Program-made: the position numbers and the translations under genes
Notes under the pieces: model-generated
The model's database searches: none
Told to the model about the DNA's origin: nothing
What the model saw: only the letters and a program-made list of their open reading frames with translations
Shown here: positions 1-64,000 of the stretch, piece after piece
Position numbering within the stretch: position 1 is the first letter of the stretch
How the letters are laid out: each line of letters starts with the position of its first letter
Source: Candidatus Omnitrophota bacterium
GTDB taxonomy: Bacteria > Omnitrophota > Gorgyraeia > Zapsychrales > Fredricksoniimonadaceae
Length of the DNA stretch: 64,000 nucleotides
NCBI GenBank assembly: GCA_013286575.1
Contig: JABDFL010000002.1
Span: forward strand, 11,143-75,142
Direction of reading: 5' to 3'

Positions 1-815
1 CCGTAGGCATGACGGGCGATGATGGGTTGTGAAAAAGTCTCATCAGTACCGGTCAGGGACGCCACAATGCCCATCTGGACCTCACGCATTTTCTTTTCAT
101 CCATCTCAAACAAAAGGCTTTTCTCATCGATATAATGCCGCACGGTCCAGCTTAAGGCAAACAAAGGCGTATGGTTGCGTTCCAGCTTTAAATCATAAAA
201 TTTACGCGTATGCTCCCCTTCCAGGCTGGTCTCGTTTTTAGTCAGGTACAGGGACATGTGCGCCTCGGCAATCTGGTTTAAACGCTCATTGGCGATCCTG
301 AAAAAAAGGCAGGCTTTGCCGTTATGCTTGCCGATGATCGCTTTATTGCTGAAAATGATCCGCGCCGTGGCCCGTGAAAACCTGGCATAAAATAAACCTG
401 TGATGACCGCCAAGGTCAGCAGTCCCAAAAAGGCCTGGATGGTCATCAGGATATAGGGCACTATGCCCACATTCCCCACCCGGCTGTAATCAACAGAACT
501 CATGTTTTCAATGCTCAGGAAAACACAATGCCTGAAACGCTCTCCTGCCATGGAATGCCCGTCTCCTAAGGCATCCACCCCGCAGATAAAATATAAAACC
601 CCGAAAAATAAATTAGTCAGAAAATAAATGGCAGCGACAAACAAAAAGAACCTGGGCCAGGACAGGGAAAAGAAAAAATGATACAGGTCCGCGAAAGGGT
701 TCTGGAGATCACGCGTGCCATGGACGTTTATCTTCCCCTGCCTATTAACAAGGGCATGGAAATGGCTGGACTGCGGGTGCGTTGATGGGTACGGTGTATC
801 CGGATGTGGCGCCAT
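1..815 (-). CDS. Kir/KirBac-type inward-rectifier channel homologue (N-terminal 271 codons; gene runs off the left edge)
   Basis: Not in the ORF track (no stop inside the window). My translation of the minus strand from ATG 813-815 stays open through nt 1: MAPHPDTPYPSTHPQSSHFHALVNRQGKINVHGTRDLQNPFADLYHFFFSLSWPRFF...FLSIENMSSVDYSRVGNVGIVPYILMTIQAFLGLLTLAVITGLFYARFSRATARIIFSNKAIIGKHNGKACLFFRIANERLNQIAEAH...YDLKLERNHTPLFALSWTVRHYIDEKSLLF...SLTGTDETFSQPIIARHAY. This is collinear with KirBac landmarks (slide helix, M1, pore loop, M2, FARF-R-A-I-F, beta-rich cytoplasmic domain). Confidence 0.7.
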   Translation of the reverse strand, partial: MAPHPDTPYPSTHPQSSHFHALVNRQGKINVHGTRDLQNPFADLYHFFFSLSWPRFFLFVAAIYFLTNLFFGVLYFICGVDALGDGHSMAGERFRHCVFLSIENMSSVDYSRVGNVGIVPYILMTIQAFLGLLTLAVITGLFYARFSRATARIIFSNKAIIGKHNGKACLFFRIANERLNQIAEAHMSLYLTKNETSLEGEHTRKFYDLKLERNHTPLFALSWTVRHYIDEKSLLFEMDEKKMREVQMGIVASLTGTDETFSQPIIARHAY

Positions 816-820
816 GTATT

Positions 821-2761
821 TTAAAATCCAAACATATGGTCCAGGCAAAAAGACTTTTCGCCCTTCATCAGCCCATGATAGCCGAACAATCGGCAGGTCG
901 TATCGCGGATGATAATATAGGCGTCTTTTCCGGCCTGGTCACGCTCTTTTTTATCAAACATTTCATGATAGCGCCAAAGCAGAGAACCGCTACAGGCGAT
1001 ATGGATGGTTTTCTTTAATATTTCTGTGCCCTTCGAATCTATCAGGAGCAGGTCTGTTTCAGACTGTGCATGCCAGGGGGTGGATGCCGGATAGATCAAA
1101 TGGCAGATCGTATCTGTGTTTTCATCACGGCCCAAACGCAGAAATAAGCGTGTGCTTAAGCCCGGCGGGCGGCCTGCATAGGACTGAGGTTCATTTTTGT
1201 AAACCAAAGCTGTATTAAAAATATGAGACCCGAAACTGGTTTCCGTGTTGTGCCCGCTCCTGGTGTCCTCATAACGCATCAAGCCATGCAGCCAGCCGTC
1301 GGTATCTCCGCCCTGGGCAAAATCGTAAACCAATTCAACGTGGCCAAAACCGCCAGGCAGTTCACTTTCCGAACGTTTAGCCAAAAGACTATTGATATTG
1401 ATGTCCTTGATATTGGCGCGGTCCAATTTTCCCAGAGGAAAAAGCCCCATCTGCTGGCCTTTGCTGTTATAAATCATCAAGGTCAGCGCAAGATCCTGCT
1501 GGCAGGTTGACATCGGTGTGGGCAAAACGAAATTCTGAAAACGGCCGATCGGCAAAATCGGTGCCGGCAATATATATACCTTGCCCATCACCTTACCTAA
1601 ATTACGGATGGCCGGATCATTTTTAAGATCAGTGCGCTCAACGTTGGTATGGGCCATGAGACGGCGGCCTTTAGGGTCAACGACTTCATAACGGGGCCGG
1701 ACAACATAACGGCCGGCATGGAGTTCAAACTGCTGCGGCCATCTGGCTTTGGGGAATAAAGCTGACACATCAAGAGCAAAGGTCGCAAAAGGAGCAATAG
1801 GCTTGTCAAAAAAGACCACCTCATCTGATCCCATCAAACTCAGGCCCATTCCACCGATGGGTATCTGACAGGGATGGCTGTTTTGCACCCACAAAAGGAC
1901 CTGATGGCCTTCCTTGGGGGCAGGCAGGCCCGCGTAAAGATCAGCAGGCCAGGAATTGGCATCATGCGTGCAGGAAAGCACCGTATCATCGTCGCCGTAG
2001 GTGTCCAGTGCGTATTTGACCACGTCATGGCCGGCAATGCCGGTAAAATGAATAAAAAGGCTGCCGCAAAAAGCAGGCAGTTTCAGGCGCAGGCGTATCT
2101 CGGCGCTGTCAAGAGTGACGGTATGGACGGATTTTTCAAGTTTTTCATTCCATTGCGCCAGCATCTTGCCGTCTTTGTCAAACATGCAGCACCATAACCC
2201 GACGGTCTTGGGGCTGTATCCGGCCCAATAATTGGCCGTGACTAAACGCGTATGATGCCCTGCTTCTTCCCTGAAAAAAACAAAATTGGTGGCGAAATTC
2301 AACGGATCAAGATAATTACGGGGATTGGTCAAAAATTCATCAGCCAGGCGCGCTTCGTCAAAAGAAAAAACCTTCATCCCCTTAGGCAGCAGGTGCTGGA
2401 TTTGAGCGAGCAGGCGTACGGAATCAAAGGCTGTGATGAAAAGAACATCAGCGTCGGTATTCTTAAATTCAGTAATAGGAGATGTGTTTTGACCAAGCAG
2501 CGGCTTACCGATATCAGCAACGTTCTGGACAAAAACACCGCTGATCTTTATGGGGGAAATATCATATAAGGCTTCGAATTCTTCGGCCTGCCCCATAGGA
2601 TCATAGACGGCCACTCTTTCAAATGCCGACAGGGATTTAATTAAACTATTTATTTTAGGCGCGGTCAAAGGATGGCCCAGTGCCTTGAAAAGCGCAGAAC
2701 TGCCTCCTGCATTACTGAATGTTTTGATCTTAAGAGGAATTTCTTGGACTGATGTCTGCAT
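821..2761 (-). CDS. Protein of unknown function, 646 aa
   Basis: ORF 821-2878. I place the start at ATG 2759-2761 (MQTSVQEIPLK...) because GAGGG lies 8 nt upstream and the longer form would overlap the upstream gene by about 150 nt. No motif I recognise. Stop TAA 821-823 is 5 nt from the Kir-like start. Confidence 0.6.
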   Translation of the reverse strand: MQTSVQEIPLKIKTFSNAGGSSALFKALGHPLTAPKINSLIKSLSAFERVAVYDPMGQAEEFEALYDISPIKISGVFVQNVADIGKPLLGQNTSPITEFKNTDADVLFITAFDSVRLLAQIQHLLPKGMKVFSFDEARLADEFLTNPRNYLDPLNFATNFVFFREEAGHHTRLVTANYWAGYSPKTVGLWCCMFDKDGKMLAQWNEKLEKSVHTVTLDSAEIRLRLKLPAFCGSLFIHFTGIAGHDVVKYALDTYGDDDTVLSCTHDANSWPADLYAGLPAPKEGHQVLLWVQNSHPCQIPIGGMGLSLMGSDEVVFFDKPIAPFATFALDVSALFPKARWPQQFELHAGRYVVRPRYEVVDPKGRRLMAHTNVERTDLKNDPAIRNLGKVMGKVYILPAPILPIGRFQNFVLPTPMSTCQQDLALTLMIYNSKGQQMGLFPLGKLDRANIKDININSLLAKRSESELPGGFGHVELVYDFAQGGDTDGWLHGLMRYEDTRSGHNTETSFGSHIFNTALVYKNEPQSYAGRPPGLSTRLFLRLGRDENTDTICHLIYPASTPWHAQSETDLLLIDSKGTEILKKTIHIACSGSLLWRYHEMFDKKERDQAGKDAYIIIRDTTCRLFGYHGLMKGEKSFCLDHMFGF

Positions 2762-3716
2762 ATTTATTTCCCTCACCTTTCTCACAAAAACGTTCATAAA
2801 CAAAATCAGCTGCCCTGCGGGTCTCATCCAACGGCGTGTTTTTCCAAATCTCAATGGCGCCTGAAAAAAGACGCGCATGACCGCTTTGTATCAGGTTCTC
2901 ACAAAATTGTTTGTGCCGGCCTCCGGCCTTAGGTAATTCATAAATATAAACCGGCTTTCCCGTTGAACAGGCTTCAGAGACCATGGAAATGGAATCACTG
3001 GTAACAATGATGACATCCGCCAGTGACAGTAAGCCCAAATAGGGATTTTCCCCCTGGCCATCCCAAATAAAAGAAGGAACCCCTTGAAGATCCTGTCTTA
3101 TTATCGCCTCATTGCGCTCTCCTGTCCGCCGTGAGAAAGAAACAGCAAGACTGCCGCCGGAATTTTGGGCCGCAAGTGTCAACTTCCCCGCAAAATCATG
3201 GGCCGCGGTATCAGAAAAATCCTGATGCTTATTTTTACCGCCGACCAAAACGCTGATCAAAGGACGCGGCAAAGATGCCAGTAAAGGACGAAAGTGTCCG
3301 GCAGCACCCACGAGTTTCTCAGCGCTGACATGGTGAATGGCCCCTTGAGTGACAAACACATTGTCGCCCTGCAATTTGTCATGGGCCGGCGCAATAACAA
3401 GGTCAAAGAGCTTAGGATCAACCAAAGGATGCTGGATATGGGCAGTGAATGTCTTATTTCCGCTGGCGCGGCGGATAAATAGCGAAGCATCCACACTCTG
3501 ACGTCCGCAGCTAATCAGCAAATCCGGCCACGGAGGGGTAAAATCATGCTTTCCCTTTGAAAATAATTGCCAAAGACCTTTGGGTTTCCTGACTTCTTTT
3601 AAAACATAAGAAACCCCAAGCGCCTGGGCCAGGCCAATGGCCTGGTTTTGAAGACCAGCCAACCCTTCCGTCACCACCCAACATGAAGAAACCCGCAAAC
3701 TATTTTTAATGGGCAT
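2730..3716 (-). CDS. ELM1/DUF1022-family protein (GT-B-like fold, function unknown in bacteria)
   Basis: CWVVTEGLAGLQNQAIGLAQALG at the N-terminus, LISVLVGGKNKH, and IIVTSDSISMVSEACSTGKPVYIY match my recollection of the mitochondrial-fission ELM1 family signature. Confidence 0.6.
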   Translation of the reverse strand: MPIKNSLRVSSCWVVTEGLAGLQNQAIGLAQALGVSYVLKEVRKPKGLWQLFSKGKHDFTPPWPDLLISCGRQSVDASLFIRRASGNKTFTAHIQHPLVDPKLFDLVIAPAHDKLQGDNVFVTQGAIHHVSAEKLVGAAGHFRPLLASLPRPLISVLVGGKNKHQDFSDTAAHDFAGKLTLAAQNSGGSLAVSFSRRTGERNEAIIRQDLQGVPSFIWDGQGENPYLGLLSLADVIIVTSDSISMVSEACSTGKPVYIYELPKAGGRHKQFCENLIQSGHARLFSGAIEIWKNTPLDETRRAADFVYERFCEKGEGNKYADISPRNSS

Positions 3717-3728
3717 AAGGACCGCTCT

Positions 3729-4394
3729 TTAATAAGAGGGCGAAAACATTTTAAAAATAGCGGACCAGCGATGCCGGTTTTGTTCTTTATCCACGACTTT
3801 TTGATCAGTCACCCAATTCATCTGGATGACTTTACGCGGCCCCTCAAAAGGCAGATGCCCGTGGTAGGAGTGGTCCGAACGCTTGAAAACAAGCAAGGTC
3901 CCGACATCAGGAGAAATCTCAGTTTTGATATCATCAATATTAGCGCTGTTAAGCACCCGCAGCCGGCCTCCAGCCTGATTTTCCCAGGAAGGGTTCATGT
4001 AAAGCAGTACAGTGATGATCTTGGTTTCAGAATCCGTATGGACCTGGCCGTCTTTGAGCCTGCATTTGCCGCGGACGGTGAACATGGTTGGCTTACCCTC
4101 CAGATCGAGTGAGAATTTCTTTTCGATGGCATGCTTAAAAGCATCCGAGTTCATCTCATTGATTAATTGCTTAAACTCATTACTGCAGGACACGGTGGAC
4201 AAAGGGAAACTGCCGGCGGCCTTGACCTGCGGATAAGCTTCAATCAGTTTGTCTTTCCAATCTTCCCTAATAAAATCCGAAACCACAATATACTCATAGG
4301 GCGATGTTTCCAGTTTTGTACCATCAACCTTAGACACATCAATCATAGACAAATTCGGACTCTTTTCTGTTCCGATTTTAAATGGCTGGTTCAT
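3729..4394 (-). CDS. 2-oxoglutarate/Fe(II)-dependent oxygenase family protein
   Basis: HxD...H facial triad candidates (QVHTDSE ... HSYHGH) and LLYMNPSW..GGRLRV, as in 2OG-FeII_Oxy_3/prolyl-hydroxylase-like proteins. SD AGGGAGA precedes ATG 4394. Confidence 0.65.
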   Translation of the reverse strand: MNQPFKIGTEKSPNLSMIDVSKVDGTKLETSPYEYIVVSDFIREDWKDKLIEAYPQVKAAGSFPLSTVSCSNEFKQLINEMNSDAFKHAIEKKFSLDLEGKPTMFTVRGKCRLKDGQVHTDSETKIITVLLYMNPSWENQAGGRLRVLNSANIDDIKTEISPDVGTLLVFKRSDHSYHGHLPFEGPRKVIQMNWVTDQKVVDKEQNRHRWSAIFKMFSPSY

Positions 4395-4434
4395 AGACCT
4401 ATCTCCCTTGTTTGAAACGAATTAGAATTCGTCA

Positions 4435-4463
4435 ATTATATAATAAGCCAAATAAAATGAACA
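4435..4463 (-). promoter_or_regulatory. Candidate sigma70-type promoter for the 4394->1 operon
   Basis: Gene sense reads TGTTCA-17 nt-TATAAT (TATAAT = complement of 4435-4440). It is followed by the palindrome ACGAATT-CT-AATTCGT (4417-4432) and then the SD. Sequence-only prediction. Confidence 0.4.
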
Positions 4464-4528
4464 GGTTTAATTTTGAGGTGGGCTGGAGCTTATTGTGGAG
4501 GTTTCATACCGACTAAACTACGCCTTCC

Positions 4529-5311
4529 CTAACCGCGCAGCAGCTCATTGACCACTTTAAGCAGGTCTTGCGAAGTGGTAAACGGGACAAGCCGGTCTAT
4601 CCCCTGCTTTTCACCAATTTTTTGGGTGATAATGGTCTTTTCCGCAATTGTATCAGAATATAAAATAAATTTCACACCCCTGGTTTTAGCCATCAATTTT
4701 AATTTCACGACAACCAAATCGCCGGATATATCTGTTAAACCCAAATTCACCAATGCCACATCAGGTAAAATTCCGGCAATGAGCTCAATACCTTCTGTCC
4801 CGCTCCTAGCCGGGCTGACCGTATACCCCGCACCGGTAAAAACAGGCCCGATCTTGTTCAACATTTCAGGACTGTTGTCAACGAGACAAACTTTTCGGGA
4901 TTCTCTGGCACCTGAAGGGGACACCCTGATACCGGCATTGACTTCTTTCCGGATAATGGTATCAGCCTCACGCAGCAGATCATCAATCTCAAATGGCTTG
5001 GCCATAAATCCATCAATATTCAGTTCCTTAAAAAGTTGCTCCATATTGGCCCGGGCCGTCAAAACCAAAACAGGATACCTTGGCCTGTCCGTACCATCGC
5101 AGATTTTCTGGTAAAATTCGACCCCGCCCATTTTGGGCATGTTCATATCAAGAATAATAAGGTCAGGGTTCATCGTTTCTAATTTGGCCAAGCCTTCGAG
5201 TCCGTTATTGGCCGTTTCAATGTTATAGCCCTTGGATTTTAAAGCGATCTTGACTAATTGCTGCAAATCAATCTCATCATCGATCAATAATATGGTCTTT
5301 GGGTTACTCAT
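4529..5311 (-). CDS. Response regulator: canonical receiver plus C-terminal pseudo-receiver, no output domain
   Basis: REC1: TILLIDDEIDL, DLIILDMNMPKMGG, VLVLTARAN, GFMAKPF. The second receiver-like domain (KVCLVDNSPE, DVALVNLGLTDISG, KFILYSDT, IDRLVPFT) has Asn at the phospho-acceptor position and Val at the conserved Lys position. ATGA overlap with the kinase stop. Confidence 0.85.
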   Translation of the reverse strand: MSNPKTILLIDDEIDLQQLVKIALKSKGYNIETANNGLEGLAKLETMNPDLIILDMNMPKMGGVEFYQKICDGTDRPRYPVLVLTARANMEQLFKELNIDGFMAKPFEIDDLLREADTIIRKEVNAGIRVSPSGARESRKVCLVDNSPEMLNKIGPVFTGAGYTVSPARSGTEGIELIAGILPDVALVNLGLTDISGDLVVVKLKLMAKTRGVKFILYSDTIAEKTIITQKIGEKQGIDRLVPFTTSQDLLKVVNELLRG

Positions 5312-8300
5312 GACGTTACCCTCCGCTCCTGAATAGGAAGTAAAAAGTTAAATGCCGTTCCTTCACCCGGTTTCGATTCAGCCCAGATCTTGCCGCCATG
5401 GCGCAAGATGATTTCTTTACAGATCGCCAATCCCAAGCCTGTACCGCCTTCTTCATTCTCATGGGCAGATTCAATTTGCTGGAATTTCTGAAAAAGTTTT
5501 AAAAGGTCCATCTCATTGATGCCCTTACCGGTATCCCGGATGCTCACAAAAATACAATTCTCCTGCGGGTAGTCCTTGGTCCTGATCATGATCCCGCCTT
5601 GCTTGGTAAATTTGATCGCATTGCCTAATAAATTATTCAAGACCTGAATGATCCTATCGCTGTCAAAAGGAATTTTATGCATTTGAGCGCCTAATTCTGT
5701 TTTGATATATAACCCACGGCTTTGGACGACGTCTCTTTGAGACTCAACGACCTCCTCTATCACCTGATGGAGATCATTCATCATAAAGGTCATCTTTACC
5801 TTGCCCGATTCTATCTTGGTTAGATCTAAAATGTCATCGATCAACCGCTTTAAACGGTCCACATTGCTCTTGGCCCGGCCTAACACTTCATCCTGCTCCG
5901 GATTGATCTCACCGACCATTCTTTTGACGACCAAATCAATCGCTGTTTTAATGGATGCCAGAGGTGTTCGCAACTCATGAGAAACCGTTGAGGTGAAGTC
6001 TTTTTGCATTTCGTACATCATCGTTAATTTTTTATTGGCTGATTCAATTTCCTCTGCTTTTTTACGTTCGGTGATGTCTGTAAAAAGGACCACACAACCC
6101 TCTGGTTTGCCATTATCACCAAAAATAGGCGTGCACGTATAATCGACCGGAAAACTGGTGCCATCCTTGCGCCAAAAAACATCATCCTTCACGCGACGTA
6201 CAGCACCGTCTTTCAAAGTAGCATAAATAGGACATTGGGTTTGCTCGTGGACACTTCCGTCAGCGTGCGTATGATGCATGGTCAGGTGTGCCGGTTTGCC
6301 GATGAGTTCAGCAACTTCGTAACCAAGCATTTTGGCAGAGGCCGGATTTTCATATTTAATTATTCCATTGGCATCCAACCAATGAACACCTTCAATCACC
6401 GACCCCAAGACGATAGTATGTTCATTACGCATCCTCTCTATTTGTTCTTGAGCAAATCTTTTCTCAGCAATGCGCAAGAGTTCATTGGTCTTTGTCAACT
6501 CGGTCTGTGATTTTAAAAGACCTTCCCGTGCACCTTCCAGCCCGACAGCGGCAAAACCGATTTCTTCCTGTAATTTATTAAAGTTAATGGCCATTTCACT
6601 TATTTCATCATGTGAATGGACTATGACCGGTACGAGCTTAAAATCTGCCTTGGCAGCGACTAAATCACCTGCTGCCAGGGCCCGCATCGCCCGGGTAAAA
6701 TCAGCAAGAGTCCCTTGGACCAATTTTTCAGCAGCATTGGAAATTTCTACAGCTGTATGGGCGATCATCCCCGGCAAAATTAAACCAACAGCAATTGTCA
6801 ATAGGGCAACGATGACAAAGATGTCTTCAAGCATGGTGATAAGGCTGATGTCCTGTGTGGGCACGTGGCTTACTGCAATGAAATACCCAATAGCGTCCAA
6901 CGCCAGAACAAGGATCATTGACCCGGTGAGTTTAAGATGAAGGGTGTGCCCCAAAATAGGTAAACCCATTTTTTTATTGTCAGACATCTTGCGCCAGGCA
7001 TAAAGTATTGAACCTGCATAGGCAAAGGCAATCCCAATGATCACGGTTTTAAGGCCGAACTGTTCAAAACCAAAAACAGTCGTTGTAAGCCAACCGATCG
7101 CGGCCAAAAGACCGAGAACGATGGTGCCGTGCGGCGCACGGTAAGGCCGCTCCATTTCCGGATGGTTACGGCGCATCAGCCAAACAGCAACATTGGGCAT
7201 GGCAATACCGATCAAATAGGTCAGATTAGCCGCTGCAACCAGCCAAATGGGATCCCCGATAAAAAGAAAAGCTATGGCCATGGCTGCTGTCAAAAGTGTT
7301 GTCACCCAAGGAGCATCGGAAGGCAGGCGCTTAGACATAAATTCCGGTAACAATCCATCATCGGCAAGTTGTGACAACACGCGGGGCGGCCCGGCCAAGG
7401 GTGCTAAAATACCATGAAACATATTAAAAATGATAAACCACGCGGCCACACCTTTTGCCGCTGCGCCAAACAAAGGTGCAAAGGTAGGCCCGAGTTCACT
7501 GGAAAGATCTCCGGATAATGGTCCCTGTCCTAATACGCCCAGCCAAACCACCGGCAGGACAATAAAATAAAGGCCGGCCATGGCAGCACTGGCAAAAATG
7601 GCCTGAGGGACAGACTTGTTGGGATTGATCGCCTCACCGACGTGACTAGTGGCTTGTTCAAAGGCAGGGGCCGCAAAGCCCACCAGGTAAATCCCTGCCA
7701 TGATACTGGTCCATTGGCCAAACCAGCCGGGAAAAGGGACTGTCAGATGATAGCTGAAAGCCTGGTGCCAATCCACCTTGCCGCTATAAATAGGAATGAT
7801 CGCTGAAAGAAAAGCCAGCCCTCCCGACAAGACCGCAATCGGCATGGCCAATCGCATGGCCCACTTGATCCCACAAAGGTTAATGAAGGTAAAAAAAAGT
7901 ATCAAACATATTCCAATGAATGGTATGGGCATCCAGGGCAGATACCATTGATGCAGGGCTGATGCAGCAAGGAGAGCCGTGATACCGCAGGTTGGTACCC
8001 AACCCCACCAATAACAAACACCTGTAAGATTGGCTAAAATTGGACTATACGGCTTAAAAGCTTCTGCACACGTTGCTGAAATGCCTCCGACGCGATTAGG
8101 ATACATCATCACTAATTCCGTCCAACCGGGTGTCGCCGCCCAACTTAACAGTAACCCGACTATTAAAAGCAATACCGCCGCGGATCCTTGTCCGGGAATC
8201 GAACCTTGACCGGCAATCAAAGCACCGATTAGAAACAAACTTTGATTGCAGCCTCCCATGGCGACGGAAAAAATCCCGAACCAATTAACAGTCCGCGGAT

Positions 8301-8346
8301 GGATGTGAGTATTAGTCGCATTATACCCAGAATTTGTCGAAATCAT
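5308..8346 (-). CDS. Sensor histidine kinase fused to an N-terminal APC/amino-acid-permease-like 12-TM domain (permease-HAMP-PAS-HisKA-HATPase)
   Basis: Permease-like core (NWFGIFSVAMGGCNQSLFLIGALIAGQG, GWTELVMMYPNRVGGISATCAEAF) over about 470 aa plus extra TMs. HAMP (ALAAGDLVAAKADF...HDEISEMAINFNKLQEEI). PAS (TIVLGSVIEGVHWLDANGIIKYENPASAKMLGY). H-box [18 protein letters not shown] boxes LNNLLGNAIKFTKQGG, SIRDTGKGI, GGTGLGLAICKEIILRHGG. Confidence 0.85.
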   Translation of the reverse strand: MISTNSGYNATNTHIHPRTVNWFGIFSVAMGGCNQSLFLIGALIAGQGSIPGQGSAAVLLLIVGLLLSWAATPGWTELVMMYPNRVGGISATCAEAFKPYSPILANLTGVCYWWGWVPTCGITALLAASALHQWYLPWMPIPFIGICLILFFTFINLCGIKWAMRLAMPIAVLSGGLAFLSAIIPIYSGKVDWHQAFSYHLTVPFPGWFGQWTSIMAGIYLVGFAAPAFEQATSHVGEAINPNKSVPQAIFASAAMAGLYFIVLPVVWLGVLGQGPLSGDLSSELGPTFAPLFGAAAKGVAAWFIIFNMFHGILAPLAGPPRVLSQLADDGLLPEFMSKRLPSDAPWVTTLLTAAMAIAFLFIGDPIWLVAAANLTYLIGIAMPNVAVWLMRRNHPEMERPYRAPHGTIVLGLLAAIGWLTTTVFGFEQFGLKTVIIGIAFAYAGSILYAWRKMSDNKKMGLPILGHTLHLKLTGSMILVLALDAIGYFIAVSHVPTQDISLITMLEDIFVIVALLTIAVGLILPGMIAHTAVEISNAAEKLVQGTLADFTRAMRALAAGDLVAAKADFKLVPVIVHSHDEISEMAINFNKLQEEIGFAAVGLEGAREGLLKSQTELTKTNELLRIAEKRFAQEQIERMRNEHTIVLGSVIEGVHWLDANGIIKYENPASAKMLGYEVAELIGKPAHLTMHHTHADGSVHEQTQCPIYATLKDGAVRRVKDDVFWRKDGTSFPVDYTCTPIFGDNGKPEGCVVLFTDITERKKAEEIESANKKLTMMYEMQKDFTSTVSHELRTPLASIKTAIDLVVKRMVGEINPEQDEVLGRAKSNVDRLKRLIDDILDLTKIESGKVKMTFMMNDLHQVIEEVVESQRDVVQSRGLYIKTELGAQMHKIPFDSDRIIQVLNNLLGNAIKFTKQGGIMIRTKDYPQENCIFVSIRDTGKGINEMDLLKLFQKFQQIESAHENEEGGTGLGLAICKEIILRHGGKIWAESKPGEGTAFNFLLPIQERRVTS

Positions 8347-8966
8347 GGATCCTCTCCTTCATGGTTGCCTCTATCCCCTGCCCTGCGGTTATGTCCAAAC
8401 AAATCCCGCACTTTATTGACCAGGTCTTCAAGCTCAAATGGTTTGGCCAAATAACCGTCGGCTCCTAATTTAGTGATCTGTTCTATGGCGTCTTCATCGA
8501 TAGCGCTTGAAATAAAAAGTATTTTAACATTTTTGTTATCGGGATTGGTCCGGATACGGGAACATACCTTATATCCGTCTAAGCCGGGCATCCTGATGTC
8601 TAAAATGACTAAATTCGGTTTGAAACTTGCGAATTTCTCTCCCGCTTCAAATCCATCATAGGCCATTTCCAGATCATCAATTCCCTCTTTTATAAGCAAC
8701 CGTCGGATGGAATCAACCATGCCTTTATCGTCGTCAACGATCAAAATACGCTTTTTACCGTCAGCCTGCACGGTTAAGAATCCTTGAGGGATGGGCATAT
8801 TATATTTTTTAAGAAAATTTAAGAATTCCTCGTTGGTAACTCTACTGTGATTGCCCGGGGTCCGAAACGCTTTTAATTTACCTTCATTGATCCACTGGAT
8901 CACTGTCCGCGGGGTCACCTGGCAATGCTGGGCGATTTCATATGTTGTTAGGGTGTTCTTATACAT
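8343..8966 (-). CDS. Response regulator with N-terminal excisionase/MerR-like HTH and C-terminal receiver
   Basis: HTH: TTYEIAQHCQVTPRTVIQWINEGKLKAFRTPGNHSRV. REC: [43 protein letters not shown] overlap with the kinase start. Confidence 0.8.
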   Translation of the reverse strand: MYKNTLTTYEIAQHCQVTPRTVIQWINEGKLKAFRTPGNHSRVTNEEFLNFLKKYNMPIPQGFLTVQADGKKRILIVDDDKGMVDSIRRLLIKEGIDDLEMAYDGFEAGEKFASFKPNLVILDIRMPGLDGYKVCSRIRTNPDNKNVKILFISSAIDEDAIEQITKLGADGYLAKPFELEDLVNKVRDLFGHNRRAGDRGNHEGEDP

Positions 8967-9087
8967 ATCTTTTTCTCCATACTCTGGGTCAATCCCGCCA
9001 ACTTCCTGTATATCCTTATATTCCTGTTTCTCCTGTTTGAAGGATATCTGGTAATGGGGGGTTTGTCAAGGTAGACAGGTGAGGATA

Positions 9088-9123
9088 AAAACTAAAAAAT
9101 CTGCAAGTATATAAATTGCAGAT
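9088..9123 (-). terminator. Rho-independent terminator candidate after the TauE gene
   Basis: Minus strand reads ATCTGCAA-TTTATATAC-TTGCAGAT followed by TTTTTTAGTTTTTAT, 33 nt after the stop at 9156. The stem is short (8 bp). Confidence 0.55.
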
Positions 9124-9155
9124 ATTTATGTATTACAAAACGCTCAAAATTTAAT

Positions 9156-9881
9156 TTATTTATGCACCAGCACCAATAGGCCAATAAGTAAAATCATGCC
9201 TGAAACGATTCTTTTAAACAAATTCTCCGGAATTTTGCCTAGTGCCAATATGCCTAGCTCAGTGCCCATCAAAACACCTGCCGCGCCAAATGCTATTAAA
9301 GGCCAAATATGTAAAATATCCTTCCATTGCGTAAAAAAATAAACCGGCATACGGGCACAATCAACAGCCAGCGCGATTCCTGTGGCTGTCGCCACAAATT
9401 CTTTCCCTTTAAGATCAAAACCAAACATGGCGGCACTACGGATGCCTCCCTGATTGCCAACCAGCCCGCCAAATACACCGGATAATGCCCCGGTAATCCA
9501 AGCCGCAGCGCCGCTCAAACGCCATTTTTCTGAAATCCCTGTCATACCTGAGAATCCGGCGAAGACCAATAATAAACCAAAAATAATGGTCAAAATAACA
9601 TTCTGAAAAATATTATGGAACAAAGCACCCGTCAAGCCTCCGATGGCGCTCGTTAAACCAAAAGTAAAAAGGACTCGTTTGTTAATATATTGTTTCCACT
9701 TCCAAAATCGAAAGGCCGTGCCTAAAAAATGGACAATGGAAAGACCGGCAACGGCAATACCCGTGCCGCATTTAATGGCCAGGACAGGCGTCAATAAACT
9801 GCCAATCCCAAACCCGCAAATGGAAGCGATCCCTCCGGCTAAAATACTAACCAGGATTAAGCTGATATTAAAAATGAGCAT
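9156..9881 (-). CDS. TauE/SafE (TSUP) family anion exporter-like membrane protein
   Basis: About 8 TM helices with Gly-rich repeats GGIASICGFGIGSLLTPVLA and GGLVGNQGGIRSAAMFGF. Confidence 0.7.
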   Translation of the reverse strand: MLIFNISLILVSILAGGIASICGFGIGSLLTPVLAIKCGTGIAVAGLSIVHFLGTAFRFWKWKQYINKRVLFTFGLTSAIGGLTGALFHNIFQNVILTIIFGLLLVFAGFSGMTGISEKWRLSGAAAWITGALSGVFGGLVGNQGGIRSAAMFGFDLKGKEFVATATGIALAVDCARMPVYFFTQWKDILHIWPLIAFGAAGVLMGTELGILALGKIPENLFKRIVSGMILLIGLLVLVHK

Positions 9882-9884
9882 AAT

Positions 9885-10838
9885 TTAACCGGCACCGATA
9901 AGCCACCCTGCCAGAAAGACAAGAAGGCCGCCTACAATGACTTGAAATGAAGCGGACAAGAAAGGCGTGTCCATATACTTCCAGCGGATTAAGGAAATGA
10001 TCGATAATTCAACAACAACCACCACCATGGCAATGCTCATGGCCAAACGGAAATCATGGATCAAAAAAGGCAGGGTATGGCCAAGGCCGCCTAAGGCGGT
10101 CATGAGCCCGCAAACCAACCCGCGCAGCCAGGGAGTGCCGCGGCCGCTGAGTTTTCCATCGTCAGATAAAGCTTCGGCAAAACCCATGCTGATGCCGGCA
10201 CCGACGGATGCTGCAAGGCCCACTTTTAAAGCATCCGCGGTACTGCTTGTAGCAAAGGCGGCTGCAAATAAAGGCGCCAAGGTTGAGACAGAACCATCCA
10301 TGAGCCCTGCAAGGCCCGGCTGGACAATATGCAATACAAATTGCCTCCGCGCCACATTCTGTTCAATACCCACTTCACCGGCAGCCGCTTGGGCGTCATT
10401 GATTTGCTCGGCCACTGCCTCATGCCTGCCTTCCTCATGGGCGAGGTCCCCTAAAAGCTGGCGCACCGCGGCATCCTTGGACTTCTCGGCCGCAGCTTCA
10501 TAAAATCTGCGCGCATCCACTTCCATTAAAGCCGCTTGCTCACGCGCCTTTTCAGGACGCAAGGTGCGCACCAGCCACGAAGTACGCGGCACCATAAAAC
10601 CCTTCACATCCTGCCTGCGGACAAGCGGGATATGCTCGCCGAATTTCTTTTGATACAATTCAATCAAACGATGGCGATGACCGGACTCTTCATCCGCCAT
10701 GCGGTCAAAAAGTTCTGCTGTCGCCGGAAAATTTTTACGCAGCTCCTGGGCAAAATCACGGTAGATACGCCCGTCTTCTTCCTCGGCGGTGATGGCTAAA
10801 GCCAATAATTGGGATTCATTGAGATCGCAAAAACGCAT
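9885..10838 (-). CDS. mbfA: Membrane-bound ferritin-type iron exporter (erythrin domain fused to VIT1/CCC1 domain)
   Basis: N-terminal di-iron ExxH motifs ([40 protein letters not shown]). C-terminal VIT1 membrane domain ([33 protein letters not shown]). Confidence 0.7.
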
Positions 10839-10841
10839 AGT

Positions 10842-11636
10842 TTAATCATCCATTCCAAGGGTGCCTTGGGCTGCGATTGTTCCGGCGGCAGTGGCTCTAC
10901 CTTTCAAGATCCATTCAAAGAAAACTCCAATCAACGCTCCCAACAGAGGCCCAAGCACATAAATCCATGACGTGCTTAAATCACCGCGAACTAAATCAGG
11001 AGCTAATGACCGTATGGGATTCATCGATGCACCGCTTATAGGAGAGGCCCAAAGCCCCGCTAAAATGATATAACCTCCTACAGCAATAGCACCATTGCTG
11101 CCGATATTGCGCGCGCCTGATGCTGTGCCTAAAATTGTATTGACCAGCCCTGCCGTCAAAAGGACTTCCATGGCCAATGCCCTTGCATCATCAATACCGT
11201 TTCCCGGAACAGTTGCCCCCAGATGTCCAACCGTACCAAACATGAACTTAAGAAATAAAGCCGCTGTAACACCGCCGATGATTTGGGCAAAAATATAATT
11301 AGGCACCCGACTCCAGGGAAAATTACGGCGTAAGGCAAAGGCCAGGGTGACTGCCGGATTCAAATGGGCTCCGCTCACCTCTCCCATAAAATAAATAATA
11401 GCCATGACCATAAGACCGGGTGCGGTCACTGCCATCGCCTGCGTGACGACACCTTTGCTGATGACAACCATCATGGCACCACCCGCCGCAACCACCACCA
11501 GCAAGAATGTTCCCCAAACTTCAGAAAAAATACGCCGCCATTCAAAAGTCGGGTCCAAAAAATCCGGAGACACTGCTTTATGCAGCATCCGCCTCTTTTG
11601 TGATGGATCCAATCCTTCTTTATGGAGTGATTTCAT
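10842..11636 (-). CDS. MIP-family channel (aquaporin/aquaglyceroporin)
   Basis: Two NPA boxes (VSGAHLNPAVTLAFA; ISGASMNPIRSLAPD) and six TM. Start moved to ATG 11634-11636 (MKSLHKEG...), 1 nt after the uppP stop; the longer ORF would overlap uppP. Confidence 0.85.
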   Translation of the reverse strand: MKSLHKEGLDPSQKRRMLHKAVSPDFLDPTFEWRRIFSEVWGTFLLVVVAAGGAMMVVISKGVVTQAMAVTAPGLMVMAIIYFMGEVSGAHLNPAVTLAFALRRNFPWSRVPNYIFAQIIGGVTAALFLKFMFGTVGHLGATVPGNGIDDARALAMEVLLTAGLVNTILGTASGARNIGSNGAIAVGGYIILAGLWASPISGASMNPIRSLAPDLVRGDLSTSWIYVLGPLLGALIGVFFEWILKGRATAAGTIAAQGTLGMDD

Positions 11637-11637
11637 A

Positions 11638-12504
11638 CTATAATCCCTGGCAATACAGGAAATATATGACCACTGAAGCGCACAGACAATAAATACCGAA
11701 TAAATACCAGCGGCCATTCTCCAGCCAACTGGAAAGCCATTTAAGAGCGAGAAGTCCGGAAATAAAACTTAACACCATACCAATGATGCTTGGTAAAAAC
11801 AGTCCTAGAACATTTGCCCCATGATGAGCATAGGCATGCTGCGCCTTCAGAAATCTTAGGCCTTCCATCAAAATAACCGGTGGCGTCAAAATAACAGCAA
11901 GGGCAAAACTAAAATCTTCCAACTTTCTTTTCTCAATACCTAAAATAAGCCCTGTCGATATCGTTGCCCCTGAACGCGAAAATCCCCGAAAGGGCAAGCA
12001 GATACCTTGCACCAATCCGATCAAACAAGCAGCTTTAAAATCTAAAGGGAATTTCTGTTTTGATGCCCCGCCTTCAATATACCCTGCCCAAAGTATCAAA
12101 ATACCGACGGCCCCAAGCGCCGCTGCCATCAAAGGCAAATTGCCGAAAAGCAATTCGATTTCAGGATGAGAAACGCCTTTTAATATCACTTTCTCAATTA
12201 AAATTTTTAAGAATAGGCCGACTAAAACTGTCGCTGCTGTTGCGGCGATGATCAGTTTTACCGATTCCCGGAAAACTTTTTGCGACCTGAAAAAATTGGC
12301 TTTCCATGAATTCCAGAAAAAAACAATGACCGCCAGCATCGTACCCGTGTGCAGCATGACCAACAAAAGCGTCATCTGGGGACTGGACGGGTTAAGACCC
12401 ATTAATTTTTCGGCAACGATCACATGGGCTGAGCTTGAAACGGGCAATAATTCAGCGGCCCCTTGAATGACAGCCAGGACCAAAATTTTTAATAAGAATT
12501 CCAT
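11638..12504 (-). CDS. uppP: Undecaprenyl-diphosphate phosphatase
   Basis: BacA/UppP motifs AELLPVSSSAHVIV and FRGFSRSGATISTGL; polytopic membrane protein of typical length (288 aa). Confidence 0.9.
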   Translation of the reverse strand: MEFLLKILVLAVIQGAAELLPVSSSAHVIVAEKLMGLNPSSPQMTLLLVMLHTGTMLAVIVFFWNSWKANFFRSQKVFRESVKLIIAATAATVLVGLFLKILIEKVILKGVSHPEIELLFGNLPLMAAALGAVGILILWAGYIEGGASKQKFPLDFKAACLIGLVQGICLPFRGFSRSGATISTGLILGIEKRKLEDFSFALAVILTPPVILMEGLRFLKAQHAYAHHGANVLGLFLPSIIGMVLSFISGLLALKWLSSWLENGRWYLFGIYCLCASVVIYFLYCQGL

Positions 12505-12531
12505 TTAAAAATTATACCTCAATTCTCTAAA

Positions 12532-14142
12532 TTATTTTCTAGAAATAAAAAAAGTTACGACTGAAAGAAAAATAATTTCAACTGCAGCGTAAACGATAAG
12601 GCCCGTAGCAATACCGGAGGTAAAGCCGTAGGAGTGAAGGCCTACACTTAAAAGATTCACCCCAAACCAGGCCCACATCACCACCATCATGCCGATGACA
12701 GCACCGACGGCAAGGCCCCGCGGACCTATCATCTGGGCGAATTTGGCATGGAAAAGTATCGCTGTCCAAAGAACAATCATCAGGGCCCCGTTTTCTTTAG
12801 GGTCCCAACCCCAGAACCTGCCCCAGCTTTGGTCAGCCCAAATACCGCCGAGATTGGTGCCCAGGAAGGTCAGGCATAGCGCCACCCCTAAAATACCAAG
12901 GGTTGTTTTGTAGGTCTTATCTAAAGTCTCATTGTCTTTTTTAAAAACAGCCTGCAGCAGCCACATATGCCCCAGAAGGCCGCCGACACAGGTGGCGGCA
13001 TAGCCCATAGTTATCGTTGTCACATGGGTGGCCAGCCAAAAATTGGAATTGAGCACGGCAACAAGCACCTTCAGGGTGTCGCCTTCAGCGCTGTATTTAT
13101 TTGCAATAAACAACAACGCCGTCCCGCTGATGGCTGCTGTGACAATACCCAACCATTGCCGGTTGTAATACTCAATCAAAAGCCCCAAAAAGACGGCAAT
13201 GAGTCCGACAAAGATAAATGTCTCATAAAGGCTGGACACCGGCGGCCGGGCCATGATGATAATACGCATCAGAAGGCCCAGGATGTGCGGGATAAAACCT
13301 GCAACAACGCTGAGCAAACCGAGATTATACCAAAGCGGTTTTGATGAGCTAAAGGAGATCACGAAAAAGATAAAGGCGAACATATAAAACATAATGGACC
13401 AGCTGAAAGGACTGCTGGCCTGGTAAAACAACTCCAATGGAAATTTATCTACTTTTTGAATGTCTTCTTTAGACAACGAATAGCGAATGCTGTTAAGATA
13501 CGAATGTGCTGCCCTGTTAAACGCCGCATCATTGCCCTGCTTGTAACTGACAGCCATGTCTCTCCAAAGCATGATCAGCCGGCGTGTTTGCTCATTACCA
13601 AAATCTTTTGTCACCGCGTCCCAGATGTTAAACCATTCCTCACCCTTGCTGGAAGGGATCACGGTAAAAAAACTTAAAAAATCCGTGTAAAGGGCGACAT
13701 TACCGGACACCCTGACGATTTCATTTTCAGCCAGGCTGCGTTCTTTCTCAGGGATTTTTTCTGCTGCCTGGTCGAGTTTGATCAACTGCTGATAGCTTTT
13801 CTGTAATTGGGCAGGACTATAGCGCCTGTCCTGCTGTAGTGTGATCCCCAAAGCTTGCGGGATATCAGGATTATTGATCAGAAAAATCCTGTCATTAAGG
13901 GTTGCCGCAGGATCAAAAAACAGCGACGCAAGCCAGACAGAGGCTTCCTGATTGGCATAATGGTCCTTGCCTGAAAATTGCGTCAGCAAATTGCGGGCAA
14001 AGGTATCAAGGGGCTTAAGGCGGCCATTATCAAGGACAGGGATTTTCTTAAAATTACTGAAATCTTTAATGCCCGGCTGGGCAAAAGCCGCCTCCCCCCA
14101 AAATAAGCATAAGGCTAAAATAAAACATACTTTTATTTTCAT
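12532..14142 (-). CDS. ccsA: Cytochrome c biogenesis protein CcsA (System II heme handling)
   Basis: Trp-rich heme-handling motif WGRFWGWDPKENGALM in a C-terminal polytopic core. Start at MKIKVCFILALC... (ATG 14140-14142), giving an ATGA overlap with ccsB. Confidence 0.8.
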   Translation of the reverse strand: MKIKVCFILALCLFWGEAAFAQPGIKDFSNFKKIPVLDNGRLKPLDTFARNLLTQFSGKDHYANQEASVWLASLFFDPAATLNDRIFLINNPDIPQALGITLQQDRRYSPAQLQKSYQQLIKLDQAAEKIPEKERSLAENEIVRVSGNVALYTDFLSFFTVIPSSKGEEWFNIWDAVTKDFGNEQTRRLIMLWRDMAVSYKQGNDAAFNRAAHSYLNSIRYSLSKEDIQKVDKFPLELFYQASSPFSWSIMFYMFAFIFFVISFSSSKPLWYNLGLLSVVAGFIPHILGLLMRIIIMARPPVSSLYETFIFVGLIAVFLGLLIEYYNRQWLGIVTAAISGTALLFIANKYSAEGDTLKVLVAVLNSNFWLATHVTTITMGYAATCVGGLLGHMWLLQAVFKKDNETLDKTYKTTLGILGVALCLTFLGTNLGGIWADQSWGRFWGWDPKENGALMIVLWTAILFHAKFAQMIGPRGLAVGAVIGMMVVMWAWFGVNLLSVGLHSYGFTSGIATGLIVYAAVEIIFLSVVTFFISRK

Positions 14143-14876
14143 AAACGGGCCTTTGCCATCAATGCTTGAATAAGAAAATGCAGGGCCAGCCCCAGAAAAA
14201 CGACAAAACACGCTAAATACGGCAAGACCCTGGCGAAATTCTTGACCACGGCCAGGGTCGAGTGCTGCCTTCCTGTGCTGTCGGTATCATAAGAAGCCTG
14301 GTAGATGGTGTAATCTTTGTATCTTAAAGGGTTATTCATATAAATACGCACCTGGCGCTGTAATGAACCCGTGGTGATGGTGACCAAGCTTTCAAAACTA
14401 CGGGCCACATCGGTGCCCGGATGAAACTCTGCTTTAAAATGGTCTAATCTGAGCGTGAACGGCAACGGGAACTGTTTAAAAACCGGACGATCAGTGACAG
14501 AGATATCCGTTGACTCACCTTCTGCCAAACGTATGCTGGATTCCTGGGCAAAATGAAAAATCATGAAGGCTGCGACAAAATATAAAATAAGGCCCAAATG
14601 GATAAGAAGAAGCCCTACGTTGGTCCATTGGGTATATTTTTTGAAAGTCACGATCAGCGAGGAGATCAAATTAACAAAGAGCACCCAAAGGACCAGCTGT
14701 GCTCCGGGAAAAGGGATGAATCCGGCGGCCATAAAGAAAAAAGAACTAAAATAGCGCCCCTGGGCCGCATATAAGCCATGCTGGACCTGGGCAATGGTGC
14801 CCCAAAAAGTCAGGATAAAAAGCAGAAATAAACAGGCAACCGTGATACGCACTGAACTTAAGAATTTAATCATCAT
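14139..14876 (-). CDS. ccsB: ResB/CcsB-like cytochrome c biogenesis protein, unusually short (245 aa)
   Basis: N-terminal TM SVRITVACLFLLFILTFWGTIAQ, conserved MNNPLRYKDYTIYQASY, C-terminal TM. Adjacent to and overlapping ccsA. Start MMIKFLSS gives an ATGA overlap with the upstream gene. Confidence 0.65.
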   Translation of the reverse strand: MMIKFLSSVRITVACLFLLFILTFWGTIAQVQHGLYAAQGRYFSSFFFMAAGFIPFPGAQLVLWVLFVNLISSLIVTFKKYTQWTNVGLLLIHLGLILYFVAAFMIFHFAQESSIRLAEGESTDISVTDRPVFKQFPLPFTLRLDHFKAEFHPGTDVARSFESLVTITTGSLQRQVRIYMNNPLRYKDYTIYQASYDTDSTGRQHSTLAVVKNFARVLPYLACFVVFLGLALHFLIQALMAKARL

Positions 14877-15478
14877 TTTATATACGCCCTGATTCCCCAA
14901 TCTACAATAAAATCATCAGACACCAAAACACCCCCCTGGTCAAGGTACTTGTTCCAAATAATATTAAAATCCTTGCGGTTGATGACCCAGCGGCCCCTGA
15001 TCTCAAGTATCTTTCGTTTGGTCTCTTCATCAATTGCAATTCCTGCCTTGAAAGGAAAAAGCATTCTCCTTTTTATCCCACGCATTTCCAAAACACCTTC
15101 GACTTTATAACCACTGCCATCCCGGATGATTTTATCGCTTTTAAAAATGATCTTAGGGTATCGTCTGGCATATAACAATCTTCTTGAAAGGGCCAATCTG
15201 TCATACCTCGGATGTTCCGACTTAATACTGGCGGCTGTTATGTTTAAATAAACTGACCTGACCTGCCGGGAGTTTTCATCCCAAATGACCTGTCCTTTAA
15301 AATCTTTAAAGTGGGCGGTATAATTACCCAAAGCGAGGTACTTGATCGACCCTTCTATTTTAGTTTCACGGGGCCCAAAAGTGATGCTTTCATCGGCACA
15401 AGATGGGGGCATGCCTGCGCCAAGCAAAAGAATGGCGCCAATAAAAATAGCCCGGAATTTATTCTTTCTTTCTAACAT
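14873..15478 (-). CDS. YceI-like periplasmic protein
   Basis: Signal peptide, then LGNYTAHFKDFKGQVIWD, YPKIIFKSDKI, YKVEGVLEMRGIKR. Alternative ATG at 15499. Confidence 0.6.
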   Translation of the reverse strand: MLERKNKFRAIFIGAILLLGAGMPPSCADESITFGPRETKIEGSIKYLALGNYTAHFKDFKGQVIWDENSRQVRSVYLNITAASIKSEHPRYDRLALSRRLLYARRYPKIIFKSDKIIRDGSGYKVEGVLEMRGIKRRMLFPFKAGIAIDEETKRKILEIRGRWVINRKDFNIIWNKYLDQGGVLVSDDFIVDWGIRAYIK

Positions 15479-15520
15479 ATGCCCCTGCGCCCCCTCCATT
15501 CAAACTTAAAATTTCAATGC

Positions 15521-15548
15521 TTAGTATACAGAAATATTCTGATATAAT
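15521..15548 (+). promoter_or_regulatory. Candidate sigma70-type promoter for the CNNM/CorB gene
   Basis: TTAGTA (15521-26), 16 nt spacer, TATAAT (15543-48). SD AAGGGGA precedes ATG 15580. AT-rich divergent intergenic region. Confidence 0.4.
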
Positions 15549-15579
15549 AATTAAAAATTTCTATTAAGGGGAATATTTA

Positions 15580-16899
15580 ATGGATTTCATAAACGAATTA
15601 CTGATCATCCTTGTCATGATTAGCCTCAATGCTGTTTTTGCCGGCTATGAAATGGCCCTGGCCTCTATCTCACGGACCAAGCTCACCTATTTAGTGGAAA
15701 CCGGAAAAAAAGGGGCCACTGAGGCTTTATTCATGAAAGACCGCATGGAAGCAAGCCTGGCCGCGGTGCAATTAGGGGTCACCCTTGTCGGGTCCATCGC
15801 TGCGGCCATTGGCGGCGCCGGTGTCACGGAAGCGCTTAACCCTTATTTTGAAAAGACCCTGGGGCTTTCCAAAGCAATAGCGGAAGCTTTGAGCCTGGCT
15901 GCCCTGGTCATCCCTTTAAGCTCCTTTACCATCATCTTCGCCGAACTTATCCCTAAGACCTATGCCCTTAAGAATAATGAATGGGTTATCCTGAAACTGT
16001 CAAAAACGATGCTCTATTTTACCTATATCGCCTATCCCGCTATTTCTGCCCTGGAAAACATCGTTAAAGCTGCCAATAAATTCATCAGCAAAAGATTGCC
16101 GAATAACAGCTCGGTTGCTGACACGCAAAGCAGCCTGCACGAACTTACAGCTGCCCTGGCCTTGGCCAGGACTTCGCGGTTAATCGATGCCCAACAGGAA
16201 AAAATCGTCATGTCTGCCGCCCAACTTTCCTTAAGGCCGATCAAGGACATTACGATCTCCATTGCCGATATCTGCATGATCCCGCAAAACAGCACCCTGG
16301 CAGACGCCCTGATCCTGGCCCATCTGGACATGCACACGCGCTTTCCTGTTTGTGAAAACATTAAAGATCCCCAAACGATCCTGGGGTATATTAATTTCAA
16401 AGATATTATCGCGGCACTTAAAATCAATCCGGAAGACCCGACGATCAAAGGCACCATCCGTCCCATTATAAAATTTATGGATTCGACGCCAATTTCAAAA
16501 GTATTGGAACGGATGATCCAGGAAAAACTCCACATTGCGCTGGTTGAAAATGCCCAAAAGCAAATCATCGGCATGATCACCCAGGAAGATATCATTGAAG
16601 AATTAGTCGGAGAAATCGAAGATGAATTCGACCGCCTTCCCAACCATATCCATCCCTACGGCAATCAATGGCTGGTGGGTGGAGCGGTCACCATGTCTGC
16701 GCTGGCCAAAACACTGGGAGGCGACCGGACGCTGTTTGGCGGCAACGAAAACGATTTAAAATTAGCGGATTGGTGCCAACGGCAATCGTCAAAACCTTTC
16801 AATGGCGGTGAGGTCATCTCCGGAAACGGTTTTCAGGTCACCGTCAGAAAATTAAGAAGAAAGAAAATCAGTGAGGCATTTGTAACTAAAAGCACCTAA
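15580..16899 (+). CDS. CNNM/CorB-type divalent-cation transporter (DUF21 + CBS pair + CorC_HlyC)
   Basis: DUF21 TM domain LLIILVMISLNAVFAGYEMALASISRTKL; CBS region ending IIGMITQEDIIEELVGEIEDEFD. Confidence 0.8.
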   Translation: MDFINELLIILVMISLNAVFAGYEMALASISRTKLTYLVETGKKGATEALFMKDRMEASLAAVQLGVTLVGSIAAAIGGAGVTEALNPYFEKTLGLSKAIAEALSLAALVIPLSSFTIIFAELIPKTYALKNNEWVILKLSKTMLYFTYIAYPAISALENIVKAANKFISKRLPNNSSVADTQSSLHELTAALALARTSRLIDAQQEKIVMSAAQLSLRPIKDITISIADICMIPQNSTLADALILAHLDMHTRFPVCENIKDPQTILGYINFKDIIAALKINPEDPTIKGTIRPIIKFMDSTPISKVLERMIQEKLHIALVENAQKQIIGMITQEDIIEELVGEIEDEFDRLPNHIHPYGNQWLVGGAVTMSALAKTLGGDRTLFGGNENDLKLADWCQRQSSKPFNGGEVISGNGFQVTVRKLRRKKISEAFVTKST

Positions 16900-16904
16900 G
16901 AAAT

Positions 16905-17636
16905 TTACTTCTTTCTTAGCACCTTTTGCTGGTTTTTATGGCGGTATTGGGTGGGGCTGAGCTTCATCATCTTTTCAAAAATACGGATAAACGATTCTAA
17001 ATTCTGATATCCAAAACGGTTCGCGATTTCCGTGACGGTGTAATCCGAATTTTTCAAAAGTTCACAGGCCTGGGCGATCTTGACGGAAAGCCGGTACTCA
17101 TTAAATCCCTGCCCGGCGATTTCTTTAAAAATCCGGCTGAAATATTTTGGACTTAAATAAACCTGCCCTGCCACATCCTGCAGGGTAATTTTCTTGTCAA
17201 AATTGCGTTCAATGAATTGCTTGGCCTGCTCAATTTTGGCATGGATACCGTGAGTATAGGTAAAGCCCTTCCGGGCTTTTACAGCAAGGGTGGATTGGAT
17301 TATTTCCAGGAATTTACCGGGATTGACAGGCTTCTCAATATAATCATCAGCGCGGCCTTTGAGGGCATCAATGGCAATGTCCTTGCTGCTCTGGCCGGTC
17401 AGCATGATGATGGCAAGGCCGGGCTTGATTTTCTTGATTTCCCGCAATACTTCCGTTCCTGATACCTGCGGCATGACAGCATCAAGGATCACCAGATCAA
17501 TAGCATTGGGTTTTCTTAATATAGCCAGGGCTTGCGGCCCATTGGCTGCTTCTATAACAGTATACCCCTCCAGGCAATCCCGCAGTTCTTCGCGGAAGTC
17601 CGCATCGTCATCCACCATTAAAATTTGATACGCCAT
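16905..17636 (-). CDS. Response regulator with AraC-type HTH output
   Basis: REC: QILMVDDDADF, DLVILDAVMPQVSG, IIMLTGQSS, DYIEKPV. AraC HTH: ITLQDVAGQVYLSPKYFSRIFKE and YTVTEIANRFGYQNLESFIRIFEK. Confidence 0.85.
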   Translation of the reverse strand: MAYQILMVDDDADFREELRDCLEGYTVIEAANGPQALAILRKPNAIDLVILDAVMPQVSGTEVLREIKKIKPGLAIIMLTGQSSKDIAIDALKGRADDYIEKPVNPGKFLEIIQSTLAVKARKGFTYTHGIHAKIEQAKQFIERNFDKKITLQDVAGQVYLSPKYFSRIFKEIAGQGFNEYRLSVKIAQACELLKNSDYTVTEIANRFGYQNLESFIRIFEKMMKLSPTQYRHKNQQKVLRKK

Positions 17637-17725
17637 AAATCAAGTATACTCATATCTGCTTTTGAAACAAGCAAAAAAACCCGGCCCCAAGATGTCGAAA
17701 GTGGATGCGCTTACTTGAAATAAGG

Positions 17726-17757
17726 AACCCAGCCTCATTGCGAGGCTGGGTTTTTTC
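17726..17757. terminator. GC-rich hairpin between two minus-strand response-regulator genes
   Basis: AACCCAGCCTC-ATTGC-GAGGCTGGGTTTTTT. The T6 run is on the plus strand; the minus strand has only TTCCTTATTTC after the stem. It lies 29 nt downstream of the stop at 17786. Confidence 0.45.
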
Positions 17758-17785
17758 GACGAGAACTGGTTTGTACCATTACTGT

Positions 17786-18241
17786 TCATGTCCCGTCGGT
17801 TTCGTATTCCTCCAAACGATTCCCCAGGGCAAACTCAATTTTAGTGATGAGATTAAGCGGCCTGAAAGGTTTCAGGATAGACGTCTTAATACCGCATAAT
17901 TTCATCATCAAAAAATGCTGTTTCTCCGTGAAAAAGCCTGTCATGGCAATGACAGGGACATCTTTCAGGATCAGGGAATTCCTGGCCTCATCAGCGATCT
18001 GAAACCCGCTTTTGGGGCTCATTTTTAAATCCAGCAAAATGAGATCAGGCTTGTTCTTTAGAGCAACTTCAAAAACCTGGGTGCCATCGCTGATAGCGAT
18101 AACATCATAACCTCCCAATTTTAATAAATTCTCCAACTCTTCCAGGAGTTCAACATTATCATCTACGATCATGACAAGAGGTTTAGTCCTTGTGGTTGTT
18201 TCCTGCTTCTCCTGAAGAGAATCGATCATCGTACTTGTCAT
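17786..18241 (-). CDS. Single-domain response regulator (REC only)
   Basis: LVMIVDDNVEL, DLILLDLKMSPKSG, VIAMTGF, ILKPFRP. Start set at ATG 18239-18241 (MTSTMIDS...), preceded by AGGAGG with a 5-nt spacer; the track ORF begins at a TTG. Confidence 0.8.
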   Translation of the reverse strand: MTSTMIDSLQEKQETTTRTKPLVMIVDDNVELLEELENLLKLGGYDVIAISDGTQVFEVALKNKPDLILLDLKMSPKSGFQIADEARNSLILKDVPVIAMTGFFTEKQHFLMMKLCGIKTSILKPFRPLNLITKIEFALGNRLEEYETDGT

Positions 18242-18386
18242 AAGCGCCTCCTGCTTTTTCATCACCCAAAGATTGGTCCGCTTTGGATGAATATTACTTC
18301 TAATAATAACTCCAAATGGGGGGATTGCTTTCTCCACTTCAAGTATATCTTTTTCAGGCAAAGTGGCAATGGCATGGTTCTTCTTT

Positions 18387-18794
18387 TTACTGACTTTGTT
18401 CCACTATCGGTAAAGCCAATTCTTTGACCTTTTGAAGAAGATTCTCTACCATAAAAGGCTTATTAATGACAATATCCGCCATATTTAAGACTTTTTCTTC
18501 CTCATCCTGAGAGACGCCATCTTCTTTAAGTAAGGCATCCCCTAAAGGCCGTCCTGAAAGCACCAGGACTTTTAGAGGCTTGACTGTTTTCCTGATATCT
18601 TTAAGGATCCCGTATCCGTTCAGGCCCGGCAATTTCAAATCTAAAATAATAATTTGATATTGCCTCTCTTGCAGATACCGCAGTCCCTGCAGGCCGTCCA
18701 AGGCTATGTCTACTTTAAAGCCTTCTGCTTCAAGGACTTCTCCCAGTTCCGCGCACAACTCTTCGTCGTCGTCAATGATGAGTAGTTTCAGCAT
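18387..18794 (-). CDS. Single-domain response regulator (REC only)
   Basis: KLLIIDDDEEL, QIIILDLKLPGLNG, VLVLSGRP, VINKPF. Start at ATG 18792-18794, preceded by ACAGGAGAAATT. Confidence 0.85.
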   Translation of the reverse strand: MLKLLIIDDDEELCAELGEVLEAEGFKVDIALDGLQGLRYLQERQYQIIILDLKLPGLNGYGILKDIRKTVKPLKVLVLSGRPLGDALLKEDGVSQDEEEKVLNMADIVINKPFMVENLLQKVKELALPIVEQSQ

Positions 18795-21594
18795 AATTTC
18801 TCCTGTGCACCGGCAAAAAAACACAGACCGTGGTCCCTTCTCCCAACCTGCTGCTAATTTCAATTTTACCTTGATGCAAATTGACCAATTCATTGCAAAT
18901 AGTAAGCCCTAAACCAGTCCCCTTGGATTTACGGGTAAAAAACGGCTCAAAAACTTTATCCAAATCTTCCTGGGCAATACCTACACCTTTATCCCGCACG
19001 CTGACACGGACCTGCTCCCCTTCAAGCCGGGCACTTACTTCAACCTTGCCGCCGGGTGCCGCAAAAGCCTGGCAGGCATTATTGATGATATTCAAAAAAA
19101 TCTCCCGGATTTGATTGGGATCAGCCTCAATGAAATCCATGCCGTCATCATATTTTTTTTCAATAATAATGCCTTTCTCGGCAAAACGCCCCTGGGCTGA
19201 TGCCACGCACTCATCAAGGACATTCAGGATACGCACATTTTCATAATTAGGGATTTTAATGCGCGCGTAACTAAGCAAATTGTCGATGATCTGATTGCCT
19301 TCCCAAACTTTCTTTTCAATGTTCACCAAATGTTTATTGGCGTTCAACTCGGCCTTTTCTTTCTTCAAATTATAAGCGGCCAGATGAATGACCCCCAATG
19401 GATTGCGCAACTCGTGGGCCACGGTCGCGGCCAGGGTCCCTATATCTGCCAGACGGCTGAACTGCTTGAGTTCTTTCTGTGTTTTTATCAATTCTTTGGA
19501 GCGTTCATCCACCAGCTGTTCCAGGCTTTCCTTGTCCCGCCGTAAGATTTCTTCGGCCATTTTACGCTCCGTGATATCGATACAAGAACCGATAAAACCT
19601 CCAAAATAACCATTGTAACTGAAACGCGGCACCCCTGTATCCAATACCCAACGGTAAACACCGTCCGCCCTTTTAAGCCTGTAATCCAAAGTGAATTCTT
19701 CGCGGGACTTAAACGCTTTTAAATAGACCTTCATGCAGCGCGAGAGATCATCCGGATGGATCCGCTTTCTCCAACCATCCCCAAAATCATCACCGACGGA
19801 CTGGCCGGTAAAAACCAGCCAGGCCTTATTGCAGAAACTGTAAAGGCCGTCCTCTCCTGACATCCAGATCATGACAGGGGCCGTATCAGCCATGGTCCTG
19901 AAGCGACGCTCGCTTTCTTCGATGGCCAGCTGCGCTTTTTTACGTTCCGTAATATTGCGCGCAATGGATGAAGCACCGATAAGCATGCCTGCATCATTGT
20001 GTAAGGGGGAAACAGTCAGCAACACATCAATAAGGCTGCCATCTTTACGCTGCCGTATGGTTTCCAGAAGCTCTATCTTCCTTCCTTCTTCAAGGTCCTG
20101 AAATATTTCCGCCAATTCCTCTTTTTTATCTTCAGGGACTAAAACTTCAATAGATCGCCCGATCATTTCTTCGGAGGTGTACCCATAAAGCTTCTCTGCC
20201 CCTCTATTCCAGCTGGTGATCGTACCATCCAGCGATTTAGAAATAATAGCTTCATCCGAGCTTTCTACGATGGAAGCAAAATGTACCCGCGCCTCCTCAT
20301 ATTTCTTTCTTTCCGTAATATCACGGTAATTGATCACCACCGCTTCGACAGCCGGTTGGTGCAAAAGATTGCATCCCGAACCCTCCAGCCAGCACCAGCT
20401 GCCGTTTTTACGCTGCATACGGCATACGGTATGCACGATCGCCCCCGGTGTTTTTAAAAGCCCTTCAAATATTTCAAGGATACCGGGAACGTCTTCCGGG
20501 TGCATCCACTCAAACATGGAATGGCCTATAAGCTCTGAATTATCATAACCCAGCACATTTTTCGTCGGAGGGCTGGTATAAACCACCTTGCCTTCCCTGT
20601 CAACCATCGCAATGACTTCGAAGGAATTTTCCACCAGGCTCCTAAAACGGGCCTCATTATATTTTATGTCTTCCTCTGCTTTCTGACGCTCATACAAAGC
20701 CGCAGCCAGGGTCAGGACAGTCACCGCGATAACACCCATGAAACATTGCACTATCACCAAATCTTCCTGCACGCGTTGACCGAGAAATGGCCCCAGATGG
20801 TTGATGGAACCGCAAACCGCGACGATCGAAGTTGTTAAAATAGATAAAATCGCCCCTGGAAAACCAAAACGATAGGTGGACCATATGGCAAAAGGCAATA
20901 TCAAATAAGTTACATGGGAATGAAATCCATATTCCGGGAATCTCCCCATGAACACTCCGCCATTAACTATAATTAAAACAATGCCAACCAGCACAACTTC
21001 CAGGGCCTGCTGCACTGAACTTATTTGCCATGATTTCCTGTGATAGGTCAAAAACATGGAGGCTATGACCAGTATGCCGATGACATCCCCGAGCCACCAT
21101 GTAAACCAAACCATATCAAAAGAAATACCTGCGGCGGGATGGATGAAATAAACAGCAGATGTCCCGATGGTGGCACTGGATAAACAAGCCACCAGGACGG
21201 CGAAAACAAATTTAAAAATGTCCCTGATTTTAGACAACGGCCCCGTTTCTTCGGTAAAGCTGCGCAGCAAGAAGACCCCAAACAGGGCCTCCACGCTGTT
21301 TCCGGCACCGATCAGCGCTGAAACAGGGAACGCCGGAACAGGTGTCCATCCATTATGGATAAAGACCAGCATATTCGCTATAAAAGCCCCCAGCCATATG
21401 CCCGGCCAAACCCTGTATCCCAAAAACCAGATAACGCTAAACGCTATCCCCGACGGAGGCCAGACAGGCGAGGCATTGGTGCCTTCAAAAGCCAATTGCA
21501 GGGAGCCATAGGCAATAAGGGCATACAGGATGGCGATGGCAACGCAAAGGCGGCCTGTAGATACCTGTTGAAGTTTTTTTAAGGACGTCATCAA
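18772..21594 (-). CDS. Sensor histidine kinase: MASE1 membrane domain, three PAS domains, HisKA-HATPase
   Basis: MASE1 signature SPVWPPSGIAFSVIWFLGYRVWPGIWLGAFIAN. PAS starts at RFRSLVENSFEV, HFASIVESSDEAII and RFRTMADTAPVMIW. H-box [57 protein letters not shown]. Confidence 0.85.
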   Translation of the reverse strand: MMTSLKKLQQVSTGRLCVAIAILYALIAYGSLQLAFEGTNASPVWPPSGIAFSVIWFLGYRVWPGIWLGAFIANMLVFIHNGWTPVPAFPVSALIGAGNSVEALFGVFLLRSFTEETGPLSKIRDIFKFVFAVLVACLSSATIGTSAVYFIHPAAGISFDMVWFTWWLGDVIGILVIASMFLTYHRKSWQISSVQQALEVVLVGIVLIIVNGGVFMGRFPEYGFHSHVTYLILPFAIWSTYRFGFPGAILSILTTSIVAVCGSINHLGPFLGQRVQEDLVIVQCFMGVIAVTVLTLAAALYERQKAEEDIKYNEARFRSLVENSFEVIAMVDREGKVVYTSPPTKNVLGYDNSELIGHSMFEWMHPEDVPGILEIFEGLLKTPGAIVHTVCRMQRKNGSWCWLEGSGCNLLHQPAVEAVVINYRDITERKKYEEARVHFASIVESSDEAIISKSLDGTITSWNRGAEKLYGYTSEEMIGRSIEVLVPEDKKEELAEIFQDLEEGRKIELLETIRQRKDGSLIDVLLTVSPLHNDAGMLIGASSIARNITERKKAQLAIEESERRFRTMADTAPVMIWMSGEDGLYSFCNKAWLVFTGQSVGDDFGDGWRKRIHPDDLSRCMKVYLKAFKSREEFTLDYRLKRADGVYRWVLDTGVPRFSYNGYFGGFIGSCIDITERKMAEEILRRDKESLEQLVDERSKELIKTQKELKQFSRLADIGTLAATVAHELRNPLGVIHLAAYNLKKEKAELNANKHLVNIEKKVWEGNQIIDNLLSYARIKIPNYENVRILNVLDECVASAQGRFAEKGIIIEKKYDDGMDFIEADPNQIREIFLNIINNACQAFAAPGGKVEVSARLEGEQVRVSVRDKGVGIAQEDLDKVFEPFFTRKSKGTGLGLTICNELVNLHQGKIEISSRLGEGTTVCVFLPVHRRNYAETTHH

Positions 21595-21599
21595 AGCTC

Positions 21600-21983
21600 C
21601 TATGCTTTATTTACATTACGGCTGACCACATCCAGCATATTGTCCACGCCGCTGGCTTTATTTAAAAAGCCGCTTGCCCTCAACTGATTGACCTTCATGA
21701 CGGCATTCCCGTCAGCTGTAATCACCACCACCGGTATGGCCGCGATATGCTCATCCAATAGCTGTTCACGGCGGAAGCGGTATCCATCCATCACCGGCAT
21801 CATCAGGTCTAATAAAATAAGGTCCACCTTGGCCTGTGTCTTGCGAAGGAAATCCAGCGCTTCCTGGCCATTATTGGCACAATAAACCTTATAACCTTCC
21901 GACTCAAAAAGCTCCTTTGTCAAATCCTGCAAATCAACAGAGTCTTCTACCACCAATAGTGTATTCTTTTTATTTTGTCCCAC
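21600..21983 (-). CDS. Single-domain response regulator (REC only)
   Basis: TLLVVEDSVDL, DLILLDLMMPVMDG, VVVITADGN. I favour GTG 21981-21983 (AAAGGGG upstream); the upstream ATG 22058 would add 25 residues inside the preceding kinase gene. Confidence 0.7.
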   Translation of the reverse strand: MGQNKKNTLLVVEDSVDLQDLTKELFESEGYKVYCANNGQEALDFLRKTQAKVDLILLDLMMPVMDGYRFRREQLLDEHIAAIPVVVITADGNAVMKVNQLRASGFLNKASGVDNMLDVVSRNVNKA

Positions 21984-24867
21984 TATTGACCCCTTTCTTT
22001 TTGATGTTCTCAGGCTTAACAGGCATTTCCAATATGAATTTAGCCCCTTTGCCCTCATCGCTCTCCAGGCGGATAGTACCTTGATGGGCCTCGACTAAAT
22101 TTTTGACGATAAAAAGACCTAGCCCCATGCCGCTTGAATGGGTGACCGGTGAGGCCCGTCCAAACCGTTCAAATATCCTGTGCTGCAGATTAAGCGCAAT
22201 GCCCGGGCCCCGGTCTTCCACGCTGATAAGGACCGTTTTATGGGGCGTTTGATTGACCGTTACCCTGACTGCCGCACCCGGCGCGTATTTAACGGCATTC
22301 GAAAAAAGATTGACGAGGATTTCCTGGAACTTAGCCTGGTCCCATTCCACATAAATGTCTTCCTTCATCTTGATCAACTGGGCAGGGCACCCGGCAATAA
22401 AAAACTGGACCGCAAAACTCTCAAAAGATTCTTTAACAGCGGCGGAAAGGTTAAACACCGCCGGCTGCAGGACCAGCCCTCCCAGGCGGATCTTTGAGAC
22501 ATCCAGCAGATTATTGATTAAATCCACAAATATGTCCACCTGCTTTAAGGACATATCAAAAGACTTTTTTAAAGCCTCCACCGAAGGCGCCTGGTTGACC
22601 TGCGGTTTGATTTTCCTGTCAATCATCTGCAATTGGAGTTTTAAAGCACTCACCGGCGTCTTTAATTCATGGGAAGCGATGGAAAGAAACTCATCCCTGG
22701 CCTGGATAGAATCCTGCAATACCGCATTTAACCGTTCCAGCTCTTCCGCTTTCATTTTTAACTGGCGCCTGTTTTTTGAAACTTCGACCGTCAGCATTTG
22801 CAAGTCTCTCTCCGTGCTTTCCAGTTCGTGCTGCAGCTGTTCCCTGGAACGTTTGATGGCCACCAGGTTATGGACGCGCGCTAAAACTTCTTCGGAGAAG
22901 AACGGTTTTAAAACATAATCCTGTGCCCCTTTCTTAAGGAGCTGGATCCGTAACTGTTCGTCGGCCTTGGCTGTTAAAAGCATGATCGGTATGCCGTCCA
23001 ATTCGGGCATGGTCCTGATTTGAGTGACCATGTGCTCACCGCTCATCCTGGGCATCATGATATCGCTTAAGATCAAATCCGGTTTCAGGTCAATGGCTTT
23101 TTGCAAACCCTCCTGCCCGTCAAAAGCTGTTTCAATATTAAACTCGGCTGATAAAATATCCGTCAGGAAACGGCTCAAATCAGCATTATCTTCAACAATC
23201 AAAACAAGTCCTTTGGCATTTTCTTTTCTTTGAAAATCCTTTGGTCCCGGCGAAACCTCTTTTAATTCCGCCAGACTTTGGACCACCTGGTCTAAGGACA
23301 CTACAGAATCAACTCCGTCCGCAATGACCACATGTGACGGGGCTTTAAGCGGGAGCTTCATCGTGAATTGGGCCCCGTGACCAGGGGCGCCTGCCACCCC
23401 GATAGACCCTTGATGCAACTCTACAAATTCCTTGGCAATGGCAAGCCCCAATCCTGTCCCGCCAAAACGTTTCGTCATATGGTCTTCACCCTGCTTAAAC
23501 CTCTCAAAAATGGCCTCACGCAACTCCAGGGGGACACCCGGACCGGTATCTTTAACGCTGATCAGCATGTCCGCATCCTGTTTTTCGGCGGAAATACTAA
23601 TGGCCCCTCCCTTTGGTGTGAATTTAAAAGCATTACTGATCAAGTTTAACAAAACCCTTTGGACCATATTCGGGTCTGCCTGCAGTATTAACGCATCTGA
23701 AAATTCCATACTGAAAAGAATGTCCTTGTCACGGGCCAGGCCGTCAAAATTACAGGCGATGGACCTGATCATAGCGCCCAAATTAAATGCCACATAACTG
23801 GGCGTAATTTTCCCGGCTTCAAGACGGGCCACATCCAGCAAATCATTGACATGTTTAAGCAAAAGCCTGCCATTGCGAATGATCACTTCCATCGCCTGCT
23901 TCTGTTGCGGGTCAAGATTGGAAGCTTCCCTGATTTTCTCCGCCGGCCCCAGGATCAGGGTCAACGGCGTTCTTAACTCATGGCTGACATTGGCAAAAAA
24001 CTGGGTCTTTAACTGGTCCAGTTGTTTAAGCCGTTCATTGAGCTGGTTTAACTGGATATTTTTCCGTTCGATTTCAGCCTCGGCCTGCTTTTTTTCCGTG
24101 ATATTCCGTCCCTCACCCAAAAAGTACGCGATCTTACCCTGTTCATCACGGATGGGCATCAAAGAAAAATCAATGGTGATCTTTTGTGTGCCTCCCGCCC
24201 CGGCCCATAGTTCAAGCTCTTCCCTGACAAATTCCCCCCGGGTCGCTTTCAAATAAGCGTTATGGACCTTCTGGGGATTGTCTTCCGATACTTTCCAGGG
24301 GGAGACTTCCCACAGATAAGAACCGACAACATCGGATTTTTGTAAACCCGACCCATCGAGCGCGGGTTTATTGATTTCCAGGAACCGGCCGTCCGCGTCA
24401 AGAAGCCCCACAAATTGATACATGCGCTCAAGGATGATCCTGGCCGTGGGCTCACTCACATCTTCGACCCGATGAATGATATAGAGGAGCTTTCCATCGG
24501 GTCCTAAAACCGGTGAATTGATCGGAGTCCAATACCGTTCTTCAAATCCTCCGCCTTGGGAGTCCGGACGAGCAATGTCATATTTCTGGACAAGCATAGC
24601 ATCAGTAGTTTTGTTTAAAACGACCTTTTCCAAAGATGTCCGCAGATTACGCACTCCTGTGGCATGAGGGTCATCGGGATTATCAGGGAATGCCTCAAAA
24701 ATTCCTTTGCCTAAAATGACTTCACGTTTAGTCATCGTTGCCTGAAGATAGGCATTGCTGACAGCAATGATGGTAAAGACAGGTGTATTGGGAAGCAAAA
24801 CGAGGTACAAGCCGGGGCAGGCTTCGAACAAGGCCTGAAAATCAGGCTTTATTGGAGACATATCCAT
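21970..24867 (-). CDS. Hybrid histidine kinase with two complete kinase cores: PAS-PAS-HisKA-HATPase-REC-HisKA-HATPase
   Basis: Core 1: [65 protein letters not shown]: LVLIVEDNADL, DLILSDIMMPRMSG, IMLLTAKAD, DYVLKPF. Core 2: FLSIASHELKTPVSAL, LVNLFSNAVKYAPG, VEDRGPGIA, SGMGLGLFIVKNLVEAHQG. SD GGAGGTG precedes ATG 24867. Confidence 0.85.
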   Translation of the reverse strand: MDMSPIKPDFQALFEACPGLYLVLLPNTPVFTIIAVSNAYLQATMTKREVILGKGIFEAFPDNPDDPHATGVRNLRTSLEKVVLNKTTDAMLVQKYDIARPDSQGGGFEERYWTPINSPVLGPDGKLLYIIHRVEDVSEPTARIILERMYQFVGLLDADGRFLEINKPALDGSGLQKSDVVGSYLWEVSPWKVSEDNPQKVHNAYLKATRGEFVREELELWAGAGGTQKITIDFSLMPIRDEQGKIAYFLGEGRNITEKKQAEAEIERKNIQLNQLNERLKQLDQLKTQFFANVSHELRTPLTLILGPAEKIREASNLDPQQKQAMEVIIRNGRLLLKHVNDLLDVARLEAGKITPSYVAFNLGAMIRSIACNFDGLARDKDILFSMEFSDALILQADPNMVQRVLLNLISNAFKFTPKGGAISISAEKQDADMLISVKDTGPGVPLELREAIFERFKQGEDHMTKRFGGTGLGLAIAKEFVELHQGSIGVAGAPGHGAQFTMKLPLKAPSHVVIADGVDSVVSLDQVVQSLAELKEVSPGPKDFQRKENAKGLVLIVEDNADLSRFLTDILSAEFNIETAFDGQEGLQKAIDLKPDLILSDIMMPRMSGEHMVTQIRTMPELDGIPIMLLTAKADEQLRIQLLKKGAQDYVLKPFFSEEVLARVHNLVAIKRSREQLQHELESTERDLQMLTVEVSKNRRQLKMKAEELERLNAVLQDSIQARDEFLSIASHELKTPVSALKLQLQMIDRKIKPQVNQAPSVEALKKSFDMSLKQVDIFVDLINNLLDVSKIRLGGLVLQPAVFNLSAAVKESFESFAVQFFIAGCPAQLIKMKEDIYVEWDQAKFQEILVNLFSNAVKYAPGAAVRVTVNQTPHKTVLISVEDRGPGIALNLQHRIFERFGRASPVTHSSGMGLGLFIVKNLVEAHQGTIRLESDEGKGAKFILEMPVKPENIKKKGVNSGTK

Positions 24868-24937
24868 AAAAACACCTCCATTATAAATATACCATACCCC
24901 CCCGTTATTTTAAAGAGCAAGCTTCTGTCCCTGCCAA

Positions 24938-26821
24938 TCACGTCCGGGCCGTTAAAGGCTGCCTTTGCCCATGGTCTGCCAGCCAATTCTTGACACCTGA
25001 AACATCGCTCCAGTTATAATCCGTTTCCAAAAGAAGGACCGTCTGGATAAAAGCCAGATGAGAGTATCCTTGCGGAAAATTTCCCGTCAGCCGGTGGGTC
25101 GTGACTTCGATGTGCTCTGAAAAAAGCCCCGAAGGATTGGCACAGGTCAATATGTTCTCAAACATCTGCCGGGCCTTTTCTTCTTCACCGATAAGGTATA
25201 AAGCATTGATCATCCAAAAAGTGCAGACAATAAATGCATTTTCAGGGATGCCGAAATCATCGGCCTCCACATAACGGAAAACAAAATCATTTTTGACCAG
25301 ATGTTTATAAATCTGTTTGACGGTGCTGACCATCCGGGGGTCTTTGCGGTCGAGAAACCCGTAGTGGAGCATTAACAGGGCCGAGGCATCGAGCTCGGTA
25401 GCGCCATAATACATGACGAATGATTGCATATCCTCACTCCAGCCATTCTTTAAAATGTCCTCTTTGATCTGTACCGCAAATTTCTGGCAGCGTTGGGCAT
25501 ATTCCTTCTTTCCCACAAATTGGGCAATTTTGGCGGCCCTGTCCAAGGCCACCCAGCTCATCATCTTGGAATGCACATAGTGCTTGGGCTCTCCGCGGCG
25601 CTCCCATATCCCGCAATCAGCTTGCTTCCACACATCCTCGATGTATTTAACCAGGGAACACACCACCGTCCACATCTCTTCTTCCATGTACATCTGTGTG
25701 CGTTGATTAATGAAAAAATACGCGTACATAGTTTCCATCAATTCCCCATAAACATCATTCTGTTTCTGGCGCCAGGCGTCATTACCGATGCGCACCGGCC
25801 GGGAAGATTCATAACCGTTTAAATGACCCAGCTCAATTTCCGTCAGTTCCTTCTCTCCATTGATACCGTATAGGACAGCAATATTGTCGTGCTTGAGCAG
25901 CATGCGGTTGAGGATAAAATGGATATAACGGGTGGCCAGCTGCAAATGCCCCATGCGCACATACAGGTCAATGATCATGGAGGCATCACGCACCCAGCAA
26001 AACCGGTAATCCCAGTTGCGGCTCCCGCCGATGATCTCCGGCAGTGACGTCGTCGGTGCTGCAATGACCGCCCCGGTCTTTTCATAAGTCAGCAGTTTGA
26101 GGGTCAACATGGAACGGATCACCATCTCCAGGTATTTTTCCGGAAGGTCCGTACGCAAAACCCAGTCCAGCCAATAACTTTTGGTCTTTTCATACTCCAC
26201 ATAAATCTTATGGAGATTGCTGTCCTGTAATTTTTCATGGTAGGAAAGCAGGAAAAAAGATGATTCCTTAAGCTCAATGGGTTCACCGGAAATTATTTTT
26301 TGGGCGTCTAAATTGGTGTAAAGAAAGAAATTATCGTAATCCCCTTTCTGGGAAATGATCTCTATGCAGGACTGGCTGCAGGCAAACCGCGGTTGGCCGA
26401 GGGCATAATTGGGCATGGGTTTAAATTCAACAACAATCTGCGGATTGCCGTCGATCACCCGGATATTGCGATGGATTTCAGGGGGGTAATAGACCTGCCC
26501 TTGAGATGTGTGAAAACGGGGCATATAATCCCTGACCTCAAAGGTACCCTGTTTGGTTTCAAAAACAGTTTTAAGAATGACCGTACGGTAAATATAACTT
26601 TGATAGGTCTTGAGCGTGTCCACTCCGGAGATTTTAAAATAACCCCCTTTTTCTTCATCCAGGATGCGCGCAAAGAGAGACGGCGAGTCAAAAAAAGGCA
26701 GGCACAGCCATTCAATGCTGCAATCGGAAGAAATCATGGCCGCGGTCGTGCAATTGCCTATGATGGTATAAGAATCATATGTTTTAATAGCTCTGTCACC
26801 TCCTGTGGTCCTTCCAGACAA
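24938..26821 (-). CDS. Glycoside hydrolase family 15 protein (glucoamylase/trehalase-like)
   Basis: IIGNCTTAAMISSDCSIEWLCLPFFDSPSLFARIL and SRNWDYRFCWVRDASMIIDL are GH15-type motifs. Start uncertain: the codon at 26821 is TTG, it overlaps otsB by 64 nt, and there is no in-frame ATG before the conserved N-terminal motif. Confidence 0.75.
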   Translation of the reverse strand: MSGRTTGGDRAIKTYDSYTIIGNCTTAAMISSDCSIEWLCLPFFDSPSLFARILDEEKGGYFKISGVDTLKTYQSYIYRTVILKTVFETKQGTFEVRDYMPRFHTSQGQVYYPPEIHRNIRVIDGNPQIVVEFKPMPNYALGQPRFACSQSCIEIISQKGDYDNFFLYTNLDAQKIISGEPIELKESSFFLLSYHEKLQDSNLHKIYVEYEKTKSYWLDWVLRTDLPEKYLEMVIRSMLTLKLLTYEKTGAVIAAPTTSLPEIIGGSRNWDYRFCWVRDASMIIDLYVRMGHLQLATRYIHFILNRMLLKHDNIAVLYGINGEKELTEIELGHLNGYESSRPVRIGNDAWRQKQNDVYGELMETMYAYFFINQRTQMYMEEEMWTVVCSLVKYIEDVWKQADCGIWERRGEPKHYVHSKMMSWVALDRAAKIAQFVGKKEYAQRCQKFAVQIKEDILKNGWSEDMQSFVMYYGATELDASALLMLHYGFLDRKDPRMVSTVKQIYKHLVKNDFVFRYVEADDFGIPENAFIVCTFWMINALYLIGEEEKARQMFENILTCANPSGLFSEHIEVTTHRLTGNFPQGYSHLAFIQTVLLLETDYNWSDVSGVKNWLADHGQRQPLTART

Positions 26822-27552
26822 TACTGGGCCGCTGAAAATCTTGGGGTGCCCACAAAAGCGGTAATCCCTCTATTTTTGAGCGCCGCGAAAGCATCTTCAT
26901 CGGTGGTGTCATCCCCGATATAAACCGGCAATACGTTTCCTTTACCTTTAAGGATTTCCTGTTTTCTTAAAAGCCACAGGGCAGCTTTTCCTTTATCCCA
27001 TTCCACGGGAGGCTTTATCTCAAGCACCTTCTTTCCTACATGGACTTTAATTTCGTTTTGCCTGCGATAAGGCATGCAAATGTGATCAAAAATCCTTTTT
27101 ACCAGGAATTCTTTATCCTGCTTCACCAAACGGTAATGCACGCTAAATGTCACACCTTTATCTTCCACAAAAACGCCCTGAATATCGGAAAGTTGCGTGA
27201 CCAATTCATACTTGATCTTTGCCATGATTGATGCAATCTGGACAGGAACAAGGCTTTCAAAATGCATCGAAGAACCCTCTATTTCCCATCCGTGATTGCC
27301 GATATAAAGAACGCCTTCGATACCTACCATTTTTTTGATGTCTGCCAGTGCCCGGCCGCTGATAATCACCACCTGAAACAAAGGAATTTTGACTAAATGA
27401 CCGATCAATTCTTTATTTTCCATGGATAAAACCGCCTGTGACGGACTTGGCGCAATCGGCGTCAAGGTGCCGTCATAATCCAAAAGTAAAAGGATATTCT
27501 TATCAGCCCATGCCTGCACAATACGGTCCCAGGATTCGAGTAAATTTCTCAT
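26758..27552 (-). CDS. otsB: Trehalose-6-phosphate phosphatase (HAD family)
   Basis: HAD motif I LLLLDYDGTLTPIAP and motif IV VYIGDDTTDEDAF. ATGA overlap with the otsA stop. Confidence 0.85.
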   Translation of the reverse strand: MRNLLESWDRIVQAWADKNILLLLDYDGTLTPIAPSPSQAVLSMENKELIGHLVKIPLFQVVIISGRALADIKKMVGIEGVLYIGNHGWEIEGSSMHFESLVPVQIASIMAKIKYELVTQLSDIQGVFVEDKGVTFSVHYRLVKQDKEFLVKRIFDHICMPYRRQNEIKVHVGKKVLEIKPPVEWDKGKAALWLLRKQEILKGKGNVLPVYIGDDTTDEDAFAALKNRGITAFVGTPRFSAAQYCLEGPQEVTELLKHMILIPS

Positions 27553-29069
27553 ACCGCGACCTCCTGTTCTTTAAATTCGATCTTCAATAACCCGGAAATA
27601 AATTTCCCGGCCCAACGGTATATATTATTTTCATGCACGGTCTGGCGCATTTTAACCATACGTTTACGGCGTTCTTCCTCAGGCATGGTCAAGGCCTGGT
27701 AAATACTGTCGCTGAACTGTTCACTGTCATAAGGATTGATCAATACTGCCTCCGCCAATTCCCGGGCGGAGCCTGCAAACTGGCTTAAAACCAGGACACC
27801 GTCTTCATCATAATGCGCAGAGACAAATTCCTTGGCTACCAGGTTCATCCCATCGTGCAAAGCACTGACAATGCAAACCTGGGCCATGCGGTAAAGCAGC
27901 TGCAGCTTGGCCGATGATATGTTCCCGCGGATAAAAATGACCGGACTCCAGCCATCGGTAGAATGCTTCCAATTTATTTTTTCAACCAGGGCATTGATTT
28001 CATCATTCAGGGCCTTATATTTGGCAATATGGATGCGGCTTAAGACCCCCAACTGCAAAAATATGATCTTTTCTTTTAATTCCGGATGCTTTTCCAGCAG
28101 ACGGTCAATGGCATCTAATCTCTCGGGAATACCCTTGGTGTAGTCAATACGGTCAACCCCCAGTAAAAGCCGGTAATTGTCCAAATGGAACTCTTCAATC
28201 AATTCACCTTCCATATTTTTAAAATCATTCTGCTGGACCTTGCGGTTGATCTCCTCAAAATCCACACTAATGGGATAGGGCCTGATCAGGGTTTCATGGT
28301 CATGGCGGATGACGGAAAAACGTTCCCTGTCAATTTTGCTTTCCAACTGCCGGTCCACCACCTCAATAAAATTATTGCAATGATAGTGGGTATGAAAACC
28401 AATCATGTCATTGGCCAGCATCCCCTCCAGGATTTCGTCTTTCTGGGGACATATACGAAAAGCTTCATAGCTGGGCCAGGGGATATGCCAAAAATGGGCG
28501 ATGATCAATTGATTGGCTGCGGCCATGTCTTTTAATAATTTAGGCAGCAGGCAGAAATGGTAGTCCTGGATCCAGATGAAGGCCTTGGCCTCTCCGACTT
28601 CATCCATAACGGCCTTGGCAAATTTCTGGTTAACGTTAGTGTAGTGCTGCCAATCTTCCTGATTAAAAACAGGGCGCTGAAAAGCGGTATGGCAAAGCGG
28701 CCAAAGGGCATCATTGGAATATCCGTAATAATATCCCTCTACTTCCGGCTTTGTCAGCCATACCCTTTTGAGCGAGTAGGCAGGACTATCCGCCGGAACT
28801 TCAATTTTATTAAAACGGTCCGTGACCCGGTGGTCTGCCTCGCCGCTGCTGGCCGCTATCCATAAGCCGTGGCAAGCCTGCATCACAGGATCAAGCGCGG
28901 TAATGACGCCCCCTGATGGCCGCTGGCATTCGATTTTGCCTTTTTTATAGACATGTTCGTACGGCTGGCGGTTGGATACAACGACAAAAAGATAGTCGCC
29001 CAGCTTTTCCTGAACAAATGCCTGTAAATCTTCTTTAATAAGCAATATTCCCTCCCTCTTGCCCGTCAA
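27549..29069 (-). CDS. otsA: Trehalose-6-phosphate synthase (GT20)
   Basis: LFVVVSNRQPYEH, GFHTHYHCNNF, LGVDRIDYTKGI, SALHDGMNLVAKEF. Non-ATG start: TTG at 29069, or TTG at 29045 preceded by GAGGGAGGG. Confidence 0.85.
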   Translation of the reverse strand: MTGKREGILLIKEDLQAFVQEKLGDYLFVVVSNRQPYEHVYKKGKIECQRPSGGVITALDPVMQACHGLWIAASSGEADHRVTDRFNKIEVPADSPAYSLKRVWLTKPEVEGYYYGYSNDALWPLCHTAFQRPVFNQEDWQHYTNVNQKFAKAVMDEVGEAKAFIWIQDYHFCLLPKLLKDMAAANQLIIAHFWHIPWPSYEAFRICPQKDEILEGMLANDMIGFHTHYHCNNFIEVVDRQLESKIDRERFSVIRHDHETLIRPYPISVDFEEINRKVQQNDFKNMEGELIEEFHLDNYRLLLGVDRIDYTKGIPERLDAIDRLLEKHPELKEKIIFLQLGVLSRIHIAKYKALNDEINALVEKINWKHSTDGWSPVIFIRGNISSAKLQLLYRMAQVCIVSALHDGMNLVAKEFVSAHYDEDGVLVLSQFAGSARELAEAVLINPYDSEQFSDSIYQALTMPEEERRKRMVKMRQTVHENNIYRWAGKFISGLLKIEFKEQEVAV

Positions 29070-29072
29070 TAG

Positions 29073-29597
29073 TCAACTTTTCACAACACTTTTCGCATGT
29101 CCCCCATCTTTTAATGTTAAATATTGCACCACTACACCGGTCACCATACTGCTGATGAACAGAAATTCACGGAACTCCTGTGTCCCATGAAAAATATGAA
29201 CAATCAATGTCGCCCCTAATAACGAAGAGATGATAATTAATGTCCAATCAAAAATGATGATCATCAAACACATGCCCACAATGCCTCCGACTACAAAAAT
29301 CAGCCATGAATACGGGTCCTGTTGGGCTACTGAAGGAAATGTATTCATCAATAAATATCCTCCCCCTAAAAACCCCACCCCGAATACCACTGCAAACCAT
29401 TCGAAACTGACGGCCAGCAGGGCCCCCAGGGTGCCCAAAGCAAAGGCGGCGAACACCGCCACCAAACTGTCGGAAAAACCCAGTGCCGCGGCACATTGCA
29501 CACCGAGCAGGAAACCGACGATGCCCACACACAACCAAAAAAGATTTCTGCCCGCGAACACAAGCAAAAAACCGAATACCAAATCAAAAATCATCAT
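29073..29597 (-). CDS. Polytopic membrane protein (DUF4203/TMEM198-like), function unknown
   Basis: MMIFDLVFGFLLVFAGRNLFWLCVGIVGFLLG and 5-6 further Gly-rich TM helices. Start at ATG ATG 29597; the track ORF starts at a TTG. Confidence 0.5.
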   Translation of the reverse strand: MMIFDLVFGFLLVFAGRNLFWLCVGIVGFLLGVQCAAALGFSDSLVAVFAAFALGTLGALLAVSFEWFAVVFGVGFLGGGYLLMNTFPSVAQQDPYSWLIFVVGGIVGMCLMIIIFDWTLIIISSLLGATLIVHIFHGTQEFREFLFISSMVTGVVVQYLTLKDGGHAKSVVKS

Positions 29598-29674
29598 GGC
29601 AAATCCCTTGCCCCCCGCCGCCCCGATTCTTGCTTGGGCAAGAGAACATCGAGGCAAGAAGCGAGGTGGCTTAT

Positions 29675-30064
29675 CTAGAGAAAACTCTGTATTTTCCTGA
29701 GTATTAAGCTGGCAGCTTCTTTGTCTGGGCTGACACCGCCGACCCGGACTTCCACCTTGGTGGAATGATCGGTCACCCGATGGATATCAATCCACATTTC
29801 CCTTCCGTCGCTATAAGAACCTTTAATTTGTGTTGTGTTTTCATCCTGCTTTTCTGAAACCACTGTTAAGTCAAGTGCCTGCAACGCTGACTTGGCTGAG
29901 TCAACGGTCGCCTGGTAAGGGGCATGAAATTCCTGCGTCAATTTTCCCGAAAGCCAAACCGCTGTTCCTGCCCCTCCTACTGCCCCGACAAATAAAGCAA
30001 AACAACCACATAAATTAAACATCAGCATTCCCGATACAATCAGAAGCATGGTCTTTCTGAGCAT
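29675..30064 (-). CDS. DUF3568-like lipoprotein
   Basis: Signal peptide with Cys lipobox-like MLMFNLCGC, then GKLTQEFHAPYQATVDSAKSALQALDL...; SD GAGGAGGG upstream. Confidence 0.6.
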   Translation of the reverse strand: MLRKTMLLIVSGMLMFNLCGCFALFVGAVGGAGTAVWLSGKLTQEFHAPYQATVDSAKSALQALDLTVVSEKQDENTTQIKGSYSDGREMWIDIHRVTDHSTKVEVRVGGVSPDKEAASLILRKIQSFL

Positions 30065-30086
30065 AGGCCCTCCTCTGGTTTACTCG

Positions 30087-30135
30087 TAACAAGTATAAAA
30101 TAATGAAGATTAAAAAAAGATGAATTGAATATTAG
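30087..30135 (-). promoter_or_regulatory. Divergent copy (f) of the recurrent TAACAA...ATGAAR...ATTAA element
   Basis: TAACAA-GTATAAAAT-AATGAAG-ATTAAAAAAA-GATGAAT-TGAAT-ATTAG. Same ends and ATGAA cores as the other copies but longer spacers. It sits 22 nt upstream of ATG 30064. Confidence 0.35.
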
Positions 30136-30137
30136 TT

Positions 30138-31607
30138 TTAATAAGGCAGGATGACTTTGAAGGTGCTTCCCTGGGACATCCGGCTTTCGACCTGGATCTC
30201 TCCCTGGTGGAGTTTGGCGATCGTATGGGCAATATTCAGCCCTAAACCGCTGCCCGGGGTGTTTTTATCCGCACGGTAAAACTCTTCAAAAATCTTCTTC
30301 AAATTTTCAGGGGCGATGCCCGGCCCCGTATCGCTGATACAGCTTATGACCTTGCCGTGGCTGATCTCAATGCGCATATCAACACAGCCGCCTTCCGGCG
30401 TAAATTTGATGGCATTGTCGATAATATTAAAAAATAACCGGCGCAGATGAAACCTGTCGCCTGTGATCATCAAAGGCGGCGTGACGTTTTTGGTGTCCAT
30501 CCTGATCCCGATCCCTTTGTTGGCGGCCAAAAGACGGTTTTGTTCGACGATTTCATTAAAAAACTCGATAAAATCAAATTGCTCAAATTTAAACACCTCC
30601 TGGCTGTAACCCAATTTGGTCAATAATAATAAATCATCCACTGTTTTAAGTACACGTTGCGATTCTTCCATAATGATCCGCAAAGCCTGCTTGTACTCAT
30701 GGATGGAACGGTCACGGCGCAATAAAAGGTTCGCCTCCCCCTGAATGATCGTCAACGGGGTTTTTAATTCATGGGCCACGTGATAGCTGAATTGTTCAAT
30801 ATGTTTAAAAGATTTTTCCAGACGGGCGATCATCCCATTGAAAGATTCGATCAAAGACTCCATCTCCCGGTCAAAATGTTTGGTTTTGATCCGGGCAGAC
30901 AAATCCTGCTGTGTGATCCGGTCAGCCATATCGGTGATTTCATAAACCGGCTGCAGGATCCTGGCAGCCAATAATCTCCCGACAAAATTTGTCAAAAGCA
31001 GGATCAACGGCACGCTGATGGCAATGGAATACAGCCAGTTGCGCAGCTGCTGCAAAATAGGGTCCTGGGCGACACCTACCTGTATCAAATATTGACCAAC
31101 GGCCCTGTCGGTGAATTGCTCACTGATCACCCGGATATTCTTATGGTCCATATTCAAAGTCCTGAAAATGACCCCGCCGCGTTTAGGAAACTGCGTGTCT
31201 TCCAGAAAAATGGACCGCAGGCCTTTGTCCATATTGGAAGAACTAAACACTTCCTTCTGGCCTTTACTGACAAAATTGATATAGTCCCTGCTTAAATTAA
31301 AGGATTGCGCCTGGGCCCTCCATTTCTGGGAAACTTTCCAGGTCTTGAACTGGAGGATATTATCATTTCTCATGGCCATGGTTTTTCCAACGGCCTCTAC
31401 CAAGGCCTCATGACTTTCCCCCAAAACATTTAGATAAGACCTGATAGTCAAATCAACAGCCTGGGCCTTGATTTTAAGCTGCTGGTCTGTTTGCTGTAAA
31501 AAGGCATTGGAAATAAGATAGAGAACGCCGCTGAAGGCAATGAGGATAAGGCCTAAAATAGCCGTGTAAAGAATGCTGATCTCGAATTTAATGGAATTGA
31601 ATTTCAT
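30138..31607 (-). CDS. Membrane sensor histidine kinase (periplasmic loop-HAMP-HisKA-HATPase; CusS/BaeS-like)
   Basis: Two TMs flank a loop of about 150 aa. HAMP ILQPVYEITDMADRITQQDLSARI. H-box FSYHVAHELKTPLTIIQGEANLL. FFNIIDNAIKFTPEGG, ISDTGPGIAPE, PGSGLGLNIAHTIAKLHQG. Confidence 0.85.
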   Translation of the reverse strand: MKFNSIKFEISILYTAILGLILIAFSGVLYLISNAFLQQTDQQLKIKAQAVDLTIRSYLNVLGESHEALVEAVGKTMAMRNDNILQFKTWKVSQKWRAQAQSFNLSRDYINFVSKGQKEVFSSSNMDKGLRSIFLEDTQFPKRGGVIFRTLNMDHKNIRVISEQFTDRAVGQYLIQVGVAQDPILQQLRNWLYSIAISVPLILLLTNFVGRLLAARILQPVYEITDMADRITQQDLSARIKTKHFDREMESLIESFNGMIARLEKSFKHIEQFSYHVAHELKTPLTIIQGEANLLLRRDRSIHEYKQALRIIMEESQRVLKTVDDLLLLTKLGYSQEVFKFEQFDFIEFFNEIVEQNRLLAANKGIGIRMDTKNVTPPLMITGDRFHLRRLFFNIIDNAIKFTPEGGCVDMRIEISHGKVISCISDTGPGIAPENLKKIFEEFYRADKNTPGSGLGLNIAHTIAKLHQGEIQVESRMSQGSTFKVILPY

Positions 31608-32278
31608 GCGGAATTTTTCAGCATATACCCTGATCCGCGCAGGGTGTGGATCAACTTCTTCTTAAATCCATCGTCGACTTTATTGCGCAGATTGCGGATA
31701 TGGACGTCGATGACATTGGTCATGCTGTCAAATTGTTCATTCCATACATGTTCGGAAATCATGGAGCGGCTGATCACCTGGCCCGCGTTGAGCATGAGAT
31801 ATTCCAGCAACGCAAATTCTTTGGCCGTTAAAACCATCATTTTTCCCGTTCTCCTGACTTCGTGGTTGAGCTGGTTTAATTCCAGATCAGCCACTTTTAA
31901 AACAGAGGTCTTGGTTGCGGCCGGACGCCTTAACAGGACCTTGACCCGGGCCAGCAATTCTTCAAATGAAAATGGTTTGGTCAAATAATCGTCCGCACCG
32001 GCGTTAAGCCCCGTGACCTTGTCCTTCACTGCGGCCCGGGCGGTCAGCATCAGGATGGGAGTATTGATTTTTTTTGAACGCAGCTGACGGCACATGTCTA
32101 CCCCCTCGTATTTAGGGAGCATGATGTCAAAAATCATCAAATCATAAGGGTTGATTTCAGCCAGGTACAGCCCCTGTTCTCCGTCATAGGCGATGTCCAC
32201 GGCATAATGTTCTTCTTTGAGCCCCCGTGCAATGAAATCTGCGATACGCTTTTCATCTTCCACCACAAGGATCCGCAT
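31604..32278 (-). CDS. OmpR/PhoB-family response regulator (REC + winged helix; CusR/CopR-like)
   Basis: MRILVVEDEKRIADF, DLMIFDIMLPKYEG, ILMLTARA, DYLTKPF. wHTH LTAKEFALLEYLMLNAGQVISRSMISEHVW...IDVHIRNLRNKV. SD GAAGGAGGTG. Confidence 0.9.
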   Translation of the reverse strand: MRILVVEDEKRIADFIARGLKEEHYAVDIAYDGEQGLYLAEINPYDLMIFDIMLPKYEGVDMCRQLRSKKINTPILMLTARAAVKDKVTGLNAGADDYLTKPFSFEELLARVKVLLRRPAATKTSVLKVADLELNQLNHEVRRTGKMMVLTAKEFALLEYLMLNAGQVISRSMISEHVWNEQFDSMTNVIDVHIRNLRNKVDDGFKKKLIHTLRGSGYMLKNSA

Positions 32279-32399
32279 TATCCACCTCCTTCAAAAAGAT
32301 TTTCAGGTCAAGAAATATTCTACTGTGAAAATACGTTGGGGCAAGAAATAATAAATGGGGAGGCGTCCCAATTTTTGCAGCGATGGCCTTGGAGCCATC

Positions 32400-32855
32400 T
32401 TACAGAGCCGAAGCAATTGAGCCTTTAGCAGCCTTGAATTTATTTAAGATATACGGGCCTTTACTGCCGGATATGAAAAAATTGCCGTGAAGGACTTCTT
32501 TTAAAGCCCTGACAAGGTCTGTGCAAATATAATTCTTACACACATAACCTTTGGCCCCATATTGAAGGCATTTGAGGGCATAATCAGTTTCGTTATGCGC
32601 GGACAATATGATGGCGGGAATGCCCATCTCTTTGTCTTTCAGGGTTTGCAGTATGTTCAGGCCCCCTTCACGCTGCCCGTCGACAGAAATGTCTATCAGG
32701 GCCGCGTCAAAACGGCCTGTTGACACCAACCCCATGAATTCATCTTTTTGCCCCGCCACTGCCGCAATCTCCATTTCCTTAGACTCTTCGATAATCTCCT
32801 TCATCAAAGCAGGGATTAAAGGCTCGTCATCAATGATAATGATTTTTCTTTTCAT
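32400..32855 (-). CDS. Single-domain response regulator (REC only, NarL-type receiver without HTH)
   Basis: KIIIIDDEPLI, DAALIDISVDG, AIILSAHN, KGYVCKN. Confidence 0.8.
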   Translation of the reverse strand: MKRKIIIIDDEPLIPALMKEIIEESKEMEIAAVAGQKDEFMGLVSTGRFDAALIDISVDGQREGGLNILQTLKDKEMGIPAIILSAHNETDYALKCLQYGAKGYVCKNYICTDLVRALKEVLHGNFFISGSKGPYILNKFKAAKGSIASAL

Positions 32856-32861
32856 AATATA

Positions 32862-32881
32862 AATTCTCTGGATTCCCGCGT
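32862..32881. promoter_or_regulatory. Perfect 20-bp GC-rich palindrome between two response-regulator genes
   Basis: ATTCCCGCG-TC-CGCGGGAAT, located 6 nt upstream of ATG 32855 and 26 nt downstream of the stop at 32908. Confidence 0.4.
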
Positions 32882-32907
32882 CCGCGGGAATGACATAAGA
32901 AATTTAT

Positions 32908-33327
32908 TTAATGTGAACAGTAACGGACCATTTTAAACCAGAACATGTCAATAATTTGTGCCAAGTCAATAAACCCCTGGAAATCAACAGGCTTACTGAG
33001 ATAGGCATTGCCCCCCAACGCGTAACACTTGCATATGTCCCCTGAAAACTCTGAATTTGAAAAGACCAAAACCGGAATATGCCCCCATCTAGGGTCGCTC
33101 TTAATATCGGACAAGACCTCCAGACCTTTTTTTCTGGGCATGTTCAGGTCAAGGATGATAAGGTCAGGTTCGGGGGCATTGGTAAAGGCCCCTTTCCCGC
33201 CGAGAAATTCAAGGGCTTCAATACCGTCCCTGACCATCAGTAAATCATGTTCAACCCTTGCCTCCTTAAATGCCTCTTTCATGATTTCCTGCTCGGGTTC
33301 ATTGTCCTCAACGACTAATATGTTCAT
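32908..33327 (-). CDS. Single-domain response regulator (Rcp1-like CheY-type)
   Basis: [46 protein letters not shown] overlap with the upstream kinase. Confidence 0.85.
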   Translation of the reverse strand: MNILVVEDNEPEQEIMKEAFKEARVEHDLLMVRDGIEALEFLGGKGAFTNAPEPDLIILDLNMPRKKGLEVLSDIKSDPRWGHIPVLVFSNSEFSGDICKCYALGGNAYLSKPVDFQGFIDLAQIIDMFWFKMVRYCSH

Positions 33328-34901
33328 ATGCCTTCTTTGACGGAAAAATGAAATGTCGTTCCTTCATCTACTGTTGAATCAACCCATATTTTCCCGCCAT
33401 GGTTTTCCACAATTTTTTTACATATGGCAAGCCCTATGCCGGTACCGGAATATTCGGATTTTCCGTGGAGCCTTTGAAACATATCAAAAATACGTTCCTT
33501 AAACCGGGAGTCAATGCCTATGCCGTTGTCCCTGACTGAAAAAACCCAGCCATTCCCTTCAGATCTGGCGGCGATTTGTATTTCCAGGGGCCTTTGACTC
33601 CTGTATTTGACTGCATTGACTATTAAATTCTGAAAAAGCTGGACCATTTCCAAATGATTGGTTTTTAGGACGGGCATTGCACCATATTGGATGGCTCCAC
33701 CCGCTTCATCGATAATCATTCTTAAATTGGCCAATACTTCCGTTAATACAGAGGAAACATCCACCATCTCAAAAGACTTCACTTTACCTATACAGCTGTA
33801 TTCCAATAGATCTTTGATCAGCCTTTGCGCCTGGTCCACGCCTTCTTTAATGAATTTTAAATATTGCCGCCCCCGGTCATCCAATTGGGATTGAAAACGT
33901 TTTTCCAGAAGGAAAACAAAAGAAGAAACCACATGCAGCGGTTCTTTAAGGTCATGGGAGGCCACATAGGCATATTCTTCCAGTTCTTTATTTGACCGGT
34001 TGAGTTCCTGGGTGAGCACCTTGAAGGATTCCTCCGTGCTTTTGATCTTGTCTATATCGGTGCAACTGGCGATCCAACTGATATTTTCCCCGTTCTTTAT
34101 TTCGGGCACGACCCTCACTAAATGCCACCTGTAGATGCCGTCCCGGGCGGAACGCAGGCGCATTTCAATCTCGCCAATCTGCGTATTTTGACGGGACATA
34201 CGCAGCCAAAATGCCAGGAATTTCCTTCTGTCTTTGGGATGGACCAGTAATTTCCAATCTACGTCCGATTTAAATCCCGTATATTCCAGCCACCGTTCAT
34301 TGCAATACTCGACAAACCCTGAAGGTTTTATCTTAATAATGCTGTGCGGGACCGCGTCGGCCAAATGGGCGTAACTGCGGAAGCTTTCCTGTTTTAATTC
34401 AAAGATCTGCCGTTCTTTTTCCTGTGACTCAATCTGCCTTAATAAAACGGCCTGGCGTTTGATCTGCAAATTTTTTTCGAAAAGATCGACAAATATGTTT
34501 ATTTTTGATTTGAGAACAAACGGATCAAAGGGCTTAAAAATATAATCCACTGCCCCGCTTTCATATCCCTGGTTGATATGGCGGATTTCTTTGTTGATGG
34601 CCGTCACAAAAATAATGGGAGTGTCCCGGGAACGGTAATTTTCCCGCAATAGCTTGGCGGTCTCAAAGCCGTCCATCTCCGGCATTTGAACATCAAGGAG
34701 GATCACTGCAAAATCATCAAATACAGCATGCTGCAAAGCTTCCTGGCCGCTGCCGGCTTTAAAAAGATTATACCGGTCACAGGAAAGCACCGCCTCCAAG
34801 GCAAGCAACCCATCCGGCCGGTCATCCACCACCAGAATATTGGTCCTCGTCAACGGCTGGGTCTCAACTCCTGCCTTAGTGTCCGTTATTTGTTCAGCCA
34901 T
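33324..34901 (-). CDS. Hybrid histidine kinase REC-PAS-HisKA-HATPase
   Basis: REC: [41 protein letters not shown]-box [55 protein letters not shown]. Start overlaps the upstream gene by 16 nt. Confidence 0.85.
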
Positions 34902-37900
34902 GAATACATCACCGACAGAAGACGGTCTGTGTCTACAGGTTTAGTAATATAATCAGAGGCCCCGGCGTCCAAACACTGTTCACGGTCCCCTTTCATTGCT
35001 TTGGCTGTCAAAGCAATAATAGGCAAAGATTCAAATTTGGATATTTTTCGTATCATTTTAATGGCATCAAAACCATTCATCTCCGGCATCATGATATCCA
35101 TCAATATTAAATCCGTGTCCGGTTTTTCATTTAAACGGCGGATCCCTGATTTACCGTTATCAGCATGGGTGACAATCATCCCCCAAGGCTCAAGGACGCT
35201 TGTCAATGCATAGATATTACGCATATCGTCATCCACGATAAGGATCCTTTTGCCTTTAAAATCAGCGTTCTTCGGTAAGGTTGGGGCAACAATTTCCCGG
35301 TTGTTGCTGCTGCTTTTGACGGTTTCCGCGCCGACATATTTCTCCGGCAAATAAAGCGTGAAGACACTGCCCATGCCAGGAGCACTTTCCACCTTGATAA
35401 TACCTCCCAACAAACGGGCAATTTCACGGCTGATGGTGAGGCCCAAACCAGTACCTCCGTATTTACGGCTGGTCGTCCCGTCAGCCTGCTGAAATGCCTC
35501 AAAAATAATATTTTGTTTGTCCACAGGGATACCGATACCGGTATCTCTGACGGCAAAGGCAAGGACAGAAGGGCTTTTATCCAGGGTCTCTATGCCGAAG
35601 CGCTTTTCTCTTTCCACGACCTTGATGTACATCTTGACTTCACCTTTTTCCGTGAATTTAATGGCATTGGACAGGAGGTTCTTGAGGATTTGCTGTAAAC
35701 GGTTATTGTCCGTAAAAACAGTTTTAGGCAGGTTCCCGTTGGCATTAATAGTGAAGTTGAGGTTTTTGTGCTCTGCCAGCGGACGGAAATTATGCTCCAG
35801 GTACTCATAAATCTGGGGCAGCTGGATTTCCTGCGGTTCGATGGACATTTTACCGGCTTCTACCTTGGAAAGATCAAGGATCTCGTTGATCAGGGTCAGC
35901 AGGTCCTGTCCCGTCGAGTGGACGGTCGAAGCATACTTGATCTGGTCCGGCGACAAATTATTATCTTTGTTTTCAGACAGGGCTTTGGAAAGGATAAGCA
36001 GGCTGTTCAAAGGAGTGCGCAGCTCATGGGACATGTTGGCCAGGAATTCTGATTTGTATTTGGAAATCAGGGACAGCTGTTCGGCTTTTTCCTCCAACGA
36101 GAGGCTCGCCATCTCAACTTCTTTATTCTTTAACTCCAAGAGCTTGGCTTTGTCTTCAAGCTCCTTGGCCTGGTTTTCCAATTCCGAGTTGGAACGTTTG
36201 ACTTCCTGCAGGAGCTCTTCGGTCCTCATGGTGGAAGAGATCATGTTTAAGATGACCCCGACGCTGTCCATGAGCTGGTCCAAGAAGTTGAGATAATTGA
36301 CGCTAAAAGATTGGAAGCTGGCCAGCTCAATAACGGCTTTTAACTCTCCTTCAAAAACGACCGGCAAAAGAAGGATATTTTGCGGCGTTGCTGCCCCTAA
36401 GCCGGAGGTGATGGAGATATACTCTTGAGGTGGTTTAGTGATTAATATCCGTTTCTTCTCAAAGGCGCACTGCCCCACCAGGGATTCCTTGAGACGATAG
36501 GTGCTGGAAAGATTTTTACGTTCATTAAACGCATAACTCGCAATGAGGGTCAATACGGTTTCATTGTCCTCCTGCTGGGCCACAAAGAAGGCCCCGTGTT
36601 GAGCGTCGACGATGGGTGTTAATTCCGACATGATCAATTGGGCCACCGCAGTCAGGTTTCTCTGGCCTTGCATCATGCCGGAGAAGCGGGCCAGGTTTGT
36701 TTTTAACCAGTCCTGGTCTTTGTTTTGGGCGGTGGTGTCTTTTAAGTTGGTAATCATCTGGTTGATATTGTCCTTGAGCGCCGCCACTTCCCCTTGGGCC
36801 TCGACGGCAATGGATCGTGTCAAATCACCCTTCGTAACAGCGGTCGAAACCTCGGCAATCGCACGCACCTGGGAAGTCAGGTTCCCTGCCAGCTGATTGA
36901 CGTTGACAGTCAAGTCTTTCCAGATACCGGAGGCGCCGGGGACCTTGGCCTGGCCGCCGAGCTTTCCTTCAATACCTACTTCACGGGCCACGGTTGTTAC
37001 CTGGTCGGCAAAGGTACGCAGGGTGTCTGTCATGCTGTTGATTGTTTCCGCCAGGCCTGCCACTTCTCCTTTGGCTTCCAAAACGAATTTTTCACTTAAG
37101 TCCCCGTTAGCAACAGCAGTCACGACCTTGATGATGCCGCGTACTTGTTTGGTCAAATTACCGGCCATGAAATTGACGTTATCCGTCAAGTCCTTCCACA
37201 CACCGGAAGCTCCGGGCACCTTGGCCTGGCCGCCGAGCTGGCCTTCGATACCCACTTCACGGGCCACGGTCGTTACCTGGTCAGCAAAGGTACTGAGCGT
37301 GTCGATCATGTTGTTGATGGTTTCTGCCAGGGCCGCCACTTCTCCTTTGGCTTCCAGAACGAATTTTTGATTCAAATCGCCGTTTGCGACGGCGGTAACG
37401 ACCTTGACGATACCGCGCACCTGTTTGGTCAAATTACCGGCCATGAAATTGACGTTATCCGTAAGATCCTTCCAGGTACCGGAAACACCTTTGACGTCCG
37501 CCTGACCGCCTAATTTCCCTTCTGTACCGACTTCCTTGGCCACACGGGTAACTTCCGCCGCAAATGAATTGAGTTGGTCCACCATGGTGTTGATCATGTT
37601 CTTCAACTCCAGGATTTCTCCCCTGGCGTCTACCGTGATCTTCTGCGACAAGTCCCCCTTGGCAACGGCGGTCGTAACCTTAGCGATGTTACGCACCTGA
37701 TTGGTCAAGTTACCGGCCATGAAATTGACATTTTCCGTTAAATCTTTCCAGGTACCTGAAACACCCTTGACCTCTGCCTGACCGCCTAATTTCCCTTCTG
37801 TACCGACTTCCTTGGCCACACGGGTGACTTCCGCTGCGAAAGAGTTGAGTTGGTCCAACATGGTGTTGATGGTGTTTTTTAATTCCAGGATTTCTCCTTT

Positions 37901-40309
37901 AGCATCGACGGTAATCTTCTGTGACAAGTCTCCCTTGGCAACAGCGGTCGTAACCTTAGCGATGTTACGCACCTGATTCGTTAAGTTACCGGCCAAGACG
38001 TTGACGTTATCCGTAAGATCCTTCCAGGTACCGGAAACACCTTTGACGTCTGCCTGACCGCCTAATTTCCCTTCCGTACCGACTTCCTTGGCCACACGGG
38101 TAACTTCCGCCGCAAATGAATTGAGTTGGTCCACCATGATGTTGATGGTGTTTTTAAGTTCCAGAATTTCACCTTTAGCATCGACGGTAATCTTCTGTGA
38201 CAAGTCTCCCTTGGCAACAGCGGTCGTAACTTTAGCGATATTACGCACCTGATCTGTTAAGTTCCCGGCCAAGACGTTGACGTTATCCGTAAGATCCTTC
38301 CACACACCTGATACCCCTTTGACAAAAGCCTGACCGCCGAGTTTACCGCCGGTACCGACTTCCTTGGCCACACGGGTAACTTCCGCCGCAAATGAATTGA
38401 GTTGGTCCACCATGGTGTTGATCATGTTCTTCAACTCCAGGATCTCTCCCTTGGCGTCTACCGTGATTTTCTGCGACAAGTCCCCTTTGGCCACAGCGGT
38501 CGTAACTTTAGCAATGTTACGCACCTGATTGGTCAAGTTACCCGCCATGAAATTAACGTTATCCGTAAGATCCTTCCAGGTACCGGAAACACCTTTGACG
38601 TCCGCCTGACCGCCCAGCTTTCCTTCTGTACCTACTTCCTTGGCCACACGGGTGACTTCCGCCGCAAATGAATTGAGTTGGTCCACCATGATGTTGATGG
38701 TATTTTTAAGCTCCAGAATTTCACCTTTAGCATCGACGGTGATCTTCTGTGACAAGTCTCCCTTGGCAACAGCGGTCGTAACTTTAGCGATATTACGCAC
38801 CTGATTCGTCAAGTTACCGGCCAGCTGATTAACGTTATCTGTGAGATCCTTCCAGGTACCGGAAACACCTTTGACGTCGGCCTGACCGCCTAATTTCCCT
38901 TCTGTACCGACTTCCTTGGCCACACGGGTAACTTCCGCTGCGAAGGAGTTAAGTTGGTCCACCATGATGTTGATGGTGTTTTTAAGTTCTGAGATTTCTC
39001 CTTTGGCGTCAACCATGATTTTCTGCGACAAGTCTCCCTTGGCAACAGCGGTCGTAACCTTAGCGATGTTGCGCACCTGATTCGTCAAGTTACCGGCCAA
39101 AACATTGACGTTATCCGTCAGGTCTTTCCATGTACCGGACACTCCTTTGACGTCTGCCTGACCGCCTAATTTCCCTTCCGTACCAACTTCCTTGGCCACA
39201 CGGGTGACTTCCGCCGCAAATGAATTGAGTTGGTCCACCATGATGTTGATGGTATTTTTTAATTCCAGGATTTCTCCTTTGGCGTCTACCGTAATTTTCT
39301 GCGACAAGTCTCCTTTGGCAACGGCGGTCGTAACTTTAGCGATGTTACGCACCTGATTCGTTAAGTTACCGGCCAAAACGTTGACGTTATCCGTAAGATC
39401 CTTCCACGTACCGGAAACACCCTTAACATCGGCCTGACCGCCTAATTTCCCTTCCGTACCGACTTCCTTGGCCACACGGGTAACTTCCGCTGCGAAGGAG
39501 TTAAGTTGGTCCACCATGATGTTAATGGTGTTTTTAAGCTCTGAGATTTCTCCCTTGGCATCGACGGTGATTTTCTGTGACAAATCTCCCTTGGCTACAG
39601 CAGTTGTAACCTTAGCGATGTTGCGCACCTGATTCGTTAAGTTACCGGCCAAGACGTTGACGTTGTCCGTCAAGTCTTTCCAAACGCCCAATACCCCTTT
39701 AACATCCGCCTGGCCGCCTAATTTACCTTCCAGACCGACTTCCTTGGCCACGCGCGAAACTTCCGACGAGAAGAAACTCAACTGATCAAGCATGGAATTA
39801 ACGACTGTCCCGATCCTTAAATATTCCCCTTTCAAAGTCCGTCCTTCAATTTCCAAAGGCATTTTTTGGGACAAGTCGCCTTTAGCAACCGATGTGATGA
39901 CACGCGCAAATTCATTGGTGGGTTGGACGAGGTTAGAGATAAGAGAATTGATGGAATCCATCCCCGTGGCCCAACCGCCTTTGACCGGCCCGATGGAAGC
40001 ACGCTCGGTTAATTTACCTTCTTCGCCGACAATAGCGCTGACACGGGCAAATTCATTGATCATATTTTCGTTCAAATCCAGGATATCATTAAGGACTTCC
40101 CCTATTTCACTGGGCAAGCCATCTTCCTCAACAGGAAAACGCACGGAAAGATTTCCCTGCCGCACGGCTTTGGCTATATGCAGCATCTTCCTTAATTGGT
40201 CCTTTTTAGGATCTCCCCCATTCCCGTTCTCAAAAACAGGCGCTGCAGGCGTTGCTGCCCTGTTATTTTCTTTATTTTCATTCTCTAAAAACCGCACTGT
40301 TGGGGGCAT
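34886..40309 (-). CDS. Giant soluble hybrid histidine kinase: poly-HAMP array (about 12 x 92 aa)-GAF-HisKA-HATPase-REC
   Basis: No N-terminal TM. Repeated [95 protein letters not shown] ([27 protein letters not shown]). [67 protein letters not shown]: [51 protein letters not shown] precedes ATG 40309. Confidence 0.9.
36690..40180 (-). repeat. In-frame tandem repeat array, period 276 bp (92 codons), encoding the HAMP units
   Basis: Period confirmed at DNA level: 37921 vs 39301 (offset 1380 = 5x276) and 37441 vs about 38545 (offset 1104 = 4x276). The outer units are diverged. Confidence 0.9.
37520..39727 (-). repeat. High-identity core of the array: 8 consecutive near-identical 276-bp units
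   Basis: Units differ from the commonest unit at no more than about 7 of 92 residues. In one 120-nt comparison, 114/120 nt were identical. Confidence 0.85.
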
Positions 40310-40494
40310 AATTTCTCCTTGCTTATTTAATGGTACGCTCGAAATTTAAATAGGAAAAAAATGAAGGAAAAAATATTTTTATCATAGTTAAAAATATGGA
40401 TTGATATTTAGTGAGGCTAGTTTACTGATATGCGGAGAATTGTGTATGGCTTGCTTCTACTTTTTACTGACTTTTTTCCACCAAAGCGGTCTTT

Positions 40495-40764
40495 TCAGGA
40501 TTCCAGGACTTTTTTCTTTTGTGCGAATTCTTCCGCATCAATTTCACCGGAAGCAAATCTTTTCTTTAAGGTATCCATGGCTGAATCCTGTTTCTTAGGA
40601 TCATCCATTGGCCTTCCTGTTTGAGATTTTGAAGAATTCTGGAACAAATAGACAAAACCGAATACGGCCAGTAATAAAATAATAAGAATGAATAATGCCC
40701 CCGTATTATGCCAATAATCCTGGTACCAATAAACATCATGCCAATGACCGAATTCATCGTACAT
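40495..40764 (-). CDS. SHOCT-domain membrane protein with His/Trp/Tyr-rich N-terminus
   Basis: MYDEFGHWHDVYWYQDYWHNTG, one TM, C-terminal SHOCT-like LKKRFASGEIDAEEFAQKKKVL. SD GGAGGA. Confidence 0.65.
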   Translation of the reverse strand: MYDEFGHWHDVYWYQDYWHNTGALFILIILLLAVFGFVYLFQNSSKSQTGRPMDDPKKQDSAMDTLKKRFASGEIDAEEFAQKKKVLES

Positions 40765-40821
40765 AAAATGATCCTCCTTCTTTAACTTATTCTACCTGTT
40801 CCTCAAAACCTTCCTTAAATA

Positions 40822-41421
40822 TCATCTCCCATACATCGTTTGTAATTGTGAGATCCTTGGGAATACGGAATAAAATTCTCCCTGAGGGCCCACATACCCA
40901 TTACCCGATCTCCTAAGAGTGACGGCCACATACCCGCCGCCATGACTGGGTACATTGACCGTAACAGCGTTGGGTGTATTGATGACCGCTACAGGCGCTG
41001 CCTGGACAGGCTGTGAAACGACCTGGTAGCCGCTGGGAGTTTGTACATAATAGGTCCCATTATTCACATAATAAGTGGCACCGTTAATCACGACCGGTTG
41101 AAAATCCGGCGGGATGGTGGCCACTACAGCCCCTACAGGAGGAGATACGATCACATAATCCCCGTTGACGTAGCTGTAATACAATCCGTCATAATAATAG
41201 TATCCCACACCTCCGACCCAAACCCTGAAATGCCTGGCCGGGAGATAATGGCTGTGCCAGCCGTAATGCGGATGATCATGCCAACGGTAATAATGATGGT
41301 TGTCATGATATCCCGGAGAACCCAAACTCACTCCCACCCCCCAATCGGCGTAAGAATATTTGGGCCAAACGCATAAAATCAACGCCCCTAAAACAACAGG
41401 CAAAATATACAAATTTTTCAT
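40822..41421 (-). CDS. Secreted His/Tyr-rich protein of unknown function
   Basis: Signal peptide MKNLYILPVVLGALILCVWPKYSYA, then HDNHHYYRWHDHPHYGWHSHY and Tyr-rich GATYYVNNGTYYVQTPSGY. SD AAGGAGG. Confidence 0.6.
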   Translation of the reverse strand: MKNLYILPVVLGALILCVWPKYSYADWGVGVSLGSPGYHDNHHYYRWHDHPHYGWHSHYLPARHFRVWVGGVGYYYYDGLYYSYVNGDYVIVSPPVGAVVATIPPDFQPVVINGATYYVNNGTYYVQTPSGYQVVSQPVQAAPVAVINTPNAVTVNVPSHGGGYVAVTLRRSGNGYVGPQGEFYSVFPRISQLQTMYGR

Positions 41422-41455
41422 TTTGACCTCCTTGATTGATGTTCCGTCTGCAGTG

Positions 41456-41495
41456 TAACAAAATCAAAATGAAGACAAAATGAAAACAAAATTAA
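41456..41495 (-). promoter_or_regulatory. Copy (a) of the recurrent 40-nt element
   Basis: TAACAAAATCAAAATGAAGACAAAATGAAAACAAAATTAA, 34 nt upstream of ATG 41421. Confidence 0.5.
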
Positions 41496-41522
41496 ACCCA
41501 GGCATTTTATCTCAGGGAGGAT

Positions 41523-41562
41523 TTTTTGCCTGGTTATGTGTTGGGACATAACCAGGCAAAAA
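41523..41562 (-). other. Perfect 17-bp stem / 6-nt loop hairpin in the 280-bp intergenic region
   Basis: Plus strand TTTTTGCCTGGTTATGT-GTTGGG-ACATAACCAGGCAAAAA. The A/T runs are part of the stem, so this is not a canonical intrinsic terminator in either direction. Confidence 0.6.
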
Positions 41563-41643
41563 TGGGGAAACAAACTGATTACTCATGGTGCGGATGATGG
41601 CGGGGGCTATTGAATTGATTTTTATCCATTTCATTTTTTAGAA

Positions 41644-41695
41644 TAACAAATCTAAGATTAAGAGAAGATGAAAATAAAATGAAAATAACCATTAA
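41644..41695 (-). promoter_or_regulatory. Copy (b) of the recurrent element, with one extra 11-12-nt unit
   Basis: TAACAAATCTAAGATTAAGAGAAGATGAAAATAAAATGAAAATAACCATTAA. It starts 6 nt after the stop at 41702. Confidence 0.5.
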
Positions 41696-41701
41696 TCCTG
41701 C

Positions 41702-41962
41702 CTACCGGTAAAGATCATTCATACGGACCAGTTCCTTCGGCGGATGGATTTCCACTTCGGCCTTAGAAGCTGAAGATACCAATCTTACAAGTTTCTGCAC
41801 CAAAACAGCCAGGCGGATTTCCCGTTTCATGTGCCAGGCCAGTGCTTTCTGCATACGGTCCTCGGAAATCCTGCCAAGTCCATTACGCAATAGAATAATC
41901 ATTTCCCGCTGTTTACGATGGATCTCTACAAAATACTGCCGATAAATCTCTTCAGTAAACAT
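41702..41962 (-). CDS. Small helical protein, unknown function (86 aa)
   Basis: Start at ATG 41960-41962 (MFTEEIYRQYF...), preceded by GAGGGGG; the track ORF begins at a TTG. Last gene of the EPS-like operon. Confidence 0.5.
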   Translation of the reverse strand: MFTEEIYRQYFVEIHRKQREMIILLRNGLGRISEDRMQKALAWHMKREIRLAVLVQKLVRLVSSASKAEVEIHPPKELVRMNDLYR

Positions 41963-42185
41963 CTTTTTCCCCCTCTTTGACCTGCTCAATGAGCTGCCTC
42001 ATGAATATTTTATGTTCGTAACTTTCTCTATGAAGAGTGTTTAATGTCTCTTTGATTTTATTCCTTAAATCCTTATCAAATCCCGAAAGATAAAGGGTGT
42101 TCATAATATGCTCTGAATAAAGCAATATGCCCTCTTCAATCTTGCGGCCCTGCTCTAAAAAAACCAGCAATTCATCTCTGGTCAT
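41952..42185 (-). CDS. Small helical protein, unknown function (77 aa)
   Basis: MTRDELLVFLEQGRKIEEG...; overlaps the GH8 stop by 14 nt and the next gene by 11 nt (translational coupling). Confidence 0.5.
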   Translation of the reverse strand: MTRDELLVFLEQGRKIEEGILLYSEHIMNTLYLSGFDKDLRNKIKETLNTLHRESYEHKIFMRQLIEQVKEGEKDVY

Positions 42186-43326
42186 AGGTTTCTTCCTGGT
42201 TTAAAAGTTCTGTGACCCAGACAATGCTGTTAACATAATATTCCCTGGGATTTTGATAATACGCCCCTTTAAACCCCCTATGGATCGAAGCGCGCAGTTT
42301 AGTAATGGCCTGGGCCGCAAGATCATGGTTATCGGTCAATTCAAAAGTGACATAGGCAACCGCATACATTAATGGGCTTTCCTGCGTATCTTTTAAAGGC
42401 TTTCCGTCATAACTGTACTCGCTCATCAATTTGCCCCTGTTTTTTAACTCCCCTTCAAAAAAATTGGAGAATTTTTCCAATATATCAAGCGCCCGCGGGT
42501 CTCTGTTGAAAAACTCATCAATACCGATGCGAAAAGGCACGCGCACAGCTTCCCAGGCAAAATTACCGGATTTCCCGTCATAAGAAGAAAGGTTTCCGCT
42601 GCGGTCCACACTGACCCAATCAGGCACAAGACCGACCCCCGCCACCCCATTAAAACTCTTCTGGGCTTGCGCCGACAAAATATAGGAAGTATTGACAAGC
42701 TCAAGCCAGCGCGGGTCATGGTCAAAGGCATAAAATGATTTAAAATAAGCGGGTGAATAATAAGAAAGATTTTGCGGGATTTTATCCAGCGAAGATGGAG
42801 AGTCGATGATCCAGGGAAGAAGATATCTGTGATACTTGAAAACGACCGTCAATATATTAAGGATATCTTTGAGCGACCGCCCTGCCATGTCTGCGTAAGA
42901 ATCATTCTTCCATTGCTGGGAAGCAAGGACCAGGGCCATGGCATAATCGATGTCCGCATCAGTGGCCGGCATCCCGTCACGGACCGAACCGTCGATATAA
43001 TGCCATGATAAAAGATGGTCGCCGAATTTTTCCTGGCGCGAAAGATTATCTTCGGTCCACCGCAGCAGGTTGTCAAAGGCCGGGCGGTCTCCCATCACCA
43101 CAGCCCTTAACATGGCATTGGCCTGGCCTTCGGAGGTGGTGTCCTGCTCAGGGAAGCGCAGCACCCTGCCATCGGATTCTATAAAATAAGATTTATACCC
43201 CTGCCATGTTTCCGAAAGGATATGGGAAGACCGGCGCGACTGGCTGTCCTGGTGCGTCGATAAAACCCAGGCAAATAAAAGAAACGCCCCGAAACCGGAG
43301 AGTAATATCAGGAATATCGACCTCAT
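42172..43326 (-). CDS. Glycoside hydrolase family 8 (BcsZ-like endo-beta-glucanase)
   Basis: DTTSEGQANAMLRAVVMGDRPAFDNLLRWTEDNL is the GH8 catalytic-region motif. Signal anchor MRSIFLILLSGFGAFLLFAWVL. ATGA overlap with the synthase stop. Confidence 0.75.
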   Translation of the reverse strand: MRSIFLILLSGFGAFLLFAWVLSTHQDSQSRRSSHILSETWQGYKSYFIESDGRVLRFPEQDTTSEGQANAMLRAVVMGDRPAFDNLLRWTEDNLSRQEKFGDHLLSWHYIDGSVRDGMPATDADIDYAMALVLASQQWKNDSYADMAGRSLKDILNILTVVFKYHRYLLPWIIDSPSSLDKIPQNLSYYSPAYFKSFYAFDHDPRWLELVNTSYILSAQAQKSFNGVAGVGLVPDWVSVDRSGNLSSYDGKSGNFAWEAVRVPFRIGIDEFFNRDPRALDILEKFSNFFEGELKNRGKLMSEYSYDGKPLKDTQESPLMYAVAYVTFELTDNHDLAAQAITKLRASIHRGFKGAYYQNPREYYVNSIVWVTELLNQEETYDQR

Positions 43327-44933
43327 AACTCCTCCACTGTCTCTTCGCTGCCGCCGATTTCGTTGAAATAAAACACGGCGGAAAACACGAGCGCGTGATA
43401 AAACAGCCAAAAAACATTGCAAAGTATTCCGGGGTTGCGCTCATAAACCCATCTTAAAATCCCCCAGGTCATGGCGACCAAATTTAATGACCATAAAAAG
43501 ATTTGCACCCATAAAAAAGTATACGGCACTTGTGTTGCACCGCTTTTGTTGGTCACTTGAAAACCGACAGGAACGTTAAAAATCCCGAACAGCGTCGCCC
43601 TCAAATAAATCGGCACGGACAGCATAGTTAAAAGGTGGGTTTTTAAAATATAGGAGAACTTATAGTGGCGCAAACCCATGCTCGAATAAAAAACAGCCAG
43701 CGCCATCAGGAAATAAGGCACAAAGGTGAGGGAATACACGTAAGGGTCCATAAAAAATGCCGGGACATTAAAAAATGTATAGATAAGCTGGCAGAGAAAA
43801 AGACACAGGTAGGCCCACCCGATAAAATAATAGGTGCCGGTGATGAAATAATCAAACCATTGCATAAAACTCAAACTCCACGGCCTGGTGAAAAAACTTT
43901 TAACGACTTTCTTAAAGACCTGGGTATTGCCCAAAGACCAGCGGGATTGCTGTTTAAAATAGGCCACCAGATCTTCCGGTGCCATGCCAAAAACAAGGGG
44001 CATGTTGACATAGAGGCTCTTCCATCCCTTCATATGCAGTTTTAAGGACGTCGCAAAATCCTCCGTCACCGTGTTCTCATCAAACCCTCCGACATCCAGG
44101 AGCGCTTGCCTGCGTATGACGACATTAGTCCCGCAGCACATCATCGCCCCGTTACTGTTTTTCCCTTCACAAATATATTCATAGAAGATCGCTTGTTGAA
44201 AATTTGTCGTCAATGAAACCCTGTTGGAAGAACAGTTTGTATAAAATTGGGGGGTCTGGACAAAGGCCAATTTTTCCTGTTTTTCCAAAATGGGCACCAA
44301 AACTTTCAGGAAATGCGGCATGGGGTTTTGATCAGCATCAAGAATGGCGATGTATTTCTCCGTTATGATTTTGTTGACCTCATTGATGATCCCGGCCTTG
44401 GCACCCCGGTGCACATCCCTGGAATATATTTCTGTCCCGAATTCCGATGAAAGTTCCCTGGCTTCCCGTTTAAACTCTTCAATGGAGGAATCATCCAGAA
44501 AATAAATCTTCTTGTTTTTATAATCCAGGTTGTAACACGTGACCAGGGTCCGTTCAACAACCTCCCTCGGTTCATGGCGGGCCGGGATCAGGATCGCCAC
44601 CGGCGGCTCATTAGCCAAAGCCTCTGCCGGGTACCTGTCCGGCCGGCGGTCCAGGCGCAGGACATTGAAAAAATAGCCGATGGCATGAAACATAATAAAA
44701 AATTCCGAACCCAGGAATAATAAGGCCAATATCCTCTCTTCCAGGTTGCAACTGGCGTAATACAAAAAGACAGAACGGAAGAACACGTAGTTGACCAGAA
44801 AAATCAACACCGTAATGACCAGCACCTGCGAGGGGGCGGGTTTTAGGTCGCCCTGGCGCGGGAACAGTACTTTAGAAAGCAAAGATGAGCGAGACTGTTT
44901 GTTCATCGTCTTTATAAATCCCCGGATGATCAT
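43323..44933 (-). CDS. Processive GT2 beta-glycan synthase, cellulose-synthase-like, no C-terminal PilZ domain
   Basis: PPVAILIPARHEPREVVERTL, KIYFLDDSS, IAILDADQNP (DxD), VTEDFATSLKLH (TED), KQQSRWSLGN (QxxRW), VGFQVTNKSG. The protein ends after the last TMs. Alternative start at ATG 44906. Confidence 0.8.
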   Translation of the reverse strand: MIIRGFIKTMNKQSRSSLLSKVLFPRQGDLKPAPSQVLVITVLIFLVNYVFFRSVFLYYASCNLEERILALLFLGSEFFIMFHAIGYFFNVLRLDRRPDRYPAEALANEPPVAILIPARHEPREVVERTLVTCYNLDYKNKKIYFLDDSSIEEFKREARELSSEFGTEIYSRDVHRGAKAGIINEVNKIITEKYIAILDADQNPMPHFLKVLVPILEKQEKLAFVQTPQFYTNCSSNRVSLTTNFQQAIFYEYICEGKNSNGAMMCCGTNVVIRRQALLDVGGFDENTVTEDFATSLKLHMKGWKSLYVNMPLVFGMAPEDLVAYFKQQSRWSLGNTQVFKKVVKSFFTRPWSLSFMQWFDYFITGTYYFIGWAYLCLFLCQLIYTFFNVPAFFMDPYVYSLTFVPYFLMALAVFYSSMGLRHYKFSYILKTHLLTMLSVPIYLRATLFGIFNVPVGFQVTNKSGATQVPYTFLWVQIFLWSLNLVAMTWGILRWVYERNPGILCNVFWLFYHALVFSAVFYFNEIGGSEETVEEL

Positions 44934-46788
44934 AAGAAAGATGCTGCGCTTCCACCCGAAGCGTCAGCCTTTTATTGATATACCAGTTAAATCCAATGCT
45001 GCCTGAATTGCCGCGTTGATTACCGGTATCATTAATGAATTCATAACGCAAAAAATAGGAAAATTGATTGGCCCCCCAGTAGAGATTGTTCTTGTTTAAA
45101 AACTGCTCCCATTCCACGGATATCCGCTGGGAGGGAAAATTACCGGGTGAAAAATAATCCGGCTCTATTTCCCTGAAACGCCAATCCTGCCAACGGTATT
45201 GTACCGTCAAGCGGTTGGGATCAGACAGCAGGTTCCAGCCAATGTCCCCGCCAAAATTATCCAACCTGTTCGAATCGGTAAAAACTGAATGGGCCTCATC
45301 CACACCGATCTCAAGAGGTTTAATCGGTGTCCATGTGGCACGCGCGCGGTATTGATCTTGCTGCAGATGCTCCGCCAGCATGGCTTCATTCTGGATAAAA
45401 TCATCCCGGTCATAGGAAAGGTTTAATAACAAGCGTTCGGTTAAAAGGGGGAACTGGACTTCGGCGTTACGGTACTGCAGGTCTTTATCATCATTTGAGG
45501 AATTACTCAACCCATAACCCAATTTCCAAAAGGTGTCCGGGGAAAAATCCTGTTCTAAAGACATCGAATAACGGTCCCGTCGGACACTGGAAAGGGGCCC
45601 GGGAAAACCATAATCCATTTCATCCGTTCTGATGCCAAAAACCATATTACCTAAAACTGATTTTTCCAGACTTTCGTAAGCATCATAAAGCCGGTAATCG
45701 ACCTGGCGGGTTTTGCTGTCTGCCTCATCATGCAGGAATCCGGTATCTATGAACCAATCGTGGTCATACACCCGGGCTTTGTCCAGGACGGCTTGGGCTT
45801 GAGCATTATTGGGGAATTTATAGAGAAGTTCATCGTAATCCTCCTCGGTAGCACGGTACTGATCGCTTCTGGCGTAAATCTGCCCAAGATCAAAAAGCGC
45901 CTCCGGATCATACGGTTCAAGGGCCAGCCATTGACGATAGGCTTGTTTTGCCGGAAAATATAAATTATTGTAATAATCTTTCTTGGCGCGGGCTTCTGCA
46001 TAAAGTGCTTGATCATTGGGGAAACGCCGGCAGGCCTCATCATACAAAGAAGCTGATTCTGCGGTCCTGTCCGCCCAACCCATGACACGGGCACACTCCC
46101 GGTAATAAAGGACCTTGTCCGGATGTTCCTGCATCAGTTTTTTATAAATATTGATGGAAAGAGCGGTCTGGGCCTGCCAGCTCAAGATCCGTGCTTTCCA
46201 TAACAAGGCGTTTTCATCGTCAGGCGAATTCTTTAAAATGATCTCCAATTGGCCAAGGGCCTGGTCGAATTTTTGTTCTTCAATGTATGTTTCTGCGGTA
46301 ACCGTCTGTGGGGCCCCTGTAGCCCCGGTCGATGTTGAGGCGGCCGCGCTTTGCTTGTTCCAGATCAGCATGTTGATATATATCGATTGGATCTCTTTTT
46401 GGTCTTTGTGGGCGTCTGCCAATTTTTTCATATATGCCAAAACCTCCGGATTAGCGCCCTGCGACTGAAGCACATGCGCATACGTCATCAGTTCATCGTT
46501 ACTGCATCCTTTCGCGCATAATTCATCAAAGGCCGCCACAGCTTCTTTCCAATGGCCGCCAAACCCCAGGACCCTGGCATATGTCCACTTGACTTCCAAA
46601 TCATTAGGGTAACGTTGATATAATTCAGTAATGATGGGTATTGCTTCGGCATACCTTCCCAGCCGCTCTAAGCTGTAAACCCCTCCTAATCTTGCCCTGT
46701 CCCCTATATCCAGGGGTTCTCCGTAAGAAGACACACATATAAAACACGCTATGATGAACAACAAAAGAAAAACCGGCCTATTTTGCAT
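44872..46788 (-). CDS. TPR + C-terminal beta-barrel outer-membrane protein (BcsC/PgaA-like polysaccharide export porin)
   Basis: Signal peptide MQNRPVFLLLFIIACFICVSSYG; TPR-like repeats to about aa 330; then an alternating beta-strand pattern ending TVSLIFAF (terminal Phe). Confidence 0.6.
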   Translation of the reverse strand: MQNRPVFLLLFIIACFICVSSYGEPLDIGDRARLGGVYSLERLGRYAEAIPIITELYQRYPNDLEVKWTYARVLGFGGHWKEAVAAFDELCAKGCSNDELMTYAHVLQSQGANPEVLAYMKKLADAHKDQKEIQSIYINMLIWNKQSAAASTSTGATGAPQTVTAETYIEEQKFDQALGQLEIILKNSPDDENALLWKARILSWQAQTALSINIYKKLMQEHPDKVLYYRECARVMGWADRTAESASLYDEACRRFPNDQALYAEARAKKDYYNNLYFPAKQAYRQWLALEPYDPEALFDLGQIYARSDQYRATEEDYDELLYKFPNNAQAQAVLDKARVYDHDWFIDTGFLHDEADSKTRQVDYRLYDAYESLEKSVLGNMVFGIRTDEMDYGFPGPLSSVRRDRYSMSLEQDFSPDTFWKLGYGLSNSSNDDKDLQYRNAEVQFPLLTERLLLNLSYDRDDFIQNEAMLAEHLQQDQYRARATWTPIKPLEIGVDEAHSVFTDSNRLDNFGGDIGWNLLSDPNRLTVQYRWQDWRFREIEPDYFSPGNFPSQRISVEWEQFLNKNNLYWGANQFSYFLRYEFINDTGNQRGNSGSIGFNWYINKRLTLRVEAQHLSYDHPGIYKDDEQTVSLIFAF

Positions 46789-47575
46789 CCACCACCTCCT
46801 GATAAACTTTTAAAGCTTCTTCATCCCGGCCTAAAAGACGCAGTTCGTCACCGAGCATGATGACAGCTTCTTTCTTGGTAAAACCATCACTGAGCAGACC
46901 CTTGAGCTCTTTAACAGCCTGTTCGTGATTTCCGGCAGCAGAAACAAGCTGTGCATGCTGATAACGCAAATCCTTATCATCAGGATTGCGGGAAAGTAAG
47001 GCATTCATCCGGGCGATCGCATCAACATATTTCTTCTGCTCCACCAGTACATCGGCATAAGCTTCTTGTATTCTCAGATCATTAGGATATTTGGTGCTTA
47101 ATTCTTCAATGATCTGTTGGCCTTCGGGATTTTTAACATTCCAGGACAATATTTCTGCATAGACTGATTGAATTTCTTCCTGGCCTGGGTGCTGATCAGC
47201 CAGTTTCTTTATGTATTCTAACGTTTCTGAATGGGGGCCCTGTGCTTCAAGGATATGTGCATAGGTCACGAACATATCTTCGCCGCACTTAACGGCACAT
47301 AACTCATCAAAGGCTTTCGTTGCCTGCTTCCAATGACCTCCAAACCCCAAAACCCGCACATAGCTCCACTTAACCTCCTTATTATCGGGATAACCTTGAT
47401 ACAAACCCTCTATCATTGGTATTGCTTTAGCGTATTGCCTGAGCTTCTCCAGGCTGTAGACTTCTCCAAGCTTGGCCCGGTCATCAATCGTCAGCGTACT
47501 TTCCGCATGACTTTTAAAGGCAAAGCTCATGAACAAAACTGCAAGTGCCGCCATAACAATAAATTTATTATCCAT
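46778..47575 (-). CDS. Periplasmic TPR protein, paralogue of both flanking TPR genes
   Basis: Signal peptide MDNKFIVMAALAVLFMSFAFKSHA. The N-terminal half resembles the N-terminus of the 638-aa protein; the C-terminal part resembles the C-terminus of the 230-aa protein. Confidence 0.7.
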   Translation of the reverse strand: MDNKFIVMAALAVLFMSFAFKSHAESTLTIDDRAKLGEVYSLEKLRQYAKAIPMIEGLYQGYPDNKEVKWSYVRVLGFGGHWKQATKAFDELCAVKCGEDMFVTYAHILEAQGPHSETLEYIKKLADQHPGQEEIQSVYAEILSWNVKNPEGQQIIEELSTKYPNDLRIQEAYADVLVEQKKYVDAIARMNALLSRNPDDKDLRYQHAQLVSAAGNHEQAVKELKGLLSDGFTKKEAVIMLGDELRLLGRDEEALKVYQEVVDAK

Positions 47576-48257
47576 TTTCCGCCCTCTGATAAACTTTTAT
47601 GGCTTCTTCATCCCTGCCAAGGAGACGAAGCTCATCCCCCATCATCGTGAGGACCTCTTTTTTTGTATCTCCATCATCCAACAAAGCCTGGAGCTCCCTT
47701 TCGGCACGTTCGTGATCTCCTGCCGCAGAAACAACCTGCGCATGCTGATAACGCAGATCATTGTCGTCCGGAGCATAGGAAAGCAGAATGTCCATCTGGC
47801 CGATGGCATCAGCGTATTTCTTCTGCGCCAAAAGCACATTGGCGTATTTCCTGCGGACTTCCATGGATGGTTTTTTGGCCAAAACCCGTTCATAATATCC
47901 CTGGGAAAGAGTGTATGCTTTTTCGGTAAAAGCCATGTCGGCTAAAGACTCACTTACTTTAGGGTCAGTGGGGAATCTATTGTTTATTTCTTCAAGGACA
48001 CGGCGTCCTTCACCCTCCCGGTTAAGGTGTTCATAAGTCCATACCAGTTTCCAGGCAATATTTTTGTCTTGGGGATTCATACGGTAGGCGGAAAGTAAAT
48101 AAGGTAAAGCATAGGAGTATTCACCTTCTTCAAAAAAACGCCCTCCTAATAAAGAAAATTTATAAAAAGTATGCGTCGCATTAAAAACTACGTATGTAGC
48201 GCTAACAATTGACACAGCAACAATCATCCAGACTACCGTACGATAGGTTTGTTTCAT
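47568..48257 (-). CDS. Membrane-anchored TPR protein
   Basis: Start at ATG 48255-48257 (MKQTYRTVVWMIVAVSIVSATYVV, TM anchor) with GGAG upstream; the longer ORF would overlap the DUF2934 gene. Confidence 0.65.
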   Translation of the reverse strand: MKQTYRTVVWMIVAVSIVSATYVVFNATHTFYKFSLLGGRFFEEGEYSYALPYLLSAYRMNPQDKNIAWKLVWTYEHLNREGEGRRVLEEINNRFPTDPKVSESLADMAFTEKAYTLSQGYYERVLAKKPSMEVRRKYANVLLAQKKYADAIGQMDILLSYAPDDNDLRYQHAQVVSAAGDHERAERELQALLDDGDTKKEVLTMMGDELRLLGRDEEAIKVYQRAENG

Positions 48258-48282
48258 CTGCCAGCTCCGGACTGAGATTTCC

Positions 48283-48513
48283 TTAAGATCCGCCTGAACG
48301 GTGTTTTTCTCTGAGCAGCCGTTCAGCTTCCAGCCAATTATCCAGCTCGTCACCTCCCTTTTCTTCATGGATCTGATGAGCCAGCAGTTCTATATCACGG
48401 TAAGAGGGCACATATTGCTCCTGCACGTTCTGAGAATTTTTCAAATCATGGGCCATCGCAGGATTATTTGAATCATTGGATTGCTGTTTGTTTTTCTCGT
48501 TTTGTTTTAACAT
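48283..48513 (-). CDS. DUF2934-like small protein
   Basis: SYRDIELLAHQIHEEKGGDELDNWLEAERLL. Start at ATG 48511-48513, preceded by AAGGAGA; the track ORF starts at a TTG. Confidence 0.55.
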   Translation of the reverse strand: MLKQNEKNKQQSNDSNNPAMAHDLKNSQNVQEQYVPSYRDIELLAHQIHEEKGGDELDNWLEAERLLREKHRSGGS

Positions 48514-48555
48514 TTTCTTCTCCTTTCCCCCCAATGCCCTATATACATTCCTAAT

Positions 48556-48894
48556 TTATTCCATTGGTAATCCTGCCTCTTTCCATTCCGTAATGCCTCC
48601 TTCATAAGCAGACACTCTAAAACCCCGGGTAAAAAGTTTTTCTGCGGCCTTATGGGAAGCCGGACAATCATAACTGGCACAGTAGGTCACCACTTCGATG
48701 TTCCTGTCAAGTTCCCCCAAACGGCTGTCCAGCTGGTCCAACGGGATTTTCTTGGAACCTTTAATCAATCCCAAATTATATTGTTTGGGATCAAGGACAT
48801 TGACGATTTGTACCGGTTGAACATTTTTGATCTTTTCAGCAAGCTCTTCCTTGGTAATGGTCCTGATATTGGATTTTGTCATATGTACTGTCAT
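48556..48894 (-). CDS. Single-domain rhodanese-like sulfurtransferase
   Basis: VVTYCASYDCPASHKAAEKL (active-site Cys loop) and GGITEWKEAGLP. SD GGAGGT. Confidence 0.75.
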   Translation of the reverse strand: MTVHMTKSNIRTITKEELAEKIKNVQPVQIVNVLDPKQYNLGLIKGSKKIPLDQLDSRLGELDRNIEVVTYCASYDCPASHKAAEKLFTRGFRVSAYEGGITEWKEAGLPME

Positions 48895-48963
48895 AATATT
48901 ACCTCCATGGTTAATTGATCATTTACCCTTCTTTAATCATGCCATTGATTTACAGATGCACTT

Positions 48964-49003
48964 TAACAAACCAAAAATGAAAAGAAGATGAAAATATAAT
49001 TAA
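48964..49003 (-). promoter_or_regulatory. Copy (c) of the recurrent 40-nt element
   Basis: TAACAAACCAAAAATGAAAAGAAGATGAAAATATAATTAA, 69 nt upstream of ATG 48894. Confidence 0.5.
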
Positions 49004-49027
49004 GACAAAACCGTTTTTGAGGAAGGG

Positions 49028-49951
49028 TCAGTAGTGGTACTCCAGCGATGTCACCCAGGTATAGTCCTGCCTTTTGAACCCCGGCGGCGGGTCTGAATTG
49101 AAATCATCAACGTAGCTGATCTTAAGCGCCCAGGCCCGGGTGATTTGATTGACCAGGTCGGTCTCGGACCTCACACGGTAGTCATTGATATTCTCCAAAG
49201 ACGGGTAGGTTGTCAGGTCTTCGGACAAATGCAAATTCCCTACCAGGCGTTTATCGATAAAAAATCGGGGCACTAATACCGGCGTTCCATTGTCAGGGGT
49301 CGTCTCAATGCGGTAAGCGGTGTACTGATACCCTATACCGACCTCCGCCATGGCCTTTAAATCGTCCGTGTCAGAAAACCAATAGCCCACACCGGTCGAC
49401 GGAGTCACGCGGTAATAGATATCGGCAAAATAATCCTGGCTGCCTTCAACTTTATAAAAGTTGTACCATTTTAAATTGCTGCCGAAACTGTACGCATAAC
49501 GGAGCAGCCCATAAAATTTCTTGCCGTTCATAACTCCGTCGGAAGAAGAATAAGCGGAATCAAATTTCACGGTCTCTTCATCAGCGGATGTTTTCCGGTT
49601 AATCGAAGTCGAAAACTGTCCTGATTGGCTTTTGGTATTGCCTCCATTTTGGGTATAGCCCAACGACAAATCCCTCTTCCATTCAACCGCGGGGACGGCC
49701 GCCGTTGGTTTCTGCTGCGGGATTTGGGGAGGCGCATATTTTTCGGGATACGTTTTAGGGAAATCAATAAAGGATTTATTTATTTTGATATTCCCTGCTG
49801 CCAGCGTCTGCACCACCATCGATTGGGCATCTTCCGTCACAATGACACCGGTAATTTTATCCCCGTTCTTTAAGTAAATCTCCATGCCCCAGGCCGATGA
49901 TGCCCATAAAAGACAAACAACAAGAATATACAGCAGGGATGCTCTCATCAT
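49028..49951 (-). CDS. DUF481 (YdiY-like) outer-membrane beta-barrel protein
   Basis: Signal peptide; DLSLGYTQNGGNTKSQSG; C-terminus YTWVTSLEYHY. Confidence 0.65.
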   Translation of the reverse strand: MMRASLLYILVVCLLWASSAWGMEIYLKNGDKITGVIVTEDAQSMVVQTLAAGNIKINKSFIDFPKTYPEKYAPPQIPQQKPTAAVPAVEWKRDLSLGYTQNGGNTKSQSGQFSTSINRKTSADEETVKFDSAYSSSDGVMNGKKFYGLLRYAYSFGSNLKWYNFYKVEGSQDYFADIYYRVTPSTGVGYWFSDTDDLKAMAEVGIGYQYTAYRIETTPDNGTPVLVPRFFIDKRLVGNLHLSEDLTTYPSLENINDYRVRSETDLVNQITRAWALKISYVDDFNSDPPPGFKRQDYTWVTSLEYHY

Positions 49952-51684
49952 TTCCGTTCATAACAGACACAGCTTAAAGGATTGAGGGAAAAATTAACCT
50001 GGGCATGCAGGATTTCCGGTGCTGACCTGCCCGGTCCCAGCCAGCGCTTATCACTGGAGTCCAGGACCAATTTCCAGGACTCATCAGGGTTCTTCCATAC
50101 GACCGGGTTGACAGAACGGCTGAAATTCAGGAAAATCTTTGCTTCACTGTCTTTATACCGCCGGGTTATCTTCAGCGTTTTTTTATCTTCCATGACCTTT
50201 GTGTCCAAAAAACCCTGGGGACCGCAGCAGGACAGGACGGGTTTGTTTCTTCTTAATGAAATGATATGCTGATAAAAAAGGAATAAGCCCCTGTGCGTGG
50301 AGGAATTTGATCCTTCCCAATACAATTTGCTGCGCCGAAAATCGGAAAGACCCGTGAAATATAAAAATGGCGAATCTTCCCCGAATTCCTCTCCCATAAA
50401 AAGCAAAGGGATAGAGGGCGAAAACAGGACCGCCGCAGCCGCTAATTTAAGGGCTTCAAAAGGGACCAGGGCGGACAATCTCTCTCCAAGGGGACGATTT
50501 CCCGCCTGGTCATGATTTTGGGAATAGGTGACCAGTTGATGGACGGGCGAGGCAGCGTCTGAAGCACCGCCGTGACAGCGTTTGCGGTAGCGGGAGTATT
50601 CTCCTGTATAAACGAAACCATTTTTAAATGCCTTGGCCAGATGGTTGATTTCCCCGAAATCAGTATAGTAGCCCTGCCTCTCACCTGTCAAAAGAGCATG
50701 GAGGCTGTGATGGAAATCATCGCTCCATTGCGCATCCATGCCATGACCTCCCTCCTTGCGGGATAAAATGACACGCGCATCATTCAAATCGCTCTCAGCG
50801 ATCAGGTAAAACTTTTTACTTAGCTGCATGGAGAGCTTATCCACTTCCTGCGAAAGTTCGGTAAGGAAATGCCTGGCCCCCGTATCATAAATCGCGTGGA
50901 TGGCATCCAGGCGCAAGGCATCCACGTGATAATATTCAAACCAGTAAAGCGCGTTGGAAATAAAAAAATTCCGCACCCCGTAGCTATACTCTCCGTCAAA
51001 ATTGATCGCCTGCCCCCAGGGTGTTTTATATTTTTCGCTGAAACAGGGCATGAACTTCTCCAGTGTATTGCCTACCGGACCCAGGTGATTATAAACCACA
51101 TCCAAAATGACCGCTATTTTAAGGGTATGGGCCGCATTCACCAGGGCCTTTAAACCATCCGGCCCCCCGTAGGAATGCTGCACCGCGAAAGGGAAAACAC
51201 CGTCGTATCCCCAATTGTGTTCCCCCGGAAATTGGGCCACGGGCATGATCTCAATGGCGTTTACCCCTAATTCTTTCAAATAATTCAATTTGGAAATGAC
51301 ACCTTTAAAATTCCCTTCCGGCGTGAATGTCCCCACATGAAGCTCATAGATGACCATCTCCTGCAAAGCCATGTCCTTGCCGTTTTTAAATTTCCAGCTA
51401 AAGGCGCCATGGTCCACCAGGCAGGACGCTCCCAAAACATCTTCAGGCTGATAGTAAGAAGCAGGGTCGGGAAAATCCTCACCGTTAAAATGATAAAAAT
51501 AGCGCGCACCGGGGTCAATATCTTCCAGGACAGCGCTCCAATATCCCCACTCGTCTTTTGCTAAAGGCACAAGCCGATCTGAAGGAGAAACGATATGCAA
51601 GGACACCTTCTCTAAAGCCGGTGCCCAGATGCAGAATCTAGCCTTTTTATTGCCAAGATAATGAGCTCCTATAAGCTGGACCAT
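49948..51684 (-). CDS. treZ: Malto-oligosyltrehalose trehalohydrolase-like GH13 enzyme
   Basis: FCIWAP N-domain, YELHVGTFTPEGNF, NWGYDGVFPFAVQHSYGGP, VILDVVYNHLGPVGN, DALRLDAIHAI. Confidence 0.7.
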   Translation of the reverse strand: MVQLIGAHYLGNKKARFCIWAPALEKVSLHIVSPSDRLVPLAKDEWGYWSAVLEDIDPGARYFYHFNGEDFPDPASYYQPEDVLGASCLVDHGAFSWKFKNGKDMALQEMVIYELHVGTFTPEGNFKGVISKLNYLKELGVNAIEIMPVAQFPGEHNWGYDGVFPFAVQHSYGGPDGLKALVNAAHTLKIAVILDVVYNHLGPVGNTLEKFMPCFSEKYKTPWGQAINFDGEYSYGVRNFFISNALYWFEYYHVDALRLDAIHAIYDTGARHFLTELSQEVDKLSMQLSKKFYLIAESDLNDARVILSRKEGGHGMDAQWSDDFHHSLHALLTGERQGYYTDFGEINHLAKAFKNGFVYTGEYSRYRKRCHGGASDAASPVHQLVTYSQNHDQAGNRPLGERLSALVPFEALKLAAAAVLFSPSIPLLFMGEEFGEDSPFLYFTGLSDFRRSKLYWEGSNSSTHRGLFLFYQHIISLRRNKPVLSCCGPQGFLDTKVMEDKKTLKITRRYKDSEAKIFLNFSRSVNPVVWKNPDESWKLVLDSSDKRWLGPGRSAPEILHAQVNFSLNPLSCVCYERK

Positions 51685-51702
51685 ATTTTCCTACGTTAAA
51701 AA

Positions 51703-53064
51703 TTATTTTATATACACTGTTTTAACATTAATAAATTCTTTGATGCCCGATTCTGCCAATTCACGGCCATATCCGGACTCTTTAATACCGCCGAAAGGCA
51801 GGCGCGGGTCGGATTTAACGGAATCATTCACAAAACAGCCTCCGGCCTGCAGCTCCTGGACGGCAATGCGTTCCCCGCGTTTGGTATCACGGGTAAAAAC
51901 AGCAGCACCCAAACCAAAAACCGTATCATTGGCCGTACGGATAGCTTCTTGCTCATCCGCCACTTCAATAAGAGCGGCCACCGGCCCGAATAATTCTTCC
52001 TGGTAAGCGGCCATTCCCGGACGTACACGGGTCAGCACTGTCGGAGGGTAAAATGCCCCCGGCCCCAAAGGGATCGCCCCGCCCAAAAGAAGCTTGGCAC
52101 CCTGTTTGACGCTTTTGTCAACCTGCCGGTGTAATTGAACACGCAGGTCATGGCGTGCCAAAGGCCCCAGATTGACCCCTTCATGCAAAGGCGGCCCCAT
52201 GCGCTGCATCTGCATGCGGGCCGTGAATCTTTCTTCAAACTCTTTAAAAACAGACGCTACCGCAATAAAACGTTTGGCTGATATGCAGCTTTGCCCGCCA
52301 TTGATCAGGCGGGAATTGACACATATCTCTGCAGCGCTTTCCAAATCAGCATCTTCCAAAATAATATAAGGATCGCTCCCCCCTAATTCCAGAACAGTCT
52401 TCTTGAGAACTGCCCCGGCATGGGTAGCGATGCTTTTGCCCGCACCCGTGCTTCCGGTCAGGCTCACCGCCTTAATAAAAGGGTGATCGATCAAGACTTT
52501 GACTTTTGAACTTGAAATGATCACATTGGAAAAAAGCGCCGGCGGAAAACCTGCATCTTTAAAAATCTTTTCTATGGCCAACGCACAACCGCATACATTG
52601 GAGGCATGCTTTAAAATAACGGCATTACCGGCCATGAGGGTGGGAGCAGCACACCTGAAAACCTGCCAAAAAGGAAAGTTCCAGGGCATGACAGCCAGGA
52701 CAATACCCAAAGGTTCATACGCGACAAAACTTTTACTTGCCTCGGTCCTGACAGGCTCGGGAGTCAAAAAAAACTCCGCATGCTCGGCATAAAAATCGCA
52801 CACAAAGGCGCATTTTTCAATTTCCCCCTGGCCTTGCATCAACGGTTTCCCCATTTCCCGGGCCATCAGCCGGGCATACTGGTCCTTATCCTTCCTTAGG
52901 ATTTCAGCCGCCTTTTTCATCAATAAACCGCGCTCCTTAAATGAGGCGCCCCGCCAGGACTGAAAAGATTTCTCGGCATGGTTTAAAATACCGTTTATCC
53001 TGGGCAATGAAAACTCAGGATAGGATTTTATTTTCTCACCTGTCGTCGGATCAGTGGTTTGCAT
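51703..53064 (-). CDS. NAD(P)-dependent succinate-semialdehyde dehydrogenase-like aldehyde dehydrogenase
   Basis: ALDH motifs VLELGGSDPYIIL (Glu), NGGQSCISAKRF (Cys), EELFGPVAAL. Confidence 0.8.
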   Translation of the reverse strand: MQTTDPTTGEKIKSYPEFSLPRINGILNHAEKSFQSWRGASFKERGLLMKKAAEILRKDKDQYARLMAREMGKPLMQGQGEIEKCAFVCDFYAEHAEFFLTPEPVRTEASKSFVAYEPLGIVLAVMPWNFPFWQVFRCAAPTLMAGNAVILKHASNVCGCALAIEKIFKDAGFPPALFSNVIISSSKVKVLIDHPFIKAVSLTGSTGAGKSIATHAGAVLKKTVLELGGSDPYIILEDADLESAAEICVNSRLINGGQSCISAKRFIAVASVFKEFEERFTARMQMQRMGPPLHEGVNLGPLARHDLRVQLHRQVDKSVKQGAKLLLGGAIPLGPGAFYPPTVLTRVRPGMAAYQEELFGPVAALIEVADEQEAIRTANDTVFGLGAAVFTRDTKRGERIAVQELQAGGCFVNDSVKSDPRLPFGGIKESGYGRELAESGIKEFINVKTVYIK

Positions 53065-53075
53065 GGTTTTCCTTC

Positions 53076-54710
53076 CTACGCCGGATTCAATTTCCTGATG
53101 AGCTCCTGATTGACGCTGACATCAATAGGTATTTCAAAAACACATAATTCCTTTAAACTAAGGGACCGCTTTAACTGCCCTGTGAGTTCACGCAGATTGC
53201 CCGGCCTGTAGCCTTTGATACCAAAACTTTCGGCGTAAGCCTTAAAATCCGGGTTGGTTATTTTTGTTCCTGTGCTTGCCCCCTTGCTCATCTGCTGCTT
53301 CCAGCTGATCAACCCGTAATCATTGTCATTAAAAATGATGACCGTAAAGCCTACATTCAAACGTTTGGCGGTTTCCAATTCCTGAGAATTCATTAAAAAC
53401 CCGCCATCTCCCATGACCGCGACAATCCGCCGGGCAGGGGAATGCAAAGCCGCAGCCACCGCGCCGGGTAAAGCGATCCCCATGCTGGCCAGACCATTGG
53501 AAATAATGCATCCATTGGGGCAACATGCCGAAAAATTCCGGGCCACCCATATCTTATGGCTGCCGACATCGCTGATAAGCAAATCATCATTGTGCATGAG
53601 TGACTGAAGGATATTCAGCACCCCGGGGACCGTAAAAGGCTGTCCTTCTTTAAGTGCATAGGTGCTTCTGTCTTTGATGATGCGCCAACGGACAATCTTG
53701 TACCAGCTGCTGTCGAAAACAACACCATTGCTGTCTAATTTTTCGTTCAGCGCTTTTAAAGTAGCAGGAATGTCTGCCACTATTTCCACATTCGGCTGAT
53801 AATGCACGTAAACCTCTGCCGGTGTAAAATCAATATGGATGATTTTCTTGGATTTATCAGGGTTCCAGGCATCGGGCGCATACTCGGCGATATCATACCC
53901 GACCGCGATGATCAAATCCGCCTGGTCAACGGCATCCATCACAATATCGCGAAAACCAAAACCGATGGTAAATAAAGACTGCGTCTCCAAATCTGACACT
54001 GCCCCCTGTCCCATAAAAGTGTGGGCCACCGGAATATTGTGTTTTTTGACCAATTCAGTTAACTGTTCCGATGCCATTTTACGCACAGCGCCATTGCCCG
54101 CGATGATCATGGGGTGCTGTGCTTTTTTCAAAAGGCCCACCGCTTCCTCGAGCGCAGCATTATCAGGGTCCGGCCTGCGCACACGCTTGGAAAGAATAGG
54201 CTCGCCCTGAATTTCATCACCTGCCACATCTTCAGAAAACTCAATATGGGTGGCCCCCGGCTTTTCACTCTCAGCAACTTTAAATGCTTTACGGACAACT
54301 TCCGGTATCACCTGGGCCGCCGAAATTGTCCCATTCCATTTGGTGACCGGATGAAACAAATCAACAAGATCAAGGTACTGGTGGCTTTCCTTATGGAGTT
54401 TTTGTATGCCTGCCTGGGCTGAAATAGCGACCACCGGGCTTTTATCCAAATTAGCATCAGCGACACCGGTCACCAGATTAGTGGCACCGGGCCCCAGGGT
54501 GGACAGGCACACGCCTGCCTCTCCGCTTAAACGGCCCCACATATCAGCCATAAAAGCAGCCCCCTGCTCATGCCGGGTGGGGATAAATTTAATGGAAGAT
54601 CTTTCCAAAGAAAATAAAATGTCCTCCATTTCCTCACCGGGAAGGCCGAAAACATATTGGACGCCTTCATTTTCCAGGCATTTAACGAACAGATCAGAAC
54701 CTTTCACCAT
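53076..54710 (-). CDS. ThDP-dependent acetolactate-synthase-family enzyme (possible 2-oxoglutarate decarboxylase)
   Basis: LSTLGPGATNLVTGVADA. ThDP motif VMGDGGFLMNSQELETA...IIFNDNDYGLI. Start at ATG 54708-54710 (MVKGSD...), preceded by GGGAGGA; the track start is a TTG. Confidence 0.75.
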   Translation of the reverse strand: MVKGSDLFVKCLENEGVQYVFGLPGEEMEDILFSLERSSIKFIPTRHEQGAAFMADMWGRLSGEAGVCLSTLGPGATNLVTGVADANLDKSPVVAISAQAGIQKLHKESHQYLDLVDLFHPVTKWNGTISAAQVIPEVVRKAFKVAESEKPGATHIEFSEDVAGDEIQGEPILSKRVRRPDPDNAALEEAVGLLKKAQHPMIIAGNGAVRKMASEQLTELVKKHNIPVAHTFMGQGAVSDLETQSLFTIGFGFRDIVMDAVDQADLIIAVGYDIAEYAPDAWNPDKSKKIIHIDFTPAEVYVHYQPNVEIVADIPATLKALNEKLDSNGVVFDSSWYKIVRWRIIKDRSTYALKEGQPFTVPGVLNILQSLMHNDDLLISDVGSHKIWVARNFSACCPNGCIISNGLASMGIALPGAVAAALHSPARRIVAVMGDGGFLMNSQELETAKRLNVGFTVIIFNDNDYGLISWKQQMSKGASTGTKITNPDFKAYAESFGIKGYRPGNLRELTGQLKRSLSLKELCVFEIPIDVSVNQELIRKLNPA

Positions 54711-56001
54711 GTCCTCCCTTTTTTCGGTCCGGTACAGCAACTATCTTGGTCAATATGGCCCCGGTGGCTTTGGACAAGTTCCTGACCAAACCCCATTGGG
54801 CCTTCATCAACCGCATCTTACTTTCCCAATAACTGTGTTCAATGGACTTACGGGCAAAGCCCTGGATGCATAAGGAGGTATATATATCTAAAGCTTTTTG
54901 AACGCTTTTATCCATGGAAAAAAGACCTGCTGTCTGCCTGCAAGCCTGCTTGATCTTTTTTAATCTTACGGCCGGTTGTTTTTGGACCCATTCCAGACCG
55001 GAAACGAAATCATCAATATTTTCATCAGGCACCAAACACCCATTAACGCGGTCCTGGACAACTTCACGTACTCCAGGCGCATCCACCGCCACCACAGGTA
55101 CTGATGAGGCCATGGCCTCATCCAAAACAATCCCCTGTGTTTCACTTTGCGAGGAAAAAACAAAGACATCCATGGCATGATAGGCATCCGCCAATTTCTT
55201 TCCTTTCAATACTCCTGCCATATGCAGGCAATCCTCAAGGCCCTCTTGAATAAAAATGTTACGGATCATTTCTTCCGATGGGCCCTGACCGCCCACCAAA
55301 AAATGGACCCTGGGATACTTTTTCATGAACGCGGCCACGGCCCTCGCTAAAAATTCCAGGTTCTTCTCCGGTGCCAGACGGCCGACATACCCCACCACAA
55401 ATGCATAAGAGGGTATGTGTAATTTTTTCCGCAAGACCCTGCCGGCCCCATGGGCAAAATGTTTCACATAGATGCCGGTGGGGACGACATGGATGGGGGT
55501 CTGCACCCCTCTTTCCCTCATCATCTGCATGACACTTTCACTGGGGGCAAATACGCAATCCGCCAAATTGGCATATCCCGTCGACAATTCAATCACGAAA
55601 CGTTTTAACGCTTCTTCGTTACCCGGCAGATAATGCACATTTTCTTCATATAAGGTGTGGTGGGTAAACACCAGCGGCACATTAAATTTGGAAGCGATCC
55701 GCAAAGCAGTGTCCCCGACCAGATAAGGATGCTGGGAATGCACGATATCAGGACGGAATTCCCCCAGGGCTTCCTGCAGCACGCCGGGAAGGGGCAATTG
55801 CAGGGAAAAATCCGTACCGTTAAAATTCTCAACAGCAGGGACACGGACCACATCCTTTTCAGCCTTCATGCCCGGATACTGGGGAGCAACAATGATGACC
55901 CGGTGGCCGCGTTTGCGGTATTCTTTGGCAAATGACTCTATGGATTTTTCCAAACCGCCCACTAAAGGTTTATACGTGTTGGTCATCAGCAGGATATTCA
56001 T
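54694..56001 (-). CDS. GT4-family glycosyltransferase
   Basis: MNILLMTNTYKPLVGGLEKSI and the E-x7-E region FSSQSETQGIVLDEAMASSVPVVA. ATGA overlap with the upstream gene. Confidence 0.8.
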   Translation of the reverse strand: MNILLMTNTYKPLVGGLEKSIESFAKEYRKRGHRVIIVAPQYPGMKAEKDVVRVPAVENFNGTDFSLQLPLPGVLQEALGEFRPDIVHSQHPYLVGDTALRIASKFNVPLVFTHHTLYEENVHYLPGNEEALKRFVIELSTGYANLADCVFAPSESVMQMMRERGVQTPIHVVPTGIYVKHFAHGAGRVLRKKLHIPSYAFVVGYVGRLAPEKNLEFLARAVAAFMKKYPRVHFLVGGQGPSEEMIRNIFIQEGLEDCLHMAGVLKGKKLADAYHAMDVFVFSSQSETQGIVLDEAMASSVPVVAVDAPGVREVVQDRVNGCLVPDENIDDFVSGLEWVQKQPAVRLKKIKQACRQTAGLFSMDKSVQKALDIYTSLCIQGFARKSIEHSYWESKMRLMKAQWGLVRNLSKATGAILTKIVAVPDRKKGGHGERF

Positions 56002-58229
56002 ATAAGCGCCTCCATCATTCCGATTTTCACAGAGGTGACATTACCATCAACTATATGGGACTCATGGCCGGGCAACCGGATTTCAATGCGGGGCGCTTTA
56101 CCGTGCCACTGCGCCTGCCAGCTGATCTCAATGCATTCCTCAACCTTGATAGTTACGGAAATCTCACCGTATAAAGTCCTGGTGGGCCCTAAAAAAAGAT
56201 TTTCTTTAGGCTTAATCCATTCTTTGGGGATCCCGGAGCACAAAACCAGCATTCGCTCCGCCTGCTCTTCACGTACAAACATATTGCGCAGCATCATCAC
56301 CCATTCCGCAGAAGCCCATACATGCTGGCCATCCCCCATGCAGCCGCCCCTTGTCCTGGGATGGATGGCTTCCGGCCATTGGCCCGTCGGGGTCGCCAGG
56401 TCAGCAACGGATTTGACGATATTAAAGAACCTTGGGTTCGCGGCACGCAATAACACCTGTGCTATATGAAGTGTCAAATAAATATTGATCCCTGAATGGC
56501 TGATCTCATGATAAAAAGCCCCTTGCAGGAAATATTTATCCATCAGAAATTTAGTGGTCTGCAGGATGCGCTCATCCCGGGCATCATAAATTTGTAATGG
56601 ATAGCTGGCAACCAGGCAGCCGATGGCGCCGGCATCCATACGCCGGGAAGGAGAAGCCGGAATACCAGGGCAACGCAGACGGTTTTGAAGAGAGGCCACG
56701 CTGTCTTCAATGGCATTGAGCAAACCATCCGCCTCACGTTTAAAATCCTCCGCCAGCTTCGGGTCGTCATGGGTCGAGGCCAGTGCAGAGGCATCCCTCA
56801 ACCCCGCAACAGCCCAAAAATTGTCCCAGTAATAAAAATCACTGGGGCCAAAATGTTCCGCACTGAAACCGGCAGGCAAGAGGCCCGTATGCAAGGGATC
56901 ATTGTCAGATGTACGGCGTTTGCGCTCAATCCATTGGGCGCCCCGGTAAATGCTTGCCATCCATTCTTTCTTTATATCTCTATTGATGGTGTCCCTAAAC
57001 CGCTTCATGATCCAAATTGCCTGTCCGTTGGAATCCCATTCTCCCTCTTGGGACACAAAATAACCCAGGGGAGTCTGCCGTGCCGGAAAACGGTCCATGA
57101 TCTCTTCCATATGCCTGGACAGGCCTGCCGCCATCATGGCTTGCAAAATAAAAGCGGCATCCCGGAACCAAAACCGCTTATACGTAAAAGGCCCCGGGTA
57201 TATGTCCCCCGGGGAATGCAGAATCATTGTTTTGACAGCAACATTGAAAAGAAACTCGAATTTTGGGTCAGGGACCTTCAATGAGCAAGACCGCTGCACA
57301 TGTTTTCCCCAATTGCCGGATGCCCCTGCCGCCGATGGGGAAAGCGGGACCCTGACCGTCACCCGCTCTCTCTGACCGGGAACAAGGGAATATAGTGCGG
57401 CACTTGTAGCCATGCCGGTATTGCATGAAACAGACACCGGCCCCTGCTCTTGGGCCATATTTGCACAAAGGTCACCCGAGGCATAATTGGCAAAAACATA
57501 CCGGAATGGTTTATGATCCAAATGGACTTCTTCTTTTTTATTGACCATCCACCCTTCAACGCCGTCAAGCCGCCCGATATTCTTTATAAAACTCACCCCC
57601 TCAGGATTATACGGCCTTATGCAAATCATTAACCATGCGGGCTGGTCTGTCAGCGCATTAAAAGAAATAACACAGACCGGTGGCCCTCCCGGCTTGACTT
57701 CAGCGCGCGATTCTAAAAAAAATTTCTCGGATTTTGAAGTGGTTAAAACGGCAAAGGTATTTTCAATATCCAAATCCTGGTTGACATAGGCCAGACGGGA
57801 AGGAATAAGGCTTTTTTTTTCATCGATAATCCATGCATCCACTGACCATCCGTCAAAAAAGGGTGTCACTAACCCGCAGGGGTCCACTATGGGAAAATCT
57901 GAAAAACCGGGTAATCCCACCGCTGTCCAATTACGATGGGTCAAATTGATATGCGTCAAACTAAATGCCCTTGGAATAAACGCCTTATCGTTTGGATTAA
58001 ATTGTCTTTCCACCCAAAAAGGCCACACCCAGTCCAGATTATTCTGGATGGCCTGGCTGTTAATCAACCCCCTGGCTTGCAGGACGGCGCCTGAACGCAA
58101 CAATTCTACCGGGACCCATACTTCCGAAGGCTTGGAAAAATGCTGCAGATTAGAAATCACCACCATGGGATCCAGAAATCCCTGGGCACGGGCCAAACGT
58201 CTTAAAATAAATTTCCATAAAGGCCACAT
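55998..58229 (-). CDS. Large protein with C-terminal six-hairpin (alpha/alpha)6 glycosidase-like domain (GH15/GDE_C-related)
   Basis: KRFWFRDAAFILQAM and CMGDGQHVWASAEWVMMLRN resemble glucoamylase/debranching-enzyme catalytic-domain motifs. The N-terminal ~330 aa are unrecognised. Confidence 0.45.
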   Translation of the reverse strand: MWPLWKFILRRLARAQGFLDPMVVISNLQHFSKPSEVWVPVELLRSGAVLQARGLINSQAIQNNLDWVWPFWVERQFNPNDKAFIPRAFSLTHINLTHRNWTAVGLPGFSDFPIVDPCGLVTPFFDGWSVDAWIIDEKKSLIPSRLAYVNQDLDIENTFAVLTTSKSEKFFLESRAEVKPGGPPVCVISFNALTDQPAWLMICIRPYNPEGVSFIKNIGRLDGVEGWMVNKKEEVHLDHKPFRYVFANYASGDLCANMAQEQGPVSVSCNTGMATSAALYSLVPGQRERVTVRVPLSPSAAGASGNWGKHVQRSCSLKVPDPKFEFLFNVAVKTMILHSPGDIYPGPFTYKRFWFRDAAFILQAMMAAGLSRHMEEIMDRFPARQTPLGYFVSQEGEWDSNGQAIWIMKRFRDTINRDIKKEWMASIYRGAQWIERKRRTSDNDPLHTGLLPAGFSAEHFGPSDFYYWDNFWAVAGLRDASALASTHDDPKLAEDFKREADGLLNAIEDSVASLQNRLRCPGIPASPSRRMDAGAIGCLVASYPLQIYDARDERILQTTKFLMDKYFLQGAFYHEISHSGINIYLTLHIAQVLLRAANPRFFNIVKSVADLATPTGQWPEAIHPRTRGGCMGDGQHVWASAEWVMMLRNMFVREEQAERMLVLCSGIPKEWIKPKENLFLGPTRTLYGEISVTIKVEECIEISWQAQWHGKAPRIEIRLPGHESHIVDGNVTSVKIGMMEALI

Positions 58230-58245
58230 ATATTATCCCATACAC

Positions 58246-58320
58246 GGGAAATATTCCCTGTAACTTGCTCATCTTTGAGAGGTTTAGTAAAAACCGGGCA
58301 AGTCATAGGGAATATTTCCC
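58246..58320. promoter_or_regulatory. Imperfect 23-nt inverted repeat (20/23) with 29-nt spacer upstream of the 743-aa gene
   Basis: GGGAAATATTCCCTGTAACTTGC (58246-68) and GCAAGTCATAGGGAATATTTCCC (58298-320). Each arm contains the near-palindrome GGGAA(A)TATT(T)CCC. Confidence 0.4.
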
Positions 58321-58374
58321 CTACTGCCGCCACTGATGCATGGCTACCATTATGCGGCAGGTGGTGCACAATAA

Positions 58375-59028
58375 TTATGAAAGATCCCCTTGTTCTTCCG
58401 GATTTTCCAGATTAGGATTTCCTTCGCTGATAAAACGGGAAACATCCGTATTTTTATTTTTCTTCTTGATGCCTCCCCTGCGGAACTTTTCCTTAGGTAT
58501 ATAAAACCCTCCTTGCTGCCGGTCGAAATCTTTAGGGTCTATGGTCTGGATGTTAATGATGCCCTGGGCCAATTCGTTTAAATGAAAATTCATGGCCCGC
58601 TCATCATTAAGGGTCTTAGTAAATAATTCCACGATCTTCGTGTGCCCAAGATCAGCCGCGTGCTCGCGGACCTTTTTATATTCGGCAATTTCGTATTGCT
58701 CCATCCGCTGCGCCACCCAGATAATGGCAGCATCCCGGGTTTGGGACTTTTCTGTTTTCTTTATTACATCTTCACTCTCGGCAATAAGTTCTTTCATGGT
58801 TTTACAGTTCGACTTTTGGGGGGTCTGTCCGGTATTACTAAAAATACCCTGTAAGCGGTCAATATGTTCCCTGGTAATTTCCAGATAACTTCCCAGGGTG
58901 TTCTTTAATGCCGATGATTGGCTGGCCTCTGCCATTTTAGGCAGGGCCTCGATCAGCTGGTCCTCCGCGTCTAACAAATTAGCCAACTCTTCCACTAATA
59001 AATCGCTCAAGGATTCTGTTTTTCTCAT
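58375..59028 (-). CDS. DUF892 (YciE/YciF ferritin-like) stress protein with basic C-terminal tail
   Basis: LLVEELANLLDAEDQLIEALPKMAE, RDAAIIWVAQRMEQYEIAEY. Start at ATG 59026-59028, preceded by AGGAGG; the track ORF starts at a GTG. Confidence 0.7.
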   Translation of the reverse strand: MRKTESLSDLLVEELANLLDAEDQLIEALPKMAEASQSSALKNTLGSYLEITREHIDRLQGIFSNTGQTPQKSNCKTMKELIAESEDVIKKTEKSQTRDAAIIWVAQRMEQYEIAEYKKVREHAADLGHTKIVELFTKTLNDERAMNFHLNELAQGIINIQTIDPKDFDRQQGGFYIPKEKFRRGGIKKKNKNTDVSRFISEGNPNLENPEEQGDLS

Positions 59029-59048
59029 AGTCTGCCTCCTCTTTAGAT

Positions 59049-59378
59049 TCACACCATATCTTCACTTTCCATTGGGACCCTTGTGATTATAATCGCCGTA
59101 TTTTTATTACGGGCCGTTTGATACTCCACCTGGACATTGTCTCCTTCTTCAAGATCTGACAATCGTTGCATATTGCTATACCGGGTGTTCGGGTCAATTT
59201 CCACGCGGACTTCTCCGCCATCGAAATCATCTGAGACCTTGATGGAACGGGGATCTATGTCTTTGACGCTCCCCGCCACCACTCCTCTGGTGTTAAATGA
59301 TTCTGCCCGGTCGCTTACGGCAAGGAAAACAACACCGACCGCAATTACGAACATTGTAAATAATAAATTGATTTTCAT
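59049..59378 (-). CDS. Small exported protein, unknown function
   Basis: Signal anchor MKINLLFTMFVIAVGVVFLAVS. Alternative ATG at 59408. Confidence 0.5.
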   Translation of the reverse strand: MKINLLFTMFVIAVGVVFLAVSDRAESFNTRGVVAGSVKDIDPRSIKVSDDFDGGEVRVEIDPNTRYSNMQRLSDLEEGDNVQVEYQTARNKNTAIIITRVPMESEDMV

Positions 59379-59429
59379 AAATCCCGCCTCTACAAAGAGT
59401 GTCCGCATCTTTTTTTCCCACCCCTACGC

Positions 59430-59469
59430 TACCAAAAGGAAGATGAAAATCAGATGAAACCAGAATTAA
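59430..59469 (-). promoter_or_regulatory. Copy (d) of the recurrent 40-nt element
   Basis: TACCAAAAGGAAGATGAAAATCAGATGAAACCAGAATTAA, in the divergent region, 21/51 nt upstream of ATG 59408/59378. Confidence 0.5.
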
Positions 59470-59495
59470 TTTTGTGTGTGAGCTTCCAAACCAGC

Positions 59496-59524
59496 TTGAC
59501 TCATTTACGGATTTTCAATAAGAT
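59496..59524 (+). promoter_or_regulatory. Sigma70-type promoter candidate for the MMPL gene, predicting a leaderless mRNA
   Basis: TTGACT (59496-501), 17 nt spacer, TAAGAT (59519-24), 7 nt (GTGAACG), then ATG 59532. No SD. Confidence 0.5.
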
Positions 59525-59531
59525 GTGAACG

Positions 59532-61661
59532 ATGAAGCGCATCGATCTCCCACAGCTAAGCCGCGAGGCATGGGTTTTCATCTGCCTGACAATCACCAGC
59601 GCCCTGGTGCTTTTTAACTATGTCAATCTTGTTCCCCGCGTAGATGATAATTTTTTCTTTTCCAGCACCGACCCGCAATTTAAAGACGAAAATTCGATTT
59701 CCCGTTTGTTCAAAAGAAAAGACACCTTATTGATCATCAATGCCGCAGGCCCGGTCAGGTCCCCGGAATATCTGCAAAATGTCCGTGAGATTAGCGCCTC
59801 TCTTTTAAAATTAGCAGGGATCATTGATGTCAAAAGCATAGCGCGCGGTCCCAACGGACTCGAAGATGCCATCAAAGGCCCCTTATGGGACCGCCTTTTA
59901 ATTTCCCGGGACCTAAAATCCACCAACATTGTTGTCTTCCTTAAAGGTTCTTTTTCGCCAAGCCTTATCTCAGCCATCGAAAAACTGACCATCAAATATT
60001 CCCGGAATAATTTTCATTTAATCATGTCCGGCCCTCCCTATATCGTGGAATTGATCAGCCGCCATCTGCTCAAAGATATCCGGGTCTTCAGCCTTCTGGT
60101 GCTGATCATATTCGGGATGGTGGTGATGTTTATTTTCCGTTCCACCGGCATCCTTCTGGGGGCCGTAATCAGTTGTATCGGCGCATCGATGTGGACATTG
60201 ATGATCATCCACATGCTGGGTATCAAAATCGGCCTGTTAACGGCCAACTTGGCCACCATTGTCTTTGTTTTGACCCTGTCCCATATCATCTTCCTGACCT
60301 ATAACTGGAAATTTATCTGTTCCCAGCATGAACATGAGTCACCTGTAGTGGAAGAAGCGGTTCATATCACTTTTTCCCCCTCTTTTTGGAGCATGATGAC
60401 AACCTTGCTGGGGTTCTTAAGCCTTCTTTCTGTTCCGGCACAGCCCTTAAAAGAATTAGGGGCTTCCGGTGTCGTCGGTGCCCTGGTGGCCATTAGTGTC
60501 GCCTACAGTGTTTACCCCGCTTTTCTTCGTCTGGTCGAACCGTCATTCTCGAAAAACAACAGCCTCGACCGTTATCAAAAGAAAGTCGAGCAATTCCTTG
60601 AGAAAAAGAAAAAACTGACGGTCATAGGTATTTTCGTCCTGTTTGTATCGGCTTCACCGGGATTATGGAGGGCCAATACCGATCCCAGCCTGCTCTCATT
60701 CTTTAATAAAAATAGCAGCCTCGAACGGGGTTTGGTCTACATTGACCATCATGGAGGCAGCAGCCCGCTGATCCTCGTCGTCAAAAGGACCAACGGTGAA
60801 AAACTCGATACTGATGATTCTTATGGTAAACTCTGGGACTTAGAACTTTCCCTGGAACACGACAGGGAAGTGGGAAGCATTATTTCTTTGCCTGTGCTCA
60901 TGGCTGAGGCCAAACGGAATATCCTGGCTTCCCTTCTGTCCTGGGAAGGTCTCCTGGATATACTCGGACAACCCCAATTCAACGGAATTGCCAAAAGCTT
61001 TATCACTGATGATCACAAAGAAGGGCTTTTTCTATTAAGGATGAATGAATCCAACCGGAAAATTTCCCGGCTTAAGGTGATCGGTGAAATCAGAAAAATC
61101 GTTAATGCCCATGGATTTACCCTGGCACTGACCGGAGGGATTTATAGCTTGCAGGGACATCTATCAAAACTGGTGGCTTCCAGCATCATCTTCGGGCTCG
61201 GGCAACTGATCATCATTTTTTCCCTGATCGCGTGGGTGGTCTCAAGATCGGTAAGGATTGCGTTTGCCATCACCTTAAGTATTTGTGTTATTCCGGTCAT
61301 TGTCCTGGGGATGATAGGATGGTTTCGCGTTCCCCTTGATGTTATATCGGCGCCGGCATGCAACATAGCCCTGGGGCTGGGCATTGATTCCATGATCCAC
61401 ATGGTAAGGGCGTACCGACGGCAAGAACGTCAAAACAATAAAGATTCCGAAAGCTGGGCTAAAATCAGGCACCGCTTCTGGCAGCCTGTGCTGACCTTTA
61501 CCCTGGTGATGGCCCTGGGTTTCGGCATTTTCATGTTTTCCGAATTCCCCTCGACCCAACGTTTCGGCGTGGCCGTTGTCTTTGGCGCGCTCATTGCGTG
61601 CATGACCGCTTTATTTGTTATGCCTACGACAGCTCAACTTAATATTAAAAAGCAGCGTTGA
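59532..61661 (+). CDS. RND-superfamily exporter of the MMPL/HpnN-like type
   Basis: 709 aa with two 6-TM bundles, each preceded by a large periplasmic loop (the second bundle includes GIDSMIHMVRAY). Confidence 0.7.
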   Translation: MKRIDLPQLSREAWVFICLTITSALVLFNYVNLVPRVDDNFFFSSTDPQFKDENSISRLFKRKDTLLIINAAGPVRSPEYLQNVREISASLLKLAGIIDVKSIARGPNGLEDAIKGPLWDRLLISRDLKSTNIVVFLKGSFSPSLISAIEKLTIKYSRNNFHLIMSGPPYIVELISRHLLKDIRVFSLLVLIIFGMVVMFIFRSTGILLGAVISCIGASMWTLMIIHMLGIKIGLLTANLATIVFVLTLSHIIFLTYNWKFICSQHEHESPVVEEAVHITFSPSFWSMMTTLLGFLSLLSVPAQPLKELGASGVVGALVAISVAYSVYPAFLRLVEPSFSKNNSLDRYQKKVEQFLEKKKKLTVIGIFVLFVSASPGLWRANTDPSLLSFFNKNSSLERGLVYIDHHGGSSPLILVVKRTNGEKLDTDDSYGKLWDLELSLEHDREVGSIISLPVLMAEAKRNILASLLSWEGLLDILGQPQFNGIAKSFITDDHKEGLFLLRMNESNRKISRLKVIGEIRKIVNAHGFTLALTGGIYSLQGHLSKLVASSIIFGLGQLIIIFSLIAWVVSRSVRIAFAITLSICVIPVIVLGMIGWFRVPLDVISAPACNIALGLGIDSMIHMVRAYRRQERQNNKDSESWAKIRHRFWQPVLTFTLVMALGFGIFMFSEFPSTQRFGVAVVFGALIACMTALFVMPTTAQLNIKKQR

Positions 61662-61872
61662 CTAAGGTCGCCGGTTGCTCTTTGGAATCCGGTTGCGCCT
61701 CTGAGGTGCTTGAATTAACTGCCAGAGTTGAATCAGTTGCTGAAGTTGAATTTACCGTTTGGTTTGAATTGGCATAATTCTTAAACCCGTCTTCATTCAC
61801 AGAAGAAACCTGCTGACGGCATCCCTGCAGAATGATGAAACACAAAAGACACATAAGAAGAACAATATTCAC
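61645..61872 (-). CDS. Small Ser/Thr/Asn-rich lipoprotein
   Basis: GTG 61870-61872 preceded by AGGAGG (6-nt spacer); signal/lipobox (M)NIVLLMCLLCFIILQGC. The 3' end overlaps the convergent MMPL gene by 17 nt. Confidence 0.55.
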   Translation of the reverse strand: MNIVLLMCLLCFIILQGCRQQVSSVNEDGFKNYANSNQTVNSTSATDSTLAVNSSTSEAQPDSKEQPATLVNAAF

Positions 61873-61910
61873 CTCACACCTCCTTTCCTTTGCTTTACCC
61901 ATTTTTACGT

Positions 61911-61950
61911 TAACAAACAGAAGATGAAAATAAAATGAAACAAAAATTAA
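61911..61950 (-). promoter_or_regulatory. Copy (e) of the recurrent 40-nt element
   Basis: TAACAAACAGAAGATGAAAATAAAATGAAACAAAAATTAA, 38 nt upstream of GTG 61872 and 25 nt after the stop at 61976. Confidence 0.5.
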
Positions 61951-61975
61951 TCTTGCTGCAGGCGGTCCCCTAAAA

Positions 61976-64000
61976 TTACTTCTCCTCACTTTGGGCTTTC
62001 TCGGTCTTGACCGGAATATTAAACATATAATTCGTCCCTTCCGTGACATCTATTTTATTTTGCAATTTTATAAGCGGCACCATGTTAAGCCCCAGGGTGT
62101 TGATATCGATAGAGATGGTATGTTCTCCGGGTTGGACTTTTCTGAAATAAAACGCCCCGTGGGAATCGCTGTGCTGGATGACTTTTCCGTCCAGGATCAC
62201 CTTGACCTTGCCGATGAATTGGTCACCCGAATCAGGTATACCGCTGCCGTTTCGATCCACAAAGACGATGCCATAAATCCCTGTCTGGCTGATCAAACCG
62301 AAATCAGCGTGACTTGTACGGCCTTGAATGATCTCAATATTCAAGGTTTGCGGGGTCGAAAAAATAAGCCCGCCGGGAATAGTATCCAGTACCGGGACCA
62401 CATCCACCCTCTTAGCGCGTATCTTTATATGGTAACGCCCGTATTGGTCTGTGGTGGCTTCTTTATCGCCGACCTTGATCTTAACACCCGGGATGCCTTC
62501 ATCCCCCGGAGCAAAGCGGCCGTCGCCGTTGCGGTCCTTAAATACAATCCCTGACACAGTGCCCAGAGGGTCCCAATACGTTGCCCCTCCAAAAGTAATT
62601 TTCACACCCAAATGGACTTCGAAATCATCATAGGAAGGGTCTCCTATATGGGACAAAACCTGGCTTGCGTCACAGTCACCGAAAAAATTCACATCCGGTG
62701 TGGGGTTATAGTTAAAACCGGCAGTCACAATCACGCTTTGTTCTCCGGAAAGAAAACTATTACTGCCGGATTTGACCCCCAGCTCGTCGTGATAATCCAA
62801 TTGGGAGGTAAAAGACAATTTGGGGTTGACCTGCTTGACATATTCGAGACCCGCATTGATGACACCGGGATTAGAATTACCGCCGGCATCAGGCTGGTCC
62901 AACCAATAATATTCATAGTTGGCATAGGTGGATATCTGATGGTTTAACGGCAGTTGAATACCGGCAATCACGTCCTCAGCGTCATAGTTGGAAATATCTG
63001 AACCTGAAGAATGGCTGTTTTGATAACCTGCCCCCCCGAAAACAGTACCCTGCAGGGAATTCCAGATGCCGAATCTCCTGGAAAGACGCTCATTAAAACC
63101 AAGACTGCTCGAAGGTGAAAGCTCTCCGGCCGTGTTCACATAATTAAAATCAGAATCACTCCAGAAATCAGGGTTTATATTTGCTTTCAGGTGCCCGTTG
63201 GCATCATAATTAAAAGCGTTGGGCGCATCGGGATTGGAATACAGATGGTCCTGGTACGCCTCAAGAAATGTACTCTCGGTATAATTCTTAAACTCTCCGT
63301 CGCTTGTCCACACAGCCCCTGTCTCTCCTTGGTAAGAAGGCAGGGTTGAAACAGTGGAATAATCTTTATCAATGCTCCTGAAATTAAGGCCTGTCTTAAA
63401 ATCCCGGTCCTCCCATTTCAAGGACGCCAGTGACGCATCATGGCTGCTGTCAGAGCCTTCTTCTGCATTCATGATAAGGTTCTCGTTAAACTGGTGCTGT
63501 GCTTGCACGGAATAATTATGATCGGTTAAATACGCCGGATGGTCAGGGCCATAGGCCGTGGCAAAATTAAAAGAATATTGATCGTTGCTTTTAGGAAAAA
63601 GGGTTATTTTAGCGGCATCGACATAAGAATCGCTGAATTGGTTTCCGCCGATGGGAATAAACGCCAGCGGCTGTTGTTCCTGGCCTTCACTAATGGACAA
63701 ACCTAAAGTATCATCCATCAGATCAACATCTGCGAAAGCGCCTCTTAAGCGTGTGCTAGGCATGGTCAACGGTGATAAATACCTTAAAGCATCAAAACCG
63801 CGCAAATTAAAATCGTCCGTACCTTCAAGAGGAATGTGGCTTAAGCCTATCGTATACGTGTCAAACTCGGAAAATGAATCAACATCCGTGTAGCTTCCGG
63901 AAGTATCAAAAAAACCATAGGGGGTCTCGCCTTTAACAGCCAACGATTGGTCTAATTCATAGCTTTGACGTTTAAGACCGGGAATATTCTTTCCGGAATA
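61976..64000 (-). CDS. Large outer-membrane/secreted protein (5' end beyond the right edge) with beta-strand-rich region and two C-terminal SdrD-B/Cna-B-like Ig-fold domains
   Basis: The frame stays open from the track start (a TTG at 63943) to nt 64000 (...YSGKNIPGLKRQSYELDQS...). Aromatic-rich alternating pattern. Repeats GIVFKDRNGDGRFAPGDEGIPGVKIKV and GIVFVDRNGSGIPDSGDQFIGKVKVIL. Confidence 0.5.
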   Translation of the reverse strand, partial: YSGKNIPGLKRQSYELDQSLAVKGETPYGFFDTSGSYTDVDSFSEFDTYTIGLSHIPLEGTDDFNLRGFDALRYLSPLTMPSTRLRGAFADVDLMDDTLGLSISEGQEQQPLAFIPIGGNQFSDSYVDAAKITLFPKSNDQYSFNFATAYGPDHPAYLTDHNYSVQAQHQFNENLIMNAEEGSDSSHDASLASLKWEDRDFKTGLNFRSIDKDYSTVSTLPSYQGETGAVWTSDGEFKNYTESTFLEAYQDHLYSNPDAPNAFNYDANGHLKANINPDFWSDSDFNYVNTAGELSPSSSLGFNERLSRRFGIWNSLQGTVFGGAGYQNSHSSGSDISNYDAEDVIAGIQLPLNHQISTYANYEYYWLDQPDAGGNSNPGVINAGLEYVKQVNPKLSFTSQLDYHDELGVKSGSNSFLSGEQSVIVTAGFNYNPTPDVNFFGDCDASQVLSHIGDPSYDDFEVHLGVKITFGGATYWDPLGTVSGIVFKDRNGDGRFAPGDEGIPGVKIKVGDKEATTDQYGRYHIKIRAKRVDVVPVLDTIPGGLIFSTPQTLNIEIIQGRTSHADFGLISQTGIYGIVFVDRNGSGIPDSGDQFIGKVKVILDGKVIQHSDSHGAFYFRKVQPGEHTISIDINTLGLNMVPLIKLQNKIDVTEGTNYMFNIPVKTEKAQSEEK

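Follow-up and report, generated by a model that had tools for sequence, protein, structure and literature searches.

A gene at positions 5308..8346 of the window, a 64,000-nucleotide stretch of Candidatus Omnitrophota DNA (JABDFL010000002.1:11143-75142), raises the question of what a histidine kinase detects when its sensor is a complete permease domain, and whether that domain acts as a receptor or a transporter. The gene lies on the minus strand and is an uninterrupted open reading frame of 1012 residues with an ATG start. A preliminary description made from the sequence had read it as a permease-HAMP-PAS-HisKA-HATPase kinase without giving the strand, and Pfam bears out this domain order.

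The N-terminal domain is a 12-TM, TmoP-like APC-fold sensor core (residues 21-455; 6982..8286, minus strand) recognized by Pfam, NCBIfam, AlphaFold2 and Foldseek. Residues 21-427 match AA_permease_2 (E = 7.9e-34, 117.7 bits against a cut-off of 27), the related AA_permease profile is matched at E = 1.7e-11 (44 bits against a cut-off of 24.6), and hydropathy gives twelve hydrophobic spans between about residues 21 and 455 that are the same in the AlphaFold2 model. A permease-like core of roughly 470 residues with 12 TMs was therefore correctly described. The segment GWTELVMMYPNRVGGISATCAEAF (residues 74-97) belongs to this core. The chain continues into a TM13-TM14 hairpin (residues 469-537; 6736..6942, minus strand), with TM13 at 469-493 and TM14 at 500-537 by hydropathy and in the model. 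The hairpin has a short outside loop only, without a periplasmic domain, and brings the chain back to the cytoplasm; D484 and D508 within it are both invariant. The HAMP domain (residues 541-612; 6511..6726, minus strand) is present in the model and contains a HAMP-type DE(I/V)xxMAxxFNxL motif. Its Pfam match at residues 547-596 scores 20.1 bits, under the cut-off of 25, and the same region lies above the cut-off in homologues (25-37 bits overall, with 35.5 in L087 and 35-37 in P0152 and P0156), in agreement with the earlier view that extra TMs and a HAMP link the core to the transmitter.

The transmitter consists of a cytoplasmic PAS domain (residues 650-762; 6061..6399) that matches PAS_9 (E = 1.4e-13), PAS_4 and PAS in Pfam, a HisKA dimerization and phosphoacceptor domain (residues 781-848; 5803..6006; Pfam E = 8.6e-18) and a HATPase_c catalytic domain (residues 895-1006; 5329..5664; Pfam E = 4.1e-29), all on the minus strand. 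The H-box SHELRTPL, intact as first noted, occupies residues 789-796, and His790 (window 5977-5979) is invariant among 40 homologues. The N, G1 and G2 boxes of HATPase_c are conserved, with N905, N909, D938, G940, G942 and G972 invariant. By these motifs the protein is a predicted HisKA-type kinase with all catalytic residues intact.

The AlphaFold2 model of the monomer has a pLDDT of 80.7 and a pTM of 0.80, with moderate confidence in TM1 (pLDDT of about 62 at residues 31-50). TM1 is broken at N34-Q35 and TM6 (residues 208-233) is drawn unbroken, at local pLDDT values of 62-69. Foldseek against the PDB matches the model to BasC, y+LAT, GkApcT, LAT1 and AdiC at TM-scores of 0.73-0.80 (E of about 1e-12), and NKCC and KCC are also among the fold matches. 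Pfam, the AlphaFold2 model and Foldseek establish the predicted sensor fold as a 12-TM APC/LeuT type. TM14 and the first HAMP helix (AS1) are modeled as one helix spanning residues 500-558, followed by a connector and the second helix (AS2, residues 581-638), which extends as a long signaling helix to the PAS domain. The modeled continuity of TM14 with HAMP reproduces the arrangement seen in classical TM2-HAMP receptors.

Among curated families, the sensor's best match is TmoP (NCBIfam NF053774; 124-125 bits, E = 5e-36), the TMAO permease of Methylocella silvestris (Zhu et al. 2014, as cited in PMC4543880). TmoP is the top curated family in all 29 members tested, with a best E of 3.8e-40 compared to 1.6e-22 for amino-acid transporters. 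Of the stand-alone permeases found, the nearest are genuine TmoP equivalogs and lie beside dimethylamine-monooxygenase and methylamine-dehydrogenase genes. The family HMM aligns with true TmoP proteins across all 12 TMs. The sensor family and TmoP have in common CxWxxWxP in TM3, FExAxC in TM6, an AGxxRTLxQxSxDGxLP stretch in TM8 and a signature in TM10, and they differ in TM1, where the sensor family has a polar NQS and TmoP has hydrophobic residues. The sensor was rejected as a true TmoP: the equivalog cut-off is 690 bits, the sensor scores about 124, and genuine TmoP proteins score 829 and 862. TmoP also differs in being a stand-alone protein of 520-590 residues beside dmm, HODM and mau genes, whereas the sensor is fused. 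Identity between the two is only about 25%, and since specificity often changes at this level, the likeness is a weak guide to the ligand.

A survey of the domain architecture, suggested in the preliminary description, found 463 loci of this fused type among 185,579 species genomes. These form a distinct APC clade, mostly in Verrucomicrobiota with members in six other phyla. Residues 1-520 were also used as the query of an exhaustive HMMER search against 1.84 billion representatives, which returned only 1286 matches at E<=1e-3, and 213 of these reached E<=1e-30. Near-full-length proteins among the matches listed are all 760-1540 residues long and hence fused, as are all of the best 80 of the 463 genome loci, and no genuine-looking stand-alone transporter of the clade was found in either set. 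Three shorter candidates (P0123, P0178 and P0126) were set aside as contig-end fragment or frameshifted. From these sequences the clade appears to be dedicated to signaling and always fused. The preliminary description had passed over this large, apparently always-fused family, the much greater conservation of its sensor than of its kinase, and the occurrence of the cassette on c-di-GMP enzymes. A full-text literature search found no paper on the permease-HAMP-kinase architecture, consistent with its statement that APC-fold fusions are uncharacterized.

Mean pairwise identity among 40 homologues is 80% in the permease core, 72% in TM13-14 and 73% in HAMP, compared to 36% in PAS, 35% in DHp and 39% in CA; the high sensor values are partly a selection effect of ranking matches by likeness to the window's sensor, and deeper fused branches drop to 30-45% identity. 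In these alignments the constraint is reversed relative to usual kinases, with the sensor more conserved than the transmitter. Dozens of columns in TM1, TM3, TM6, TM8 and TM10 are invariant, and the family-invariant motifs include AMGGxNQSLF (TM1), CYWWGWxP (TM3), GFAAPAFE (TM6) and NMxHG (TM8). The permease-2TM-HAMP cassette is found on HisKA kinases, HWE/HisKA_2 kinases and hybrid kinases with REC and HPt domains, and also on GGDEF-EAL and GGDEF-HD proteins, which are c-di-GMP enzymes. The PAS domain is optional, and many homologues (the short forms P0109 and P0070, for example) do not have it; because PAS is dispensable, the input common to all members is the permease domain. Judged from these architectures, the cassette behaves as a plug-and-play sensory input module.

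The kinase is the middle gene of a three-gene operon on the minus strand. The upstream gene (8343..8966) encodes a response regulator with an N-terminal excisionase/MerR-like HTH_17 domain (Pfam E = 2e-8) and a C-terminal REC domain (Response_reg E = 2.8e-28) with an intact acceptor Asp in VILDIRMPG. The downstream gene (4529..5311) encodes a 260-residue protein with two stretches matching Pfam Response_reg. Its first half is an intact REC domain with the acceptor Asp in IILDMNMP, and its second half is receiver-like but has Asn in place of the acceptor Asp and Val in place of the conserved Lys. Both junctions, regulator stop to kinase start and kinase stop to REC/pseudo-REC start, are 4-nt ATGA overlaps; the flanking HTH-REC and REC plus pseudo-REC regulators are thus as first described. 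A candidate sigma-70-like promoter (TTGACA-17-TATCCT; 9041..9069, minus strand) precedes the first gene by about 75 nt, inside the 189-nt gap after a TauE gene. Evidence that it is the operon promoter is weak because the region shows no excess of promoter-like matches over shuffled sequence (14 versus 9.1 ± 3.4). The closest relative (L035) keeps the operon, with an HTH_17-REC orthologue that is 73% identical and occupies the same position and a REC/pseudo-REC orthologue that is 70% identical. The relative has a sensor kinase gene followed by a separate REC-HK gene, and in the window this second kinase core is joined straight to the sensor. The arrangement fits a signal that would run from the sensor to the second kinase core.

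The reading we favor, which we give about an even chance of being right, is a membrane receptor kinase in which a permease was taken over for sensing as the input module. A small solute would bind from the periplasmic side to the TmoP-branch 12-TM APC/LeuT-fold domain, in the usual central pocket of TM1, TM3, TM6 and TM8, and would shift the rocking-bundle conformational equilibrium of the fold. The movement would travel via TM12 into the family-specific TM13-TM14 hairpin, and TM14 would carry it as one helix into HAMP. Acting here via PAS, HAMP would then set the balance of kinase and phosphatase activity in the dimeric DHp-CA core. Phosphotransfer from His790 to the HTH_17-REC regulator would give the transcriptional output, and transfer to the REC/pseudo-REC protein may serve an adaptor or a phosphate sink. 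Ligand binding rather than transport would be the signal. Our best guess for the ligand, with low confidence and from sequence likeness, is a small nitrogenous organocation or amine (TMAO, methylated amines or an ethanolamine-like compound) and not a proteinogenic amino acid. The tdm, dmm, tmm and mau genes are absent beside the kinase and in the loci examined, and because no metabolic or transport gene is conserved beside family members in those loci, genomic context gives no clue to the ligand.

The strongest competitor, which we consider rather unlikely, is a transceptor in which the APC domain still transports, import is measured and kinase output tracks turnover instead of occupancy. All 12 TMs are conserved, including the segments rich in glycine and proline in TM1 and TM6 that alternating access requires, the general APC motifs ExxxxPxxGG after TM2 and ExxNPxxxxP after TM6 are kept, and CbrA, the best-studied fused example, transports L-histidine (PMC7096432). 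CbrA, CrbS and PrlS (SLC5-STAC) resemble the kinase in joining a complete N-terminal LeuT-fold transporter domain to PAS-HisKA-HATPase in a two-component operon, and in the transceptor concept itself (PMC7096432, PMC13022988, PMC7918813). They differ in having an SSS/SLC5 domain of 13 TMs coupled through STAC, whereas the kinase has an APC (TC 2.A.3) domain with 12+2 TMs coupled through a 2-TM hairpin and HAMP; it has no SSF Pfam match and no STAC match, and no CbrX-like peptide is evident. The CbrA kinase had been taken at first to be gated by substrate binding or flux. This is not established, as L-histidine has no significant effect on any CbrA activity (Wirtz et al., PMC7096432), and transport and signaling by CbrA appear uncoupled (PMC7096432). 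The SLC5 sensors also have close stand-alone transporter relatives, unlike the clade described here, in which the lack of free-living transporters is unexpected if uptake were the main selected function. The cassette is joined to c-di-GMP enzymes and multi-kinase relays and not to substrate catabolic operons, which further argues against a flux sensor.

A second group of transporter-derived receptors bears on the same point. The Amt-derived ammonium receptors Ks-Amt5 (Amt-HK) and Sd-Amt1 (Amt-HAMP-GGDEF) also reuse a transporter scaffold as a ligand-binding receptor, fused to a kinase or a diguanylate cyclase (PMC5764959, PMC11152129). Sd-Amt1 is likewise coupled through HAMP, and the family described here, like the Amt receptors, combines one kind of sensor with HK outputs in some members and GGDEF outputs in others. 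Their scaffold is a trimeric 11-TM Amt channel with known ligands, whereas the LeuT-fold APC domain is unrelated and the kinase has no Ammonium_transp match in Pfam. Going from a trimer to a dimer is a symmetry problem for the Amt sensors, and one that a dimeric APC domain would not necessarily share. Ks-Amt5 has retained every Amt motif without translocating (PMC11152129) and CbrA does transport (PMC7096432), so sequence cannot decide whether transport is retained in the kinase.

An input that is physical or ionic (proton-motive force, pH, K+/Na+/NH4+ or membrane state), or a permease domain that is mainly a dimerizing scaffold with chemical input arriving via PAS or partner proteins, seems quite improbable. 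In its favor are the missing link to a metabolic pathway, the pleiotropic downstream networks and the strong conservation of the sensor across seven phyla, the last being expected for a universal cue. The acidic residues E77, E230, D484 and D508 in or near membrane helices are invariant, and the broader APC fold has ion-coupled and ion-transporting members such as the NKCC and KCC proteins matched above. However, the nearest relatives move an organic solute, dozens of residues on the pocket-forming TM1, TM3, TM6 and TM8 would not stay invariant in a mere scaffold, and PAS is not the family's input when so many members do without it.

The preliminary description had proposed that the kinase reports amino-acid or polyamine availability, and this now looks very unlikely. 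In its favor are the name of the Pfam family and the fold matches to LAT, CAT and AdiC, and TM6 aligns with the alpha-amino-binding segment of AdiC/LAT, with F224 and E230 opposite AdiC W202 and E208; the register of the AdiC alignment is uncertain by about 3 residues in TM1-TM3, where TM1 is not aligned by the HMM. BasC, LAT1, y+LAT, GkApcT, AdiC and ApcT share the predicted fold and align in sequence from TM4 to TM12 only, at 14-19% identity for the solved APC transporters, and TM1-TM3 are not alignable to amino-acid transporters. In TM1, AdiC (G25-S26-G27) and LAT1 (GSG) bind the alpha-carboxylate through a G-S/T-G motif, in whose place the family has an invariant GGxNQS. The solved transporters also lack the two extra TMs and the cytoplasmic signaling chain. 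Amino-acid and polyamine families score 50-100 bits under TmoP: amino-acid transporter families reach 71 bits on the sensor compared to about 124 for TmoP, the basic amino acid/polyamine antiporter family reaches 19 bits, and just 2 of 29 members match PotE. The idea that the gene is decaying, or that the fusion arose in assembly or annotation, has nothing in its favor and almost no probability left; it is refuted by the identical protein in independent assemblies (NCBI, JGI and Logan), the 463 loci of the same architecture, and an open frame with all kinase catalytic residues intact and invariant.

We rate the kinase as another transporter-derived receptor of the kind of CbrA, Ks-Amt5 and Ssy1. 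The yeast SPS sensor Ssy1 is a non-transporting receptor that evolved from amino-acid permeases (PMC12958826), although this is a eukaryotic protein whose signal passes through a protease complex. In the LysP-CadC "trigger transporter" the APC-family LysP reports lysine to a separate regulator (PMC12764776, PMC3096576), but LysP is a normal transporter and its contact with CadC is non-covalent. Neither Ssy1 nor LysP has a kinase or HAMP covalently attached, unlike the sensor in the window. A bolder proposal, possible but held tentatively, is that the cassette represents an unrecognized and widespread receptor class, the first prokaryotic APC-fold receptor, which would have TMAO-permease-like ancestry, detect an environmental organocation or amine and feed global networks. 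If so, the cassette would be the bacterial counterpart of yeast Ssy1, and would connect an amine signal (TMAO or other methylated amines) to c-di-GMP, multi-kinase relays and transcription in Verrucomicrobiota, Planctomycetota, methylotrophs and soil Proteobacteria.

The reading frame at 5308–8346 has exactly the coordinates assigned to it in the preliminary description, lies on the minus strand and encodes a protein of 1012 residues. The proposed permease core was recovered by profile search: Pfam AA_permease_2 matches residues 21–427 with 117.7 bits (E = 7.9e-34), far over the cut-off of 27, and AA_permease matches too. Pfam places PAS at residues 650–762, HisKA at 781–848 and HATPase_c at 895–1006. 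The HAMP match at residues 547–596 scores 20.1 bits, under the cut-off of 25, but the assignment is secure because homologues score over the cut-off (35.5 bits; up to 36.9) and the region contains the motif DE(I/V)xxMAxxFNxL. Forty homologues show no variation at H790 or at the N, G1 and G2 residues. Hydropathy and an AlphaFold2 model of residues 1–639 (pLDDT 80.7, pTM 0.80) give 12 core helices followed by TM13 (469–493) and TM14. In the model, TM14 and the first HAMP helix form a single unbroken helix (500–558), and a connector leads to a long second helix (581–638). The positive charge of loop 452–470 and the short TM13-TM14 loop indicate that HAMP is cytoplasmic and that there is no periplasmic domain. 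Within the PAS domain, residues 690–715 of the kinase (~6202–6279, minus strand) include a stretch rich in His with a Cys after it (HLTMHHTHADGSVHEQTQCPIY), which is kept at L035, the closest genome locus, from a Planctomycetales MAG (Planctomycetota; 86% identity). This stretch could be a cofactor or metal site and thereby a second, cytoplasmic input.

The flanking regulators are those named beforehand, an HTH_17 and REC protein upstream (8343–8966) and a REC plus pseudo-receiver protein downstream (4529–5311), and both genes are linked to the kinase gene by ATGA overlaps. A promoter and terminator scan of the sensor operon region gave matches not above background. Directly downstream of the operon, 821–4394 (minus strand) encodes a 2OG-Fe(II) oxygenase with weak similarity to YhhC, a maturase of cyclophane peptides, together with a strongly matching Mito_fiss_Elm1 homologue (E 1e-93) and a 685-residue protein that neither Pfam nor NCBIfam matches. 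Upstream, the gene at 9885–10838 (minus strand) joins a rubrerythrin domain to a membrane domain of the VIT1 (vacuolar iron transporter-like) type, and TauE, MIP aquaporin and BacA genes lie around it. The window is unusually rich in two-component genes. These include an 1807-residue hybrid histidine kinase at 34886–40309 in which GAF, HisKA, HATPase_c and REC come after a poly-HAMP array of at least 10 tandem HAMP/HAMP_2 units, and a 965-residue tandem double kinase at 21970–24867 with PAS and two full HisKA and HATPase_c units separated by REC. A MASE1-3xPAS kinase (18772–21594), a HAMP kinase with an OmpR-type regulator (30138–32278) and a REC-PAS kinase (33324–34901) are also encoded, all of these on the minus strand. 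Elsewhere are a GH15/trehalase-like hydrolase with a GT20 trehalose-phosphate synthase (24938–29069, minus strand) and cellulose-synthase-like GT2, GH8 and TPR genes (42172–46788).

More than 120 proteins that share this permease-kinase architecture came out of a word-indexed search. With residues 1–520 as query, HMMER was run exhaustively against 1.84 billion representative proteins, with E-values scaled to the whole library so that ordinary APC transporters drop under the threshold. The scan gave only 1286 matches at E ≤ 1e-3, 444 at 1e-10 and 213 at 1e-30. So few matches, with ordinary APC transporters excluded, identify the sensor as a distinct and divergent APC clade. All near-full-length matches among those listed are 760–1540 residues long. 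The three shorter candidates for stand-alone clade members (P0123, P0178 and P0126) were inspected and are a contig-end fragment or frameshifted sequences. A scan of 185,579 species, one genome each, confirmed 463 loci, and a long fused reading frame is present in 80 of the best 80. By our count, these 80 belong to Verrucomicrobiota (~50), Pseudomonadota (20), Planctomycetota (3), Myxococcota (3), Acidobacteriota (2), Gloeobacterales (1) and a MAG labelled Actinomycetota (1). The Pseudomonadota carriers include Methylotenera, Methylophilus, Undibacterium arcticum, Mesorhizobium, Hyphomicrobium, Rhizomicrobium and Nevskia, and an extra family member is located on a Paraburkholderia megaplasmid. 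One Verrucomicrobia subdivision 3 MAG (CAIJNQ01) has two paralogous copies (L046 and L069). Cultured carriers are U. arcticum KCTC 42986, Mesorhizobium sp. M2E.F.Ca.ET.219.01.1.1, Paraburkholderia sp. PREW-6R and Verrucomicrobia bacterium IMCC26134.

The protein resembles several transporter-derived receptors: CbrA/CrbS (SLC5-STAC), Ks-Amt5 and Sd-Amt1 (Amt), of which Sd-Amt1 also couples through HAMP, and yeast Ssy1. LysP-CadC is similar, but that pair is non-covalent. The protein is a member of none of these systems, since Pfam finds no SLC5, STAC or Amt domain in it. The Burkholderia glumae ammonia sensor kinase GrtK was considered as a relative and rejected; its 6-TM PilS-like domain is unrelated. 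Full-text literature searching returned no paper on an APC-kinase fusion, and automatic annotations call the family proteins 'amino acid permease' or 'PAS domain S-box protein'.

The permease domain could report on its substrate either by binding or by flux. That it is a flux-sensing transceptor appears unlikely; that it acts as a receptor is a reading we hold with middling confidence, and it is favored over the transceptor by the apparent lack of free-standing members. Known systems differ in what the transporter module retains. CbrA transports histidine, yet histidine leaves CbrA activities unaffected (PMC7096432), and Ks-Amt5 keeps all Amt motifs with no translocation (PMC5764959, PMC11152129). 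In a receptor mechanism, a ligand bound at the central site would shift the equilibrium of the rocking bundle, and TM12 would pass this shift on to the TM13-TM14 hairpin. The hairpins of a dimer could make a four-helix bundle like that under the HAMP domain of classical receptors. From there, HAMP, the signaling helix and PAS would determine the state of DHp-CA, with His790 serving both flanking receivers.

Sensor and transmitter differ sharply in conservation. Mean pairwise identity among 40 homologues is 0.80 for the permease core, 0.72 for TM13-14 and 0.73 for HAMP, as against 0.36 for PAS, 0.35 for DHp and 0.39 for CA. The sensor is thus better conserved than the transmitter, the opposite of the usual kinase pattern, although the ranking of the homologues accounts for part of this reversal, since the deeper branches of fused proteins lie at 30–45% identity. 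Sensor identity is 60–86% over seven phyla. The cassette of permease, two transmembrane helices and HAMP is joined to HisKA kinases with or without PAS, to hybrid kinases with REC and HPt, and to HWE/HisKA_2 kinases. The divergent members P0185 and P0200 (32–36% identity) have GGDEF-HD or PAS-GGDEF-EAL in place of the kinase, so the cassette also controls c-di-GMP enzymes directly. Adjacent genes differ among loci and encode REC-PAS-HK-REC, REC-HK-REC-REC, REC-GGDEF-EAL, REC-EAL or REC-HD proteins, and a chemotaxis-like cluster occurs nearby. When reading frames within 4 kb of the gene were clustered for 80 loci, the only recurrent neighbors were receiver- and kinase-containing proteins (39 of the 80 loci), and no metabolic or transport neighbor recurred. 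The second-ranked cluster was rejected as a ligand clue, being a mixture of generic ABC ATPases distant from the gene, and several others are antisense shadow frames of high-GC kinase genes. The varied outputs and neighbors fit a general sensory input domain and not the regulator of one catabolic operon.

Comparison with L035, whose operon order is HTH_17-REC, APC-kinase, REC-HK and REC/pseudo-REC, suggests how the window kinase was assembled. Against the L035 sensor kinase, residues 1–764 have 84.8% identity. For residues 765–1012 (window 5308–6054, minus strand), identity is only 34% with the core of that same kinase and 74% with the DHp-CA encoded by the following gene, the REC-HK (L035:6602–7750). 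These split identities identify the window kinase as a chimera of the sensor-PAS part and the second kinase. The arrangement looks like the product of an in-frame deletion that removed one kinase core and one receiver and left a junction near window 6054/6055. Such a fusion is, at the least, consistent with a normal signal flow from first to second kinase, and it exemplifies cassette portability. The flanking L035 reading frames L035:231–803 and L035:10026–10526 have no match within the window.

Foldseek aligned the model with BasC, y+LAT, GkApcT, LAT1 and AdiC at TM-scores of 0.73–0.80 and 14–19% identity. A PDB profile search with an N-terminal-only alignment matched solved amino-acid transporters only from ~TM4 to TM12; an alignment that included some full-length proteins drew mostly kinase matches. 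The top NCBIfam model by far is the TMAO permease TmoP (NF053774; 124 bits, E 5e-36), followed by the TIGR00909 amino-acid transporter (71 bits), L-type amino-acid transporter (53 bits), ethanolamine permease (45 bits) and basic amino acid/polyamine antiporter (19 bits). TmoP ranked first in all 29 family members tested. The nearest stand-alone permeases found by tblastn of plasmids are from Paraburkholderia and Methylobacterium (24–26% identity over residues 2–458). On the TmoP model, the ones checked reach 829 and 862 bits, and the stand-alone TmoP permeases neighbor genes for DmmA, an oxidative N-demethylase, an aminomethyltransferase and methylamine dehydrogenase. The family HMM aligns their entire 12-TM core, and sensor and TmoP share the signatures CxWxxWxP (TM3), FExAxC (TM6), AGxxRTLxQxSxDGxLP (TM8) and RPxRAP. 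The best score and whole-core alignment place the sensor in the TmoP branch of the APC family. The sensor kinase itself is not a TmoP (124 bits versus a cut-off of 690).

A candidate pocket was mapped by aligning E. coli AdiC to the family HMM, with the AdiC residue roles, including Y93–M104 as the TM3 substrate-contact stretch, as known from the AdiC structures. TM6 maps cleanly, with F224, P227, A228 and E230 at AdiC W202, I205, G206 and E208. TM8 maps approximately; AdiC W293 corresponds to ~L314–L317, which puts the invariant N308, H311 and G312 farther out by one to two turns. In TM3, C111-Y-W-W-G-W116 and C120, likewise invariant, overlap AdiC Y93–M104, where the HMM and a GG-anchored manual alignment leave the register uncertain by ~3 residues. 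TM1 of AdiC and of the sensor are not aligned by the family HMM. At the AdiC G25-S26-G27 position the family has an invariant G31-G32-x-N34-Q35-S36, where TmoP has hydrophobic residues, and the modeled helix is broken at N34-Q35. The unaligned TM1 and ambiguous TM3 register make this pocket a candidate only. Its aromatic-rich TM3 and polar TM1 residues may favor a small nitrogen compound, either cationic or zwitterionic, as ligand.

The transporter-receptor concept is already known and the architecture is visible in databases. What is new is the family size, its apparently exclusive dedication to signaling, the unusually conserved sensor, the probable TmoP ancestry and the cue that the sensor would read. 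Transporter-derived receptors are scarce and each is informative, as CbrA, Ks-Amt5, Sd-Amt1 and Ssy1 illustrate. The family would put the APC fold, the best-understood amino-acid transporter scaffold, among bacterial receptor modules. Its practical merits are the simple coupling path from TM12 through a two-helix hairpin to HAMP and a cassette naturally paired with several distinct outputs. Sensor identity of 60–86% in seven phyla points to one important environmental cue for abundant freshwater and soil bacteria, above all the Verrucomicrobiota, a poorly understood group. Should this cue prove to be TMAO or some other methylated amine, the family would tie methylated-amine availability to c-di-GMP and lifestyle control.

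What the first reader, a model, noticed from the sequence alone, without database searches (positions are those of the whole stretch)
34886..40309. 1,807-aa soluble kinase built on a 3.5-kb in-frame array of 276-bp HAMP repeats, resembling fungal group III (Nik1/Os-1) kinases
Seen: from about 39,727 to 37,520 the minus strand encodes 8 consecutive 92-aa units ([92 protein letters not shown]). Each differs from the commonest unit at 7 residues or fewer. They are flanked by 1-2 diverged units upstream and 3 downstream (to about 36,690). Comparing 37,921-38,040 with 39,301-39,420 (offset 1,380 = 5 x 276) gives 6 differences in 120 nt, and all six are synonymous third-position changes. So the units are preserved at the protein level and are not merely recent copies. 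There is no TM segment. GAF, HisKA, HATPase and REC follow the array. Established: 90-92-aa HAMP repeat units with the same GGQA..GV.G.W..LT.NVN.MA.NLT.QVR.IA.VT.AVA.GDL signature define the fungal group III hybrid kinases (osmosensing, fludioxonil target), which carry about 5-6 units. Inference: a rod-like poly-HAMP integrator roughly twice the fungal length, whose unit number could change by in-frame recombination.
Basis: partly seen in the sequence, partly recalled or inferred. Interest (0 to 1): 0.75.

Follow-up and report, generated by a model that had tools for sequence, protein, structure and literature searches.

The report
Bacterial poly-HAMP sensor kinase (AskA type)
This is a real, intact gene for a soluble signalling kinase with a long rod of 25 stacked HAMP relay domains, and it belongs to a large, already described bacterial family (Myxococcus AskA/AskB) that is a cousin of the fungal osmosensing kinases, so it is not a new kind of protein.

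Summary
There is a 1,807-aa ORF at 34886-40309 (-) with a strict 276-bp/92-aa period. Eight units are nearly identical, one upstream and three downstream are diverged, and there is no TM segment. GAF-HisKA-HATPase-REC follows the array.

The protein is a typical bacterial "kinase-associated poly-HAMP" hybrid kinase:
- It aligns without gaps to the solved AskA array (PDB 9TRK, E=1.5e-109).
- The family was described in 2020 and 2026, with 4,778 members in NR90.
- Relatives occur in at least 596 species genomes. The best-scoring ones carry 9-17 units. AskB has 31 HAMPs and one fungus has 26 units.

Fungal group III kinases are more distant. They lack the GAF domain, and their kinase core is 33% identical, against 43-50% for bacteria.

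What I add:
- The near-identical units differ at 9-21% of nucleotides (dN/dS about 0.05).
- Six orthologous genes from separate metagenome samples keep 11 units with the same position-specific residues.
- Units are closer to same-genome paralogues than to their orthologues, which indicates patchy gene conversion.
- Core unit number varies (6-8) only among 75-77% relatives.

Verdict: new member of a known kind. Interest is low to moderate.

The parts
34886..40309 (-). Whole gene: 1807-aa soluble hybrid histidine kinase (poly-HAMP - GAF - HisKA - HATPase - REC)
   Evidence: ORF; Pfam domains; exact sequence present in public collection on an 84,058-bp contig
40315..40320 (-). Ribosome-binding site AAGGAG, 5 nt upstream of the ATG at 40309
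   Evidence: read directly from the sequence
40202..40309 (-). N-terminal extension (aa 1-36), low complexity, no domain hit, variable among orthologues
   Evidence: sequence; it is only weakly matched in the 9TRK alignment, whose conserved part starts near aa 37
40040..40201 (-). First canonical HAMP (aa ~37-90), corresponding to the 'D1' HAMP that opens AskA-type arrays
   Evidence: gap-free alignment of aa 16-313 to 9TRK_A residues 28-325; D1 definition from PMC13446029
39728..40003 (-). Diverged unit 1 (aa 103-194), carrying a 5-residue longer connector (GDL spacing 97 instead of 92)
   Evidence: the same insertion is present in AskA
37520..39727 (-). Eight near-identical 276-bp/92-aa di-HAMP units (units 2-9, aa 195-930)
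   Evidence: dN/dS about 0.05; longest exact shared run 92 bp (units 6 and 9)
36968..37519 (-). Units 10 and 11 (aa 931-1114), a distinct subtype conserved as the penultimate units in relatives
36692..36967 (-). Unit 12 (aa 1115-1206), the specialised last di-HAMP that joins the GAF linker
   Evidence: a 'u12-type' unit is last in relatives from other phyla too
36248..36661 (-). GAF domain (aa 1217-1354)
   Evidence: Pfam GAF_2 E=1.5e-14
35852..36055 (-). HisKA/DHp (aa 1419-1486), with the phospho-acceptor His1428 (HELRTP) at 36026-36028
35342..35710 (-). HATPase_c catalytic domain (aa 1534-1656); N box NAIKFT, G1 DTGIG and G2 GTGLG are all present
34913..35245 (-). Receiver domain (aa 1689-1799) with Asp1738 (DIMMP) at 35096-35098
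33324..34901 (-). Downstream partner gene: REC-PAS-HisKA-HATPase kinase (525 aa), overlapping the poly-HAMP gene by 16 bp
   Evidence: found directly downstream in four of the five close orthologue loci (the fifth contig ends there) and in the 76% relative
32908..33327 (-). Single-domain response regulator (139 aa), 4-bp overlap with the gene before it
   Evidence: conserved in orthologue loci
32400..32855 (-). Second single-domain response regulator (151 aa)
   Evidence: a 145-152-aa REC protein follows REC139 in L001, L084/L087 and L086/L088, but not in L085, where an OmpR-type regulator follows instead
30138..32278 (-). OmpR-type response regulator (31604-32278) and a HAMP-HisKA-HATPase kinase (30138-31607), co-directional
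   Evidence: the same pair lies near the orthologue in L087
24938..29069 (-). Context: trehalose genes OtsA (GT20, 27549-29069), OtsB (26758-27552) and a GH15 trehalase-like gene (24938-26821), co-directional with the signalling cluster
   Evidence: OtsB and GH15 also lie within 10 kb of the orthologue in L087, in a different arrangement

Best explanation
The gene encodes a bacterial 'kinase-associated poly-HAMP' hybrid histidine kinase of the AskA/AskB type. It probably comes from an Omnitrophota genome.

Shown:
- The array holds 25 concatenated HAMP domains: one opening canonical HAMP followed by 12 modules of non-canonical plus canonical HAMP, each module 92 aa.
- The array is followed by GAF, DHp, catalytic and receiver domains, with all catalytic motifs intact.
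- There is no membrane segment and no upstream sensor domain.

Inferred from the solved AskA fragments and the published model: the protein is a parallel homodimer whose HAMPs stack into one continuous four-helix rod. Alternating domain types let an axial helix rotation, or a change in bundle stability, pass from module to module into the GAF/DHp junction. This sets autophosphorylation of His1428 and transfer to Asp1738. From there the signal most likely goes to the REC-PAS-kinase encoded directly downstream and to the two single-domain receivers.

The input is unknown. My best guess, an inference, is a cytoplasmic physico-chemical or solute cue such as osmotic state. Fungal homologues are osmosensors, M. 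xanthus AskA/B/C respond to glycerol, and trehalose genes sit in the same gene cluster.

Evolution of the array (shown): near-identity of the units is held by strong purifying selection together with patchy intragenic gene conversion, not by recent amplification. Unit number and position-specific residues are fixed among close relatives. Only the number of homogeneous core units changes over longer times.
For: Identity:
- Pfam HAMP/HAMP_2/GAF/HisKA/HATPase/REC.
- Gap-free alignment of aa 16-313 to AskA 6-HAMP crystal chain 9TRK_A, E=1.5e-109. 76% identity over 157 aa of the repeat.
- The interface Trp is present in all 12 non-canonical HAMPs.
- The family definition in PMC13446029 matches the architecture.
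- More than 8000 homologues in the protein search and at least 596 species genomes.

Catalytic competence: H1428, N/G1/G2 boxes and D1738 are present.

Partner genes: a REC-PAS-HK lies directly downstream here, in 4 of 5 close orthologue loci (the fifth contig ends there) and in the 76% relative. This parallels askB-askC.

Evolution:
- dN/dS about 0.05 and dS about 0.8 between units.
- Amino-acid differences between orthologous units are 0-2, with unit-specific variants conserved.
- The nearest DNA neighbour is a same-genome paralogue for 37 of 48 units.
- Exact runs between same-genome units reach 92-276 bp, against 14-45 bp between orthologues.
- Column-permutation test for clustered identity: P<0.0005 for the summed runs and 0.017 for the global maximum.
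- Codon identity is 0.675 (same genome, different unit), 0.579 (orthologues) and 0.552 (cross paralogues). Codon bias alone predicts a gap of only 0.03.
- Core unit counts of 6, 7 and 8 occur in 75-77% relatives, each with the three terminal units conserved.

Osmotic link: OtsA/OtsB/GH15 are in the cluster and near the orthologue in L087.
Against: - No experiment bears on this protein.
- The input signal is unknown even for AskA and the fungal kinases.
- The trehalose linkage is seen in only two arrangements, and is absent from the 9.6 kb downstream of the L088 orthologue.
- A crude motif scan found no Hpt domain in the window, so the route from Asp1738 to the downstream receivers is not defined.
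- Dimer structure and helix rotation are inferred by homology, not modelled here.
- Omnitrophota assignment rests on the name of one partial protein in the same 90% cluster.
- All six orthologous sequences are metagenome assemblies, presumably from short reads, so strain mixing could add noise to the orthologue distances.
Confidence: 0.8

Rival explanations
1. First reader's reading. The protein is specifically akin to fungal group III (Nik1/Os-1) kinases, for example through transfer to or from fungi. On this view it is an exceptional double-length version whose unit number changes readily by in-frame recombination.
For: The unit signature is shared with fungal arrays: 67-69 of 92 residues match the consensus units of Dichotomocladium and Calocera kinases. 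Two fungal proteins appear among the top hits. Core unit number differs among 75-77% relatives.
Against: - Bacterial consensus units from seven other phyla are closer, at 78-81 of 92.
- The kinase core is 33% identical to fungi and 43-50% to bacteria.
- The fungal proteins have no GAF domain.
- Arrays of 9-17 units are found among the best-scoring bacterial homologues, and one fungal array has 26 units.
- Unit number is identical in six diverged orthologues.
Confidence: 0.04
2. The array length or unit order is an assembly artefact: a collapsed or expanded repeat in a short-read metagenome assembly.
For: The window is a metagenome contig. Several cluster members are truncated in or after the array (P0122, P0125, P0127), which shows that assemblies do sometimes break there.
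Against: - The longest exact repeat inside the gene is 92 bp, and no k-mer of 99 or longer is repeated. Reads and k-mers of that length therefore resolve every unit.
- Six full-length orthologues from different samples have 11 GGQA units with the same unit-specific residues in the same order.
- Homologous arrays are present in records deposited as complete chromosomes, for example Streptomyces NZ_CP089312.1 and Gemmataceae OY969623.1.
Confidence: 0.02
3. The near-identical units are simply young copies from a recent intragenic amplification. Neither special selection nor gene conversion would then be needed.
For: [quoted passage not shown] One orthologue (L085) has two units identical at 276 of 276 nt.
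Against: - Core units differ at 9-21% of nucleotides, with dS 0.4-2.3.
- Unit-specific amino-acid variants are shared by orthologues that themselves differ at 12-16% of nucleotides.
- The same pattern holds in 54 loci from many phyla, with median pS 0.51 and pN 0.07.
Confidence: 0.03
4. The array is not mainly a signal conductor. It could instead be a binding platform for DNA or partner proteins, or a spacer or scaffold, with the GAF domain as the true sensor.
For: - AskB, and in one assay AskA, bound promoter DNA in vitro, and AskA/B/C bind each other and MrpC/FruA.
- The di-HAMP unit is 85-88% identical across phyla, far more than the kinase core at 43-50%. This implies constraint on exposed residues too.
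- Pfam reports SpoIIID and HTH_6 matches.
Against: - The HTH-type Pfam matches have no individually significant stretch. They cover about 30 residues of HAMP helix and also appear in the two fungal arrays, so they look like summed chance matches.
- The AskA structures show tightly coupled HAMP bundles compatible with rotation relay.
- Mutations in fungal arrays change kinase output.
Confidence: 0.11

Closest known systems
AskA (MXAN_0712) and AskB (MXAN_6735) of Myxococcus xanthus; the 'kinase-associated poly-HAMP' family of Coles et al., Protein Sci 2026 (PMC13446029); PDB 9TRJ/9TRK
   Same: - Soluble, with an opening canonical (D1) HAMP followed by repeated modules of non-canonical plus canonical HAMP, each 92 aa.
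- Conserved interface Trp and junction Gly residues.
- GAF-DHp-CA-REC follows the array.
- Near-identical modules within one array.
- A second REC-containing kinase is encoded directly downstream, as with askB-askC.
- The N-terminal 300 residues align to the AskA crystal construct without gaps.
   Different: - 25 HAMPs, against 21 in AskA and 31 in AskB.
- Only one receiver domain, whereas AskA has at least three (a Rec3 is named in PMC7643160) and the longer homologues appear to carry extra receiver domains.
- Probably from Omnitrophota rather than Myxococcota.
- About 50% identity to a Myxococcota relative in the GAF-to-REC part.
- No functional data.
Fungal group III hybrid histidine kinases (Nik1, Os-1, TcsC, Bos1); here represented by the poly-HAMP kinases of Dichotomocladium elegans (P0003) and Calocera cornea (P0020)
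   Same: Soluble hybrid kinase with 92-aa di-HAMP repeats carrying the same sequence signature (67-69 of 92 consensus identity). HisKA-HATPase-REC output. No TM segment.
   Different: - The fungal proteins have no GAF domain between the array and the kinase.
- Their kinase core is only 33% identical.
- From general knowledge, classical Nik1/Os-1 proteins have about 5-6 repeats and feed the Ypd1-Ssk1-HOG pathway.
- Nik1/Os-1 itself was not aligned here.
Chemoreceptor-associated poly-HAMP arrays and the multi-HAMP receptor Aer2
   Same: Soluble receptors with concatenated alternating canonical and non-canonical HAMPs. They share the same stacking logic and the same proposed rotation relay.
   Different: They use different HAMP sequence groups (A/B rather than C/D), and Phe replaces Trp at the interface. 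The output is a methyl-accepting domain, not a kinase, and the origin is considered independent. The NCBIfam Aer2 hit here (337 bits against a cut-off of 1200) reflects only HAMP similarity.

Membership tests
Bacterial kinase-associated poly-HAMP hybrid kinases (AskA type) | [quoted passage not shown] | tested here: met
   Pfam HAMP x11 and HAMP_2 x12. Strict 92-aa spacing of GGQA and GDL motifs. 13 canonical plus 12 non-canonical domains gives 25 HAMPs.
Bacterial kinase-associated poly-HAMP hybrid kinases (AskA type) | Array opens with a distinct canonical 'D1' HAMP and is collinear with AskA | tested here: met
   aa 16-313 align without gaps to 9TRK_A residues 28-325, E=1.5e-109. This includes the first-HAMP segment and the 5-residue longer connector of the third HAMP.
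Bacterial kinase-associated poly-HAMP hybrid kinases (AskA type) | [quoted passage not shown] | tested here: met
   A G-x-W motif is present in all 12 non-canonical HAMPs. The GKLGGQ, GV.G and KGDL glycines are present in every unit.
Bacterial kinase-associated poly-HAMP hybrid kinases (AskA type) | [quoted passage not shown] | tested here: met
   GAF_2 1217-1354, HisKA 1419-1486, HATPase_c 1534-1656, REC 1689-1799.
Bacterial kinase-associated poly-HAMP hybrid kinases (AskA type) | Soluble; no transmembrane segment and no upstream input domain | tested here: met
   The maximum 19-residue hydropathy is 1.61, in a charged GAF stretch. Only 36 low-complexity residues precede the first HAMP.
Bacterial kinase-associated poly-HAMP hybrid kinases (AskA type) | Parallel homodimeric four-helix-bundle rod; active kinase | not testable with these tools
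   Inferred from 76% identity to the solved AskA array and from intact H, N, G1, G2 and D motifs. I did not run a monomer AlphaFold model, because it cannot show the dimeric bundle.
Fungal group III hybrid histidine kinases (Nik1/Os-1) | N-terminal array of about 92-aa HAMP repeats with the GGQA...W..LT.NVN...NLT.QVR.IA.VT.AVA.GDL signature | tested here: met
   The consensus unit is 67-69 of 92 identical to the consensus units of two fungal poly-HAMP kinases.
Fungal group III hybrid histidine kinases (Nik1/Os-1) | Array joined directly to HisKA-HATPase-REC, with no GAF domain | tested here: not met
   The window protein has a GAF domain. Fungal P0003 and P0020 have none, and their alignment to the window protein begins only after the GAF.
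Fungal group III hybrid histidine kinases (Nik1/Os-1) | Kinase core groups with fungal kinases rather than bacterial ones | tested here: not met
   The HisKA-to-REC region is 33% identical to the fungal proteins, 43-48% to full-length alignments from six other bacterial phyla, and 64-69% to near relatives. This is an identity comparison, not a tree.
Fungal group III hybrid histidine kinases (Nik1/Os-1) | Direct alignment to Nik1/Os-1; osmosensing; fludioxonil or ambruticin sensitivity | not tested
The phenotypes need experiments.

The most novel reading that the evidence does not exclude
The array may be a length-calibrated, position-coded cooperative switch rather than a passive relay. Three observations fit this idea:
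- The di-HAMP module is held at 85-88% identity across bacterial phyla, far above the catalytic core.
- Within a genome the modules are homogenised by patchy gene conversion, yet each position keeps its own few diagnostic residues.
- The module number stays fixed across orthologues whose synonymous sites are heavily diverged.

On this reading the number of near-identical, marginally stable modules sets the sensitivity of a cytoplasmic physical sensor (osmotic strength, crowding or temperature) that controls compatible-solute (trehalose) metabolism. That would make it a bacterial counterpart of the fungal HOG osmosensor.
Probability: 0.2. Interest if true: 0.5.

Novelty: new member of a known kind. 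Interest (0 to 1): 0.25.

Why it matters
As a gene it adds little. Thousands of such kinases are known, the family has crystal structures, and both longer and shorter arrays are documented.

Its value lies in what this set of orthologues shows about how poly-HAMP arrays evolve. Protein-level near-identity of the modules does not come from recent amplification. It is maintained by strong purifying selection and by gene conversion between modules, while module number and position-specific residues stay fixed. The published account ("consistent with intragenic amplification") does not examine this, and a literature search found no paper on it.

The finding suggests a testable idea: module number and marginal stability are functional parameters. 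The conserved downstream REC-kinase and the nearby trehalose genes offer a concrete starting point for finding the still unknown input of this family. That input also matters for the fungal fungicide targets.

Tried and rejected
1. Conserved-partner test by tblastn. I searched the 525-aa downstream kinase against 86 loci. 80 of 81 loci gave an adjacent hit, but most hits cover only the receiver domain at 30-40% identity, about 470-500 nt past the end of the tblastn match to the window's C-terminal (GAF-to-REC) region. These are probably extra receiver domains of the longer poly-HAMP proteins themselves. I therefore rely only on the full-length matches (L001, L002, L012, L020, L084-L086). A look at ORFs in L034 and L006 did not settle gene boundaries, and I dropped it.

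2. Codon bias as an explanation for same-genome units being closer than orthologues. Array GC3 differs among genomes (0.49-0.58). However, pooled codon usage predicts a within-versus-between difference of only 0.03, against 0.12 observed. Rejected as the main cause.

3. HTH/DNA-binding domains. The Pfam SpoIIID, HTH_6, PseudoU_synth and PilJ hits have no individually significant stretch and recur in fungal arrays. I treat them as artefacts of summing weak matches over repeats.

4. Rfam scan of the window: nothing found.

5. Hpt search by motif: nothing found. The test is crude.

6. Naive fixed-offset comparison of the C-terminal 400 aa failed for L084 because of an indel. I ignored those values.

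7. Structure prediction was not run. A monomer model of an obligate dimer would add nothing to a solved homologue at 76% identity.

8. The genome-contig scan found no close relative above 80% identity, so it did not identify the organism.

9. The promoter scan of the 5' region found nothing above chance on the gene's strand.


Full report
**1. Checking the observation**

The minus strand carries one uninterrupted ORF, 34886-40309, of 1807 aa. It starts at an ATG preceded by AAGGAG.

Tandem Repeats Finder reports a 276-bp period with 8.8 copies at 37340-39765, and a second, more diverged 2.1-copy stretch at 36896-37484.

In a 92-aa register the layout is as follows:
- The GGQA motif recurs 11 times at exactly 92-residue spacing.
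- Units 2-9 (window 37520-39727) differ from their consensus at 3, 0, 2, 1, 5, 3, 2 and 7 residues.
- Units 10-12 differ at 27, 32 and 42 residues and end at 36692.
- One strongly diverged unit lies upstream.

Pfam confirms HAMP (E=8e-119), HAMP_2, GAF_2, HisKA, HATPase_c and Response_reg in that order. A hydropathy scan finds no membrane segment.

**2. What it is**

Counting the GDL/GNL motif of canonical HAMPs and the G-x-W motif of the intervening domains gives 13 canonical and 12 non-canonical HAMPs, 25 in all.

The first 313 residues align without a single gap to PDB 9TRK chain A (E=1.5e-109). The repeat unit is 76% identical to it over 157 residues. 9TRK and 9TRJ match the 6-HAMP and 4-HAMP GCN4-fused fragments of Myxococcus xanthus AskA described by Coles et al., Protein Sci 2026 (PMC13446029).

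That paper defines "kinase-associated poly-HAMP arrays" by these features:
- an N-terminal D1 HAMP followed by non-canonical/canonical di-HAMP repeats;
- a conserved interface Trp and junction glycines;
- GAF-DHp-CA-REC downstream;
- no upstream input domain.

[quoted passage not shown] It gives 21 HAMPs for AskA and 31 for AskB. Every sequence-level defining feature is met here. The protein is a member of this family, with an array length between those of AskA and AskB.

**3. Distribution and array length in relatives**

The protein search returned 8000 hits at E<=1e-10, which is the candidate ceiling. The best 120 are nearly all bacterial HAMP-GAF-kinase-REC proteins of 1,600-2,900 aa. They come from Acidobacteriota, Cyanobacteria, Myxococcota, Verrucomicrobiota, Chloroflexi, Actinobacteriota and Proteobacteria. 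Two fungal proteins are also among them.

All 120 keep the 92-residue spacing. Bacterial arrays have 9-17 GGQA units, and the Calocera cornea protein has 26. This top-120 list is ranked by summed bit score, which favours long arrays.

A scan of one genome per species found at least 596 genomes with a relative. These include Nostoc, many Streptomyces, Gemmataceae and Kitasatospora, some deposited as complete chromosomes.

An 11+1-unit array is therefore ordinary for bacteria, and "twice the fungal length" is not a distinguishing property.

**4. How the array evolves**

*Within the window.* Among the eight core units, nucleotide differences are 24-59 per 276 nt while amino-acid differences are 1-10. 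Mean dN is 0.039, mean dS is 0.80, and the ratio is about 0.05.

*Orthologues.* I fetched five orthologous genes from other metagenome samples (94-96% protein identity).
- All have 11 GGQA units.
- At the protein level each unit matches its positional counterpart with 0-2 differences. Unit-specific variants are therefore conserved, for example VLGVW in unit 2, [10 protein letters not shown] in unit 4, and GGKLGGQAF...LTDQVR in unit 7.
- At the DNA level the orthologous units differ at 12-16% of sites, so these lineages are well separated.

*Evidence for gene conversion.*
- For 37 of 48 core units the nearest DNA neighbour is another unit of the same genome, not the orthologue.
- Exact shared runs between same-genome units reach 92 bp in the window and 107-276 bp in four of the five orthologues (53 bp in L086). 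Between orthologues they reach only 14-45 bp.
- A column-permutation test on the window's own units shows that identities are clustered. P<0.0005 for summed run length and 0.017 for the global maximum.
- At codons whose amino acid never varies, codon identity is 0.675 for same-genome paralogues, 0.579 for orthologues and 0.552 for cross-genome paralogues. Differences in codon usage predict a gap of only 0.03.

The simplest reading is patchy gene conversion between units on top of strong purifying selection, with module number and position-specific residues held fixed.

*Longer timescales.* In relatives at 75-77% identity the three C-terminal specialised units are conserved, but the homogeneous core has 6 or 7 units instead of 8. 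Module gain and loss therefore happen, but slowly.

*Family-wide.* In 54 loci from many phyla, core units that are at least 90% identical to their consensus have median pS 0.51 and pN 0.07. The window is typical in this respect too.

**5. Assembly artefact?**

The longest exact repeat inside the gene is 92 bp, and no k-mer of 99 or more is repeated. Ordinary reads therefore resolve the array. Together with six concordant independent assemblies, this makes a collapsed or expanded array very unlikely.

**6. Relationship to fungal group III kinases**

The consensus unit is 78-81 of 92 identical to consensus units from seven other bacterial phyla, and 67-69 of 92 identical to two fungal ones.

The HisKA-to-REC core is 43-48% identical to full-length alignments from six other bacterial phyla, but only 33% identical to the fungal proteins. 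The fungal proteins have no GAF domain.

The fungal kinases are homologous cousins, as the literature already suggests. This protein has no special tie to them. I could not obtain Nik1 or Os-1 sequences, so that direct alignment remains undone.

One point is worth noting. The di-HAMP unit is far better conserved across phyla than the catalytic core. This implies constraint on exposed as well as core residues.

**7. Genomic context and likely function**

The gene heads a co-directional run on the minus strand:
- a REC-PAS-HisKA-HATPase kinase that overlaps it by 16 bp;
- a single-domain receiver with a 4-bp overlap;
- a second single-domain receiver;
- an OmpR-type regulator with its own HAMP kinase;
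- two small membrane or DUF proteins;
- OtsA, OtsB and a GH15 trehalase-like enzyme;
- further kinases.

The REC-kinase is conserved directly downstream in the four close orthologue loci whose contig extends past the gene, and in the 76% relative. The 139-aa receiver is present in all four close orthologue loci. A second ~150-aa receiver follows in three of them, but not in L085, where an OmpR-type regulator follows instead. This echoes askB-askC in M. xanthus, where the downstream hybrid kinase AskC interacts with AskA/AskB through receiver domains.

In orthologue locus L087 the OmpR/HAMP-kinase/OtsB/GH15 block lies upstream instead of downstream. Trehalose genes thus stay close in two arrangements. 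They are absent from the 9.6 kb downstream in L088.

Fungal homologues are osmosensors, and the Ask kinases respond to glycerol and ambruticin. Given that, an osmotic or solute-stress input is the best available guess, but it remains an inference.

All catalytic motifs are intact. A crude motif scan found no Hpt domain.

**8. Mechanism**

This section is inferred from homology and the published model. A parallel dimer forms one continuous four-helix rod of 25 tightly stacked HAMPs. Canonical and non-canonical domains reverse the sense of helix rotation alternately, so a conformational change can pass along the array to the GAF/DHp junction and set kinase output.

Where the signal enters is not known for any member. 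Candidates are the N-terminus, the array as a whole, the GAF domain, or partner proteins.

**9. Organism**

The exact protein sequence is on an 84,058-bp public metagenome contig. A partial member of its 90% cluster is named Candidatus Omnitrophica/Omnitrophota. I regard this assignment as tentative.

**10. Verdict**

This is a new member of a known, recently well-described family. The added value is the evidence on how the array is maintained: purifying selection plus gene conversion, with a fixed module number. I did not find this in the literature searched. Interest is low to moderate.

Noticed in passing
window 24938-29069 (-): Trehalose genes OtsA (GT20), OtsB and a GH15 trehalase-like enzyme are co-directional with the signalling cluster. 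OtsB and GH15 also lie within 10 kb of the orthologous poly-HAMP gene in L087, but on the other side of it.
   Followed up: partly
window 5308-8346 (-): A 1012-aa fusion of an amino-acid permease (AA_permease_2, residues 21-427) to PAS-HisKA-HATPase. It may act as a transporter-sensor kinase.
   Followed up: no
window 21970-24867 (-): A 965-aa protein with two HisKA and two HATPase_c matches around a receiver domain (PAS-HK-REC-HK), that is, a tandem double kinase. The 64-kb window is unusually dense in two-component genes, with at least 7 kinases and 6 receiver proteins.
   Followed up: no
window 34886-40309 (-); also P0003 and P0020: Pfam gives significant whole-protein E-values for SpoIIID, HTH_6 (RpiR), PseudoU_synth_1 and other families. 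None of these has an individually significant stretch, and all lie on HAMP helices. The same false-looking hits occur in the two fungal arrays. This bears on the published suggestion that AskA/AskB carry partial HTH DNA-binding domains that are absent from fungal kinases.
   Followed up: partly
consensus di-HAMP unit (window 37520-39727) compared with homologues: The 92-aa unit is 85-88% identical between this genome and Cyanobacteria, Myxococcota, Acidobacteriota, Chloroflexi, Actinobacteriota and others. The kinase core of the same proteins is only 43-50% identical. A relay module better conserved than the enzyme it controls is unexplained.
   Followed up: partly
L085 3001-8406 (orthologue): Units 3 and 5 of this orthologue are identical at 276 of 276 nt, and units 8 and 9 share a 176-bp exact run. 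This looks like a very recent whole-unit conversion that did not change unit number.
   Followed up: partly
window 40495-40764 (-): An 89-aa ORF with one hydrophobic segment and a C-terminal SHOCT domain (E=9e-10) lies just upstream of the poly-HAMP gene. A SHOCT protein is also upstream of the orthologue in L083.
   Followed up: partly
window 40822-48368 (-): Upstream neighbours are a DUF6515 Tyr/Gly-rich secreted protein, a GH8 glycosidase, a cellulose-synthase-like GT2 and three TPR proteins. Together these look like an exopolysaccharide (bcs-like) cluster.
   Followed up: no
window 55998-58229 (-) and 821-2878 (-): Two large ORFs (743 aa and 685 aa) have no Pfam match at E<=1e-4.
   Followed up: no

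What the first reader, a model, noticed from the sequence alone, without database searches (positions are those of the whole stretch)
41422..41701. Fixed-length 40-nt AT-rich element with 11-bp-phased ATGAAA repeats, six copies, always upstream of minus-strand envelope genes (two copies in this spacer)
Seen (plus strand, all in the same orientation): 61911-61950 TAACAAACAGAAGATGAAAATAAAATGAAACAAAAATTAA; 41456-41495 TAACAAAATCAAAATGAAGACAAAATGAAAACAAAATTAA; 48964-49003 TAACAAACCAAAAATGAAAAGAAGATGAAAATATAATTAA; 59430-59469 TACCAAAAGGAAGATGAAAATCAGATGAAACCAGAATTAA. These are four copies of exactly 40 nt: TAACAA-N6-RATGAAR-ANNA-RATGAAA-N5-ATTAA. Copy 41644-41695 has one extra 11-12-nt unit (GATTAAG-AGAA), and 30087-30135 is a looser variant. 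In gene sense the element reads TTAAT-N5-TTTCAT-N5-TTTCAT-N6-TTTGTTA, that is, direct repeats one helical turn apart. It ends 9-69 nt before the starts of lipoprotein 61872, exported protein 59378/59408, the rhodanese/EPS operon 48894, the His-rich protein 41421, mini-ORFs 41629/41634 and DUF3568 lipoprotein 30064; where an SD is visible (the copies before 61872, 41421, 30064 and 48894) it lies downstream of the element. Established: tandem direct repeats at 10-11-bp phasing overlapping the -35 region are the classic OmpR/PhoB-family binding layout. Inference: a shared promoter/operator module defining an envelope regulon, possibly served by the OmpR-type regulator at 31604-32278.
Basis: partly seen in the sequence, partly recalled or inferred. 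Interest (0 to 1): 0.7.

Follow-up and report, generated by a model that had tools for sequence, protein, structure and literature searches.

The report
Shared response-regulator promoter of stress genes
Six copies of a 40-base promoter module (three TT(C/A)AT boxes one helical turn apart, at a fixed distance from an extended -10) head a set of envelope and stress genes in an Omnitrophota bacterium and are most likely switched by the CopR/CusR-like two-component regulator encoded nearby; this is a well-supported new example of a familiar kind of control, not a new kind of element.

Summary
A weight matrix built only from 21 metagenome instances finds exactly the six window copies. All six are in gene sense and intergenic, at 24.6-64.3 bits against a shuffle maximum of -2.6. 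The element holds three TT(C/A)AT half-sites in 11-bp phase, about -50 to -24. It ends in TTTGnTAnnnT, an extended -10 with no -35 hexamer. The T at -7 was not in the search pattern, yet it is kept in 25 of 25 strict instances. Copy 6 is a canonical copy with a TATACT -10. Copy 5 has four half-sites.

Similar elements in other metagenomes head recurring gene families: DUF892, DUF6515, DUF5666, DUF3568, trehalose genes and a 46-aa acidic peptide.

Orthologues of the regulator at 31604-32278 and its kinase lie immediately upstream of an element in several lineages. This also held in 4 of 4 loci fetched from the regulator protein alone.

The regulator scores just below the heavy-metal CopR/CusR model. 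Its operator is a direct TTCAT repeat, like the putative Synechocystis CopR site and unlike the inverted copper box.

Binding, activation, transcription start and the signal remain untested. I rate it a new member of a known kind, of moderate interest.

The parts
41456..41495 (-). Copy 2, the proximal module of the focal spacer. It has TTAAT at 41491-41495, TTTCAT at 41480-41485, CTTCAT at 41469-41474 and TTTGTTA at 41456-41462. It ends 34 nt before the DUF6515 start at 41421.
   Evidence: Exact pattern match. Weight-matrix score 51.2 bits. Coordinates.
41452..41462 (-). Extended -10 of copy 2, TTTGTTACACT, with hexamer TACACT at 41452-41457.
   Evidence: Sequence read. The T at the last hexamer position is kept in 25 of 25 strict instances although it was not in the search pattern.
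41644..41695 (-). Copy 5, the distal module of the focal spacer, with four phased units: TTAAT 41691-41695, TTCAT 41679-41683, TTTCAT 41668-41673 and CTTAAT 41657-41662. The extended -10 is TTTGTTATTCT at 41640-41650.
   Evidence: Two mismatches to the pattern. The weight matrix aligns 41630-41691 at 48.5 bits. Coordinates.
41523..41562 (.). A 17-bp perfect inverted repeat between the two modules, of unknown role. It is transcribed if copy 5 is active.
   Evidence: Found. RNA fold z-score -3.9. Not terminator-like. No counterpart in related loci.
40822..41421 (-). Target gene: an exported His/Tyr-rich DUF6515 protein, followed by a SHOCT-domain protein at 40495-40764.
   Evidence: Pfam PF20125, E=9.8e-18, and PF09851. 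DUF6515 genes follow the element in L009, L022, L023, L026, L035 and L032.
61907..61950 (-). Copy 1 with its -10 hexamer TAACGT. It lies 38 nt upstream of the 75-aa lipoprotein gene at 61645-61872.
   Evidence: (58.3 bits).
59426..59469 (-). Copy 4 with its -10 hexamer TAGCGT. It lies upstream of the DUF5666 gene (start 59378 or 59408) and the DUF892 gene (58375-59052), and diverges from the MMPL transporter gene that starts at 59532.
   Evidence: (64.3 bits). The same element-DUF5666-DUF892 order occurs in L025 and L033.
48960..49003 (-). Copy 3 with its -10 hexamer TAAAGT. It lies 69 nt upstream of a gene string: rhodanese (48556-48894), DUF2934, three TPR proteins, a cellulose-synthase-like GT2 and a GH8.
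   Evidence: (45.4 bits).
30092..30135 (-). Copy 6, realigned: CTAAT, ATTCAT, TTTAAT and -10 TATACT. It starts 3 nt after the kinase stop codon and lies 31 nt upstream of the string DUF3568 (29675-30064), a TM protein, OtsA, OtsB and a GH15 enzyme.
   Evidence: Weight matrix 24.6 bits. Coordinates. Gene content.
31604..32278 (-). OmpR/PhoB-family response regulator, close to the CopR/CusR/HprR/RppA group. It is the proposed binder of the boxes.
   Evidence: Pfam PF00072 and PF00486. TIGR01387 scores 272.6 bits against a cut-off of 279.2. Orthologues are adjacent to elements. The recognition-helix block TNVIDVHIRNLRNK is conserved.
30138..31607 (-). The cognate HAMP-HisKA-HATPase sensor kinase. 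It has a periplasmic domain of about 160 aa with no recognised fold family.
   Evidence: Pfam. TIGR01386 scores 243 bits against a cut-off of 292.55. PDB matches cover only the cytoplasmic part.

Best explanation
Each copy is a complete activator-dependent promoter for the housekeeping sigma factor. Its 3' end, TTTGnTAnnnT, is an extended -10. There is no -35 hexamer. [quoted passage not shown]

The phosphorylated OmpR/PhoB-family regulator at 31604-32278, paired with the kinase at 30138-31607, binds these boxes head-to-tail. It recruits RNA polymerase in the way PhoB does at a Pho box (class II activation).

In this way one two-component system co-induces a dispersed set of genes. These encode small exported proteins (DUF6515, DUF5666, DUF3568, lipoproteins), a ferritin-like DUF892 protein, trehalose synthesis and a cellulose-like exopolysaccharide operon. 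This looks like an envelope/osmotic or metal stress regulon of an Omnitrophota bacterium. The focal spacer carries two such promoters in tandem.

Shown by computation: the motif, its anatomy, its conservation and its linkage to the regulator. Inferred: the -10 assignment, binding, activation rather than repression, and the signal.
For: 1. Non-chance and specific: 5 pattern matches against 0 in 100 shuffles. A weight matrix built from external sequences recovers exactly the six copies and nothing else in the window.

2. Promoter anatomy: TGnTAnnnT follows in 5 of 6 window copies. Copy 6 lacks the TG but has the near-consensus hexamer TATACT. In 21 independent metagenome instances and the 4 strict window copies, the T at hexamer position 6 is invariant (25 of 25) although it was not in the search pattern. 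A CAG about 7 nt after the hexamer is frequent, as expected at a start site. A Shine-Dalgarno (SD) sequence and start codon follow at a median of about 50 nt in 45 of 49 instances. The standard -35/-10 scan reports no promoter at either copy, which is consistent with a missing -35.

3. Regulon conservation: the first or second genes after the element recur across loci. They are DUF892, DUF6515, DUF5666, DUF3568, a single-domain receiver, DUF1328, DUF2934, a 46-aa acidic peptide and trehalose genes.

4. Regulator linkage: orthologues of the window regulator and kinase, at 42-66% identity, lie just upstream of the element in L010/L019, L013, L037/L016 and L002, and within 3 kb in two Ca. Electronema genomes. 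In the reverse test, four orthologue loci were fetched from the protein alone (71-82% identity). All four have a hit 4-16 nt after the kinase stop codon. Only two other hits occur in about 83 kb, both in L039 and both upstream of genes.

5. Family precedent: the regulator is nearest to the CopR/CusR/HprR/RppA group. The putative site of Synechocystis CopR is a direct TTCAT-N4-5-TTCAT repeat, which is also found in the nrsRS-nrsBACD region (PMC4182526).
Against: - There is no experimental start site, binding or expression data.
- An extended -10 can work without a -35. The promoters could therefore be constitutive and the boxes could repress.
- The regulator gene itself has no element directly upstream in the window, so autoregulation is not evident there.
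- The distal TTAAT with its preceding A-run could be an UP-like element rather than a third half-site.
- Many external instances come from one JGI sample series, so the number of independent lineages is smaller than the number of loci.
- The signal is unclear. The gene content points to osmotic or envelope stress, while the family name points to metals.
Confidence: 0.72

Rival explanations
1. The operator and the regulator family are as proposed, but the regulator represses. The extended -10 promoters are intrinsically active without a -35, and binding at -50 to -24 blocks RNA polymerase. Alternatively, a different OmpR-family paralogue, not the one at 31604-32278, is the binder.
For: Extended -10 promoters can dispense with a -35 (established knowledge). 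The boxes overlap the spacer and the -35 region. The window and the related loci encode several other receiver proteins.
Against: The box position, 11 bp upstream of the -10 and spanning about -40 to -24, is the Pho-box activation geometry. The hexamers are weak (TAACGT, TAGCGT, TACACT). Only orthologues of 31604-32278 are syntenic with the element. Other OmpR-type regulators in the held loci are about 30% identical to it and are not consistently adjacent.
Confidence: 0.15
2. The module is the promoter of an alternative, stress-type sigma factor. The central TTTCAT would act as its -35 and TTTGnT as its -10 (17-nt spacer), and the repeats would be incidental.
For: The gene set (DUF892, DUF1328, trehalose, small stress proteins) resembles general-stress regulons that are sigma-controlled in other phyla (own knowledge). 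The central TTTCAT and TTTGKT are 17 nt apart.
Against: This does not explain the second and third phased copies of the same pentamer. It does not explain the one-turn insertion in copy 5. It does not explain the invariant A and T at exactly the -11 and -7 spacing of a housekeeping -10 with TG at -15/-14. No sigma or anti-sigma gene is syntenic in any locus, whereas the regulator-kinase pair is.
Confidence: 0.06
3. The element is a small dispersed repeat (MITE- or REP-like), or a 5'-UTR RNA motif, with no operator role.
For: It is multi-copy, AT-rich, of fixed length and intergenic.
Against: It has no terminal inverted repeats and no target duplications. Conservation is column-specific, with free N positions, rather than uniform. 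It is kept upstream of orthologous genes in organisms whose proteins are only 45-70% identical. Orientation relative to the downstream gene is fixed. Rfam gives no match. If the -10 reading is right, most of the element lies upstream of the transcript, and the element is U-rich with no evident stem.
Confidence: 0.03

Closest known systems
Pho box / PhoB-dependent promoters of E. coli (OmpR/PhoB family, class II activation)
   Same: Both have direct repeats at 11-bp phasing. The half-sites are similar (CTGTCAT against TTTTCAT). Both lie about 10-11 bp upstream of the -10, replace the -35 hexamer, and occur in several copies that define a regulon.
   Different: The regulator is not a PhoB orthologue: TIGR02154 scores 205.8 bits against a cut-off of 296.2. 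No phosphate-related genes are present. There are three or four half-sites and an extended -10.
Putative CopR (and NrsR) sites of Synechocystis PCC 6803: direct TTCAT-N4-5-TTCAT (PMC4182526)
   Same: The half-site is the same TTCAT pentamer, in direct orientation. The regulators belong to the same branch of the family (RppA/NrsR model 223 bits, CusR 238 bits).
   Different: The spacing here is N6 (11-bp period). There is a third, TTAAT, unit. The targets are not metal efflux genes. The RppA model scores below its cut-off of 250. The host phylum is different.
Copper box / CusR, CopR and AgrR boxes of Proteobacteria: inverted repeat ATKACANNNNTGTMAT (PMC7380067)
   Same: The nearest protein family for both the regulator and the kinase is TIGR01387/TIGR01386. 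Those promoters are also thought to use type II activation.
   Different: The operator architecture is a direct repeat, not an inverted one, and the sequence differs. Both proteins score just below the family cut-offs. Metal genes are adjacent only in the L002 (Collierbacteria MAG) locus.
Multi-repeat operators of OmpR (F1-F3) and ArcA (two to four direct repeats)
   Same: More than two phased half-sites are bound by oligomerising OmpR-family regulators. The number of repeats varies between promoters, as it does between copy 5 and the other copies.
   Different: Those regulators act at variable distances from the promoter. Here the distance to the -10 is fixed to the base pair.

Membership tests
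OmpR/PhoB-family response-regulator operator (Pho-box-like promoter) | Two or more direct-repeat half-sites about one helical turn (10-11 bp) apart | tested here: met
   TT(C/A)AT lies at element positions 1-5, 12-16 and 23-27 in all six copies and in 21 external instances. Copy 5 carries an extra unit 11 nt on.
OmpR/PhoB-family response-regulator operator (Pho-box-like promoter) | Boxes overlap or replace the -35 region at a fixed distance from a -10 element | tested here: met
   The proximal box ends 11 nt before TAnnnT. No TTGACA-like hexamer is present. The -10 is inferred from sequence, not mapped.
OmpR/PhoB-family response-regulator operator (Pho-box-like promoter) | A cognate receiver plus winged-helix regulator, with its kinase, co-occurs with the sites | tested here: met
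   PF00072 and PF00486 at 31604-32278. Regulator-kinase-element synteny holds in the window, in L010/L019, L013, L037/L016 and L002, and in 4 of 4 loci fetched from the regulator alone.
OmpR/PhoB-family response-regulator operator (Pho-box-like promoter) | Sequence-specific binding and regulator-dependent transcription | not testable with these tools
   This needs EMSA, footprinting or DAP-seq, and reporter or in vitro transcription assays.
Heavy-metal two-component systems (CusRS/CopRS/CzcRS; TIGR01387/TIGR01386) | Regulator and kinase reach the curated family score | tested here: not met
   The regulator scores 272.6 against a cut-off of 279.2. The kinase scores 243 against 292.55. These are near misses. 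JGI annotation of close homologues calls them 'heavy metal response regulator' or CusR.
Heavy-metal two-component systems (CusRS/CopRS/CzcRS; TIGR01387/TIGR01386) | Operator is the inverted-repeat copper box (ATKACANNNNTGTMAT) | tested here: not met
   The boxes are direct TTCAT repeats and no such palindrome occurs in the element. The consensus is taken from PMC7380067.
Heavy-metal two-component systems (CusRS/CopRS/CzcRS; TIGR01387/TIGR01386) | Targets are metal efflux or detoxification genes | tested here: inconclusive
   The window targets are DUF proteins, trehalose genes and an exopolysaccharide operon. Several targets are His-rich. A P-type ATPase neighbours the system only in L002.
Cyanobacterial CopR/NrsR (RppA) type | Direct TTCAT repeats; regulator reaches the RppA equivalog score | tested here: inconclusive
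   The half-site is identical. The spacing is N6 here against the reported N4-5. The RppA model scores 223.1 bits against a cut-off of 250.
Extended -10 promoter of the housekeeping sigma factor | TGnTAnnnT with invariant A(-11) and T(-7); start about 7 nt downstream | tested here: met
   The motif is present in 5 of 6 window copies. Copy 6 has TATACT without TG. The T(-7) is kept in 25 of 25 strict instances although it was outside the search pattern. The start site itself was not tested.
Dispersed repeat (MITE/REP) or structured RNA family | Terminal inverted repeats or target duplications; or a conserved RNA fold or Rfam match | tested here: not met
   The element has no inverted termini. 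No Rfam family reaches its gathering score in the window. Conservation is motif-like, not uniform.

The most novel reading that the evidence does not exclude
A CopR/CusR-like two-component system may have been repurposed from metal sensing into the master switch of an osmotic, desiccation or envelope stress regulon. The regulon would be shared across Omnitrophota and would reach into Desulfobulbaceae (cable bacteria) and other uncultured lineages. Its effectors would be mostly uncharacterised small proteins (DUF6515, DUF5666, DUF892, DUF3568, a 46-aa acidic peptide), together with trehalose synthesis and a cellulose-like polymer. All would be driven by a rigid three-box, -35-less promoter cassette.
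Probability: 0.35. Interest if true: 0.5.

Novelty: new member of a known kind. Interest (0 to 1): 0.35.

Why it matters
Omnitrophota are uncultured, and almost nothing is known about their gene regulation. This motif gives a sequence-level, testable regulon for one of their two-component systems. It ties a group of domains of unknown function (DUF6515, DUF5666, DUF892, DUF3568 and a 46-aa acidic peptide family) to trehalose and exopolysaccharide genes as one co-regulated stress response. It also shows a CopR/CusR-like regulator using direct rather than inverted repeats outside cyanobacteria. The promoter cassette is compact and fixed in length, so it could be tested directly in a heterologous host.

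Tried and rejected
- Rfam, whole window, at gathering thresholds: no family.
- Standard -35/-10 and terminator scans of 41300-42300: the modules are not picked up because they lack a -35. No terminator was found.
- The hairpin at 41523-41562 considered as a terminator: rejected, because the T-run is 5' and the A-run is 3' on both strands.
- Mini-ORFs after copy 5 (40 aa and 16 aa): no Shine-Dalgarno sequence and no homologue in any held locus. Whether they are genes is left open.
- Mobile element or dispersed repeat: rejected, see the rival explanations.
- Cable-bacterium origin, suggested by the first genome hits: rejected. The regulator is 71-88% identical to Omnitrophica/Omnitrophota MAG proteins but only 48-50% identical to the Electronema ones.
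- Membership in the classical heavy-metal (copper-box) system: both protein scores fall below the cut-offs and the operator architecture differs.
- Pattern hits in AT-rich contigs (L003, L006, L011, L014/L031, L020, L034): no regulator or regulon gene nearby. These were treated as chance matches and left out of the matrix.
- Literature search for this motif or for regulation in Omnitrophota: nothing specific found.

Full report
**Observation**

The spacer 41422-41701 lies between the stop codon of a small ORF (41702) and the start of a DUF6515 gene (41421). It contains two of the described AT-rich elements.

All matches are on the + strand. None appeared in 100 dinucleotide-preserving shuffles.

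For an independent test I built a 62-nt weight matrix from 21 non-redundant metagenome instances only. The only further score above 0 bits is a shifted 0.6-bit re-hit of copy 5. The best score in 20 shuffles was -2.6.

All six copies lie in five intergenic gaps of a window that is about 92% covered by ORFs on a crude map. All read in the sense of the downstream minus-strand gene. Orientation within the window is weak evidence by itself, because 46 of 50 ORFs on that map are on the minus strand.

**Anatomy**

In gene sense the element reads TTAAT-N6-TTCAT-N6-TTCAT-N6-TTTGnTA. It therefore holds three TT(C/A)AT units at exact 11-bp phase, not two.

The last two bases and the next four form TAnnnT, preceded by TGn. 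This is the layout of an extended -10.

- The window hexamers are TAACGT, TAGCGT, TAAAGT, TACACT and TATTCT.
- Copy 6 realigns without gaps as a canonical copy at 30096-30135. Its hexamer is the near-consensus TATACT, and it is the only copy without the TG.
- The final T of the hexamer was not part of any search pattern. It is still present in 21 of 21 external instances and in the 4 strict window copies.
- A CAG about 7 nt after the hexamer is common in the external instances, as expected at a start site.

With the hexamer at -12/-7, the boxes sit at about -50/-46, -39/-35 and -28/-24, and there is no TTGACA-like -35. The standard promoter scan accordingly reports no promoter at either copy.

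Copy 5 has one extra unit, reading TTAAT, TTCAT, TTCAT, CTTAAT and then the -10. The insertion is one helical turn, which keeps the phase.

**Origin**

The window overlaps a Logan contig from SRR8422330. The regulator at 31604-32278 is 71-88% identical to proteins of Candidatus Omnitrophica/Omnitrophota MAGs. It is only 48-50% identical to the Ca. Electronema orthologues. The source is therefore an Omnitrophota bacterium.

**Conservation elsewhere**

A scan of species-representative genomes found two full copies on one Omnitrophota MAG contig. It also found looser copies in two Ca. Electronema genomes and one Collierbacteria MAG.

A metagenome scan found 30 loci, of which 21 non-redundant ones look credible. 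The weight matrix then found further copies in the same loci, up to four per 12 kb.

Of 49 non-redundant instances, 45 are followed by a Shine-Dalgarno sequence and a start codon, at a median distance of about 50 nt.

The downstream genes recur across loci:

| Gene family | Where it follows the element |
|---|---|
| DUF892 | window, L009, L015, L017, L022-L025, L033 |
| DUF6515 | window, L009, L022, L023, L026, L032, L035 |
| DUF5666 | window, L005, L025, L033, L040, L042 |
| DUF3568 | window, L025 |
| 46-aa acidic peptide with no Pfam family | seven loci |
| Single-domain receiver | L010, L013, L039, L041 |

DUF1328, DUF2934, His-rich lipoproteins, an MscS channel and trehalose or glycogen genes also occur after the element in one or more loci.

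In the window:
- Copy 6 heads DUF3568, a TM protein, OtsA, OtsB and a GH15 enzyme.
- Copy 3 heads rhodanese, DUF2934, TPR proteins, a cellulose-synthase-like GT2 and a GH8.

**Link to the regulator**

tblastn shows orthologues of the window regulator at 42-66% identity, each with its kinase. They lie directly upstream of an element in L010/L019, L013, L037/L016 and L002. This is the same arrangement as window copy 6, which starts 3 nt after the kinase stop codon. In the two Electronema loci the orthologues lie about 3 kb downstream of the element, on the same strand. Other OmpR-type regulators in the held loci are only about 30% identical to the window regulator.

I then ran the reverse test. 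I fetched four orthologue loci from the protein alone, at 82, 76, 71 and 71% identity, with 10 kb on each side. All four have a matrix hit 4-16 nt after the kinase stop codon, on the gene strand. Only two other hits occur in about 83 kb, both in L039 and both upstream of genes.

The recognition-helix block TNVIDVHIRNLRNK is conserved among these orthologues.

**Family placement**

The regulator scores highest against the heavy-metal subfamily TIGR01387, at 272.6 bits against a cut-off of 279.2. CusR, HprR and RppA follow. The kinase scores highest against TIGR01386, at 243 bits against a cut-off of 292.55.

The closest solved structure is Thermotoga DrrD, 1KGS. The periplasmic part of the kinase matches nothing solved.

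The classical operator of this family is an inverted repeat, ATKACANNNNTGTMAT (PMC7380067). That is not what is found here. The putative sites of Synechocystis CopR, however, are direct TTCAT-N4-5-TTCAT repeats, which are also present in the nrsRS-nrsBACD region (PMC4182526). They share the same pentamer in the same orientation as the boxes found here.

**Mechanism**

The geometry is that of a Pho box: phased direct repeats ending 11 bp upstream of a -10 and standing in for the -35.

The most likely reading (about 0.7) has three steps:
1. The phosphorylated regulator binds the boxes head-to-tail.
2. It recruits RNA polymerase carrying the housekeeping sigma factor to otherwise weak extended -10 promoters.
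3. This co-induces a dispersed regulon.

The focal spacer carries two such promoters in tandem. The distal one (copy 5) either adds a second start for the DUF6515 gene, with a long leader, or makes a short product.

Repression, or binding by a paralogue, cannot be excluded (about 0.15). An alternative-sigma reading explains the repeats and the synteny poorly (about 0.06). A mobile repeat or an RNA motif is very unlikely (about 0.03).

The stimulus is unknown. Trehalose genes, MscS, DUF892, DUF1328 and an exopolysaccharide operon suggest osmotic, desiccation or envelope stress. The His-rich products and the family name suggest metals.

**Unexplained**

A 17-bp perfect hairpin at 41523-41562 is the longest inverted repeat in the window. 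It sits between the two promoters and is not terminator-like. The mini-ORFs after copy 5 are not conserved in the held loci.

**Verdict**

The element is a new member of a known kind: an OmpR/PhoB-family regulon promoter. It is of moderate interest because it defines a testable stress regulon in an uncultured phylum and links several domains of unknown function.

Noticed in passing
window 41523-41562: A 17-bp perfect inverted repeat with a 6-nt loop, the longest in the window, lies between the two promoter copies. The T-run is 5' and the A-run is 3' on both strands, so it is not a terminator. No counterpart exists in related loci.
   Followed up: partly
window 41582-41634 (-): Two mini-ORFs start 9-14 nt after copy 5. 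One is a 40-aa ORF whose ATG would sit at or near the predicted start site (leaderless). The other is a 16-aa His-rich peptide, MDKNQFNSPRHHPHHE. Neither has a Shine-Dalgarno sequence or a homologue in the held loci.
   Followed up: partly
window 34886-40309 (-): An 1807-aa hybrid histidine kinase with 11 tandem HAMP domains plus GAF, HisKA, HATPase and a receiver. A similar poly-HAMP kinase follows an element-driven acidic peptide and receiver gene in L015.
   Followed up: no
L012, L015, L018, L023, L025, L027, L036 (first gene after the element): A 46-49-aa acidic peptide family (MKNK..DWLYQE..DDFLMGKTP..WEDEE) with no Pfam match is the most frequent first gene after the element. It is absent from the window.
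   Followed up: partly
window 59532-61661 (+): An MMPL/HAE3-type RND transporter gene is bracketed by copies 4 and 1 and starts 63 nt from copy 4 on the opposite strand. Its homologue lies next to element-driven small genes in L027 and L036, so it may share the control region.
   Followed up: no
L001 435-5516 and L005 3211-8000 (Ca. Electronema): Looser copies, lacking the distal TTAAT unit (AAACA in its place) and with TGTTCAT as the proximal box, head Tyr/Gly/Asn/His-rich secreted proteins, several DUF5666 proteins and a cytochrome b561-like protein. The regulator-kinase orthologues follow on the same strand, which suggests an autoregulated operon in cable bacteria.
   Followed up: partly
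L002 2136-7305 (Collierbacteria MAG contig): The regulator-kinase orthologues follow an ArsR-type regulator and a heavy-metal P-type ATPase, and are themselves followed by a motif copy. This is the only locus with a clear metal context.
   Followed up: no
L010, L013, L039, L041 (gene after regulator-kinase-element): A single-domain receiver protein of 101-142 aa is the first gene after the element that follows the kinase. It could act as a feedback or phosphate-sink component.
   Followed up: no
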